From positions 2,542,001 to 2,606,000 of the forward strand of contig JAYWIR010000006.1 in assembly GCA_036172245.1 (NCBI GenBank): 64,000 bases of DNA, in the 5' to 3' direction. The DNA is from Raillietiella orientalis. Its lineage: Eukaryota. Position 1 is the first letter of the stretch; the number at the start of each line of letters is the position of its first letter. Shown here in pieces: positions 1-64,000 of this stretch. The notes below the pieces were generated by a model. The model saw only the letters and a program-made list of their open reading frames with translations, was not told the DNA's origin and did no database searches. A program made the translations under genes and the position numbers.

Positions 1-107
1 TGGTTCTTAATGGCGTTTTCAGCGTTCACAGATCAACCATTTGGGGGAGAGAGTTGAGAACTATTTTATGCATATGCATGCATAAGTTTGACCCAACGTT
101 CATCACC

Positions 108-490
108 TCATCATCATCATCATCATTGCAGCAGGGTGTTCCGACACGTCCCCGATCGGCTCCTGTTATCTACTGACCACAGACTCCGTAACCAGCCATC
201 GAAAAGGGACGGCAGAACTTGAAATTTTGCTTTTTCGGTGCTAATCTTCCGTTTCCTGATGGGAATTTCGCAGCTGCTCCACTGGTCAGCCTTTAGGGTG
301 ACCTCGGTTATGAGTTACATGCTTCAGAATCACAGCTTTCAAGAGGTTCGGTCACCAGAGTGTCTGCCATTCGTAACCGGGCACTGCTGTTCCCTGCGAA
401 GAACCTTAGAGCTCCTTAGACAGGAGCACGAATGGATTCCCATTCGTGAAGGGCTGCTTCTTCTAATTTACGAATGCGGCTGACGGCTTA
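108..490 (-). mobile_element. Probable 3' end of a decayed RTE-like LINE ending in a (GAT)n tail
   Basis: The minus strand ends ...CCCTGCTGCAA-TGATGATGATGATG ((CAT)n on plus at about 108-126), a tail type typical of RTE-clade LINEs. The upstream frames are broken and only weakly RT-C-terminus-like. Confidence 0.35.
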
Positions 491-899
491 ATCATGAGGA
501 GCTCCCTTCTCTCTCTCAGAGCTAAATGATCCAAAGCATCTGAACCTTTGAAGCATAGCCTTTTTTCTTTTTTCTTTGGCAAAAGTCTCCTGTGAATCTC
601 TGATTGTTGTTCCAGCATAACAGGAAAACAACGAAACTGTTGTTCTCATCAGTAATTCAATATGAGTGTTAAACAAGATGATGCTGGCGTGAAGCAAAAA
701 AGAGAGAAAGAGAGAAGGAAGGAAAAACAGCTGCCTAAAGAGAGAGAGGCCAATAAAAAGCAAAAAAGCACTACACTAATGGTGCATTTTATGGCCGAAT
801 TGGAACCTTTGCAATGTGGATGCACAAAAGCGACGTGCAAAATGAATATTTGAGGATTCTTTCGCTTCGATTCTTGCTACCTGTGACTTGCGCGCTTCC

Positions 900-1330
900 G
901 GTATCTGTTTATTCGCTCAACCCTGATGCACGCATCCAGGAGTGGCTCCGTAGATTGTTCCGCAAGTAAGCGATACAGTTAGACGTAAAGCATGCTGATT
1001 CAGAACGCAACAAAGGCGTTACAGACACGCAAACAGACACGGAGCTTTTGGACGGATCTTGCTGCACGGATGCACCGGAAAGCCCAGGATGGCCGCTCCT
1101 GACCGCGTCTGCTGAAGCCTTGGATCTGCGAAACTTCCAGCACGAGACAGCCACCAGCATTCACCTCCCACGATCTTCGCAGCCCCCAAAGTGCAACTAG
1201 GAGCGTGCTCTACATGTCTTTCGGTGCACTCGTTTGGTACCAGGGGGCTTTCCTTCCGATAAAGTGTGATTCACGCTTTAGCCTCGCCGGAGAAACCCAC
1301 GCGTGAGCTTGCAAGCCGGGAATGGTAGTT
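900..1330 (-). mobile_element. Penelope-like element relic (GIY-YIG endonuclease region)
   Basis: ORF 1210..1464 contains RESHFIGRK, resembling the PLE C-x-x-YIG-x-T motif and the QSHFDGKTG copy at about 47670. It is frameshifted. Confidence 0.35.
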
Positions 1331-4300
1331 TTCAGGATGCGAGCATTTCTGGGAACGCTTGGAACGAGCGAGTTACGCGATCCAAGCTGCGCCACGGGGC
1401 GATCGGCGTGCAGCAGAAATCGCTTGTGATTCTGTGGAAAAAAAAAAAAAAAAAAAACGTCCATGAAAATTCGACTTCCTCATAGGACGTGTGGTGTGTG
1501 CTCTCGGTGTGCTCCTTCTCCCTTGCTTCGGTGATGCAGGGAATGTATGCAGGGGAGCGACCTCGTCGAATCCTCCTCGCGCGCAGGTTTACCGTCATCG
1601 TTTCTTCTTCCTTTTCCTGTACGATCATCACGTTTATCCGGTGGCCGCGAATTCCAAAACGCTGATCCCGAACGCGGCAAAAGCGGTTCGCAAGCAGCCA
1701 TTCCCCCTCCCCCCCCACAAGAAAGCCGTGCCGGCGTGCAAGGGGAACGTCCGTTCCCACGGGATTGCGGAAGCGGGCGCTGGCACAGTTTCCGCGTACA
1801 TCGCGTGCCCGTTTCGACCTGCGCTTCCCCCGACAGACCTTCCTTGGTCTGACCTGCTGGCTCGGTACTTCATCACCCCTGATCGATTATATACTGCTAT
1901 TTGCCCGAGCCCCCTCGCGGAGACCTTGATTCGAATTTGGGGCTCAACTGGAGCAGCGGACGGCGTGGGGCGCTCTTCGAGATGTGCAACCTGTGCGCCG
2001 TCCCCTGAAAATGTCGCACTTTTCGAATCGGCATGCATTCCTTGATTCCTCCCCCGTGCAATTAATAACAACAACAACAACAACAGCGAAAATGCACATC
2101 AGTCTTGCAGCTAATCCAAATGCCTTCCGTCCCATGCATTCAGTTTGCACCATTTTGTACACTGCAGCTTCCTCCATTCTTGCAACTCTAGGATAAAGGG
2201 GGGGGAGAGTCCCTTTTCCTCATTTAATATCTAAAGTTTCGAAAGTGCGGAAGGCGTATCACATCAACTTTTCACAATAGTTACTCTGAATTTATGAATA
2301 AAAAGAAAAGCGATGGAAAAATTTGAGGTGGGAGGAGGGGGGGACCATCCTTTTCCGTTTTAAGCATAGGGGAAAAAACAAAAAAAAAATTAAGCATTTT
2401 ATGCTTGTACCTTCGTTTTTTTTTTTTTTTTTTTTTTTTTTTCTTCGAGCTACGCTTTGGTTGCTTTGGCAAAACAATCAATCGTGGCACTTTAAAATGA
2501 CGAAAGCAAAGTGTAAATTCATTTTGCAATCTTTTCCCTTGCAAAGACTCAGTACTAAGCTAAATGTGAAAAATGCGGCATTTCTCCTCTTCACACGACA
2601 TCCATACATTGGCGCAGAACATTAGACTGCAATATAATATTCCCGAGAAGCATTAACGTACACAGCTATCCTTATTACTTACTTTCTGATATTTGTGTGT
2701 ATGCAAACACTGGCAGAATCGATTTTCCTTGGAAAAATCCAGCACGGGATGTTCGCACGCATTTACGTCAAACTGCTGCCAGGCAATACGCATTTCTCAT
2801 TGTAATTTGCTCGGCAGCTTCGTTACTAGGCGCGTTGTCAACAGCATTGTTCAAGTTACAGTGTTGCCGAATTATCCGGCGAAAAAAGGCGAAACAAAAA
2901 ACAAAACAAAACAAAAACGCTTCTGCTTGAGGCTTATCAGTGAATTGCTTCCGTTATTTCGGGGAGCCTTACTTACTCCAGTGTGTCCTTTTCACGTTTT
3001 TGCTTTGATCACGGTCAAGTTCTCCGCCCTGCGCTTCCTTCCGATCCGAAAATCTCTCTGAAAATTCTCTTCGAAAGGGAAAGACAAAAAGTGTGCTGGG
3101 GAATTTTGAGCTGGAGCAATTCAACCAAGAATTTATGCAAAGTCTTGACCTCTCCCCTTCCTCATAATGAACTAATCATCCAGGTGTAAAATCACTTTAT
3201 AAATTCATCAGCAAGGGATCAAATGCAAATTAAAAGAGTCATGTGCACACTTCAGGTATCTTCACGATGGTTGTACTACATGATACATGCAATACACGAC
3301 ATTCCACTGCTTGGAAACCTGAAAAACGCAGTATTCACGAAATGGGGATTGTGAATTTCAAATTCGGCGCAGGGAGCAAAAATAGGTTTTGTTTTCAATA
3401 AATGCATCGTCACACCTATGGAAAGCGAAAGCAAAATATACCAATGCGGAAGCACAAAAAAATCGGAGTTCACGCTCGCATTTCACGCTACCCATACCTA
3501 ATGCCTTGCGTCTTTTGCGTTTCCCTGAGAAGACCTTGAAAAGACGAAAAGTGCACAATGGAATTGGTCGGTGTATCGATCCGACTGACGGAAGAAAACG
3601 AAGCGACTTTTCACCTACCGAGGCTTGAAAGCAGACAGCTTCAGCAACCGAATGCCTGAAACCCAGCAGATCTTTCTGCGCTTCCCAGCGGAAACATGCG
3701 CACACGCACACACACACACACACATACACACACTAATTGCACGCATGCATAATCACAGTCTCATTGTGCATTTGGCTGCGTACACACACGATTCCTGTAA
3801 GTGCATGTTGCGAAAACATCTGTACACGCAGTGATGATACGGATAGGTTGTGCACATATGTGTTGACCACCGATCTGCGACAAGTGTACCTGCGGGTATG
3901 AGCGTGCCCATGGTCCTTGGAGCGTTCGCCGAGCGAACTGCGTGTGTACATGCACTGGCCTTTTGATGCTGTGGTTTTCAAATTACTGAGAAGGAAAAAA
4001 AAAAAAAAAATAGTTTGCTTATCATCGTTCCACTTCTGGAGTTGCATTACTGGCTACTCCCTTTTTTTGCTTAGAGACTCTTAGTAGATGCATACTGGAT
4101 ACATTGCAGGCATGCAATGTGGGTGCTCAGTGTATCTTTAAAAATGATTTTGGAAAATTATTCTTCTAAATAGGTTTCCCTGACATTCTAATCGTGCGAC
4201 CGTGTGTATGATTGAACTTCTACGTCCAAAGCTGCCGTCTGGGAAATAACCCCATTAGCCAGAATGGCTGCATCGTATTTGTTCATTCTATTTGACATTC

Positions 4301-5319
4301 CTTCTACGTTTGCTGGGACCTAGATCGCGCTTCCTTGGTTACTGTCACTCGTGCACCAAATTTTCCATTTCTGATCCAGCATTTTATGGTTTTATGGTAA
4401 AGCAGATACTGTATACATGTTTCTTTTTTCTTTTTTTTTTTTGCACCTGAACCCGCTTAAACTCAACACAACCTCTCAGAACCGTCCTCTGCTCCGAAAA
4501 ACAGCTGCAAAAAAAGTGTCCCTTGGCTTTTCGTTCCTCCTTTCCGAAGAGTCTGCGACTCGATGAGCGGTAGAACCTTGGACTGGAGTCCAGTGTTCCC
4601 TTGCTGGCCGTGCGATTGCGCCGAAGAAAAGACCATCGGGAAGTGCGGCTTCTGGAAGGTCTGCCAACGGTCCAGCAAAGCCGTTGCTATCTGCCTTTTT
4701 CGGACGAATTCGGTAAATTGGCACGTGGCAGGTCATTCTCTGCACCAGGGCCAAATCTCTTCTCTGGCAAAACTCGAATTGTGTGTGTGTGTGCTTTTCT
4801 TTCGAAGAATGTGAACTGTGAACTCCAACGCAGGAAACAAATCCATTTATTTCCAACGCTCCTCTCCTCGAGTTGATCTCGATAAAAGTGCGTATTTTGA
4901 AGCAGGGTGCGTAATTTTTTTATCTCGTAACACGGAGGACGCTTCCTTCCTTCGTAGGTGTGAAACTCCTTGGTCGTTTCGAATCATTTTATTTTATTTT
5001 TTTTTTTTACAAAAAAAAAAATCTCATCAGCGAATTGACTTACGTGCGCACACACGACTTTCGCGTATGCACGCGTGGTTTGTACCGTGTAAACATTTAG
5101 ATCTTGGCAAATTAGTCCCCCTCCCCTCCCCCAAGTTGCTGTCAGAGATATCATGTTGGATTTTAGGAGCAAATCGCAATTAACCATGTCTTGCGGATTC
5201 GGACTTGGCCCCGTGTTTTGCAGGGAAACTTGGGTTAACAACAGAATGGACTCTGTTTTTTTTTCTGTGTCTTCCCTTTGTGCCTCGGGAAGACGCTCTG
5301 TTTGTTCTGTGGATCTGAA

Positions 5320-7890
5320 TAAAGATATGGAATTGTCTCAACGCACGCACAGAAGTAATGTGTCATTTCCTGAGCACTCGAAAGTCTTAGCTTGGCTCAA
5401 TGGTTCTCCTTATCATCCTCCAGTCATCACGAGCTGGAATTCTCCAGAGGAAGGATCAGGATGCAAGTTTTCTCATCTCGAACCGGGCCGATCCGATACG
5501 CAAACAAATAGGATGCGTTCGGCCGCCGGGGAGGGACCGGAGCGAGACACAAACCGGGAAGGGGGGGAAGGCTTCGGTGGACTCTGGGAGGGGGTCAAGG
5601 CGCACTCGTGCCCACCGTGCGAGGGCGCTTCAAGATACAAATGGCGGAGCCCTCCAGGCGCAACAATCGAACCGGGCGCAATCGCTTGGCAACGGCAAAC
5701 GGGGCGCCGCAAACAAGAAGCGCGCTGCAGCCGAAGAAGAAGCCCTGAAGAAGGCACGCGCGGTTCTTTGCTTCAGGAATGCTCAGGATTGCCAAGTGGC
5801 TAGAGGATGCCGGCTCTCTGTGCACTGGATAGTGGATGGGCAGCGCCCTCCCTCCTCCATCCTCCTGGCCTCCGATGTGCGGATGCTGGAAACACCATTT
5901 CGTACTCCGCCGGGAAATGCATCTCCTACCGAAAAGGAGAACAAGAGATGCGCGGAAACGGGAAATGACCCGGAGGCTTCTCAGACTAAGAAAGATGGTA
6001 CGATTACTCGTAACCTTCATTTGTACCGGCGTATGCTGGCAGCTTGTTATTTCTTTGCCCTCTTGGAAGTGAATTTTGCTTTTCTAAGAGACGTTTTCAT
6101 CAACCTTTCGACTTGTTCCATCTGCAGCCCTCCGATTTCATGGCTTCTAAACAGTACTCGATACCATGACCACGAGTGCTTCCTGATCACGAGAGAATTC
6201 CAGTTGGGATGTGCGGGAGCGGAATCGAAAGCAGGCGCAGAGAAATGCAAATCCCAGACATCGCTATTTTTGCAATTTCTTCCTCGTTGCAGAAGGGGCT
6301 TTGCTACGCCGGCAAACGTCGAGCAACCGCTGATCGTCTTCCCCTTCCCCCCTCCCTCCCCCATTATTCCCATAGTAACCAGAGGACTGAAGTGTGATGT
6401 GTCCTCAAGAGAACTTTCGAGAGAGAAAAGGGGGAAGAAATAGATTTCGCGAGGAAAAAGGAAGATGTTCACTGTTGCATAGGAGTGGAGAAATGGGGAC
6501 ATCCCGCGCGACAGTACGAGGCAACAAGGGATGCTCTCGAATCTTAAAGAGGGTTGAGAAATCGTCCTTTTGTACTCAAGGATTCCAAAGTGGGAGCCCC
6601 CTATGGAATCAGTCGTGCCAATCGGATAGAATAGGAGCTTTGAGAGAGTTTTCTGCGAACCACGCTCCATTCCAGTTACGATATCATGGATGACAGCAGC
6701 TCCAAGTCGCCGATATCCCACTGAATACTTCCTTCTCCGACAGAAGAAACAGTTGTACTGGAAAAAGGAATCCCTCATCGGAAAAAATAATTTATACGGA
6801 AAACTTTACTCAAGGAGGCAGATCGGTGCGCGAAGAACAGGCATCGACAACCCTTCGGCAGCAGTGGGGTTTCGCTTGCTGTTTTCAAGATGTCGGACCT
6901 CGATCCGATGGATTGGAATTAATGTTTCAAGAATTTCCGTTTTTTTGTTTCCCCGGGATAGCATTTTACATACCGAACGGGCAGTTTCCGAGCGACGCCA
7001 TTCTTTCGTTTGCCGATTCGCTTCCCTTTCAACGGGAGCGATTTCTGGCTTCTTTCAATCGAAAGAGGAGAGAGAGAAGAAGAAGAAAATCAAATCTGAA
7101 GGATGAACGCATTGTGGAAACACAATGAGGAAGTGCGATAAACGGATTCTTCCCCTTTGTTCCACACTTTGTTCTTCTTGCCTCGCATCCTGTGTTCGTT
7201 CACTTTTGTCGTTGGGTTAACGTCTTGCAGCTGACTTCAGCCAATTTGCTGCTGGAGAATCCACTTTTTGCTCTGTGGGCATCAGAGCTCCTGAAGGCGA
7301 AAGCGCAAGTGGCTGGCCGGATTCATTCCAACCTGCTGTGTGGCATTCCTTGTTCCTTTCTCCTCCACCTCCAGATAGCAGAAAAGGTTGGAACCGCTTC
7401 TGTTGCCGCAACTCCTAAGCTTTGGATTCCACAGGGAAACCACGCAGTGTCTCCAGAACCCATCCCCGAGGAAGCTTGGACGAAGGGGTAATGTTTTAGG
7501 ATCATACAAATGTTCGCTAAGGTTAGAGAACATTCTGTCATCCATTTGGCATCAATCAATGGAATCCTTCTTTGGATTATTTTGGTTCGTTGCTCGTAGT
7601 GAACATTCGCTCTGCTGCGTTCGCATCGAAATCCGAGAAGATTCGGGAAACGTCTCCGTCCTTTGTCCTCAGATCTTTCTGCCACCAACGAAGACTCGAG
7701 ATTACCTCCCGAACGGACTTTCGCTATAGAAAATCCCATCCCATCCCAATGTAGACAATTAGATATCGACTCTTGTCCTCTTGCAAGAGCAAACACAGAA
7801 TGCATGCGTCTTCCAGTGTGGATGCTCACCTACGAATGCAAACATTGGAAAGATGTTTGGAGAGAACTCATTTGTTTCCATCTTTGGCAA
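5320..7890 (+). mobile_element. Decayed Penelope-like retroelement (N-terminal region, RT, GIY-YIG)
   Basis: Degenerate PLE motifs occur in the expected order across shifting frames: EEEALKKAR (ORF 5400), TQGFQSGSPLW (about G-x-x-MGSPLS; ORF 6394), EFPFF...ILSFADSLP (about LPFLD...YLHFxSxHP; ORF 6826), and GNVLGSYKCS...RSEH (GIY-YIG; ORF 7388). Confidence 0.55.
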
Positions 7891-10800
7891 AGGCTTGAGC
7901 GTTAATTAAAATACGTGGAAAAGCGTACATTCTCTTCGGTTAAATGATCGTTGTGGGAAAAAATAGTTCTTCGAGATGGATAAATACTTGAATGACTTGT
8001 TTGATATTTGCATTCGAGGATCAAGAACTCACTATCTGCTGAGTCAGCATAATGATTTCGAATTCCTAAAAAGAAAAAAAACATCACAGCTATTTTAATA
8101 AGAATTGGAGAAGTGCAAAAGTTTCGGATGTAATGTATGAAAAGATAAAGGCAAGAAGTACCTTTAGACTGAAAATCTTTCATATCAATAAAAATTCTCT
8201 GTTTTACAAAAGAAAGCATGCATCTTCAAATGACGAAATTGACATCAGCACTTTCGGAGATGTCAAGATCATCATCGTTTCATTGAACATCTAAGTTTGG
8301 ACCACGGTGAAATAAGTAATAAGAATTAGGTTCCATGATAGTTTCTAAGGTGCCCATGGTTGATATTTATCGAGGCATTTAATTTGAATACTGATTTTCT
8401 TCATCATTTTTTGTCGGATATCGGCATCGTAGTATTCAACCAAAAAGATACTCAACCCCAAATATCAAGTTGCCAGATCTGGGATTTCTAAATTTTATGT
8501 CTTGAGATTAAAAATCGAACAATCGAACTTTTTCTCTGAATATTAAATGAGATTAAAAGGTTCACCGTCTCTTGATGTTTGGTTTTGCATCCGCAAGTAT
8601 TCCTTCAACCAGTCCATGTATGTAATGCACTTACTGCTTTTTTGCCTAGTAAATTTGAAAAAAAAAATATCCTTTAAGGAACGATATCTGCCGCAATGGT
8701 AAATTAATTTAAGTGCATGATTATGTGAGTAATTTTATAATCGTATGCTGACCAAACGTTGCCGTTTCCGCGGTTTGAATCGTTTTTCTTTCTTTTTTTT
8801 TTTTCAATCGAAGGACCATCCCTCGATAGAAATAATGGACTCTCCTTCTCACAGCTGGTGGAAGCGATTTTGCGCAAGATTCGCGAATTGAACACCATGG
8901 GAAAGTTGTCCGTACATACTTACAGTAAGTTCGTGTGTGGATGTATATCGCAGTTCCCGTGTACCATCGTCTTTCCGTATCACGGAAAAGCTTTAATTCT
9001 GCGTTTGATGTTTTCTTTTTTTTTTTTTCTTGCTCCCGCCCCCCCCCCTCTTCCCCCCCCCCCTTCTACAAGACGTCCAGAAATGGGCGTGACCCGAAAA
9101 GTCGCCGTATGTTTTGCGATCAAATCTTTTTACGTGTACGACAACACTCTGTGATTTCGATTCACTGTGAATGTAGTTTCCGTCTTTCTGGCCCCGTCCT
9201 GTGAGTATTTAGTCTCGAACAAATGTGCCAAGTATGTATTACGTAAGTTGTAAGTTTCGTTGTACCTTGCAAACTGTTTTTGTACGAAAGCTGTACGTCT
9301 ACTTAGATGGTACAGAAATCGCTCGTCAGGTGTTCTGTACGGTTACGTAAATGGGAAGTTAAGCCTCATGCAGGTACAGAGTTTGCCAATTTTTTTTTCT
9401 TCTAGCACGTTGATTCGTGTTGTGGAAAGGGTGGATGCTTTCCTTCCGTGCTGCCCGACGTTTATCCCCCGAAAAGCCCACTCTGCACATTCTTGTAAAC
9501 GCAGCACAAAGGTCAATTTCCAAAAAGGTCCAGCCTCGTTAAGCGTGGCACGTGCGCCCATTTCTGTGTTTCTCTTGGTGTGTAGGTCGAGTTGGAATGT
9601 CATCTGCAAACCTCAAGGGTGCGTGCTGACCCCGTCTGCGCCGAGAGAGAAATTTATTTAATGTAGCCCATTCCGTCTAGGTCACCCAGAGGCGGTGGCC
9701 TGGACTTGTTGTCATTCCGAGGAATCCTGTCCGAGAAGCAAAAAAAGGCATGTAATTTGGAAAATTGCTGCCTGCCTGGTGGTGTTTTCACGGACTTGCC
9801 GAAGAGACCACGTTCGCCGCACGACACTCGGGCAAGAGAGAGAGAGAGAGAGAGAGAGTTGAGGGGGTTCCGAGTGGCTTGTACACGTGTGTACACGTCA
9901 CCCGAGAGCAGGCTGACCAACCCCCAAGCTGGTGTGCTGGAGCTCGCCGCCGTTTCTTGCACGGTTGCCTGCGTCACGCCAGCGTGTGCTGCTCCCGCTG
10001 GATGGGCGACTTCTTTGCTCGACGTTCTTTGCTTGCCTTGCGTGTGTTTTCCCTCAGCACGCACTTGCGCCGCCCTCGTGTGTGCAGACCGTCTCCGACC
10101 GAGGTCTGATCACCGGCGGCCACTCCTCGCCTCCGCGTTTCTGTGCATCCTGGGTTGGTGAAGCACAAATCATTGTAATCTTTTACGAACGTAGCGCCAA
10201 CATATGATGCAACACGTCCTCCCCTCCCCCTCCCTTTTCGATTCGCCACGATTGTCATTAAGGTGTGGAAGGAGAAATTCAGGATACGGGTTGGGACACC
10301 ATTCACCGGTGTTTCCACCGTCTTGAAGAGTTCGGAAAGAGGGAAAGCCGGATGCAGCGGACCTCCGGATAGATGCGAAAGCAATGAAGGACCTACGGCG
10401 TCTTTGCGGGGGGGGTGGGGAGGTGATGATGGTGATGCCGTACCCACGGCATCACCACCTCGATGTCTCCCTCCCTCCCCCTCGCTCTGCTCGCTCTTTT
10501 ACCTTTGCACCCTGCAGATAAATGTGCCGACGTTGAAGCCTGGGAAGTTCCTTTTGGTTTCCCGTGCTGGAGAGCACAGTGTCCGGTTGGAAAGTGCTGC
10601 TGCCCCCTCCCTTGCATTTGCCGTTTTTTTATCTCGTTACGGGGGTAAAGCCAAAAAAAAAATTCCTGCAACCTTTTCACTGAATTCCAATTTTTCTCGA
10701 CAGTAGGAAAATCCACTGACGGCCCCTGCATGTGGTCACAAAGGAAAGCCGTGTCGCCCTGCGTGGACACTGGAGTTGGCATGCTGCTGTGAATAGTGAG

Positions 10801-12497
10801 GAAGACCCGAACGAATGTCTTTCCGTCAACGTGTGCAGAATGATGTTTCTGACAATTGGTACACTTGCACTTGGTTACCTAGAGAACTTGAAAAGTACGA
10901 TTTCCTCCGATGGTACGCACTCCTGTTCCGAGGTTGGGCCTTGCAATCATCCAGTGTCCTTGCGACGCATGGTTTGAAGCGTACACGTTCTGTGTATATC
11001 GCGTGTCCTTTGCGTCGTCGTATACTAATGATTTGTTTGCCATGAATGAAAAGGAGGATGAATTTACATAAGAGGATACGATAGTAAGCCCCCATTTTCG
11101 GAATCCGTGACGTTGATAGCGGTCTGCGATAAAGAAGTCACATCTGCAACCAACTGTGGATGCAGCCCAGGAATCCATGACAAGAGTAATGATACCATCA
11201 GGAAGTACTCGACGGTATCATTACATTTGGTTGCTGCTTAGTGTCTGCTGGTTCAATTTTTAGCGTACCTTCGATCGATCGGAGTTGGGACGAAAGTGTG
11301 CAGCGCTTGTTCTTCGTGTGGTCTTGGATGTCGCACTGTTTGTGTAAGACAGGTTCGAAAATGTGGACGTTGCACGGACTGTGATAAGATTTCACACGAA
11401 ACTCGTAGGAAATCCTTCGGAGTAGTTGAGCGCGTTTTGTTCTTCAGATTGACGGGACAGTTGTGCTTAAGAGTTGTCGGCTCCAAGCTGGTAGAGTCCA
11501 CAGCAGATTTGCCGTTTTTTGTTTTTTTCCTTTCCTGCGTGGTAACCGTGCAAGTGGCTCTCTCACATAAAACTCCGATCGAAATTTAGCATGGTGGCCG
11601 GCAGATTGTGTATCGTGCAAGGGCTGAATCTTCGTTCGATTTTGACGGAGAGCTCTCTGGTTCCCACAAGGCCCGGACGTGTCCCAAAATTGACTGTACA
11701 GCTGCACTGCACATAGAAGTGGATGCGATGCAGTACGGAACACGGAGCCAAGTTTCTGACGAAATCAAGTTAACAACTTGACAGTGGCCTCCTCCTCCTC
11801 CCTTTACCAAAGAGCAGATGTAATCAGTAACGTGGCCTTTCTGTGATTGTACTGTACAGTGCACGCAGTCAAGCGTTCTTGGAGCGTTGCAGACGGTGTG
11901 TTTCCAGCGTTGTGCTATGGCGTAAGCACCGAACTGGTTATCGATTTTACCCACGTTAATGGACGTGGTTCTCCACTTTAGCCTCCGAAGGGCTTTCAGG
12001 TTCGAAAACGAACGTTGGCAATGGCGCCGAGAGTGCTATCTGAGCCTTAACACGTAGAGACACCAGTGTTCACACCCACGGTTTATTGTATACGAACAGC
12101 CGATGTGCAGCAGGGCTCAGCTCCCACGTACAGGTTTTGAATTGGTGTCGCAGATGAATTATGGGTGGGATGGTGTTTTAGCTGTCCTGCGTATTTTACA
12201 TGCCAGTTTCCTTGATCGATTTTAAGCGGACCTCTAAAATGTTTTATTATCCAGCTCTAAATTCATAGAAGCAGTTAATATCCGTATTTGGGGGTTTTGT
12301 TGCACGTGATTTTTGTTCGTATATTGCGTTCCTTAATGTTCGGGGCATGCAGCCATGAGCCTTACATGCTGTCTGTTAGTGTGGTGTAAATACAAGTCAG
12401 CATTACAATGATTTAGTCCATGTTTATGAATAGGAAACACAGTAGATCCACTTCTGATGTTTGGATGCTGACTGAAAATTTGGTCACTGCATTTCAG

Positions 12498-13116
12498 TTC
12501 AGAAGATTCTCTGAATTTTGCTGAAGACTTAAAGCAAAAGTCTGTTTCCAAAGTTCGAGTAACTTTTTTTGAATCACAAAGGCCACTTTCTTTCTCTTCT
12601 CCTGATCAGAGTGACGATCTAGAGTTTGCAATGACAACTATTAGCAACCTCCCTTTGGATTATGGACATACAGCCAGGTTTGTTTCTCAAAAAAGAATAA
12701 TTTAAAAATCAAAAGATGGTTGTAGCTGTGACAATGGAGTGGACAACCCATTCCGACCAGATGGAGAACTGAGCAAAGAAGCTGAACAGATAGTGCAGTG
12801 TATTAAAACGGGCCAGCCTATACCTCAATCTCCTCAAGGCAGTAGTCAAGAAGAAGTTCACTTCCCAGATATGGATTCCCAACTTTCGATTCCCAGTGCT
12901 GATGAGACAGCAACTCAACAATCTATAAGTATAGTGGAGAGCAAGGTAGCTTTAAATGGCCCTGATGGTGATGTGCAAACCACCAACTTGCCAACCACCA
13001 ATTCTTCACCCCCCTTACATGCTGCTGAGGTACAGCACCATGTGACCACTACCTGTGACAAACCAGCTCATGCTGAGCATGTGACCCTCAAAAAAACTAA
13101 ATGCCAGTTGCTGTGA
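12498..13116 (+). CDS. Uncharacterised small protein with a DNPFRPDGELSKEAE motif and C-terminal CAAX box (KKTKCQLL); last exons about 12498-12677 and 12726-13116; first exon/start uncertain
   Basis: The frame is open from about 12498 to 12677. A GT..AG intron at 12678-12725 (48 nt, phase 2, contains in-frame stops) joins it in frame to SCDNGVDNPFRPDGELSKEAEQIV...HVTLKKTKCQLL-stop. I recall this motif plus basic/CAAX tail architecture from uncharacterised arthropod proteins. The region is CpG-depleted like its neighbour OSGEP. Confidence 0.75.
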
Positions 13117-13149
13117 TTTATGTGCCCCTTGTCATGCTTGGTGCTACTG

Positions 13150-14373
13150 TTATGTCCTCCAGGTGACTTCCACCTCATCTGTGCGATACCTGACCACAAT
13201 ACACAAGCCTGATTTGCCTCTCTCACCTCTGTGTGCATCCTGTCCTGTCCCAGGGTGTTGGTCCAGCTGTGCTGTACTGTAAAATACCAGTCCATGCTAT
13301 CATGGCACCATTGTCGATGCAGAATCTTTCATCTGTAGCAAATGCGGTAGCATTGCGCTCAGCACACATTGCTGTGAGCATAGCTTGCAGACGTTCATTG
13401 CAGCCCACACCCCCACAGACTAGTGCTTCATTACTTCCACAATGCGCCATAGCTCTCTCTACAAACTTGCCATGCCAGCATCTTGATTTATGCACAATGT
13501 ATACCTGTGGTCTCAATTAGCATAGCAAATACTGTTTCCTGTACTGAGTAGCAGATATCAGGTATTGTATATCCTTGGGCCAAGAGGTTAGACAACCGTT
13601 CTTCTAAGTAGCTAAGCAATCCAGAGAAACTTACATCCATGCCCTTCACAACATAAGGCAATGACAAAAACTTTCTGCCTCTAGGATTGATGCATTGTAC
13701 TTTTCCGATTCAACTTCAAATACATTACCGTTTGGCCAGCTGTTCTACATTGTATCCAGGGCTCGGGTCATTTGACAGATTGAGCAGGCGAGCAACTCTA
13801 TCCAAACAATTACCTACAGCAATGTCAATGGTTTCTCCAAAGATACGATAGCGCTGCTGGTGGTAGGCAATGACTTGAGTGTTGCCACCACTGACATAAA
13901 GTACAGTAGGATTGTCAGCACCTGTTACCAGCCGTGCCATCTCCACATCTGACTGTTAAGGTACCATAGCATTCAAATAATTACATCAAGGATACGGGCT
14001 ATGCAATGATTAACTGCTACAATTGGCTTATTCCATAGTTGGGCCAGTGTGCGAGCCACTGCTGCCACTGTCACTAGTGGAGGCCCCATGCCTGGCCCTT
14101 TAGTGTAACAAACAATGTCCACATCTTGAGGCTCAACACATGCTTCTTCCAAGGCAGCCTTAGTTATAGAAATTATGTGTGCCTGATGATGGGCAGCAGT
14201 TTCCTTAGGTAAAAAGCCTGCAAGCCAACATTAATTGACAGCTAATCTGAAAGCTCACCATGACCAGGGGGAGGTACAAATGTATGTCTAGGATTAGAGA
14301 GCACCTGACCATCCCTAACAATGCCCACTCCTAGTTTATTGGCACTTCCTTCAAATCCTATAGCTGTAACCAT
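13150..14373 (-). CDS. OSGEP: tRNA N6-adenosine threonylcarbamoyltransferase (Kae1/OSGEP, KEOPS complex); exons 14373-14259, 14217-13996, 13948-13729, 13680-13505, 13458-13227, 13189-13150; 334 aa
   Basis: The spliced translation is [17 protein letters not shown]...GPGMG...VNHCIAHVEM...[13 protein letters not shown]...[14 protein letters not shown]...[10 protein letters not shown]...[10 protein letters not shown]...CIDNGAMIA...[14 protein letters not shown]. All five introns are GT-AG and phase-consistent, total 1005 nt. Confidence 0.98.
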
Positions 14374-17300
14374 GATTCTTATGGGAAAGGAATTGAAAAA
14401 GATTAAAAGACAGACAGGTTGATGACTTTACGGTACCACTTTACTGATAGTAGATTTACATACTGGGAACATTTTATACAATAAAATCTAACTGAGGACT
14501 CAAAAGATTGAGCACTTGAAAGATTAAGTGCTACACAAGTTTTCAAGAAACAACTAAACCACTTTCTGTGAAGACAAGCAACATTTAATCTGATTTCTTT
14601 GAACTTATCTGAATTCTGAGCTTATACGATTTTCAAGATTTTTTTTTTTTCAGTGCAAAACATGACTTTTTAGAATGTGATTTAAAAATTCGATCTGTTG
14701 GGTATATCGCAAATAAATCATTTAAAACTGCAAACTCTGATTATTGAAACCATTACTAAAGCAAATTGAAGCCATTGGAATAGTATTAACAATGGAAATC
14801 AGCATTGTAATTGCAATATCTGGGAACCATAGATCTACATATAATGGTTCAATTCTAAGACGCAATTAACACTAATTTAAAAACTAGACAATTGCAACTA
14901 AACCAACAGTAAGTCTGATTAAAATTTCTCAATGGTTTCTGGATACGGAATGCAAGGTTTTTTTTTATATTTACTTATCCTCATGTGTTTCGTATAGCTA
15001 CTCCACTGTTGATAAATCTGGGCTCAAATCACATTTACAATCACTTCACACCTTACAACAAACTTACAAGATAAGCAGTTACAGATCCATGTGTAAATGA
15101 AACACACATATATTTATTGGTCAGGGCAGGAGAAAATGACTCACAATGCATATAAGCAAAATTTTTAATTTAACTTTCAATTGAACCCAACGCGTAACAA
15201 ATCACGAATTAAAAATTCGTGACTCACATGGTATGTTACCGAACACACTTCATCAAACGGTTCCTTAGTTGCGTGTAGCACACTGAATCACCAGGAATTG
15301 GTGGTGAACATTGAAACATCACCTCATTTTTCGTTGCCCAATTATTCCGTACTTACGGTGGTCTTGAATGCTTTCTTGGGGTAAAATTTCAGACGGCGAT
15401 AGCTGGGAAAGCAACGCACTTTCCTAGGGCTTTGGGATTGCAGAACTGGCGCCATGGGACAGTATAACCAACCGCAAAATCCGCCAAACTGCCTCTATTT
15501 CTTTGCTATATAAAGCAGGTTGCAAAAATTCCTTCTCAATCTTCCAACAGCAGGAGGCCAACTCCGTGTGGCTGCGAGACAGCTTCCTGATTTCTTTTGA
15601 CATCACCAAAGATGAATTTCGAGAGAGCCACGACCCCGCCGACGATGCCGCGGAGAGAGGACAACCATCGGATGCAGGGGATCAGAAGGCGCGGACGAAA
15701 CATCCCCCCGGAAATCGTCCAGTTCTCGAATTTCAGTCGTTGTTTTTTTCTAAATTCTGGAATGTTCCATAAACTATGCAAATCTCGACAAGATAACTCG
15801 AAACAATGAAGTTGCAATTGCAAATGCCAATTTACCGTTTCAAAGTGAATGCCTGCATGGTCCACAATTCCAAATGGGGCCAGTTAGCGCCTAATGTTAA
15901 CACTGAGTTTAAAGAGTTTTTGATTCAGTTGTGATCATTTACTTGCAACAGCATACACAAATGCAAGGTTTTCTCGATTTCTGGATCATATCTGCAGTAG
16001 TAATTTTTCTTTTTTCCCGTTATCTACGACTCTTATACAGACTTTTGCTAGGTTCTTATTTTTCCATTAATGACTTGATCGGCTTCTACTTTTCGAGTCT
16101 AAAGCGTCAAATAAGACATGGTATTCCACCTCGATTCACCCAATGCTTTGCTGCTTGCCGTCAATAGACCTCGTTAGACAAAACAAACCAAGGATTGAAA
16201 CAATTTTAAAAACTCTTCGACTCTACTCTAGTTGAGTTACCTGTCTCCAATACTCAGCATTTTAAAGATTGAAAAGTTGTGTAAGTTTGATAACCCACAC
16301 AGCTGCTATTTCTTGTGAATATCACTGCGATTATCGCTCGCATTACCCCTGTTTTTTTTTTTTTTTAGTCGAGCTCTATCAAAATCAGCAAAATCTGATG
16401 CCTGGAGACTGCGAATTGATTGATTTTGTATCAGAGAGAAACTTCAGTGATAATTTCCTTATTAGCTGAAAATCTCAACATAAAATCTACGCAACCTTAA
16501 GAACATCTAATGTTCTCACCGCGAAGGAATATCATAACTAATTTGTGTTAATATGACGGTCTCACGACACTGCTGAGAATTTTATCAAAAAGGAAATGCT
16601 GCCAACTGTCCATACGTAAACTGTTGGCAAACTCCAAAGATTTGTCATCACTTTAGAAATGCTTAGTATCGAAGACTAATTATATCCAAGAGGGGTTCAA
16701 TTGTTCCGATGAAAAACTGCAGAGAATTGATTTTATTCATAAGTGCGCAGTATTTGATTTCTTTCCTTCCAGTAAATGTAGAGTTTCTGAAGTTTTCTCA
16801 AAACTTTTGTGTTGCATAACTGACGCTTAATATGTCACAGGATTTCTAATTGCATACGTGACAAATATCAATCCCATGATCATCTGACAATGATGGAAAC
16901 CATCTAAACCTGGACGACCTCGGGATGATAGTTTGGAAAGATATTCATATACCTTGAAATATTTTGAGAATCACTGAAATAAATAAATTGAAAATCTTTC
17001 AAAGGGATCTCATTTACAAATTAGCTTACGAACATTTCTTTCAGATTAATAAAAGTTTTGTAATGGATTGTTTTTTTTTAAGGCGTAGAACATGATTTAA
17101 CTTGAATGCTGCTGTGAAGGATTTGGAAAAGAAATTTAACGGAGAACTGAAAATTGGAGGAGTTACATAGGTAGCAATTTACAAATGAGCACTTCGTTCA
17201 TGACTGAACACTGAAGCACTGAACAAATACTTCGAAACGTTTCTGTGCAATGAAGAGACAGTAAGAAAAAAATGTATAAATAATCATGGAGATACAGACT

Positions 17301-18889
17301 GTCTGTCTTTAGAAAAAGAGCAGCTCAATTCCGTCATTGAGTATTTTGCTCTTGATTCGTAGGTCGATAGTCATTCTGCTGCTGCAGAATTCGCTTCTAT
17401 GTGCTAAAAGAAACGACACGTGTGAATCCTCTAACGAGCTGCTTTGCAACGAGCGTTTCTTTTTCGGACTTCTTTTTGGTCTCCACCCGAGCCGAACTCT
17501 GAATCGCGCTCGTCCAAAGAAACCGATATGGGAGCGAAACAGAATCCGATGATGCTGTCATTCCCTTCGGAGAAGACAGGATGGAACAAGCTAGGCGATC
17601 GGCCTCTTTATTCTTTTTTTTTTGGAAAATAATCCACTAGCAGATGATTCTTTCTCTGACTGACGAACGAGCTGTGTCGAACCACAGTTCTCAGGCCATT
17701 TTTCATTCATCTTTCACCTGATCTATTGGAATCAATTTTCCTGCTGTTTGCCTTTCTATTTCCATGCGCTTTGTTTCCCATCTATAAATTGTTTGCTTTT
17801 TTTTTTCTTCCCACAACAACATATGCTGACATGTACATGTTACGCTGCATATTTCTCATAGGCGTGTCCAACAGGATGTACCATAATTCTATAGTGAGAA
17901 TAAATCCCTTCGACAACAGTGAGTCCCACCGTGTTTTAGCATCATTTGTGATGCACGGGCACGGGAAGCAATCTGCATGCATTGACGTGAATCTGTACAG
18001 AATCCAAAAGTATGATCGTCGAGGAACGTCTACGCACTTCAAAAGGACGCCGTTGAATGTATCGGATAGTTGATAACATGCAACCCAATAAGCCTGATGA
18101 AAATTTTTTACTCCCCGGTGGGAAGAAGTTTATTTGGTGTTGGTGGCTGTTTGGCGAGATTTTCTGATTTCTAAGAGATGAGGTGAAAAATCTCTTTGGA
18201 TTTTTTTCTGTACCTATTTCAGGAGATTCGCACAGGATAGTTCCATGCCAGATACCGTGACCATCGGCCCTTTAATTATCAAAACAAGGAGACAGGAAGA
18301 ACAAGACTATTGAGGACACGAATACCATAGAGAACCCAGAAGTCGCAGCACAGTCACTGGCTGTACATTGTCTGTACAGCTCTCTTTCTTTCAATCCCAA
18401 TAATTCTTGCTTGAGTCTTTCTTTTTTGACATCTGGAACAACTGTTGACTAAAAGTTCCGAAAAAAATCTTCCATTTCAGAATCTTTTTTACCTTTTCGT
18501 CTTTTAGAAGACTTGGCACCAAGGTCACTTATAATACAAGTTATATAAACCCAACTAATTTATGGACTCGTTTATTATATAGGATTTCAATTACTTAGTC
18601 AATTTTATTGAAATCTTACAGAATAGTTGATCTTAATCAGCCAATTTAAAGCAATCCAATATATTAGAATGAGGTTATAAAGATCAAACAACGTGTTGGA
18701 CCATGGAATAGGGTAGAAGCACCTTCCCTTGGCCCCACAACGCTAATCTTTTAGCTTTCTCCAACGGATCTGGCACTATTTTTTCAATTTGGACATTGGA
18801 ATCATTTATTTGATTGACAGACGAGCCATTAGCTTCCATTGGCTTGTTTTTTTTCACTTTATGCGGCTCTGTTTTCCGCATAATAGAAT

Positions 18890-19375
18890 AACTACAATCA
18901 TTCGAACTGACGAAAGGTAAAGTTCCCAAAGATGTCAATGCAACACAAATCAGCGCAACAACTTTGGAACCAAATCTATCTAAGAGAATACCTGTAGAGG
19001 TTGAAATCTTGAGTCATATCTTCAACCTTAAAAAAAAGTAGTCTTATTCAATTTTCGCTAAGGAACTATATTAAATTTATTGCAAAAAAGCTTTTTCTTG
19101 CTCTTCACACGGGCTAAGGTCGTGTTCAATTTCTTCTGTATCATTAACTTGAAGCGCAGGCAGACGCTGCAGTAAATCTAAGGCAATTTTTTACTTGTAT
19201 CCTCTAAACGGAGTAGCATTACTGAGCCCAAGTTCATTCCTAATTCTACTGTTGCATTTCTAAGTAGCCGTGAATTATTTGCTGTAGTTGCTGCACAATT
19301 GCTAAGTTCTTGCATAGATTTTTCAAACACTTTTTCTCAAACACTCAAATGGAGAAATCCACCGGAGGCAACCCT
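18890..19375 (-). pseudogene. Degenerate MFS transporter (SLC43-like) fragment
   Basis: After a CAG acceptor (exon starts 18991) the frame reads GILLDRFGSKVVALICVALTSLGTLPF, i.e. MFS motif A plus a TM helix. The upstream piece SPCEEQEKAF (about 19085-19115) resembles the SLC43 C-x-x-Q-D/E loop motif but is surrounded by in-frame stops. Confidence 0.4.
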
Positions 19376-20099
19376 GCATCGAGATACAGGGCTAACATGC
19401 TTGGTATGACCTCTGCTTTGGCCCCAGTATAAAACGGCATTCCCCGTTCTTCTAGACCCCTTTTTAGCAAACTGTCGTTCTCAGTTATGCCACTGTGAGC
19501 AGCAACAACAGCATTTGTAGGAATAGGGTGAACCTCTTTGAGATGTGGGCCCCAGTCCGAGCGTTTAGACAATAAAGGCAGTCCAACTTTAGCAAATGGG
19601 AATGGTATTAGAAACGGCATTCCATAAAAGACGATATAACGGTCGATCAACGGTAGCAAAGTCAAGTACACATCTATAGTGTTTGCATCCAAGAACAAGA
19701 GTCGGTATGCATGTCCTCTTCGACTTGCGTTCCTAGGATCCACCGCTGCATCCCAAGGGTGACCAGCGACAGTAGCCCGTCGCTGGGGTGGAAGCTCTCC
19801 CGTGCCATTGCGGGAGTTGCGAAACTCCTGGGCAGCTGGACGACGAGCACGCTGGTGGATGTCGCCACTCTTCGTTGCCGGGCAGAGGGGGCCGCTCCGG
19901 TGGAGCGAGCTCCGGGGAGTGCCTCCCGAGGAACTTCCGGTCCCTCCTTCGTGTGTGGACACTTCGGTGCTCCCCTTCTTGCACTGGGGGTTCCCCAGTG
20001 CGAGAAGCGCCGGCGCCTAGTTCCAGACGTAGCCGCGTCCGACCCAGAAGAAAGAATGGGGAAGAATGCGAATCGCAAAACAATCAACAGGAGAATTGT

Positions 20100-21300
20100 G
20101 GGGTCGAGGGAAGATGCTCCTGTCCTATTCCGTGGCCGATCATGGGCAGACTTCAGCGGGAATAAATTCGAATGACTTCCCCCTCCAATTCATTCTCATG
20201 AGTTTCGATGTTTTTTTTTTTTCTTCTCCTTTCGAGTGCTCGCGATACTTCCAGGATCTCCGAAAGATCCGTTGCGGTTCCCATGGAAACCAGGATCCGA
20301 TACGATGGCAGATGGTCACGAAAATCATCCAAACATGCCAATGATGAGAAAAAAAGGAAAAACAAAGAGCTGATCTGATGAAGATCTTCATATTGCAGGA
20401 GCCTTCCTTTCATTTGTCGCAGCTAATCCGCAGCCTCCAACATCATCCATCTCATTCCATCCATCACCAAAGACTGAGTTTCGCGAGGAGGGAGACCTCT
20501 GCTGCAAAGGAGGACCAGCTGTCGCTCTGTCATATTGATGGAGCTGAAGTTCTGGATGAGTGCAACTTCCAGATTCGAGCGTATTTCTTTTCTCAGGGTG
20601 CTGGACGCGAGTCCTTTTGCATCGGGCCCGGTCTCTTAGGAACGCAAGGCGACGCAGAGCAGTAAAAGCGAAGGGCAGAGTGTTTGATCTTCCCGTTCCG
20701 TAGAGAAATGACGACAAAGGAGGACAGAAAATCCCATGCATGAGGGGTGCATCATTTCCGTTCCGCGTTCCCATGGAATGCAAGCAAGACTCCTTAGGGA
20801 TAGGGGTCAAGTTCTCTCCCCAACAAATAACCAGTTTCATGGGGGTCATTTCCGCCTATCGTCCATACTTGTGATTGCGGTTGCCTCGAGAAGAGCGCTG
20901 GCGGAAGCATGGGCTGGTGTGGCTCCATTTTAGTCGTCAGCAAGTCTACGGTCCACCAGACCAGGAGCGTCATTTCGCTACTCGCCTGGAGTGAGGGGGC
21001 GCCGAATGCTTTTTCGGTTGCTGGCAGACCATCTCGTTCGGGGATCACGTGGAAATCATTCTGTGGGAATTTCTAGTGTGCAAACTCCATCTCCAGCTTT
21101 CTCAAAACACCGGCTCAGAGCGCCGCTTGCAGCGCTCCCCGCTTACTTTGCTTCCTACTTGAAGGATTGCATACGTGGTGAACCGACCGCCCTACGAAGA
21201 ATAAATGCTCGGGTTGCCTTCTCTCTCTGTTCGTTTTTTTTCCCTAGAAATTCCATGGAATTCCACTGTTATGAATCGTATCATCAACATTGAGGCGGCC
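20100..21300 (+). mobile_element. Penelope-like element relic (RT thumb to GIY-YIG)
   Basis: LIRSLQHHPSHSIHHQRLSFARR (about YL..xSxHP..K...RA) in ORF 20378, and PIVHTCDCGC (about VYxxxCxCG) near 20855-20890. Heavily frameshifted. Confidence 0.4.
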
Positions 21301-24300
21301 AAGAACTCCGGCATTCTGGTCATTCGTTTTCGTTTCCGGCTTCACTGTTATGTACAAGGTTGTGCTCGAGGATGTACTGGGTCAGCTTGAAGGCAAGTTC
21401 AAATTTCTGGCAATCGAAAGACCTCGGAGCCAGATCCGCCTGACCACATATTCTGAAGAGTTCGGTGAGGAGATGGGGAAAATAAGAACAAAGTGCTAAC
21501 ACAAATTGCTTGCGGAAGAAAAGGAAACGCAGTTCCTTCTGTACTAGCATTTTGTATTGTCATTTTCCGCATCTGTGTAAGGGGGAGTTCATGCACGTAC
21601 ACACAAAACAAACTGATTTTTGCCAACCAAAACTTTTATCGCTTCGAAAGCCAAAGAGGAATACATAAATGAATGCAAAAAATGTCAGAGGGCAATACTG
21701 ATCGCTCAAGAAGGTAAGCAAGCTCGGTACATTGGTCATCACGGAACGCAAAATTGAGCAACGACTCTCTAGTGCCATTTATTGCAAATTTGGTATCAAA
21801 TTCACCGCACACCTCCTACTGAGATGAATTGCTGCGCAGAGTATACAATCTTCCAGATTTTTGCTAACTCAGCTTGAATGGCAAATTTTTCTTATCCTGC
21901 GAACAAGCGGTTTAGAAATCGGGAAGCGTCCACATGACGGGAAAATTCCCAGAGTTGAACGGTGGGAAAGAAGGAAAGGGTTCACAAGTTGACTGGATGG
22001 TCAAAAGCGAAACCGTAGCTACGCAACGGGTTTCCTGAGACAGACATGCTAAGCAGCAGTTGCTTCGAAACGGTTCCATTACAAGACCAAAGCAGCAATC
22101 GCTTTCAGATTCAGATGATTGGACTTGTCTTCGAGAAACGGACGAAGAAAGGGAGGAAGGTTTTAGAACGTCCCCGTAGATTATGTTGAGTTCGAAGTGC
22201 CCCATCCCATTCCTATCCACGCTGAAACACCAAAGTTCGTGTATGCACAAAGTGAAGAAGAGTGAAAAATCGAGGGTGGCATTCAGCAAGCCACGTCTCC
22301 ACGCCCGGATTTTCCTTTCTAATATAAAGTGGACTTTGGAGTCGTTGCGCAATCCGAATCCTTTAATCATAGGAATCAGTATGAAGATCCAGGAGAAGCA
22401 GAATGCGTTCCTGAATGCTGGGATAAGAGATTGAAGAAGAAGGCTGCTTGTGTCTTCACTTGTCTGTAAAATGTTTCTTAAAAAATACAAAAAAGCATAA
22501 ACCATAAGGTGTCCACACGTTGTGTGGCACGATGACAGAATCACAAAACTTTTTTCGGTTTAGCGAATTAATCGAAACAAAAAAAAACCATTGGGAGGAT
22601 TACAAAAGAAAGGAAGTTATTAGTTTAGATGCTGGATTGAAGTGATTGTGATTTTCCAAGCATATGAAGAGTAAACAAATACTTTTTCGCTTGCACATGT
22701 GCGCTCCCACATTATTTTTGAAGAACGAAAGTTTAAAGGGTCTAAAGCATAAAGGAAAAGTCATCTCGATCAATGATCACAGGATCAGTAACCACGAGTA
22801 CACAGATCAAACTGGGGAAACAGAACAAAAATTTCCCCACCGTAATTTAACAGAGCTCCAATAATTCTTAGAATCACCTTGAAGACTCTTTCTCTTTCCT
22901 TATTGGAACTAAGAAGTAAGCTTAAGCTCCTACCTTTGGACCCAATTCGAAAATCCACCACTAATTGGCTTGAAAGAAGATTTCATATAGTAAATAAACA
23001 CCAACGCTGTTTTTAAACGATGCTGCGAAACACCAAAGATAGTGGAGAGTGTAAGGCATGAAGCGTATGGAGAACAGGAAGCAGAAAACGGACGTACCAA
23101 CACATTCATGGAAATATAAATAATGAAAAGTGCATTCCAAGAGTAGTTCCATCATTCCAAAGCATCAAAAGCATTAAAAAACCAGAAGATTATTTAATGC
23201 AATGACGCTGGAAATAAATAGAATAGAACGTGTTCCCACATTCGAGTTTGATCTCTTTGATTTCCTATTTGCTTTTGGCACACTTCCCTGAACACGCTAC
23301 GTGTTTCTGCTTGGATCACTAAGGTTCGAAATTGGTATTGCAAACACTAATTTTGAGTGTCAGAATCAGTGATAGGCCCGAGTGGCTGAAATGCCGATTC
23401 TCGGCGTCGGACTCGCTATGCAAATATCCGTAGGGATGGAGAACCTGCCCGGTCCAGATCGTCATACTTTCAGCTGCTGATGTGGGAGATGCCTTTTTTG
23501 TTTTTCTTCTCAGTTCAGACTCCGATTCATCCAAGTGGCTGAGGGATTGCGATTGCCGCTGCTCGGTTATTCATTCAGGCATCGGCAAATATCACAGCCA
23601 CGCAGCTGTGTCACCGGTATTGATTAACCTGAATCAAAATGAGGCTGGATGAATCATGAATCGATTCATCTTCTGTCTAGCACAAATCGACAGTGCTGTT
23701 CTACAGTGCTACGCACATCTGAATCCCAGTGGGTCAAAAAACTGTGGGGGTGTCACCCCACTAGAACTAGTCAAGGGGCCCGACGTGAGCAATATTGGAA
23801 GAATCTTTTCAAACAGGCCATTCGAATCGTGTGGCTTAGGGGATATTCCCTTTCCCCTCCTGCCACGAAGAGATCCGTCTGTCGGCATGCCACTCGTGTA
23901 GGTGACGTTGGTCTGCAACATGTGAAGTGGGGAAAATGAAACTGCAGGTCGCTGGGATGGGAAAAAATAAAATTCCACTGCAAACGGGAGTTCTTGCACA
24001 GTTTCGGCTCGCGGGGAAGGTGGAACTCCTTGCTCCCGGATCCGCATCTCGTGCTCGATTCATGGCAGCTAATTGGATGCGAAAATTAACCATGACGTCC
24101 TACTTGTCTACTTGGATCGTTTTGCCACCCCCTTATGTACAGTACAATACGTATGCCTTCCCCTTCATCTGTGAAGTATAGATCGCTAGTGCTTTGGTGA
24201 CCATTGGTAAACCGTTTCGTACAATGGAAGTAAACAAATGTACCATACAAAACACCCCACGTATGTTACTTGTTTTGTAATGCTCGATTTTATTTTGCCT

Positions 24301-24352
24301 TCCCACGGTTAATTATCGAACTAAATTATTTTATTTTGTTTCAACTTTAGCT

Positions 24353-25676
24353 ATGCCCTGGCTAGGTGTAGATATAGGAGGAACCCTCGTAAAATTGGTT
24401 TACTTTGAGCCAACAGACAAAAAGGAAGATTGGGAGAGTAATCTGAATCATACTAGTGGTTACTTGAAGGATCACATAGCGTATGGGGCACGGGACTTGA
24501 ATTTGCAAGTAACTCTAAATTTTTTGACGAACACACAATTGGCAAGATCTTGCGTTTATGTTTAGATAGACCATGTTACAATCGGCAAACGGAAAGGAAC
24601 ATTGCACTTTGTTCGTTTTCCAACCTCTCAAATGCCTCACTTTTTCAATTTCTGTAAACAGCACTGCATTCCTCAATTTCCTACTACAGTTATTGCCACA
24701 GGTGGGGGTGCCTACAAGTATGAAAAGGATTTCCAGAATGTGAGCCTACTGAAACTTAATGCTTTATTTAACAAAACCTGTCCTAAAAGTTGGGAGTTTC
24801 CTTTTACAAGTCTGATGAATTTGAGTGCCTCGTGCAAGGCATTCAGAATATCCCTATGCTTTGCCCCAAAAACTGCTACTTTTGGAGTCATCCCAAAGAC
24901 CCCAACAAATGCAAAAAGATGCCTTTTGACTTTAGCAACCCCTATCCTTTTCTGGTTAGTTTTAGATGCTCTAGGTGGGGTACTGAAATGCCTTGCAGAT
25001 TGTGAACATTGGTTCAGGAGTCAGCATCCTTTCTGTAGAAGGTGCAAGTTCCTTCCGTCGAGTCACTGGAACGAGGTGGGGTATCTTTTGCACAGCATGA
25101 AATCATCCCACTGGCAGTTTGGGAGGGGGAACCTTCCTAGGGCTATGCTGCTTGCTTACTGGCTGCAACACGTATGAAGAAGCTATTGACTTGGCAGCTA
25201 GGGGTGATAGCACAAATGTAGACAAGCTGGTTCGAGACATCTATGGAGGTGATTTTGTACGCTTTGGCTTGGCAGGTGATTTGGTGGCTAGCAGGTCAGT
25301 AGGGAGTGTTTAGTCAGGTGAGACTTTGCTGCAGTTTTGGCCAGATGATGTGTGCCAACAAGCGAAACTCAGTATCCAAGGAAGACCTGGCCAGTGCAAC
25401 TCTAGTCACCATAACCAACAATATTGGTTCAATAGCCTATAGCTGTGCCAAAATGGAGAACATCACTCGGGTTATATTTGTGGGAAATTTTCTACGCATC
25501 AATCCCATTTCCATGCAATTGCTGGCGTATGCCATGGAATTCTGGTCAGATGGTAAACTACGAGCCTTGTTCTTGGAGCATGAGGTAATGATTATTGCCT
25601 GTTAGCGCAGTGTAAACATAATGGACTATAGGGCTACTTTGGTGCCATGGGTTGCTTGCTGAACCTTCCTCGGTAG
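24353..25676 (+). CDS. PANK: Type II pantothenate kinase (fumble/PANK1-3-like); exons 24351/24353-24508, 24566-24739, 24790-24954, 24999-25075, 25118-25294, 25335-25584, 25632-25676; 347 aa from ATG 24353 (an upstream coding exon is possible)
   Basis: Motifs include [115 protein letters not shown] and FLEHEGYFGAMG. Six phase-consistent GT-AG introns; a strong acceptor lies at 24350. Confidence 0.97.
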
Positions 25677-26940
25677 TTGTTACAAGGCATTCCACTATAA
25701 ACCTCAGGATCACTCAAAAGTAAAATTTTATGTATTTACTGCTTTATTGTGTTTCTTTTCTTCTTTGCCACCTTTAGGTCTGAGTGAGCTGACAAAGACT
25801 GGTAACAGTGTCTTCTCATGTTGACCCTGTTGCTGAGCATGCTGCTCCACTGTTTCTATTTCTCGCAAATGATTCCAAATGCTAGCCTATCAAAAGAACA
25901 TTGTTTAAGAATTTCCAGAAGGTGGAACAGCTTACTGCATATTCAAGTTCTCTCTGTATGTGCTTACGTAAACTAGGGGAACATTGTACAGGTTGGCCAT
26001 TTTTGTAGGAATAATCAGGATTATCCATTAAACCACCATATGAATTTGGATTAGCAGGTGACCCATGCCTAAAACACTTCTGCTTAAAGGCATGTTTTCA
26101 CTGTTAGACACTTTGTCCTGTTGGCAAATTTTACTATTTCAAATGCTCCACTTCAATTAGTGAATGCAAGCTTCAATTTTCAACTGCAACATGTGGTTTG
26201 TTTCATGCCACCACATTCATAGAAGCTGTTCAATGACATGTAGCACGTAGAATTGCCACATGGTGTGGGAATTTGTCTTAATGCATATACTCACCGCTTC
26301 CTCCACTGTGCTCCAGCACAAACGACCGAATCACTCCGGAAACATGCACACAGCTGCACGTGTGCACCATATTGTGGTTTTAAAATTGAACCTGGGCAAA
26401 AGCATGCTGAGTTAATGACACAAGAAAGCTTTCATTTACCAACACAACACGATACGATTTTTGCCATTCGTCCCAAACTGGCTTTAAGTTATCGCAAAAG
26501 TAATCAACTTCTGTTTCTTCTGTTCTGTGTAATAATAAAACTGAAATAAATCACCCGTGCTTCACCTATTTCACCACCTCTGAGGACGAAAACATGTTTA
26601 ATGAAGAGTTAAACCACATGATGACATCATCAATCATGAATCTGTACGGTACACACACGTTCATATTCGTTTTCCATTTATACCGTCGGAGTGCACACCG
26701 TCATGGGAAAAGATTTTCACCACAAGCACACGTTTTGTGAGTCCCATTGTGCGCCACACCTCCCAGCGTGCTTGGTGATGGGCCCCCGCGTCAAGCACCA
26801 ACCTCCCAGTGCCAGGGAAAGATAACGCCAATTTAACAAATTCTTATCGATGCTTTTATAATGTGTGCACGAAAGAAGAAGGCGAAGAAAAAAAAGGGGG
26901 GAACATTTTCAGGCCTTCGGCGCGTGTTGGGGTGCATTTC

Positions 26941-26944
26941 AACA

Positions 26945-26977
<33 letters not shown>
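26941..26977. repeat. (CA)n microsatellite; similar tracts at 3700-3732 (CA), 9835-9857 (GA), 2068-2085 (ACA) and 38250-38279 (CAG)
   Basis: Directly visible tandem repeats. Confidence 0.95.
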
Positions 26978-27949
26978 GGCAACGGAGTGGCGAAACTCGG
27001 GGGAGCCATCTCCAACGAAAAAACACTCGGAACACAAAAAAAACCTTCCACGGTGTTTCCAGAACGTTTGGCCGAGTGTGCACAAACCGTCGGTGGCACG
27101 CGAAATTCCTTGGGGCTTCGCAAACGGCGTTCCCACGGTTCGAACCCGTTCTTCCCAGGCCCTCCCACCTGCACGATGACTGTGCGCTATCGCCTTCCTG
27201 GTCGGCATTTTTTTTTTCTTCTTTTTCCACGGACGCTCATCCAAGATAAGCATCCACGCGGGTCTTGCAGCACGAGGGCCTCCGGAGGGTTTCTGGGCCA
27301 CCGAGTCGCAGTTCGCGTTCGTTCGAGGAAGACGGGGAAGCAGGATATTCGACGGCGACCCTCTCCCCACCCGTCCCCCCCCCCCCCTTTTTTTTTCCTT
27401 CTTATTTTTCATGTGTGCAAAAAGACGTCGCCCCCCTCTCTCCCCCCCTCCGGCACGCGTGCATTCGAAGGCAGCGTTTCGTGACCTCGGCTGCAAATCC
27501 CTGCTGGCGAAAACTTCGATGGCTCCGCTTTGTTTTTCTCCACCATTTATCCTCGTTCCTTCCATCCTGGTACTGGCAACGGGATCATGGGTGCCAGATA
27601 CTCCGAATCTTTTTTGGTCAGGGTTAGCAAGCACAAGTCCTCCATCCGGATGCGTTGCATGACAAAAGATGGCGGTCGATAGCAAAAAAGGCCGACACCC
27701 TCGACAAGGTGAAGTTCATTTCGATGCATCTCTATTCACCTAGAATCCGTTTTCTATTTATATGAAAGAGCTGTTCCATAGAAAATTCGAATCACACTAG
27801 TTCCACTCAAAGAAGCAAAAGGAAAGTCAGTGTGAGAGAGAGAGAAAATAGAGAGAAAAGCTCTGCTCTTCAGACTGTCTTTTTTTTTTTTTTTTTTTTC
27901 ATTTTACAAAAATAGGCACCGATATGATAAGAAATGGACAAAAACACAC

Positions 27950-30000
27950 ACATCATGATAGAAAAATTGAGATTCTTTTGATTAGTGCGCCTCGTAAAGA
28001 AATCAACGCAACTGAAGCTCTTCCTTGAGAGAGGATTTTTAGAGGTGAAATACAAATTTTCTTTCGACTTTTCGTACAACTTTACACTTAAGGATAAAAC
28101 ACTCTCATTCGAAAGGAACTGCGAGACTCGATACCAAAAGCTCGATGGCCGGATGGAACCGTCCAATAGCCACAGGCAAAGTGTTGAGAAGTTAATTACA
28201 CCAATGCCACTTCGTTTGTTCGGGAGTTTCCCGAGGCCCGATGTATCCCGATGACGTTCCGCCTTTCGGCGGTGCAACCGCATCCTCTATCCTTAAGGAC
28301 GAACCTCCTTTCACGGAAACTGAGGGATTTTCCAGGGCGGCAACACAAAGACTATCTTAATCGAAGTAATGCAAGCTAAAGGGTTCGAAGGCCGATTGTA
28401 CAAATTGATTCCCTTCAGTATGTTCTCCAAGAAAAATCCTCATGCTTCAAACCGGTGGTAGTCGGATCTTCACACCACGGAACGAAAGCGTGCAGTCCAG
28501 GATTCGCTGAAGAACAGGAACATGTGTGTACACGTTGAGGGAAAATGACGAAGCCGTCAGTTAACGTGAGAATTATGCGTCAATACCGATTTGCTAGCTT
28601 TTATTGGGTTTCCAACGCAACGGTCCTCCATGTACCTTTGCGAATGGCGCTGCCAGTGACTGTTATGACTATTGATCACAAGGGGTCCACAATCTCAAAA
28701 GGGCATCGCAAAATCCTCCGAGCTGGATGGGCGCATCAGAACAGATGCTGGCGGAGAGATCGAAGAGATTCATTCGATGCAGCGAGTTGCTAAGTGGATT
28801 CTACAAGCTTCCCCCCCCCCCCGCTCCCCTCTTCCCGGACTCGAGCCCGGTGCATATCGTTTCTCTGAGGACGACCCCAGTTCTTCCCCCTGCTATCTGG
28901 TGCGCGAACAGCATAAGAATCGCTGGATGAAAAAGCCTTGACTGAGAAGGCACAGTTTTTCTTTTTAACTTTCCCGGAATTTTTTTTTTTCATGACATTT
29001 ATTGTCGAATTTCTGTTCTATGCGGCCTTTGATGAGGAACCGCTCAATCTCGAGCGAAACTCCTCAAAACTGCATCTGCTCGAAACGCTAAATTCGCAAG
29101 ATGTGTGTAAGATACTTCTGATGAAAAGCGAGATGAGATGAAATGAGCTAAGCATGCGAATAGGCAGAACAGGAGCGATGAGCCTCGAAAACATCGAACC
29201 AAAACAGCCAACTGGGAGCCAGGAATTTAAAATGCAGGGCGATTGATTCCACACTTCGACCAAGTGCGAACACAGTTGTATTTCCTTCTGATGAGGACGA
29301 ACTATCGTTTGAAGGTCACTCGAAATATAGACAGAGTACCTAAACTTCCAGTGTTTCGGTTTCCCGAAGAAACCTTCACCCCAGGTTCTGAGGAACCCCA
29401 GATGCTGTGTACAGGAACGAAAGGAACCGTGCAGATCCACCACATCGGTGGCAGAATAGGGATTCGAGAAAACTGAACATGGACGAACCTGAGATGTGCT
29501 GGTCTTCAGGAGCAGTCATTCCATCCGAGCTGGTCATTTGAGTATCCAGTGACCGATTTCCGGAGCTTCCGGTGGAGGCCTTTTGCAAGCTCACCATTCA
29601 TCCCTGCAACCAGGTAATTTTTAGCGAAAGGCACGTTGGTTTTGTAGCTCGGGTTGTCGTCTTCGAAATCCGATTGCAAAACATCGAGCCTGAATCGCTA
29701 ACCCTACACAGTGGAGCAACCTATTCGTTGTGAAATTGAGGTTTGCGTGTTGCTCATGATCACGCAATGGTAGCAGGAGAGAGACAACCTTTGCTCTTCT
29801 CCTCACACTCTCTCGTAGCCACCACCTTGGTCCGGAATAGTGGAAGCACGTTCTCGCAAACTCCCAAAGTATCCCAAGGAACTTGGTTCTCATGTTTACG
29901 AAGATCTTGTGAGGCAAAAAGGTGCACCTAACGCTGTCTCTGAAGACTTTCTTACGCCAACCTATATGAAAGCCTTCTACGACTCAACCACGATCTGCCT
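27950..30000 (+). mobile_element. Decayed Penelope-like retroelement
   Basis: FASFYWVSNATVLHVPLRMALP (about FYGLPKIHKxxVPLRPIV; ORF 28545), CFGFPKK near 29352 (about NGYP), and GGLLQAHHSSLQ...RNPIAKHR near 29575-29690 (about GVVYK..C..C...RIxEH). Many stops and frameshifts. Confidence 0.55.
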
Positions 30001-30937
30001 CCAAGGCTCGCTATAAAACTCAGGAAACCGTGGTCAAGTCAGCAACGTCCCGAAGCTGATATTTCGTTCGAGGAAGATACCCAAGAACAGAAGGTTTCAG
30101 AAATGGAGATCCCGATTCTCAGTATTCGAGAGAGGAAACAGAATTTTTCGTTTTCGAGATTTCTTGCAGTGTCTCTTCGTTGCCCTCTTCGAGGCCCGAG
30201 CTGACTGCCCACTTGCAAAAAAATTCGGGCACGCTAACGGCACTGGCAGTGCATAAGAGGCACTTGTAGGAAATTTCGACGACGAGGCGCAGACGCGCGA
30301 GACCATCAAGCAGTCACGTAAGGAAAATACCGCATGGTAAAAAAAAAAAAAAACGGCCTCAGCCTTCTTCTCTTCAAGGAAGTGTTTCTTCCCTTCACAA
30401 TGTTTCGAGATAAAAACTGCCGGAGCGAGAAAAACTGATTTTTGCAGCGAAAAGGCAAACGGTGCTGGACAGAATCCACGAGGCATTATCTTATCTGTAA
30501 ACCCTGATCGCAACTTGGAAACTGACTGCTCGCGCATTATCACAAAGAAGGAAAGGATGATGAGGGTCGCGTTGAGGAATCGCACTCTTGAGAAACATCG
30601 TGTTTGCCCCTCTCACACATTACCTAAATTGGAATGATAATTGAACGAATATATCAGACTAATGACAACAGCCGACTTAACCATGCTTCACTAACGTCTC
30701 TTTGCAGACGGAATGAACCACCGACGTGGTAGAAAAGCGAACAGAACTTCTGGAACGAACTGACGTTAGGAAACGACGGCAAAATAGAAGGATTTGATGA
30801 GTAAAGACGAGAAGAAAAGGTGAGATACGAAGGCGACAGCAGCTGTGCATTTTTGGAGCTTCTGGTACTGCTTCGTATTAGGATGACTGCAGCGCATCCA
30901 GAGTTGAAGCAAGCATTTCGCAAATAGCAGAGTTGGC

Positions 30938-31710
30938 TTTATTTATTTATTTATTTTACAGGCCAGCCAGCCGCCTCATGGGGGGATCCCTTGGACTAGG
31001 ATGATTATCATCCGGGAATGCCGGGGCAAATTTGGGTTAGGATAATGGAAATCCTTTTGGGTTCTTCTGTTTTCGCTGCTTTCCTTCGAGATTTTTCTTC
31101 TTTTGGTTCCCTAAGTACTCGAGAACCGTCCTCGCCACCTTGGGGGTGGGGAAGGGGGGAGTCTCACAAAGCTCTTTGAGCACCGTCCACGCTACCTGAG
31201 GGAGTAGGTTACTACACGCGCCCTCGTGTGGCGTGGAGCTTTGTGAAGCTTCCCAGGGTTATCTCTAACTTGAAGGAGTCGGGAGGAACACCGTATGAAT
31301 CCGGGAAGGCTACGGAGGAAGGAGTCCGTTCCTCTCCCGCTTGGGGGGGAACCTTCCCGCTGGTTCTCTCCGGATGGACCCTCGTAAAAGGACCATTTCT
31401 CATTTCGTCTCCGAAAGGAACCCGGAAAAGATCTGCTCCTTGTAACTCCTCTGAAGGGAGCCCCGAAGGGAGTAGCGCGCTTCTTACACTTTGGAGAGGC
31501 AACTCCAGAGGGGGGAGGGTGGATCCATTTGCATAACCGGAAGGGAACCCTGGCAGGACCCCGGAGGGTCAAATTTCATCCCGCGGGGGGAAAACCGAAA
31601 TCCACGACGCGCCCATTTCCCTGCACGTCGATCCTCCACGTGGGGACTCGAACCCGCAACGTTTGGTTCCGCGCGGCGCAGACCGCATCCACACGGTCTT
31701 CAAAGCGGCC
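30938..31710 (-). mobile_element. tRNA-derived SINE, near full-length copy (about 770 bp)
   Basis: The head carries Pol III B box GGTTCGAGTCC (31644-31654, minus). The body is shared with copies at 44170, 51130, 56970, 57587 and 58975 (e.g. TTGACCC..GGGTCC, GGATTCATA, CTAACTT-GAAG, GAAAGCAGC..AGAA..CC..AAGGATTTCC). An A-rich tail (TAAA)n lies at 30938-30957. Confidence 0.8.
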
Positions 31711-31949
31711 TTCCGCGCTAGTTTCTTTTGTCCATCAGCTCAGAGACTTCAGAAACCACTTGTCAGTGCATGCTTGTGAGAGCAGCACCGGATCAAGCAG
31801 TGGATGGAAACATGCGATACTAAGGCAAATTATTTAAAGATTCATCACATGCAAAGTGCAGATGTAAGACCGTGAAAGATAAAAAAAGAAAGGCAACAGA
31901 AGTTTGGTAGAAAGCCAGGGGACCCAATCTGGAGGGGGTTCGCGGATCT

Positions 31950-33190
31950 CGTTTTATCGCGAGACTCCAATACCCAAAGAAACGTAAGGAGGGGCGAACC
32001 TACTCTTCCCTTACCAGGCGGTCACACGGGCTTCGAATTTTTCCTCAACAGCGATCCATATCAAGCATCTGGAGCTGAATACTGCCTACCGACGTCTAGA
32101 AAAGTCCTCGGAAAGTGCCATCTTCGCAGGCGTTCTGCCTAACCCCAAATAGCGTCTGCAAGCGAAAAAAGTTCTTCGGTCTGGTAGCGAGTGACACGGG
32201 AATCCGGCCTCTTCCCGTATGGGCGAGTTACCCTTGCTCGAAATATTCTGGGGATCTTGCAAAATGACCCGCGCGCGTTGTACTCACTTTACCACTTTGC
32301 AGCGCGGTCGAGTACGAGACGTGACCCGAAGAGTCAGCCGAGTTTTCCGGAGCGAGTGACGTGTGCCGTTTCTTTGGCGATCTTCGGTCCCGCTTGCTTC
32401 CTCGTTGCGAGCCTTCACTGTGTACTGAGTGGTACAACTGTGTACTGAGTTGGCGCTATACAATCGCCCACGACAGGTGGGATGCAGCGTTCGCGGGGCT
32501 CGCTCTCCTCAGCAAGTAGAAATCACCAAGTCGAGCAGAAGGCGTAGCGCTCCGAAGACAGGAGGAGAGATGGCCGGTGAACGCTGCACGCCAATTGCCG
32601 GTCTTGCACCGGCTGGAGGGGTTTGTACTCTTTCGCACTGCAGCAACCCACAGCGCATTCCCTTCGAGAGCAAAATTCTGGTGCTTCACTTTTTTGCTAC
32701 AGTGGAAAACACCCGAAAGATCACGGCAGACTCTGACGAATCACCTCCAATAAAATAAACCAGCATTCAGTTGGGATCGAAGGCCTTATCGGTCTTGAAG
32801 TGTGCGGTTTGACCGAGATCATACAGCGGCTCTCTCCACTCTATGAAACTGCTTTTCCACGCAGGAGCCCGAATTTCAAAATCACACAGATCCGAGCATC
32901 AGCTGCCAACAACCTCGGAGTGCAGCGATGACCAACGAGGGGATTAGAACGAAAAATTAGAGCTAGTAGTGATTCGAGGGCATGCCAGAAGGAGAAAGTG
33001 AACGGGACATTTGCGATCTAAAGAGGACTTTGGGCGAAAATTGGAGGAGAAGGAGTAAGGGCCTCTGAATTCTGGAAGGACTCCATTTTGCAAAGCAGGG
33101 AAAGCAGGGTGAGTGATAAAAAGCGTGTTCAGTGGGGGTCGCACAGTGGTCCAGGACGAATCGAAGCTTTCAACTCTTACTGATTTCATT
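31950..33190 (-). mobile_element. Penelope-like element relic (C-terminal half)
   Basis: The minus strand at about 32330-32485 reads HPTCR../IAPTQYTV..KARNEE...SLA....SGH across frameshifts (about CxxC..YIGxT....RxxEH...SxLAxH...GH). CGLLQ is shared with the copy at about 47810. Confidence 0.45.
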
Positions 33191-34199
33191 TCGATGTTCG
33201 GAAACCATGATTAAATTCTTAAACATTTAAAATCCAGTAATTGCCGGCCAATGGCATTGTGCTGCTGCTCGCCATATTGCGGGTGAAACTTTCGCATGCA
33301 ACTCGCTACACGCAAGCGGTACTACCGTCGGCGTGCGACGAGGTCATCTCAAAGCAGCATCTCAAAGCAGATGAAGAAAGATTAGGAGAAACAAGGAGAG
33401 GGAAAAAGAAGGCTTGTTCACTAATCTTCTGGGTTAACGCTTGCAGTGTCCGATTCACTGAATCTCGTGAGGGATGCTAGTAGGCGATGCTACTGCGTTT
33501 CAGCTGGTCCTCAATTACTGCCACGTTGCCTGCAAAGCAGTTCGGAATCATGGCGATGGGAAGGCGAATTCCATGAAACGTGTGTGAAGTAAGCAACCGG
33601 CATTACTCAGCAACCATGGAAACAACTGGCATTGCAGTGACGAGGCGCACGAGAGCAAGCAACGAAGGAATGCAACTATTCGACAGCCATGTGGTAGAGT
33701 GAGCATCTTCAGATCAACATCCTTTCGCAAGCAACAGGGAAGCATCTGGAGCTGGCACAGACCCCGAATACATGACTGTTTCACGCCGATGTACATCCAG
33801 CATCTCAGATCATTAAATCGAATGCCCAAGTAAACTGCAGCGGCAACCTAGCAAACTGACAAGATTAATGGACCAAAGCTCAACACCGGTGTAGGTGCAC
33901 AGTCTACCTTATTTATTGCAAGTGGTTATTGGTGATGAGATTTTAAAAGTGGGTGTAGCATAATGAATTATTAGAGGTTCTTGGTATGACGTATTTACGT
34001 ATATGGGTGACTTGATATGCTGATGAGCATCACTAAGAGAAGACACGGTTGCGGCCTAGCGTTTTGTTGTCTGAGGCTTTGTCATAAATAAGATATAATG
34101 TAGTCACATGTAGCAACCAGCATAATGAGAGCCCTAGTTTGCAGAATGAATGACCACACAAGGACACACAATTCCCAACATATACTCAAATAGCCTTCA

Positions 34200-35500
34200 A
34201 AATCCTTCCGCTCGTTACCATCATTTGGAGGATAAGGGAGCTTCGTTCTTGAGTATAGTCAGTTCTCAGTATTCCAGCCGAAGAACTTTCTTGTGTGCAA
34301 GCAAGCAGAAGGGCGAAAGACTCGAAGGTTCAGATGAAGACGAAGGAAAAGCTGTTTCTCAGAGAACAACCCAGCAACTCTACTTTTTTGGTAGATACTT
34401 TTCAGGGGGCGAACGGCGCGTCAGGACGTCCTTGGATGGAGCTCCTGGACATCGGCTTTCCAAAAGTGCAAAACCGCCGTGAAACACAGACACAGACGCA
34501 CACGTGGTGGTCCGCGAAACAGAAGCATCAGCGAAGAGGAATCGGAACCAAACCATTTCCGTTGTCGTGTTGCATCCTTCCTCTTCGGAATTCGCAATGT
34601 CGGACGCGGACGGCATCTCCGATGAAGCTCTCGCAGCAGCATCAGAACGCCAGAAGCTTTTTCCAAGATCGGCCTGCATCGACGGTTTGCAGACAGGTCA
34701 CGTTCGGGACGTTTGCTTCAGCTACGTAAATACCCACAAGAGGGGACTCCAATTGCATGCGGTGCGGGACGCGCAGGTCAGCTGCGAACGGAAGACGGAA
34801 AAAACGAGCAAACGAAACTAAAGAAGGAAAATAAAGAAATAAGCGAAATCGAATAGAGCACATCTACAGGGAGGAAGAAGTTGCCGTCACCAGGTCGCTG
34901 CACGGAAAGGATGGGAAAAAGGGGATGGACAGGCAACAGGCATCTGAGACGCCGGCTCTGCAGTCCGTCTGCAGCGCCAGCCATCATCCCCTCATGGAAG
35001 GATGAAGCAAACAGCCCTTCTCCGCAGCGTGGCAGGTCGAGGCTGACTCTCGGATGCGGCAGCTGTTGCCAGGAGTTGCCCGCGTCAGCGGTTGAGGGCC
35101 GAGAAGTAGCGCCGTCGGAATCGAAGATCGGATCCGGAGGTGCGCCCTACGTTTCCTCGGAAACCAACTTGCCAGCACGGATGGGAGCTGCTGGGCGTTC
35201 CTTTCGGCGTTTCCTGAGTGCTCGACGCAAGCCGACCACGCGAAAGCACGCCGGCAGCGTGCCGGAAGGTGTGCCAAGGAAAGAAGTGAAAATACTGGAA
35301 CCAAGCGCGCTGCTCCTTTCCACCACCGGAGGAACCCGGGAGCGTCGTTTCGCCCGATCACTGCCGTGGCACTGTCGTCCTGAGGTCACAAACATGTTCC
35401 TCGCTAGCTGCAAACTCTTCAGCTCAGCGAAATGGTGGTTGTGCCGCCCGACGTCCGGTATAGCGGTGGGCTCCCGAGTCTCCAGCAGCTGCGACCATGC
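34200..35500 (-). mobile_element. Possible Penelope-like RT relic
   Basis: QLESPLVGIYVAE (about MGSPLS..LA) in ORF 34642..34863, with weak downstream RT-like residues. Very degenerate. Confidence 0.3.
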
Positions 35501-36492
35501 TATTTGTCTTTGTATGTGTCCGCGGAACGACGATGCCCGGGACGCCGCAGGCTTTGCGCGGGAGCGAGAGACCCCACTTCCTTCCCCAGCGCGGAGAGAA
35601 AAGCTGCGGGTTCGAATCCCGGCGGGTGAACCTTCCCGGCAGAGGCCGTTCCTCAACCAGGAGCGTCTTCCACAGAGAGGAAGCTGGAGAGGTCGAGGAA
35701 ACGCGTGGACGTTTCCGAGGAACAACCCCAACATTTTTTTTTAATGAAATCAACCATAAAATGATTCTTAAAAATGCCTTTCTGATCATTTAATCAGGAT
35801 ATGTCAATTCATATTGTCAATTTCATTTAATCCCACTGAAACTCGTCAGTAATATACACCTTATGCAACGTGGAATTCCTACAACGCGGGGTACGGGTTC
35901 CGCGTTATACGAGCCCTATGGGTTATACATGGATAATATACTAGGATTCATAAAAAATAAAAAGTGCGCCTTAAATGATGCAGTAGTGGGATGTTCACCG
36001 TCTAAATTCAAAACAAAAAGGGAAAAAGTGAAAGCGTTACTATTTTATATAACTTTAATGAAAGAAAGCTTTTCGAGTTTTGCTGTCAGCTCTTGCATTC
36101 TTGTTGTTGAAAAGTGCATCTTATTGCGCTGCGAAACGCTAGCAAAAAGGAAAAGGAATTTTTTATAACGTGAAAAAAAGCAATAAGAAGAAAAGTCAAC
36201 CAATTTTTAAATGGCGTGTTTGCCAAGAAAAAAAAAAAGAAAAGACAGCTGGGAACCAATTACAGTGCATCCGCAGCGCTGTATGGGGCCGCTTTACCGC
36301 GTTATGCGAGGAAAGTCGACGTTTGCTTTCGTGGCCGCAGTTCTACGAATCCTCGCTGTGCGGGGGGTCTGCTGTGTATTTACGTGATCACTATTTATTT
36401 AAACTATATTCTGGCACGAACCATAGTGCTCATAATGATACTTTCGAGGGGAGTAAGAGCATCCTTCAATTGATGAGCGTCCGAAATTTTGA

Positions 36493-37646
36493 CCCTCCAT
36501 AGGCCCGCGTGACTTTGAAGTCACATACCGGTATAACGATACCCTACTGATGTATTTAATTTTTCACCGCAAGGTGGCACATACGTCTTGTTATATGACG
36601 TCTCCCTGGTAACCAGCAACCGTCTCGGCGACGCATGTCAACTCGAACCCGGTATCTCCAGGTGGATGCTTTTGCAGGTTGTCAAGTGCAGATAAAAGTT
36701 GTTCGAACCATCCCGTGCAGTTGTCATTATTTTTTGTTCTGTCGGTGTTTCGACAAGCAAGAAAAAGCCTACGTAATGGCTCTTGGTTTGTACATCAGTA
36801 ATCTCTTATATGTCTGCACTTAGACAACCATCTCGTTATCATTTTCGCATGATACAGCTTTGTGACTTGAGAGTGACAATGAGCTGTAATGGTGGGATTC
36901 GGTGTATTTGCGATGACGCCTGCGTTTTCTTTTCTTTTTTTTTTTCGTTTTATTTACTGGAGGCCTAAAGCATGAATACCAAAGCATATAAAAATCAAAG
37001 AGTAGTAGGAATAAGAAGCATTAGAGGTAATAGGTCTGCGGGATTCTTCATTGGAATCTGGCTCGGACGAAAATCAGCCAACAGAGTTTACCCGACGACC
37101 TATAAATATTATTGATAGCGACGATGAATTGAGTGGTGAATCATCATCAGATGATGGAAATTTGAAATTAGCACAGAAATTTCATGGCAATCAGTATCCC
37201 ATTCGAAAAACAGTCTCCATCTTCCTTGGAAAGGAAACTGTCCTGGAGATCCTGAAGCACCCTACTCTCCTATGACCTATTTCCCAGAATTATTTGATGA
37301 CGAAATTATAAGTACTACAGTTGACTATACGAATGCATATGCACTGCAACGTGATCCAGCAAAACCCATAGGTGTTGCATCTAATGAAACAGAGCGATTC
37401 TTGGTTGTTTTTTTATATCAATCTACGGGTTGTTTCATGGAATTCCACATTTAAGCTTTTATACGCAAAAGCGCAAACGCCCACCGTACGCCCTTGTAAC
37501 ACCAAAGTTACAAAGCGTATTCGTTATAATAAAATCATTTAAACTACTGAATTCATTATTAATTTGTATGTAGAGGTTGATATTTGTTGACCCCATGTTG
37601 ACATAAATTTTTTTATAGCCTTAAAAGAAATTCGGACTATAGAAGG
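36493..37646 (+). mobile_element. Internally deleted piggyBac-family DNA transposon
   Basis: The ends are TTGA|CCCTCCATAGGCC ... CGGACTATAGAAGG|TTAA (imperfect TIRs; TTAA-type TSD mutated on the left). A subterminal palindrome GTGACTT-TG-AAGTCAC lies at about 36509-36524. A frameshifted transposase N-terminus has acidic DSDDELSGESSSDD followed by YFPELFDDEIISTTVDYTNAYA...ETERFL (37051-37454). Confidence 0.85.
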
Positions 37647-39299
37647 TTAAAAAAAGAATACTCCGCATTCCATAGTATGGTAAAGACACACGCTAATACA
37701 TGCGATTAATTAATTCTTCGGATGGAGGAATGCAGTAATTGTTTTAGTAATTATGCCGACGTGCATGATGCCTGCTGACGTTCGCGTAGAGGCAGCGCCG
37801 CTCACCATTCCGGCGTGCCTTTGCGGCCACGCCACTCCGAACAAGCTCCTGGTTTTTTGGAGGGGTGCAGCCCTGCTTCCCACGTAGGGAAGAGCCGTGC
37901 CATCTTGAGCGTTTGCTTAGAAGATGGCAGTCTGCTGCTCCGCCTCTCACCAGCTCGCAATTCGCTCACTCGTCAGTGTGGCCCTCTTCAAAAACGCAGG
38001 GCTCATGGTGGTTACTTGCAAGTCTGCCGAACTCCCCCCCCCTCCCCGCCTCCCCCCCTTCCCAATTCAAGTACGGGATTGCGGCGTCCGGTGCGTGAAC
38101 GAAGATGACATTTCCGTCCCCTGCGGGCGTGCCACCCTCGGAGATGGACCGTGCAGGCGTTGCCTTTCAGCAGGCGGGAAGAGGCGCTGAGGTGGATCCC
38201 GAAGTACCCTACAAAGACGGCGCAAAGAGCCGCGAGAAAAGACCAGCGTGCAGCAAGCAGCAGCAGCAGCAGCAGCAGCTAGGTTCGAGTTTGGCACCCT
38301 GCAAGACGAGATCCCTCGCCCTCCACCTCGGAGGTTCCTTGCTGAGTTGTCCAGCGAAGGGCAGCTTCGTGCTACCAGCTCGTTGCATCGTACGTCTGTC
38401 GCTTTCACGGAGAGGGAAAAAAAAACGCTTTTGCGGGCTCGCTCTGTTGGTCAGGAGGTCGGATTCGGACGAGGAGCGACGTCCGCGTTCCTCCCTCCCT
38501 TCTCCCCCTCTGTTCATACCGTTTGCCCTCAAGGCTGTCAGGATGTCTTTCCGGCCAAGGTCCAGTTTTCTTCTTGCCGCTCTGTCACGCTTCGCGAGTG
38601 CATCGTCCACCGGGTCCTTTCTTCTCCCTCGACCTCCTGCCATCGCCCTTCCGATAGGCCTCTTTCATCTCGCTTTGGAGCGAGTGGAAAAGGAGGGCAA
38701 AGAGGAGCGGAGAAATCAGAGGGACAGAGGTTGCACCGCTGCCTCCACACAGCCTTCTCCACGCTCTGGACTGTCGTGCAGCTTAAGATCCAGCGGCTGC
38801 CCAGTGAGGTCGCTGCAGCTCTCTCCGGGGGAGAACAAGAAGTTGGAAGAGGGGGGGGGGGAAAGGCGCCACAATCTTATGCGCTCCGCTTCGTGCAGAG
38901 TCTGCGCAAAGGGAGCGAACGAGCGAACGAACGAGATGGTCCGTGGACCACCTCCCTCCGTACTCTTCCTTCCTCCTCGTTGTCATCATCAGCGTCCCGC
39001 TCATGATCACCATTCTGATAGCCGTCATCACAAGAAAACACTACCACCCGTTTTTCCTTTCCTTCCCCTCTCACTTTCGTACTTTCCCCTTCCCTATCTC
39101 TTGCCTTCCTGAGGAAGGGCGGGAATGTCCAGGGATTGGGCGAGAGTGGGACCGCAGGACTGAACGCTGACGGTGTTGGTCTCGGAGCCACCACCACGTG
39201 AGTCCCCCACTCCTTGAGCGCGGGACCCTGAGCTGAAAATCGGGCGAGGACGCAGCGGGCTGCCAGGTGACTGGAGAAGACCGAACGACCTTTCCTGCC

Positions 39300-39750
39300 G
39301 CCAAGTCCCCTTCTTCCTTTGCTGGTTGTCTTCGCCCGCACTGTCGCCATCCAGGGATCACTCTCTCCGGTCTCGACCCCTGGAAACCTTCTCCTGCAAT
39401 TCCTTCCTCCTTTTTCCCTAGCGCCCCTCCGCACATGAGCCCTCCTTCCTTCTCGGTCCTTCTGTGCACCCGCGCCTTCATGAAAGAAACGCCGAGCGAC
39501 TCCTGAAATGGGGGGAGTTTCCCGGGAGTCCTCGGGAGGTAAGTAAGGAGACAAATCCCGTGGTTCCTAGAAGTGGGGAGTTGCGACGCGGATGATCCGA
39601 AGATTTCAATTCCTGCTGGGATGGCAGCCGGCTGTTGCGGCGGCTGGGGTGAAGCAGGCTCGCGTGCCGATGTCTGGAGCTTCGGTGACGGAGCTGCGGT
39701 GGCCCGTTGTATCAACCCCAACAAGAAACCTTCAGCTACAGGACGGAAAA
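39300..39750 (+). pseudogene. Degenerate, apparently intronless protein-kinase (TK/TKL-like) fragment
   Basis: SRADVWSFG (subdomain IX) is preceded by KISIPAGMAAG (about PxxWMAPE) in ORF 39573. VHPRLHERN (about IHRDLxxRN) lies upstream in another frame at about 39464-39490. Confidence 0.4.
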
Positions 39751-41379
39751 GGAAACGAGCCACGTGACCTTCGAAGTAAATCGGCGAAAAGTTTTGCACA
39801 GCTACCTGAAGCCGACACAGCAGCCTTTTTTCACCTTGCGAGAGCACCGGAAAAACTGACCCCAATTATCGGTATCCCAAAGGTAAAGACACACAAAGAC
39901 ACCCACCGTGTGATCGCATTCTACATTCTACGCGTTCAACTTGGACCCACAGTCTGTACACTTGCCTCTAATGCCCCGAGGTTTATTCGTTGTGAATGAG
40001 AATTCAGTTCACAAGACACCAGCAATCATGAGCGCCAAAAACGTGTATGGTTACTAATAGCGTCTGTGTACACTTAACCATTCGTCAGTGCAATAATTTT
40101 TCGTACTGAGATTTCTTACTAACGAGAATGTGCAGAGGTGCCACCATCTGCATTCATACGCTACAAATATTGCAATCATTCTGTACAATACCTTTCTGCG
40201 TATTACAAGCACTCCGTCCTCTTGCTAGCCAGCATAAACTTCATCTGGGCACCTATCCCTACATCCATCAGCCTATCGATGATAATCTCCTCCCTCCGCT
40301 TCCTGTATGCTTGGGGCAGAAGTTATCCTCTTTATGTTGCCAATGGTTCCGATCATGTGTGGACACTCAGTTTTCAAAAACACGAAGTTGGACTCTTTGA
40401 AAATCCCCGGCAGAGCAAATTCATTCACCGACTATCACCTATTTGCACCACGCGGACCATCCGCCCAGGAGAAACATGGCTGCTCCGACAACAATAGGGA
40501 GCGACTTCCGGATCCGAGTCCATGTGGGGAAGCGGCTGGACCGCGTTCCGGATCTCTCTATGCTTGCGTCGTTGTTGCTGGTTTTCACGTCCGTCGCTTG
40601 GGTGCATCGTAGGGGGTGAGCAGCGCGTGGCGGTGGGCACAGCCGTGGTGCGATTTCCCTTGCCGTTGCGATTTGCCCGATGCAGGCAAAAGCGTGCGCC
40701 GTGCGGTTATACACGGAAGCAGAGCTGACGCGAGGTGTGCCCGTTGGTGGAAGCTCCACGAATAGATGGATCTCAAGAGGGATCTTGTTGGCGAAAGGAA
40801 TGGGGAGTAGGGGGAGGGGGAAACATGGATAGGTGTTCTTATGGGCCATATGAGGTCGGGGGCGGGTGAGGGTATCGCGATGACTTGGCAGTAAGCAGCG
40901 CTGTAGGGCAAGTTTGTTTCCTCGTGGGGCAAGTTCTTGCGGAGCTTCCGGGTTCTCTGGCGTCCGATACGCCTAATCCACGGCGAATCAGTGCATTGAT
41001 GAAGAATAATGAGGAATCCTATTGAAGGCAGAATGGAAACCAACTGTGGATGGATTGGTACTAAGTTGGGTGGATGCTTTTTGGGGTCGAGAAAGGTTCA
41101 TCTGAGAAGAGCAGCTTGATCTTCCCTAGCCCGACTCGCGGCGGGGTGAATTGATTCATAGAAACCATTCGCTCTGCAGTCACGCGAACAACACAAAACT
41201 GATGCGGCCCGCGCGGGTACGACACGGCACCGTCCTGGCCGCACAGCTCAGCATCCTGAGGCAATGCAGAAGAGTGAAGAGCTGGAACTCTTCCGCACGC
41301 CCGGATGTTCATTCCCCTTTTCAGGAGCCCTGAAAGAGCGTCTCGGTCAGTGCACGCATGTCCGTGGGTCAACTTAGTC

Positions 41380-41720
41380 CTTCTGACGAGGATGGTCCTT
41401 AGGAAGAAGGCGACGACCACCCGCACTGTGGGGTTGTAGCGGGGAACGCCTTCGCCTTCGAGGAGTCCTCGCAGGATTCCCAGCGCCGATGTGTCCTCCA
41501 TCTATGACGCCCTCTTCACCGCTCTACGATCCCGGACGAGGGTTCGACAGGCATAGATGTGTAGGTCGTCTTCGATCGACCCACACTCTGGACACCGGTC
41601 GGTGCCTCCTCGTGCCGCACAGGATGTCTCCGTGGTAGAATATCAGCATGAAAAAACACGCGAGATGCCTCACGAGGGTGACCTCGTCGTTAATGTTCGA
41701 GTCTGCTCGGTGAATGTCAA
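41380..41720 (-). mobile_element. 3' fragment of a LINE ORF2 (CCHC zinc-knuckle region)
   Basis: The minus strand at about 41555-41610 reads DRCPECGSIEDDLHIYAC (C-x2-C-x8-H-x3-C). It continues past a stop into ORF 41061..41501. Confidence 0.55.
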
Positions 41721-41936
41721 GCAGGCACGGTTCCGTGTTTTTTCAGATCATTCGTAATTTTTTGATGAGCTGTTTTGACCATTCCCTCGTGGATACAGGA
41801 TTGTCATCTTTCAGATATTCCATTACTCTTTTTGAATTGTCGCACGAGTCGATCATATCACGTGCAACTTGTGCATCTTTGGAATCCATGGAGAATGCTA
41901 TCCGCTTTTTATCAATTGATGCAGTACGAAAAGCAA

Positions 41937-42044
41937 ACTCCGTCATGGCTTGCGCCCATGATGGTTTTTATCAAGCCATTTGCTTATCTGGCAAGGCCTA
42001 TAAGCTTATCAATAAGGCTTGCTGCAAACATGATTAAGGGTCAT
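41937..42044 (+). pseudogene. atpB: Fragment of F0F1 ATP synthase subunit a, probably from an alphaproteobacterial endosymbiont (Wolbachia/Rickettsiales-like) insertion
   Basis: [36 protein letters not shown] matches the subunit-a signature R-P-x-S-L-x-x-R-L-x-A-N-M-x-x-G-H. Both conserved Arg residues use AGG codons. Confidence 0.85.
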
Positions 42045-42645
42045 ATCTTGACCACGCTGAGGTGGCTCAATAATCAGCCAGTTAATTGCTGTCACGGATG
42101 AAGAATTGCATCTGATGAAACTTTTTCTTCCACGGTTTTTAATTGGGTGTTTCGATGGGAAATTATAAAGCACTTGGGATGAGATGATCTTTTGTGTGTT
42201 ATGATAAGCGGAGGTGTGGCGATCACGGGAGATGAGGAAAAGGGGGGGGGAAAAAAAAACGATGTCTAAAGCAGAATGATAAATGAATCTTCAAAAGGAT
42301 GTGGAAACAGACATTATACACGAAACAAAAGGAAAAGTTACCAAAGGAACAGATGGACTTTTTTATGGACGGTCCAAGCTTGCGAAACTTTGCTATTTCC
42401 GTGTTGGATCAGGCACTTTGAGGGATCGGGGCCGATATTGAGGGATTGGGATCGATGGCTTGTCTTGTCTGCTGGCTACCGTTGGATCGGTCCTACTAAC
42501 TGCAGTCGTGTACGGCTGCAGTTTAAATCCGAGGGTAGCCAGTGGCTTTCATCTTGGAGCAATGTGCAATCTTTTTCGTATGGGGGGGCTCGAAGCTTCC
42601 GTAGTTTTTATACATATGTTTGTACATGTACCGCCGCAGCAGGTA

Positions 42646-43655
42646 CAGTGCACGCTCCATACAGTAACCTTTGATAAAAGAAACTTTCGACATAAGCGAC
42701 CCTTGATGCGGTCAACATTTTAAGCTTTCCGTCGTCCGACAAAAGAAACTTTTTCTCAACCGCGTTAAAGACGGGCAAAAATAAGAGAAATCCATCAGCT
42801 GTCCCAGCAAAAATTTAGATGCTCTACGTGAGGTCGAAAGGGGAACGAAGGTAAAAGTGCCGTGTTTGAGTTGCAACGTGGGTCGGTCAACGGTTTCGAA
42901 AATCGTGAAAGACAAAGTAAATTTGGAGGCCAATGGTAGCCTCACGCTGCCGTGTCCCGAAACTCCTAGAAATGGGATGGCGATCTCGAAATGTCCCGAA
43001 ATGTGGAGCGAGCGCTTCACATTCGTGGCTCTTGCAGCAACAGCGAGACTGGAAGACCACCATCACGAATGGAATCTCAAAATTGAAGGCCAAGGAAATT
43101 CATGGTCGGTTGGGATGTGATGGGGAAATTTGGGGCCAATGGCGGGTGGGTGGCCCTGAGCAGCTTCAAAAAAAAAAAAAAAAAGACAGGGTATTCGCTT
43201 ATTGACTCTATGGAGCATGCAGAAGAAAATTTGGATGAAAGTGACAGATGTTCAAAAATTTGCCAAAGTCATTGACCACTCCTTCAATTTAGCTACGGAG
43301 TGGTCAGAACGCGTCTGCCTTCTTGTTCGTGATGCTCTTCTCTCCTGAGAAGAGTACGGGAAAAGGCAATTGGTGAAGAAGTTTGAGTAAAATTTCATAC
43401 CGTATCGTCATCATCATTTACTGCATAAGCCATCATTATTTTTTACCTCTGTAATGTTACTGAATTTGCTCATTTAAGTGTAAAAATTCACAATTTACTG
43501 TTCCACAATTTGGTTTCTTTCATTTCATCATCCCCAAAAAAGATTCATTTTTTTAATTTTTTTTTTCATTTCGACTACCCATCTCGACATTCTATAGAGG
43601 CGACGTTTTTAGAATTTCGATTCCAGAAAAAGGTGACCGTGTCGAATGCGCACTG
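42646..43655 (+). mobile_element. Internally deleted pogo/Tigger-type (Tc1/mariner) DNA transposon
   Basis: TA|CAGTGCACGCTCCATACAGTAACCTTT at the left and AAAGGTGACCGTGTCGAATGCGCACTG|TA at the right form an imperfect 27-bp TIR with TA TSD. A broken CENP-B/psq HTH reads LDALREVERG...NVGRSTVSKIVKDK, followed by WLLQQQR...LKAKEIH. Confidence 0.85.
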
Positions 43656-44169
43656 TACAAGTTTTTTAATGGCGCTGCGAGGTGTGTTTTCTGGGGACGG
43701 CGCCCTGGAGTGCGCCTTGCAATGGTGACGTCGGCGAGGGTACGACACATCGACTTGACAGTGTAGAAGATTCTGGGGTAACCAGCGAGGTGATGAGGTA
43801 TTGGTGACCAGTGGTCTAGATGATTCAGTAACGGATGTCACAAGTTGATGCATCAGAAAGGGTATAAAAAGTACGGGGTTTAGGGTATGAGGTGATGAAT
43901 AGCATGCAAGGTGACTCCGGTCGTTATGCAGGGATTGTGGTAGGGATAGGCGGATTTTTTGAGGAGCTGGGTTGGAGGTTAACAAGTAGATTTACGTGTC
44001 ATCTGAGCTACTGATTGCGTGGTGCTGAGTCACTTATGCCGGGTATCAATGAGATGTCTGAGAAATAAGGTGGGTACGCGGCCTAGGCGTGCGATCAGTG
44101 TTTCAGATGTGTCCTTATGAACCCTACAAGCTTGTTGTAGGGAGGGAAGTGCATGCTGCAAATGCGCCC

Positions 44170-45063
44170 GTGTTGGCGGCCGTACGGCTGCCCCCGTTGA
44201 CATGGCCGGGATTGGGAGTTGACCCTTCGGGGTCCCTTCCAGGGATCACGGAGCTTCCGGGTTCCCCTCCGGTTGTGAGAATGGAGCCGCCGTCTCCTTC
44301 CCTCCAGGGAATCCTCAATCGACATCGACTGCGGCAGCCTGGAGCGAAGCCGAAGGAAGAAGCTAAAGGAAGAAGAGAGAGGGATGCCGTCCAGTCCGCA
44401 GCTCGCTTTCTGCTGTGGAAGCGGCCAGATGGCCCCACCTGGGACCTATTCGGAAGGATCTAGCCGGCATCCTAGAATGGAAGCAGAGGACTCCATCCAG
44501 TTGGACAGTGGTCCCTTCCCAACTCCCCCAAAGATTTTTATTTATTTTTATGTACTCTTTTCTCTTTGTTTTCTCTACTCCCTCCCTCCTTTCTGCGCTG
44601 TCGAGGTAACCCCCTCCGGTCTGCGTACCGGCGACCCGGCAGTTCCGTGGACAAACAGAGTGGTAGGACTACTTGTCCTACCACAATTTGTGAGTTTCTT
44701 TCAAATGTTAAGAAACGCCCCAGGGTGTCCGGGTGGAAATCGGAGGCCAATCAGGATGCGGGTTTTCTTCGGGGTTCCCCTACCAAGCATAAGAGGAAAG
44801 GACTCGTTCCTCCAGGGCCCTTCCTGGATTCATAGAGTGGTCCCTCCGGGGTGACCCTCACCCTAACTTGAAGAGTGACACGCACCCCCGAATGGCGTGG
44901 ACATCGTCAAAGAGCATCGTGATCCCGCTCTGAGGAGGCAGACTATTCTTCAGCACCCGGAGAACCCCTCCCAAAAAAAAAAACCCGAAGAAGAGAAAGA
45001 AAAAGGTGGAAGAAAAGCAGCGAAAGCAGTAGAACTCCTAAGGATTTCCACCATCCGAAAGGA
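44170..45063 (+). mobile_element. tRNA-SINE family copy (headless) interrupted by a LINE at about 44310-44738 and again after 45063
   Basis: GAGTTGACCCTTCGGGGTCC and CCCTCCGGTTGTGAGAATGGAGCC precede the first LINE. GGATTCATAG..CCCTAACTTGAAGAGT..AAGGATTTCC follow it. Confidence 0.75.
44310..44738 (+). mobile_element. L1/Tx1-like LINE, 5'-truncated (ORF2 end and 3' UTR)
   Basis: ERDAVQSAARFL is homologous to the other copies (NAIHWA / RDAIHFA). It has a T-rich UTR and terminal CGCCCCAGGGTGTCCGGGTG-GAAA. Confidence 0.7.
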
Positions 45064-45508
45064 CGTCTCATGTGCCGCTCTGACGCCAGCTGCGTTTCTC
45101 GTAGTCCTCAGCTGCGTCCGCGGAATCGTGGCAGCCTGGAGCGCGGGAAGAGGAGACCAGAATGGCAGGGACGCCATCCACTGGGCGCGAATCATCCCGA
45201 GGACCGCCTCGAGATGGCTCCAGCTGGGAACTATCCAGACAGAACTTGCCAGCATCCTGAGCAGGATGCCAGACTCCTGGCAGCGTACCGTGATCCCTCG
45301 ATACCTCGATTCGTCTCCCTCCCCATGTATAATTCCCTCTCCTCCGTTTTGTTTGTTTATTTTTCTGTTTTGTTTTCCCTCCCCCACGCTGCGGAAGCGG
45401 ATCTCGCCGGTCTGCGTGCCGCCCTTCGGCGTAGTAGAACCAATATTTTACCACAAAAATGTCTTTTTATTACTAACGTGATAAATGCCTCGGCATAACC
45501 AGGTGAAA
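45064..45508 (+). mobile_element. L1/Tx1-like LINE, 5'-truncated, with 14-bp TSD
   Basis: Reads VRGIVAAWS...RDAIHWA...ELASILSRM and ends ATAAATGCCTCGGCATAACCAGGTGAAA. The TSD is ACCATCCGAAAGGA (45050-45063) / ACCACCCGAAAGGA (45509-45522). Confidence 0.8.
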
Positions 45509-47129
45509 ACCACCCGAAAGGATTCGGGGCGTTCTCTTCGACGCACATGCTTGGTAGAAACACTAGTGCTTGACTTCTGTCCAGCTACTTCCTCTTCTAA
45601 TGGTTGGGTTGAATTCGATACTCCATTGCATCGACAACAGTCTGGGAATCAGCTTGCTAAAGTTTGCAAAGAGTCTTCTGCGTGCCTCGAACGTTCTGGT
45701 GGCTGCTGGAAGCAGCTGTCTGGAGAGTCTCGATGTTGTCCTGGCTGGGGGAGCGCTCATATGCTGCAAGAAGCAGCTGCCTGCGTCCTGCCTACTTTCC
45801 CCCTCCCCCCTCTACGAGTTGCTTCCCAACTTGTGTGAGGACCTCTCCGTGTCTCTCAGACGTCCCCAATGCCTCTCGGCTGCTCTCCTCGAATGCGGGT
45901 TGCGCTGGAGACGCATGCAGTCGATCCTGCGCCAACAAGGTGCTTTGTTTCTCGACTCTTGCGACACTAAGAAGTGCATTCCTTATGGGGGCATTGCCAA
46001 GAAGCGGCTAAGAGTTCCTCCAAAGGGACTCTTCGGCAGTCACACTTATCGCCTCCACTTGCACAACTTCCGATCTGCCATCTTTCAGTGGTGCTTGAGG
46101 CTCGTTCGCTGACTCAGCTCACCACTGGCGGAAGCAAATTCCGTGCCTCAGGGTGGCACGCCCGGCTCATGCGGAATCCTGGACGTGTCCCTTGAAGTGT
46201 TCTCTGGCTCCGGGAGTTCATCCTGGGAAATCTGAACAACTCCCCGAAGAATTCATTGCTGATCCTCCGTACAGAAGGCAGCCATTTCATTCTGGTTCCT
46301 GGTATCTTCCCCTCAGTGCCCTCACTTCCTACCTTACCCCTTTTCCCCAGTCCTACAAACAATCGGGTAGCTCATTCAACCCACAAAAATGCAAAAACAA
46401 AGCACACGCGTAAACACTACTCTCCAAAGTGTTTCCTTCTCATTCTCCATTCTGCACATCCCTTCGTAAGCATTTCTGTAAGTTCTCTGTGCCAATTGTT
46501 TTTATAGCTCTCTGCCGTAACCACGATAACTTCCAGTTTGCAAACTTTCTATTTGTCTCACTTCTTTTTTTGCAGCTCTAGTGCTAGAAAATCATGAATT
46601 TCTGGAAATATCGTAACCTCCGTTGGCTCTTTTCCAGTCTGTCTTCCTCGAGGATTTACTGGACCACTACCAGAGAGCCGTTCTATTTATTCTTCCAAGG
46701 TCTCTCCCGTTCAGCCACTTTCTGTTTGTTGGGCGTTTTGGTGCTCTTGCATCTCCTTGCGGAAACTGGCTTGCTGCTGCTTGCGTCCCTCCTTTTTCAA
46801 TTTCCAGTCCTTTCCTTTTGACCTCAGTTCTTCAGGTTCCAATGTTTTTCCACGTTTCTGTGTTACGGACTCTCTCCCAACCGCACATTTTTCCTTCTTT
46901 TTTTCCTTTCCTTTCCTTTTTCTTTGGGGGGTGGGTGGCTGATCCTGCAGCTAAAAGCCGGTCTTTGTGTTTGCAGCACTCCCGTTCGCTGTGCCCTGAA
47001 CAAACAACACTTCTCGGGCTTGAGACACGAGCAGACTGGATGTCCTTGCCGGCCTCAATTTATTGCACGCGGCACAGCGACCACTGATCCCGGTCACCGA
47101 GGGTCAAGATTTAGCGCTTTCGTGGAGCT

Positions 47130-47550
47130 CCACACCTTAACGAACGCGTCTTCTGAAAACAAGTGGTCCGGAAAGCTCTGATCTGACTTGATCGTTGAGT
47201 GAAGGATGACTCCAGGTGGTCTTTTCGATGTGTTGCAGTTCAGTCCATGAAGCTGGTCCGCGGCAATCGCGACTGCCCTGATGACGGTATGGAGCTTCCA
47301 GTCATCTAAATTGATTCCTTCACCGATGATGAGTCTCACGAAGAGTTCTCCGCGATCGGTGCAAACGGAAAAACCGTTAACGGACGGCACTTCCGCTGTG
47401 ATCGTACCGAAGTCCACCTCCTTCTAATTGTCCAGTGCGATCGGAACATCTCGCGTTGCGTCGCACCTTAACAACCCATTTGTGAACATCCAGCGGCCCT
47501 TTTGAACTGGCCGCTGCCCGCTGTAAACCTCGAAGACGGGCTCGTCTTGC
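47130..47550 (-). pseudogene. Degenerate, intronless protein-kinase fragment (subdomains I-VII)
   Basis: SGQRPVQKGRW / WVVKV (subdomains I-II, frameshifted), KEV (III), RGELF (V), DQLHG...PPGVILHSTIKSD (VIa-VIb, HRD lost) and EDAFVKV (before DFG) occur in and upstream of ORF 47094..47417. Confidence 0.45.
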
Positions 47551-47599
47551 ACATGTGCAGTTTCGAAATATTATGGGACCCTTTCGACTTCCCCAGTTT

Positions 47600-48500
47600 G
47601 GGCTTGTGAAGCCGCTGCCGTCGCGTGGGGCGCCACTGTCGTCAAGGCGGACGCCGTGCTTGCCTGTCTTGCCATCGAAATGGCTCTGCGTGGCTATCGT
47701 GTGCCTCCGCCTCATCGCTGGTCGATCTCGATCTTTTCTCCACCGCAGAACTACCGGTCACTCTGCGCGAGAGTAGGTCAAATCGCTGCCTTGGCGCCCT
47801 CACTTGAAGGAGTCCGCACTTTTCTCTCAATCAGTACTCGTCCTCGGGCGGTACCAGCGCACCGTGTTCTCCTTCTACGAAAGTGGAGCTCAGCGTGCGT
47901 CATTCTTACCGTTTCCATCTATCAAGGTCCTCTTTCTTATCGACCATTCTCTGCTTGAAGAACCGCTTTCTCTGACTCGGTTTCGCCTTTCTGGATAATA
48001 AAATCCATTCCTTGTAATGAGTAGCCTGAAGACATGAAAACCCCTTTTCCTAATTCCGATCTGACCACGGGGAATACCTCGGTTCGGCTATCAGTTGTCT
48101 GCTCTTAAGGCGTCCCTCGCCATTGGATTCCATGCATCCTGGACGCGAGATGCACAGCGGCAGCTTCGAAGCATCACTTTCACACGCAGCCCCTCCTCGA
48201 TAATCAGCTTATCTGCGGTCACTGACTCTCCCTAGCGCCAGGTGTACATTTCCTCTCAAAATTGGCCCGGCTACCCACTCCCAGTGAATCAAAGCGCCAA
48301 AATCTTCGACCACGTTGAGTTTTTCGGCGGTCGAGAGAAACTCTCTGGCCACCTCCGTTGGCGTGCGTGGGGTGTGAATCGGAAGAAAGGAACTTGCGGC
48401 GAACCTTCCGTTGGAACTCTTTCCCGCTCACACACGATAAGGATCAGCAACCACGCGGAGATAGCTCTTCGTCCTCCTCGGAAACACCCTTAGGTTTCAT
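47600..48500 (-). mobile_element. Penelope-like element relic
   Basis: VFMSSGYSLQGMDFIIQKRR (about F..NGYP..FI) at about 47985-48045, and QSHFDGKTGKHGVRLDD (about YIGxT....R..EH) in ORF 47377. Confidence 0.45.
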
Positions 48501-48639
48501 TCGGAGACGACACTCGAATCCCAGGGCTTGTAAGGGGCTTCGCAAAGGTCTTTTCGTCTCACGAACCCAGGAAGTCCTGAAAACCAAATTCTCGACGGGA
48601 TCTTCGGGATGAGTGAGTTTTTTTTTTTTTTTTTTTCGG

Positions 48640-50379
48640 TGGGCGCTCTTCCAGGATTGCTTCCTCCTTTGCTCGTTCGAGTGGCCGCCTCGTGGAGCTC
48701 GGCCTCCGTGCATAGGTTCGTCCCTTCGCGAACCACTGCACCTGGTGCTGTTGCACGTGGAAGCCTGGCGAGAGGCGGCTGCGTTCCTCTGGCCGTGAGG
48801 AACGCGGGAATCCCGTCGTCCTTGGTCGCACTCTTGATCCTCAGGGGTCAGCAGCCTGCACAGAGATGCCAAGCACCTGCATTTCCTGCACCTCCCGTGC
48901 GAGTTCATCCCAGGTAATTTCAACCAGTCTTTCGGGATTCGACCCATTCCTGGAAGTCACGGATCTTCTGCGCGGATTGCGCGCGGATATTCGACAGGTC
49001 CGCCGAGTTAGGCCGTCCGCTTTCACACGGCCCGGTCTTCCCAGGGGACACTTTCGCGTGGAACATCTTCCATTCTCGAGTAGAAGAAACAAGAAGCAGA
49101 TCGTTTGGCACCGCCCCCTCCATAACTCACTCATAACTCTCCCCGGGATCTCTTGAAAGCGCCTTCGGCAATCGAATTGCGAGTCACATGGCCTCATGTG
49201 TGCCGGCCTTCATCAGGGACTCTTACAAAGCACCTAGGAGTGGCAGAGCCCTACAGTCGAGGGTCGGGCTGGCGTCTGCATCTGGAGGAAGGTAGAACCA
49301 CGTGCTCCTCTTTCGCATCCGCAGACCCTCACCCGCGTTCGCTGCTCTTCCCCTGCTTGGCGTCCGCGTTCAGGAAGGGCACCGAAGAAGTTCAGGTCAT
49401 CTCTCAAGCTTCCACTGGGTCGAGGTTTCCCCCTGTCGAGTGACACTGCTCGCGGAATTCTCACGAGGAGATCTCCGCTTGTGGATCATCCAAAATGGCT
49501 CTCTCTGTCCCATAGGACTGCTCCGTAGCAAAATGCGGTCTCGTGCTCGCGGACGCGGAGGACCGGACTTGACCTTGGAGACGGCCTTCATTTCTATCAG
49601 GAGCTGGTGGCAGATCTGCAGTGTTCCCCCTCCGGTGCTCATGGACACCCGCACCCTACCCTTGAAGTGGACAGGAGTCGGCACTACTGATGCAGCACTG
49701 GGACCTCCCGTGCAGCGACCACTGGCATCTGTGGACACAGGGAGAGGAGTGAACCCAAAGTATGCAAAGTGCAGAAAGCGTTGATCCCTCCCGCAACTAC
49801 TCGTGGAATGCATTGCTCTCCATCCCCCTTGGGGACCCTTCGTCGCGACCCTTGGAACCCCTGGCGGCAACCCAGGTACGCTGTGCGACTCTTTGTGCGG
49901 GACACCCTGAGGCTTGGCCGCCGCCTTAGCAGCACTGCTGCCTCGCGGGATCGTGGCTTTGAGCGATGCCAACGGAGGAGCCAATGAGAGGGGACGCCAT
50001 CCACTTCGCTCTTTGCTTTCTCTGGATAGCGGCCAGATGACCCCACCTGGATGTCAACATTAAGCAAGACCTTGCCGGGATCCTCCGAAGGATGCAGAGG
50101 ACCATCCTCAACAGACCGTGACCCCATCCCTTCTCGCACCCCTCACTCCACAAATGTTTCATGGATTCGATCCATCCCTGGAAGGGATTTTATTTTGCTT
50201 CTTTCTCTCTTCTTGTTTGGTCCCTCCCCTCTGCTACTGTGGTGGGCCTCGCCGGTCCGCGAACCCGTAAAGCGGCAGGTTATATACGAAAGGACGTGAT
50301 TGGACCACCGGTTCAACCACACAAATTGCAAATTTTATTTCATCTTGAAATAAATGCCCCTGAGTACCCGGGTGAAAAA
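48640..50379 (+). mobile_element. L1/Tx1-like LINE, longest copy (3' half of ORF2, degenerate); 5' boundary approximate
   Basis: Contains HLGVAEP (about GLGxPD), NPKYAKC..SLPQLLVECIAL (decayed CCHC) and RGIVALS..ERDAIHFAL..DLAGILRRM. It ends AATAAATGCCCCTGAGTACCCGGGTG-AAAAA. Confidence 0.75.
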
Positions 50380-51129
50380 TCCTTGGAGTTTCCCGGCAGC
50401 TCTCAGTTGGCTAGACCAAATGCAAGTTCTCTTTGCTGAGCTGGTTGGACGGTTCGTGTGTGGGTTCTGTCTTTGCTTGCTGAAGAGATGGGCGAGGCTG
50501 CTCATCGAGTAGCACCTTGTCCAACCCATTCCATTGGGACCTTTCCCGAAGACCCTCAGTTCCCGAATTTTCCCTACTGCTCTCCCCCTCTCCCGAACCA
50601 GGCGATCTCCTGTCAACTTCACATCCAGGCCAAAAAAAAAGATCTTTAGGCGTTCGTTCGTCCCCTCCCCTCCCCCCCTCCTTCAAAAGTAAACAGCCTG
50701 GAAAGCAGAGAGAGTCTGGGTGTCGTCACTTGGGTGTGGCCCAGTCTTTATCTCCTCCTCCTATCACCAGCCTGGAGCGTTCGTGAGCCGTCTTACGTGC
50801 AGAATGGGCGAGTCCATCTCTGAACCTTGTCCTCTCTGATGGTCTGCGTGTTCCCAGGAGAGCCAGGCTGTCCCTCGGGTTTACACGAAGAAGGGATGTC
50901 CAGCAGAATCAGCTAAGCTTTCGAAGTCCCAATGGAACCGCAGCGGGAACCAACCAGACTCCCCCCCTTCCCCAGTAGAAGGAGTCAGATGTGTCTCATG
51001 TCTTTTCAAGGAGGCTCCGGAGGCAGCATGATCCCACCAGGGGAAAGCGCGGGCCAGGTGAATCTCGAACTCTCCTGATCTGTCGCCTGTGATGCTGAGC
51101 TGCGTCTTCTACGGAGAGCGCATTCGATA

Positions 51130-51890
51130 GAGTAGCGCGCAAAATGGTAGTCGGTGGTGACGCTGTCGTGGGTAGTCGTGGGTTCGAATTGCTCCCGAAG
51201 AAAAACTATGCCAAGAACGCGAGAGGTGGGTGGGTGGGTGCCTTGTAGGTTTCGAGTTCCCTCCTGAAGGATGACGCTGGTCGGTCCATTCGGATGCGGC
51301 ACTGGTGGCCGCCGGAACCCGGATGCTCCCTTGACTGGCCTCCGGGATCAAAAGTTGACCCTTCGGGGTCCTTCCGGGTATTCAAGAGCTTCAAGGTTTC
51401 CCTCCGGCGATAAAAATGGAGCCATGCCATCGCGTACCGCAGAGCTGGTCGACATCCCCACTCGGGGCGCCTTTCCTGAGTGTCAGAAGTTCACTGCTCC
51501 CTTCGGGATTCCCTTCAGAGGAGGACAAGGAACGCACTTCCGGGATCCTTACGGAGAAGAAACGAAGAGCGGGGGTTCCTCCGGAGACAACCAGGACGAG
51601 AAGGTTCCCTTCGGAGTTCCCTTCCCCAGTGCAAGAGAAATGGAGTCCTGGATTCATAGGGTGGTCCCCACCCTAACTTAAAGAGTCAACGCGCACCCTC
51701 GGATGGCGTGGATGGTGCTTCAAGAGTTCCGTGAGCCCACGTGGACGGTTCTTCAGCACTTTGCGAACCAAAAAGAAAAAAAGGAAAGGAGGGGAAGAAA
51801 AAGAAAGCTGGAAGCAGGAAGGAAAGGAGAAGGATCTTAGAGGGATTTCCATCATCCAAGAATCGGGTGCCTCTCAGGGCGTTCCCTAAG
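51130..51890 (+). mobile_element. tRNA-derived SINE, near full-length copy
   Basis: Contains a B-box-like GGTTCGAATTG (51181-51191), GACCCTTCGGGGTC (51357-51370), GGATTCATAGGGTGG..CCCTAACTT and GGGATTTCCATCATCC (empty LINE target site at about 51843-51857). Confidence 0.8.
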
Positions 51891-52213
51891 CTGCCGCATT
51901 CTGTCGTGCTCCTCGTCGTTGGTCAGCTCACTCTGGGGCGCCGTCACTTGATGGGCGGGGCATGATCTGTTATGTGCTCCGCCAGCTGGGCGGCTACGTC
52001 CTCGACCTTTCTTTGAGGCCGCACCTTCCCTGGCCCGCGCGTGCAGCTCTTGCACGGAGCGTTCGAAACTCGGGCGGATCCCTTTGTCCCTGCACTGGAA
52101 GACGCCGAGACCTTAAACACGATCTGCTTGCTCTGTGGTCAGTCCCCTGGAGGCTTCCACTCATCTTATGACGCCATCCTGGTCGGTTCCCTGAGACTGG
52201 AAGAATGGCCTGA

Positions 52214-53290
52214 CACCCGGTTGCTCCGGGACGTTTATTTATATAAAATAAACATGGAGGTCAGTGTTAGGATTCCTGGTCCTGCCACGCCACAAGTGCA
52301 GCAATGGAAGCCTGCCGGGAACCAGCACGCAGGGCGGCGAAGTCTGCCTCGGCAGAAGAGGGGAAGGGGAAAGGGGAGGAGCGGGCAAACAAAAAAAAGA
52401 AAAATATATACAAAAGAAATTGGAAGGGATCAATGGGTGCTGGAGGGTGTCCTCTGCATCCTATACAGGGTGCCAGCAAGTTCCTGTTTCCAGGTTCCCA
52501 GATGGAAACCGTTATTCTGCCATCCTCATGAAGAGGATGGCAGAATAGATGGCATCCCTGTTGTCCTGGCCTCCTCTGGAGTTGCTCCTTGCAGCCACGA
52601 TCCTGCTGCGTGGGCAGCAAAATGCTGCTGGGGATGCGGCTGGCGTGAGGGCGTCGCTCAGGAAGAAGCGCTCTGGGGTTGTCCTCGGGGATCCGCAGGG
52701 ACGCGGCAAAGAGTTCTCACAGGGAGCGGAAGGCAACAAAATCCACGATCAGGTGTGGGAGGAACTCTCTTTCGCTACACCTGCAGCAGCTGGTGCTCGC
52801 ACACCCCCGGGTCCAATGGTGGATGTTGCAAGGGAGGCCCCAATGCAACAGAAGGATCCGGAGAAATAGTAAAGTTTTTTTCGGAGTCAGGAATCCCCTC
52901 TTCTGCAGTTCTCGAGCCAGGATTCGTGCAAGACCCCATCATCAATTCCTCCAGGGATGTTTCTGCCATCACTGCTGAAGTGCCTGGCAGTCTTTTTCCT
53001 TCCCTATGCCAGTCGTCCCGCATCCTCATTTTTCGGCTACAATTCCCAATTCGATTTCTCCATCCCACATCCCCCGTTGCTGCAAGCCCCAGTCGGCTGG
53101 ACTGCGAGGTTCGAGTACCCCAGAACGACGAGTTCTTGCTTTCCCTTTCTGCATTCTGTGCTCATCGGCCCCATGAAGAGGCAAACCGGGGTCTCATACA
53201 TGTTGTGGAGGGAGAGGAGAGGTACAACTCGTAAGGCAGGGGGGGTCGGAATCCATGCAGTTAATTACGGCCCGTGGGTACCCGTCATCT
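52214..53290 (-). mobile_element. L1/Tx1-like LINE, 5'-truncated; 5' boundary approximate
   Basis: Contains SCCRCSEREFLPHLIVDF (CCHC) and RIVAARS..NRDAIYSAILF. It ends AATAAACGTCCCGGAGCAACCGGGTG. Confidence 0.75.
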
Positions 53291-54010
53291 AAAACAAAAG
53301 TTTTATTTATGGCGTAGATTCCCAAAGTGGGAGATACCGCCACATGGCAGGAGCTGGAACGATTCAGGGGGGCGCAGAGTAATTTTTTATCTGAAAAAAG
53401 GGGCGGCAGACCAAATAAGTTTGGGAACCTATGATTTATAGCCTGCATGATATGGGCAGCGGTATACGGATGAAATGTATCTCGTGTGTAAAAAAGTGGA
53501 CTTGCGCTTTTAGAGATTTAGTCGGTGATGTGGATGGTGGTGGCTGCAATAGAACGAGTACCTCACGCGCTGTTTTCTTGTGTGGGAGATTCTGTGCCGG
53601 CAAAAATCCCGAAAGACAAGAAAATACAAATATACATGTTTATTCTATAGATTGATATACTTGTTTATTTCAATATATATATAACATACATGTAATTAAC
53701 AGCAACATTATTGAATACATATATTTATCAGTGTTTATTAACATACGTTTTATTAATATAATCAATAACTTGTTGATTATATATATATATATGTATAATC
53801 AAAAATAAGCACATATGCGACATATACATGTATGTATTCATATAAATATATGTATTCATATATATGTTTCTCTCTGTCCCTCTCTATCTATATATGTTTA
53901 CATACATACACACACACACATATATATTACTTCCTGTTTCATTTTCAAAGTTGACAGCTACAAGAGTACAAATATAGGGCTTTCCATCTTCCACCCTTCC
54001 TTCCAAAGTT

Positions 54011-56270
54011 GCTAAGCTAAGTAAGTTAAGTTTGCCCGTCCTCGCAACGTGACTTCAGTCACATCGCGAGGATGCCACAAGTTTCACTCATCGGGATGTC
54101 CTGTAGACTGTATTTCGGCGACTTCTGCCTTTCCCGTCCAAGGTCCTCTTCATGACGTTTTGGGAATCATCCGGTAATCTTCAAAGCCGATGAGTCCAGT
54201 AAGCATCGCGAGTGTAGCGGATGCACGAGATGACCACGAGCTGTCTCATTTTATCCGCGTACATCCGCGGGACACCCTGCTCACGGAGAACGGCTCGTTT
54301 CTGGTGTTCCCAGTTCCCAAAGGGCCAATCATGATGGCCTTTGAAAACTTCGACATCGACTCCTTTCTTGGATTGCAGGTTGGCAACATCTTAGCACACC
54401 TTCTCATTCCTGGAGATGCTGAGAGCTTCGTACCCGTCCTCGAAGGAGCCAGCTACACCCAGCATCACCATCGTCTTGCTTTTCTATAATACCAGATCTG
54501 GCATCAGGGTGGCATCAAAAGCAGGGATGCCAGTTTCTCGGACACTGGTTTCCATCTTGCTGTTTCTGTCCTTGCTATTTTGATCTCTTGCTCTATCGCA
54601 TCGTGCCGGGCCGTGTACAGACGACAGCGCCTCATGCAGTGGTCTGTCATGTGTCACGAGGCAACGTCTCGTCTCACAGGCCACAATGGGAGCACGAGAG
54701 ATTAGCTCACCCTTTTCTGCCAGCTCCTTCCATGAAAAGCAGATTTAGCCTCACAGCGTGGATAAATCTGCAGTCTGCAAGTTCTAGTTGGTCCCCATTT
54801 GTAAGAAAGCAACTCGAAGAATCATGCAATTGGACGCGGAGCATGGCTTCCCCTTGACCTGGGAGCTTCTCCGCCAGGGAATGCCATGTTCCCTCGCGCT
54901 GGGCAGCTCGTACGAGGAAAATCCCTCCTCATGCTGACACCAAGAATCAGCTCGCCGATCCGGATTGTCGCTTCTTCTTGAAACTTCCAAACTGCTCCTG
55001 ATATGGACAGCGAAAGTTGATCTCAACGAAGGTTGTCTTCCAATGGCCCACAAGCTCTGTGTATCCCCACTCGTTCTGGAAAACTTCCCAGATGTGAGCG
55101 GCGACATCTGGAAGATCACCCTCCGTTGAATGTCAAAAGAATTTTCCTTAATACCACCCCACAGCGAGTTTCTTGGGCTCATGTTCTGACGGCATCATTC
55201 GGTGAGGGTGATTCCCTGAAGCGCAGTCCATGATGAAGGTATCAACCTCATCTGAGAGCTTCACGAGACCAAGATAGCTCTTTTTCCTCCCTCCATAGTG
55301 GCATTCATCAGCTACCCTAGACGGGTGGTGCAGCAGTGTCCTGATTGTGCGCCTCATTTTTGTTATCCAGATATTTCCGGTTCTCTTTCTCGTGCGTTCC
55401 TAGTCTCCCGCAGTGTACGAGACTGAGGAAGTAGAAGGTTTCCATAGCATCAATTTCTTTTGCCAAGCATAGAGACCACATTTGAGGATGCATTCGGTTT
55501 TGGCAAGAATTTCTTCCTTAGAGGGATGGTTTTTGAATACTTTAATCCCAACTGCTCTTCCTAGATGCTTGTAGGCCTCTGATGAATTTAAGTGGGCAAT
55601 TGAACCACAGTTGACATTCAAGTCCCACGGTCTCAAGTCTCGACGGCTCTCACCACAATAGGAAAGGCAGGAGCATTTGGAAGGATTGATTGCTTGATCA
55701 GCCTCACCAACTGTGCCCTCAATGGAGCGTATCCCATTGCTTGGAGCCTCTTGGGAATCCGCAAGGATGACCGAGTCATCGTCATGCGCCACAAGGACAT
55801 CCCTGCCGTAACTCACCCTCACTGCACGCAGGATTGGTTCGAACGCTAAGATGAATGGGAGTGAACTCAAGGGACATCCCAGTTTCACTCCCTTGCTGCA
55901 GATGAAGAAGTCCTCGTTACGGAGGACTCCAGCTGAATGTGCGCAAGCCGGTGCACAGGCCTTCAACGATGTGAGGGAAAGCGAGCCCGACTCCAGCTTC
56001 TGGTCGCGCTCTTCGCACTGTGGTATGCGAGTTGGTGCAGAAAGCACTCGAAAGGTCGACGGAAACCATTCCAAGAGCCACGATCAAACCATTCGAATGG
56101 CATCCAATCGCCTCTGTGAGGCAAAGTTCTGGCCAAGACCTCCATCGAAGCACAGAAGTCCCTTCTGCTGGGGAATGACGACCTCTTTGTTTTCCAGGAT
56201 CCGTTTCCGCAATTCTGCCTACTGTCAATGCAACTGACTCCAATTGCTGACCTTTTCTAGTATGCAGTCC
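54011..56270 (-). mobile_element. 5'-truncated, frameshifted RLE-type non-LTR retrotransposon (NeSL/Utopia/R2-like)
   Basis: RT motifs: PQQKG..DG, DLSSAF, GVKLGCPLSSLPFILAFEP, VAHDDD, INPSKC, YKHLG and GLYAWQK. ETLPH-like CCHC and RHDAI-like remnants occur at about 54590-54675. The RLE reads MPDLVL..VMLGVAGSFEDGYEAL...NEK. It has a 3' UTR hairpin and a short (CTTA)-repeat tail. Confidence 0.9.
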
Positions 56271-56969
56271 TATATCCTGTAGAATTTTTCGAGACTAGAA
56301 CTGTCCGGTTACACTTTCACTCTTCCGGAACATTATGGCACTTCCTAATACAAGTTTTCGTATGCTATTTTTTTTTAAAAAAATTGCTGTTTTTTAATTT
56401 TTTTACATTACCTTTACTTGTAGCCCTTCTTTTTTATTTGTAAAAATTGGAAATTTATATATTTCTTTAATACATATCCATATAATCTTTAGTATATACA
56501 TCAATAATGTAATAATTTACTTATTATGTTGACGGTATGTATATTAATAAACGTTAATGTATATGCTAAGATGACACTGCCACTAAAAGTGTGTATGCTA
56601 ACACATAATGGTGACGATATATGTTAAAATTAATTTGTATATTAACCCTTTGGGTGTGGCGCAGCAGTTGCACCACTACAACGCGCGCAGGGTGGTGTAA
56701 ACCTTCCCTCCAAGTACCGCAACCGATGCGTCTGCGGACGACGAACCTGCGGCCGCGCGAGAAAACCAGCAGCTGGTAACCTCGGAAGAACCCATTCTCG
56801 GAATCCACGGATCTCCTGCCGAGGCACCAGAGAGGAAGAATGAAGGAGAGACAAAGAAGAGGATTGCTTTCCAGCAGCGTATGCTGGCGACGGTGTGCTC
56901 CAGAGAAATCAATAGAAGACCTTTCTAAATACTTGTAGGCCTCCCAGATCCTTCAGATGAATTCAACTG

Positions 56970-57135
56970 GGAGGGGGATACTCCTAACTTGAAGAGTTAG
57001 GGGGCACTCTAAGAGAAAACCACCCTATGAATCTAGGAAGGCTTCCTCTTCCGCTTCGGGGGGGGAACCTCGAAGGGAATCTCTTCCTCATTTGCTCCAG
57101 GGGGTACGTTCTTCAGAGGGGGCACACTCCTCAAT
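56970..57135 (-). mobile_element. Internal fragment of the tRNA-SINE family
   Basis: CCTAACTTGAAGAGTTAGG and ACCACCCTATGAATCT (reverse complement of GATTCATAGGGTGGT) match the other copies. Confidence 0.6.
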
Positions 57136-57194
57136 TCTGGTTGAACTAGATGAAGGATTCTGGCAAAGGCGAGAACCGGCGTCGGGATCTGGAA

Positions 57195-58975
57195 CTGACC
57201 TCTCTTCGGGTTCGACAGGGATGCAGAGCTGAAGGGGTGCCTTCGAGGCCAGTTCATTCAACCAGTCGTTCGGTTCCGTGCGGCAGGAGAGAAGAAGGGT
57301 AGGGCGGTTGTGCTGAGGTCACCGCGGTACCGCATCCTGGAGAGATGGAAGCAAGACGGGGAAGGGAGGGGCTCCGTTCTTTCAAGCCCTCTCTTCAGTA
57401 AGCGGAGAGACCAAAAATGCTCCAGAGATCAGGGAACGCAGTTGAGAGTCTCTGCCCTAAAGAGCAAGTGATGCTTATTTTGCTCAATAGTTTGGATCTC
57501 TAAGACAGATGAAGCGCGGGTGATCGGATCAATACTAGTAGTACAAGTTTAGAGAGACCGAGGAGGAGAGTTTTTTTTTTTTTTTTAGGGAATCCGGAAA
57601 GAATCCGTTCTTGGAATTTCTTTTCCGGGTGGACCCTCTGGAAAGGATCCGCTCCTTGTTCCTCCTCTTAAGAGAACCCAGAAGGGACACTTCCAAATTG
57701 CTCTAAAGAGCGTTCCCCAGAGGGGGCAGCACTTCTTGACACTCTGGAGTAAGAGATGGAGAGTTTCCTCCGAGGGGGGAGAGCAGTGGTTCCATTTTCA
57801 CAACCGGAGGAGAACCCCGAAGGGAACTGTTTCCTTGATCCTGGAAGGACCCTGGAGAGTCAACTTTTAATCCCGGACACTCATCGGGGGCATCCAGTTT
57901 TTCAGCTTCCACTAGTGTCTCAGCCGAATATGCCAACCAGCACCATTTCTGCAGGGAAACTCCAAACCCGCAACGCATCTCCCGTTCTTAGCGTCGACAC
58001 CGCGTGGGGATTCGAACCCACGACGAGTGAAGCCACGCGCGATCGCAGCCACATGGCTGCCAATGCGGGCGTGGGTCTCCAACTGAGATCCAAGAAAATT
58101 AGCGAGGCTATTGCCTTGGGTGAACAGGTTGTCCAGGCAATGGAGATGGTAAAGAATTCCCCCGTCGTTGGTCGTACCGTCCCGCACATCCTCTGTAAAA
58201 CACAGGAGAGCAAAGGTGGTCACGACTTGTACGATTTGTTGGTGTGGTTGCAGAGACGGAATGGCTTTCCCGAGTCATAGTGTTTGTTGAACACGAAATT
58301 TCGCTGCAGAGGGAAAGTAAGCCGAGAGTCCGAGGTCAAAGATCAGAGTTCTTGCAATTCCCACGACGATCACGAAGGGAGCTGACCTCTCTTCAGGGTT
58401 CGACAGGGATGCAGAATTGAAGGGATGCCTTCGAGGCCGGTTCTCGCCTTTGCCGGAATCCTTCATCTAGTTCAACCAGTCGTTCAGTTCCGTGCGGCAG
58501 GAGAGAGAAGAAAGGTAGGACGGTTGTGCTGAGGTCACCGCGGTGCCGCATCCTGGAATGATGGAAGCACGGGATGACGTGAAGGAGCGATCGCGAAGAC
58601 AACGTAGGCGTTGCGAGTCGGGGAGTTCGAGGACATGAACCAGTTGGTGTAACTGCGCCTGCCTGCTGCGCCGGCGCAGTTACACCAACTGGTTCGTACT
58701 GGCTCGCTGCAGGTGCAGTAATTCGTAGAAAAGGAACCAGGGTTTCAGAGAAAGAGCAAGACGGGTGAGGGAGAGGCTCCGTTCTTTGAAGCCCTGTCTT
58801 CAGTAAGCGGAGAGACCAAAAATGCTCCAGAGATCAGGGAACGCAGTTGAGAGTCTCTGCCCTAAAGAACAAGTGATGCTCACTTTTGCTCAATAGTTTG
58901 GATCTCTAAGACAGATGAAACGCGATTGATCGAACCAATACAAGTAGTACAAGTTTAGGGAGACTGAGGAGGGTT
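57195..58975 (+). repeat. Local direct duplication: 57195-57570 and 58382-58975
   Basis: Long near-identical stretches (e.g. TCTTCAGTAAGCGGAGAGACCAAAAATGCTCCAGAGATCAGGGAACGCAGTTGAGAGTCTCTGCCCTAAAGA) occur in both copies. Confidence 0.95.
57587..58070 (-). mobile_element. tRNA-derived SINE copy (head and body, shortened 3' part)
   Basis: B box GGTTCGAATCC (58008-58018, minus), AAGTTGACTCTCCAGGGTCC and CTCCGGTTGTGAAAATGGAACC. Poly(A) appears as plus-strand T run 57571-57586. Confidence 0.8.
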
Positions 58976-59200
58976 ATTTTTTTTTTTTTAAAGCAAAGGC
59001 CAGTAGGGACCTCACGAGGAAATGGTTACTATTGGCTTAGGATGATAGAATTCTTCTGGGTTCTTCTATTTGCTGCTTTCCTTCTAGCTTGCTTTTTCGG
59101 TTCTCTGGGTGCTCAAGAACCTCCAAGGAGTGTCGAAGAGGCTTGCAGATGTTGCCAGGGATCCTTAAACGAAGTCCTGTTACCCGAGGGTGCGTGTAGC
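58975..59200 (-). mobile_element. 3' part of the tRNA-SINE family with A tail
   Basis: GGTTCTTGAGCACCCAGAGAACC..GAAAGCAGC..AGAAGAACCC..ATCATCCTAAGCCAA..CTGGCC-poly(A) aligns with the 30938 copy. Confidence 0.7.
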
Positions 59201-59939
59201 TCAATCAGGGAGAACTCCCGAAGGGACCAGCCTAAAAATCCCAGGAATACCACGAGGATGGATCTTGGCAGTCCCTGCCCTCTTGTGGAGGGGACTGCCA
59301 GTGGCATGTGATGAGCTGGTATGCTTGTTTGATGAGGATGGTTCATGCTGAAGGAGTAACGTGCTTCTCACCTAACGACTGGGAGATCTGTTCCTAGGTG
59401 ACTGCAGAGAATGATCAAGAAAATGCACTTTATTAGCATCTTTGATGTAGTATTATTACCACGAATCTCCTTGGTGACTGCTAGTTGTTTGCACCGGATA
59501 CTCCAACGGGACGCGATCAGGGATGATAAGCAGCAATGGAACCGAAAAGCATGGACATCAGCGGCATTTTACCATATGCACGAGAGGGTTCAGATGCGTG
59601 GGCGTGGTAACTGCTGAAGAAAGCAAACGCTGAATGGTTTTTTATGATGTTCGTAGAGCTGAACAGGGGTGTCTTAATAGAAAAGTCGAGTTAAGGCTGC
59701 TACGTGAATCCCTTGGAGATAATTGGACGACCAGGGGTGGTTACACAGTATCTTGCGACCTCCACCTGGATGCACCAGGCCTCCGGTGTCTCCAAGCTCG
59801 AGGAGGAGGGTTCGAAACCGCAGTGGGCTCGGGTGGAACGTGCACTTCCAGCTCACGGTGGACGCCCACACGTCAGAGCACCCGTGAGCGAGGGCGGACT
59901 CGAATCCGGCCGAAGGATAGAGGAATTGGAAACTCCAGA

Positions 59940-60861
59940 TCTTTCACCCGGGTAAGCCGGGGCTTTTATTATTAAAAAATCTCACAATTATTAATTCTTG
60001 TCGTCTGTATTTGTGTTCCAGTCAGAACACATTGTTCTTATTGTCTTATGAACTTGTCCTTTCCGAATTGTATGCCGGTAGGGCCTTCTCCACTCGCGAA
60101 AGGGACGGGAAAAAGAGAAATAAAAAAACAAAAAAGTAAAAACGCTTGGGAGGGAAGGGAAGGGATCACAGTACGCCGTGAGGGGGCCTCTGCATCTGGT
60201 TCTGGATGCGAACAAGTGCTGGCAGAATTTTACTTAGTCGGCGCCAAAGGGAAGCCTTCTCCATGGAGATGACTGCCCAGTGAATGGCATTCCGACTGCT
60301 GCGGCCTCTTATTGACGCTTTCCACTTGCCCAATATTCTCCGTATGCAGCAGAGAACTGCAACGCACGCGGCACCTGGCAGGGAGTTCCGCATCAGGAAG
60401 AGACGAAAAATGTTTTTAGGGTCGCCCACCGGAACGTTTAGGGCCGACGAGAGTCGATCCCACATGAGGCGGAGGGCAACACACTCGATTATAAAGTGGG
60501 GGAAGGTGACCCTTTCCCCGCACTCTGCGCGATGGGCATCCAATCTCCCCAATGTTCAGTGAGACAGGCGTGCTCTGCTTAAAAGTCTCCAATGGAGCAC
60601 AAGCAGCACCGTCTCCTGCCAATCCAAAGGGAGGGTGCCACTGTCCCAATATGCCGGGGGCCACTTCACCTCCTCCGGAGGCATGCCGAGCAGCTCGCCC
60701 CAGCGCACAATTCCATTTGGCGGGACACTCGGGGTTGTAGCGTCCGCTAGTTCCCGGGACGTCCACGCCTTCATCAGTTTTTTCCTGCCTCGATGAGGGG
60801 GCAGGACACTTCATACGATGCCTCCTCATGGCTGTCCCTGGCTTCTCTGAGGGAGCTCTGA
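59940..60861 (-). mobile_element. L1/Tx1-like LINE, 5'-truncated, with perfect 12-bp TSD
   Basis: ORF 60166..60552 reads AECGERVTFPHFIIECVALRLMWDRL..RNAIHWA. It ends AATAAAAGCCCCGGCTTACCCGGGTGAAA. The TSD GGAAACTCCAGA occurs at 59928-59939 and 60862-60873. Confidence 0.85.
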
Positions 60862-61155
60862 GGAAACTCCAGAAAGGGGGAGTAGGGTTGGCGTTTTTTT
60901 CCTTTCCGTCTTTCTTTTTCAGATAGGCGGCAGAGGGGACTAGGTTGCTGTCTTGAGGATCGCTTCAAGAGAAGGAATCTCTGGAGCAGGAGTGAAATAC
61001 CGGAAGCTCTCATTCTCCCCTTTGCCTTTACCTCTTCCTCTTCCTCCTCGAGGTTGGACAGAAGCGATCTCTGTTTCGGGTCATCGGACACAAGGGCAGT
61101 GGAAGGAGGTGTTCCCCTTCCTTAGCAAGGAAGGCTGTGTGCCCTTCTTCGGCGA

Positions 61156-61705
61156 TGCCACCCGGGTACTCCGGGACGTTTATTAAAAAACCGTTTCACT
61201 CGTCATTACAGTATGTGGTACAAGGCCCCACTAACGGCCACGTAATGCCGGACCTGCCGGGACACCGGGACGCAGCCCGGTGTGACTCTCCTCGGCAGTG
61301 GAAGGGGATGGGGAGAAAAACAAAAAGAAACATAAACCAGAAAACAAAGAAAAAAAAAAAGAGTTTTTGGAGGGAAGGGAAGGGATCACGGTCCACTTTG
61401 AGGAGGGTCCATCCTTATCAGGATACCCTCGAGGTCCATCTTCAATCTGCCCAGCTGGGGCCATTCAATAGCTCTCCGCAGGAAGCGAACAGCATATGGG
61501 ATGACAGCCATCGCGTTTGAATCCACTCCCTCCTCGCTGGTATCGCTCCAAGCCGCCACGATGCCTCGGATACTTCCTTCTTCGGCGGGTGCCAAGGGGA
61601 CGGCAAGAACTTCGGACCTCAGCAGCGCTGCGACCAATGGTGGCCACAGCGCTCCTTACTCGCGGAGGCTACGCGGTAAAAAGAAGCAGCGGACCTAGGA
61701 GTCAT
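61156..61705 (-). mobile_element. L1/Tx1-like LINE, 5'-truncated, with 12-bp TSD
   Basis: Reads IRGIVAAWSD..DLEGILIRM and ends AATAAACGTCCCGGAGTACCCGGGTG. The TSD is CTTCTTCGGCGA (61144-61155) / CTTCGTCGGCGA (61706-61717). Confidence 0.8.
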
Positions 61706-62750
61706 CTTCGTCGGCGAAAGCCACTGACGCCGCTCCTCGTCGTGGGTGCCCTCGAGGAATGGACCAAGTTCTCCCCTTTCGGCCCCCCCCCCCCCCGGCA
61801 GCTGGGCTCGTCGTGAAACATACTACTGGATCGGTTTTCCTGGGCTTGCCACCACCAGGTGTGCAACATCGGCCTGCTTGTCCCCCTCTCTCCCCCTCAC
61901 TCCTCTGTCGGAGTAGCAGGCGGGCGGGCAAGGAAGGAGGAGAGAGGAGAGAGGGAGCTTTCAGTGTTACCATTACACGATTCGGTCAGAATTTCTCAAA
62001 AAAATAAAAAACACCCCCTCCTCCCCTTCGTCCCCCCCCCCCCTTAAAATCGAACGACTTCCGGCACGCTCTGGACGCGAAGGATTCTGTCCGACCTCGT
62101 TGCCAGGTGCTTCCGTCCGCAGTAACGGCGCTCCGCGAGGAGGACGAGCAAGAGTAGTTGGAGCGGCCCGGACGAAGGAAGGTTGTGAAGGATTCCTCCT
62201 TCCCCTTTCTGCTTCTCCTCCTCCTCGTCGTGAGACCCCACCGATGCGACCGGCTTGCACGCCTCCCAGACGAGTGATGTAATGTGCGAGCCACTCCTCG
62301 CCCGACCCTTTTTGCCTTCCTCTTTCCTCTTTCCAGGCCTGCAGGCGAATCGTCTTCGCCAAGAAAAGTTCAATTGGCCGTTGTGAAACCCCGGAGCAGA
62401 GCAGCAGTCCCGTGCGCCTGCGCGGGCTGAAGATGCACTCCGGACGGTTCGCCCTCCTCCTCCCCTCCCCCCTCCTGCGCGCGCGAGCGCGCACGACTTT
62501 CGTCGCTGTCGCGCGCGCGCCTGGGAGGGGAGCCCAGATGTTGGGCAACACCCGTCTGTCCCCCACCGGTGCGGTGAAAAGAGATCCATCCGACTTCCCG
62601 TGGTCACGGGTGTCATCTCTTTCACGTCCGGAGCGCGCACAATGACGTGACCCATTTGTGGACGGACCAGCGCTGATGGGCGCCCCGCCGGCTCCGGAGG
62701 CGTTGCGCAACCCGCGCCCGCGAACGAGAGGCCTCCGAACGGGCGGCGTC

Positions 62751-62758
62751 TATAAAAA
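62751..62758 (+). promoter_or_regulatory. TATA box of the C-type lectin gene
   Basis: TATAAAAA in an otherwise very GC-rich context, 84 nt upstream of the ATG. Confidence 0.65.
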
Positions 62759-62834
62759 GGGTGAGCGAGTCGTCTCGAGCCAGAGGATCCTCAGGACTGG
62801 CCCCACGACCGAGCATCCCGCGCGACGTGTACCC

Positions 62835-63727
62835 ATGGAACTTCCCGGAAGCGGCCCCAAGCTGGGGTTCTGGCGCCTGCTGCTCCTCCTGGGAGTTCAC
62901 GGGGCAGCCGAAGGTAGGAAGGTCCCGGCATCCTTCCGGGAGGCAGGGAAAGGGGGGCGCCCCGCCGTAACTCTGTCCTTCCGGAGACGGGGGTAGTGCC
63001 CGGCGGGGAGCCAGGAGGGCGAGGTCGCGCGGCTGCTAACCGCTCGCCGGCTTCACGCGGCGGTGGGACTGCTCTGCCGCCCGGCTCCCCCGAAAGCGGG
63101 TCCGTGGGTCTTCCTCCTCTAACGGGAGTGTTTCCTATGTCTTCCAGCGATGCTCCAAATGAATACATTCGAGATTGGGTCGTCCAAGTACTTCTTCAGC
63201 AGCATGCACCCCTTCATGGGAGCCCTCAACTTCCACCTGGCTTACCAGTTCTGCAGGAACATCGGAATGGAGATGCTGAGCTTCGAGACAGTTGAAGAAG
63301 TCCGGGAGATCCAGTCCTTCCTCAACAAGACGAGTACGAACCGTTCTCGTCGCTCCCAATCGCCCGAAGAGGGTCTGTCCTTCTAGACCAGCTGCACGAG
63401 AGGTTCTGGACTTCCGGCAACGTCATTGGAGGGACGCACTGGCTCTGGCTAAGCACCGGACGGGAGTTCAACGCGACGTTTGGCAGGTGGACGAAGAAGG
63501 AGCTCTTGCAGACGTTGAGTACATCCCGGAGAAGGCGGTCCTTAACCCCCCTCCCTCCTTCCGCCTCCCACAGGTTCAGCCCGAAAGACAAGGAGGCTCC
63601 CCGCTGCCTCTTGTCCCTGGGGAACGGCAACTGGGAAGTGAACGACTGCAGGAAGAAGGAGCACTTCGTGTGCGAGCTGACCCGATGCTATCTGTACAAT
63701 TACAATTCCGTGTCCGTGCCGCCTTGA
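62835..63727 (+). CDS. Secreted single-domain C-type lectin; exons 62835-62913, 63148-63333, 63387-63513, 63574-63727; 181 aa
   Basis: Signal peptide MELPGSGPKLGFWRLLLLLGVHGAAE is followed by KYFFS..LNFHLAYQFCRNIGMEMLSFET..FWTSGN..WLWLSTG..CLSL...WEVNDC....FVCE (CTLD with four cysteines; resembles arthropod CTLs). Introns are GT-AG and phase-consistent. Confidence 0.92.
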
Positions 63728-64000
63728 GCCCTGGGGGCGGCGGAAGGGTGTCAGGCTGGTTGCAGAGGTCCCAGACGGCCGCGGCGGCGCGCCGTCGCCT
63801 GGAGGGGGATCGTGGCGCTCACGCAGCCTGCAAACGGAGACCTTCCTTTCGTCGATCGACGTGTGCGTTCCTCCCCGGGTTGTTTTTTCCTCTCCCCTCC
63901 CCCTCCCCGCCTCCGCCACCGCATTCGCACTCCGCGGCACGCAGCCTCAGGAACTCGGAGCCTCGCTCTGGACCGTGTTCGCGTGAGGCGCCTGCGGAGC

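Follow-up and report, generated by a model that had tools for sequence, protein, structure and literature searches.

A 315-bp mosaic of broken Wolbachia genes in an assembled contig of Raillietiella orientalis, very probably an old and inert nuclear transfer

Three gene pieces at 41731-42045

In the 64,000-nucleotide stretch of contig JAYWIR010000006.1 of Raillietiella orientalis that was analysed (the window; positions are counted from its first letter), a mosaic of three broken gene pieces is located at 41731-42045. The pieces derive from grpE (minus strand), tkt and atpB, are 143, 64 and 109 bp long and adjoin one another to within 0-3 bp. The outer breakpoints were determined by register-by-register comparison with the Wolbachia loci and are at 41730|41731 (host to grpE) and 42045|42046 (atpB to flank). 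A first-pass annotation had marked 41743-42180 as probable endosymbiont DNA of a Wolbachia- or Rickettsiales-like kind. Protein and DNA matches to Wolbachia bear this out. Bacterial DNA is present in the marked interval, yet the true limits are those given here, and 42046-42180 had no bacterial match. The description as an AT-richer block was accurate: GC is 0.40 in the block vs 0.58 in the 500 bp on the left. The block and its flanks comprise the following features.

41061-41730, no strand: left flank, taken as host DNA; GC 0.56-0.60, no Wolbachia similarity, no detectable protein family
41731-41873, minus strand: Wolbachia grpE fragment, about residues 79-125 of a GrpE of 188 amino acids (nucleotide match and NCBIfam on the source frame)
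41874-41876, no strand: grpE|tkt joint; 3 bp in neither piece, or, with the grpE match carried on to 41878, a 2-bp CT overlap
41877-41940, plus strand: Wolbachia transketolase (tkt) fragment, about residues 5-26, beginning 13 nt past the start codon (nucleotide match and TIGR00232 on the source frame)
41937-41940, no strand: tkt|atpB joint with a 4-bp microhomology, ACTC; tkt matches to 41940, atpB from 41937
41937-42045, plus strand: Wolbachia atpB fragment (F0 subunit a), residues 148-185 of 241 (BLASTP, blastn, Pfam PF00119)
42046-42262, no strand: right flank (GC 0.43) up to the end of a G9A9 run; without bacterial match; possibly, but not necessarily, brought in with the block

The plus-strand frame 41937-42044 matched the Pfam family ATP-synt_A (PF00119) with E 1.3e-11 and 45.2 bits (cut-off 33.9), and 34 of 38 residues of the piece were identical to residues 148-185 of a Wolbachia AtpB. 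This substantiated the core of ATP synthase subunit a that had been proposed for 41937-42044. The piece contains the essential arginine of the RLxxNM motif. When 5.8 billion proteins were searched, 72 of 73 candidates had E<=0.001. Wolbachia AtpB was on top (E 1.3e-12, 84-89% identity), and every named match among the 72 came from Wolbachia, Ehrlichia, Neoehrlichia, Midichloria, Rickettsiales or another alphaproteobacterium. By blastn, 32 of 71 alphaproteobacterial atpB loci were matched; the best were Wolbachia with 90-92% identity over 95-109 bp, and lower values were obtained for three further named strains of the genus (77-79%) and for Ehrlichia (77%). Across 17 Wolbachia genomes the nucleotide identity was 75-93%, the best being 93.4% over 106 bp. 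The blastn E-values of 1e-36 to 1e-38 are far beyond chance. The resemblance to Wolbachia AtpB, which had been put forward in the first-pass annotation, was thus confirmed at the protein and at the nucleotide level.

Alternatively, the piece could in principle be a NUMT, a nuclear copy of mitochondrial ATP6, whether of the host itself or of another eukaryote. A comparison with solved structures did place mitochondrial ATP6 chains first (E 2.9e-7 to 4.5e-4) and the named chain of an alphaproteobacterium after them (E 1.1e-3). Little can be concluded from this order, as none of the solved chains came up to the match level of the Wolbachia proteins. Against a NUMT stand the nucleotide identity of 90-93% to Wolbachia atpB, the adjoining grpE and tkt, neither of them a mitochondrial gene, and the protein matches, none of which was named mitochondrial. 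Thus, the BLAST comparison that had been recommended as a check ended with Rickettsiales, i.e. Wolbachia. A host NUMT had been considered unlikely from the start as both conserved arginines were read as AGG. They are indeed AGG (41994-41996 and 42015-42017), and the same two codons are AGG in nearly all aligned Wolbachia. The codon argument is sound, though the identity in nucleotides weighs more. A mitochondrial origin is refuted for practical purposes. A motif of 36 residues and its codon usage were enough for recognising such an insert without tools.

The grpE piece was 81-87% identical in nucleotides to 16 Wolbachia genomes, and its source open reading frame (L077:1266-1832) is a GrpE according to NCBIfam (E 4e-40). 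Relative to Wolbachia it carries two insertions (+2 bp and +3 bp); after ...LKDDNPV the reading passes into another frame. Of the 17 Wolbachia genomes compared for the tkt piece, 16 had 83-94% nucleotide identity over a stretch of 58-64 bp, and the seventeenth (L116) had 78% over 81 bp. Its source frame (L080:1496-3451) is a transketolase (TIGR00232, E 3e-249). With these assignments the origin of an opposite-strand frame became clear, which had been described as fused to the atpB fragment, as running from 41743 to 41946 and as being of unknown origin. The frame is real, runs from 41743 to 41967 and encodes 74 amino acids; it is composed of sense grpE, frameshifted, and antisense tkt. A match of this frame to Ribosomal_S15 (E 0.03, below the cut-off) was discarded as spurious given this composition.

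Two open frames run across the block, one of 74 and one of 110 codons, as might be seen if bacterial DNA had been domesticated as an expressed gene or exon. However, sense, antisense and frameshifted pieces are mixed in each of them, and conserved residues are replaced. In the atpB piece there are two replacements at sites that are invariant in Wolbachia, L to P and A to K, and the invariant MIAGH beside the essential arginine reads MIKGH. Domestication is therefore extremely improbable.

Joints, decay and descent of the block

The pieces of the block mapped to three unlinked places in 5/5 Wolbachia genomes (41500-42700 was searched). In a complete genome, G005 (C1), the grpE, tkt and atpB sites are at 54.7, 666.0 and 187.4 kb, respectively, and in complete Wolbachia genomes the source genes are hundreds of kb apart. 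In the window the grpE and tkt pieces are joined directly to the atpB piece. This agrees with the scrambled multi-fragment insertion that the first-pass annotation had suggested. An exact 30-mer across the tkt|atpB joint had 0 matches in metagenome contigs. From one public read run (share 0.09), examined for 40800-43000, only two 151-nt contigs were obtained, 42342-42492 and 42764-42914, neither of which touches the block.

All or part of the block was matched by 60 of 60 genomes of the genus Wolbachia; the best identities among them were 87% for grpE, 94% for tkt and 93% for atpB. Of 197 sites that are invariant in 16-17 Wolbachia genomes, 15 are changed in the block, i.e. 6/78 at first, 8/91 at second and 1/28 at third codon positions. 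Because an even spread is expected without selection, the changes at first and second positions indicate neutral decay. Together with the abutting of unlinked pieces and the frameshift in grpE, these changes are incompatible with a living bacterial genome. They also bear on the question whether the block is an assembly artefact in which reads from a living Wolbachia were misjoined to host sequence. Wolbachia contamination is common in arthropod assemblies. Yet with the 64-bp tkt piece placed between pieces from distant loci, reads would have had to be misjoined twice in a span of about 70 bp, which fits into a single read. Furthermore, grpE is frameshifted, the 15 changes are mostly at codon positions 1 and 2, the best identity of each piece to any of the 60 genomes is just 87-94%, and the same architecture occurs again at 18.4-19.5 kb. 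An artefact is thus very improbable.

In a tree from a 312-column concatenate the block was nested within the genus Wolbachia. Its sister clade (UFBoot 87) comprised eight genomes (G002, G014, G028, G032, G038, G042, G043 and G045), among them the Wolbachia endosymbiont of the cicada Tettigetta isshikii (G042) and a metagenome-assembled genome (G002). The terminal branch of the block was 0.083, and those of the other tips were <=0.05.

Flanks and further Wolbachia pieces in the window

The first-pass annotation had placed a LINE fragment at 41380-41720, directly to the left of the block. This could not be reproduced: neither a reverse transcriptase nor an endonuclease nor another family was found in the flank. 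Fourteen frames of 40442-41757, compared with Pfam at E<=10, yielded nothing but two sub-threshold zinc-ribbon matches. Two flank frames at E<=1 contained no reverse-transcriptase or endonuclease family, and a frame with stops read through (41064-41642, minus strand) had 0 matches by HMMER among 1.84 billion representative proteins. A reverse-transcriptase fragment (RVT_1, E 9.6e-8) is present elsewhere in the window at 55400-56083 on the minus strand, a relic of a retroelement. It emerged from a Pfam scan which covered 134 of the 195 frames of the window with >=100 amino acids plus 20 long ones.

Since an adjoining LINE fragment was not detectable, the proposal that the pieces had been captured during retrotransposition is not supported. 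A related possibility is that the unit 41725-42261 is a secondary copy or the product of capture by a non-LTR retrotransposon; LINE machinery would have inserted a transcript or cDNA of the mosaic and left a tail and a target-site duplication. Directly after the G9A9 run (within 42245-42274), ATGTCTAAAGCAG at 42262-42274 resembles ATGTC-AAGCAG at 41714-41724, and the minus-strand frame 41502-41642 shows a CX2CX7HX3C pattern, which we take to resemble the C-terminal zinc knuckle of a non-LTR ORF2. The candidate duplication is weak, however, as 75 of 2000 shuffles reached its score and the repeat was found by seeking one. Further points against this route are the flank without any recognisable family, as detailed above, and a mosaic without a second copy: neither 40001-44000 nor 17001-23000 recurs inside the window. 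We consider retroposition quite improbable.

On the other side, 42046-42300 had no significant Wolbachia match by DNA or by two translated frames in 5 genomes, nor in the 60 genomes of the genus. Three weak matches in 3 of 61 genomes of the family were inside a repeat-rich protein gene and were discarded for this reason. No Rfam family was found in 41000-43000. Wolbachia similarity was absent from 1-18361, 22001-41730 and 42046-64000. Upstream of the block the window contains the following features.

18362-19548, no strand: second, older Wolbachia mosaic of about seven pieces of 67-252 bp, with gaps of -4 to 46 bp (Wolbachia matches)
21717-21900, no strand: third Wolbachia-derived piece, 184 bp; 73-79% nucleotide identity to 15 Wolbachia genomes
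24566-24760 and 25303-25602, plus strand: animal pantothenate kinase (Fumble family, Pfam PF03630), two exons, apparently intact, with an intron-sized gap between them

The kinase gene was matched by PF03630 with E 1.8e-9 in 24566-25177 and E 1.7e-30 in 25303-25602; profile positions 105-230, the central part of the domain, would have to be in shorter frames between the two exons. The sole relative of the first exon was from Armadillidium nasatum with 52% identity (1 match of 2 candidates). The second exon was 67-76% identical to insects, molluscs and vertebrates alike among the best 120 of 944 matches. About 2.7 kb separate the 184-bp piece from the first recognised kinase exon downstream of it. 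The source frame of this piece in Wolbachia (L137:1472-2269) has a GNAT acetyltransferase domain according to Pfam. The mosaic at 18362-19548 draws, among other loci, on putA, glmS, a tape-measure gene of a prophage tail, a gene of the YGGT family and a place 1.4 kb away from the origin of the atpB piece. Its pieces are of mixed strands, and their order is non-colinear in G005.

The upstream pieces, located 20-23 kb before the block, are more decayed than it. Compared in the same 10 genomes, 14 of 226 genus-invariant sites were changed in the block vs 61 of 396 upstream (Fisher p 5e-4), i.e. upstream decay is about 2.5 times greater, an age contrast between the clusters that rests on six short pieces. 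In a 604-column tree the upstream pieces had a branch of 0.30 (block, 0.083) and an unstable position; this tree keeps 13 genomes, G002, G011, G013 and G022 having been dropped for too few sites. On the simplest reading, the region seems to record at least two Wolbachia transfers of different age. The age contrast could partly reflect different donors, the older layer then being derived from a different, more divergent one. The piece 18999-19196 and the atpB piece, 23 kb apart in the window, derive from sites about 1.4 kb apart in Wolbachia (in G001:C7, for example, from 75638-75833 and 77240-77348). Probably this proximity is a coincidence, for which our own arithmetic gives a chance of roughly 0.06-0.14. 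A single event for all clusters is unlikely despite these neighbouring sources, because the upstream pieces are the more decayed ones.

The older layer at 18.4-21.9 kb has about 15% change at genus-invariant sites and the younger one at 41.7-42.0 kb about 6%; both consist of shards of 60-250 bp whose sources are scattered over the whole bacterial chromosome. One may speculate that the 25-kb stretch has captured Wolbachia DNA repeatedly over a long period from an unsampled lineage, a scenario which we regard as unlikely. If it were true, the DNA would enter the host already shattered or by way of template-switching repair, preferentially at a break-prone region, and the association between host and Wolbachia would be long or recurrent and datable from such fossils.

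Probable origin of the block and known counterparts

Collectively, the data argue strongly that the block is a non-functional nuclear Wolbachia transfer (nuwt) which descends from a past germline infection. Most probably, the transfer is genuine, old and inert. Its nuclear location is read solely from the assembled context, namely GC-rich non-bacterial flanks and an intron-bearing animal pantothenate kinase gene 16 kb away. The following course of events would be consistent with the block. Wolbachia would once have been present in the germline of ancestors of the host, and bacterial DNA would have been released in germline cells. The host's end-joining repair (NHEJ or a microhomology-mediated form) may then have linked short pieces by their ends, with capture of the product where a chromosome had broken. 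After insertion the block would have drifted neutrally.

Instead of a capture of joined pieces, one large Wolbachia insert, from tens of kb up to a whole genome, could have been collapsed later to short remnants by deletions and rearrangements. Such an origin is possible, if rather unlikely. In G005 and in G032 the three pieces are on the same strand and in an order that fits one pass round the circular genome. The microhomology at the joint would also fit deletion by microhomology-mediated repair, and for other hosts large inserts have been described to decay by deletion (PMC4046930). Yet by our own arithmetic, three points share a strand and a compatible order by chance in about 1 of 8 cases, and the upstream mosaic is mixed in strand and non-colinear in G005. 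In addition, Wolbachia gene order varies between genomes; therefore, colinearity with today's genomes is a weak test.

As a nuwt, the block would mark the host lineage as a past carrier of Wolbachia, and the donor lineage is not closely matched by any of the 60 genomes of the genus. Annotators should call the atpB-, grpE- and tkt-like frames at this locus neither host genes nor signs of a live infection. With clean breakpoints and two age classes within 25 kb, the region is a small, defined case for the joining and the decay of bacterial DNA in an animal chromosome.

Transfer of DNA from Wolbachia to animals is already well documented and the block alters no concept. With the f element of the woodlouse Armadillidium vulgare it would share the fixation of Wolbachia DNA in a chromosome of the host. 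That element is of great size and distorts the sex ratio, whereas the block is tiny, broken and almost certainly inert. Named isopod-type and other named Wolbachia strains were included in the searches and were not the nearest relatives of the block. A likeness in structure exists to mosaic organelle insertions (numts, nupts, 'numins'). For these, Portugez et al. (2018, PMC6215612) describe unlinked fragments that NHEJ joins head to tail, prior to integration or in its course, with microhomologies at the joints and signatures that erode with age. Here, too, several unlinked foreign fragments are joined with short microhomology; unlike there, the donor is a bacterium, and a single joint (4 bp) is clean enough to be read.

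Parallels in kind are cases in which pieces of Wolbachia genes are found in the chromosomes of a host. Most nuwts of the filarial nematode Brugia malayi have 100-200 bp (Ioannidis et al., 2013, PMC3849323). The Brugia nuwts stay highly similar to the resident strain and some are transcribed, whereas no sampled Wolbachia is closer to the block than 87-94%. The lungworm Dictyocaulus viviparus, a nematode, carries nearly 1 Mb of such DNA (Koutsovoulos et al., 2014, PMC4046930), compared with about 1.6 kb seen in one 64-kb window in the present case. As in the window, the Wolbachia-like DNA of the lungworm is fragmented and has frameshifts. There, frameshifts and stops and the linkage to host genes were read as the record of a lost infection (Koutsovoulos et al., 2014).
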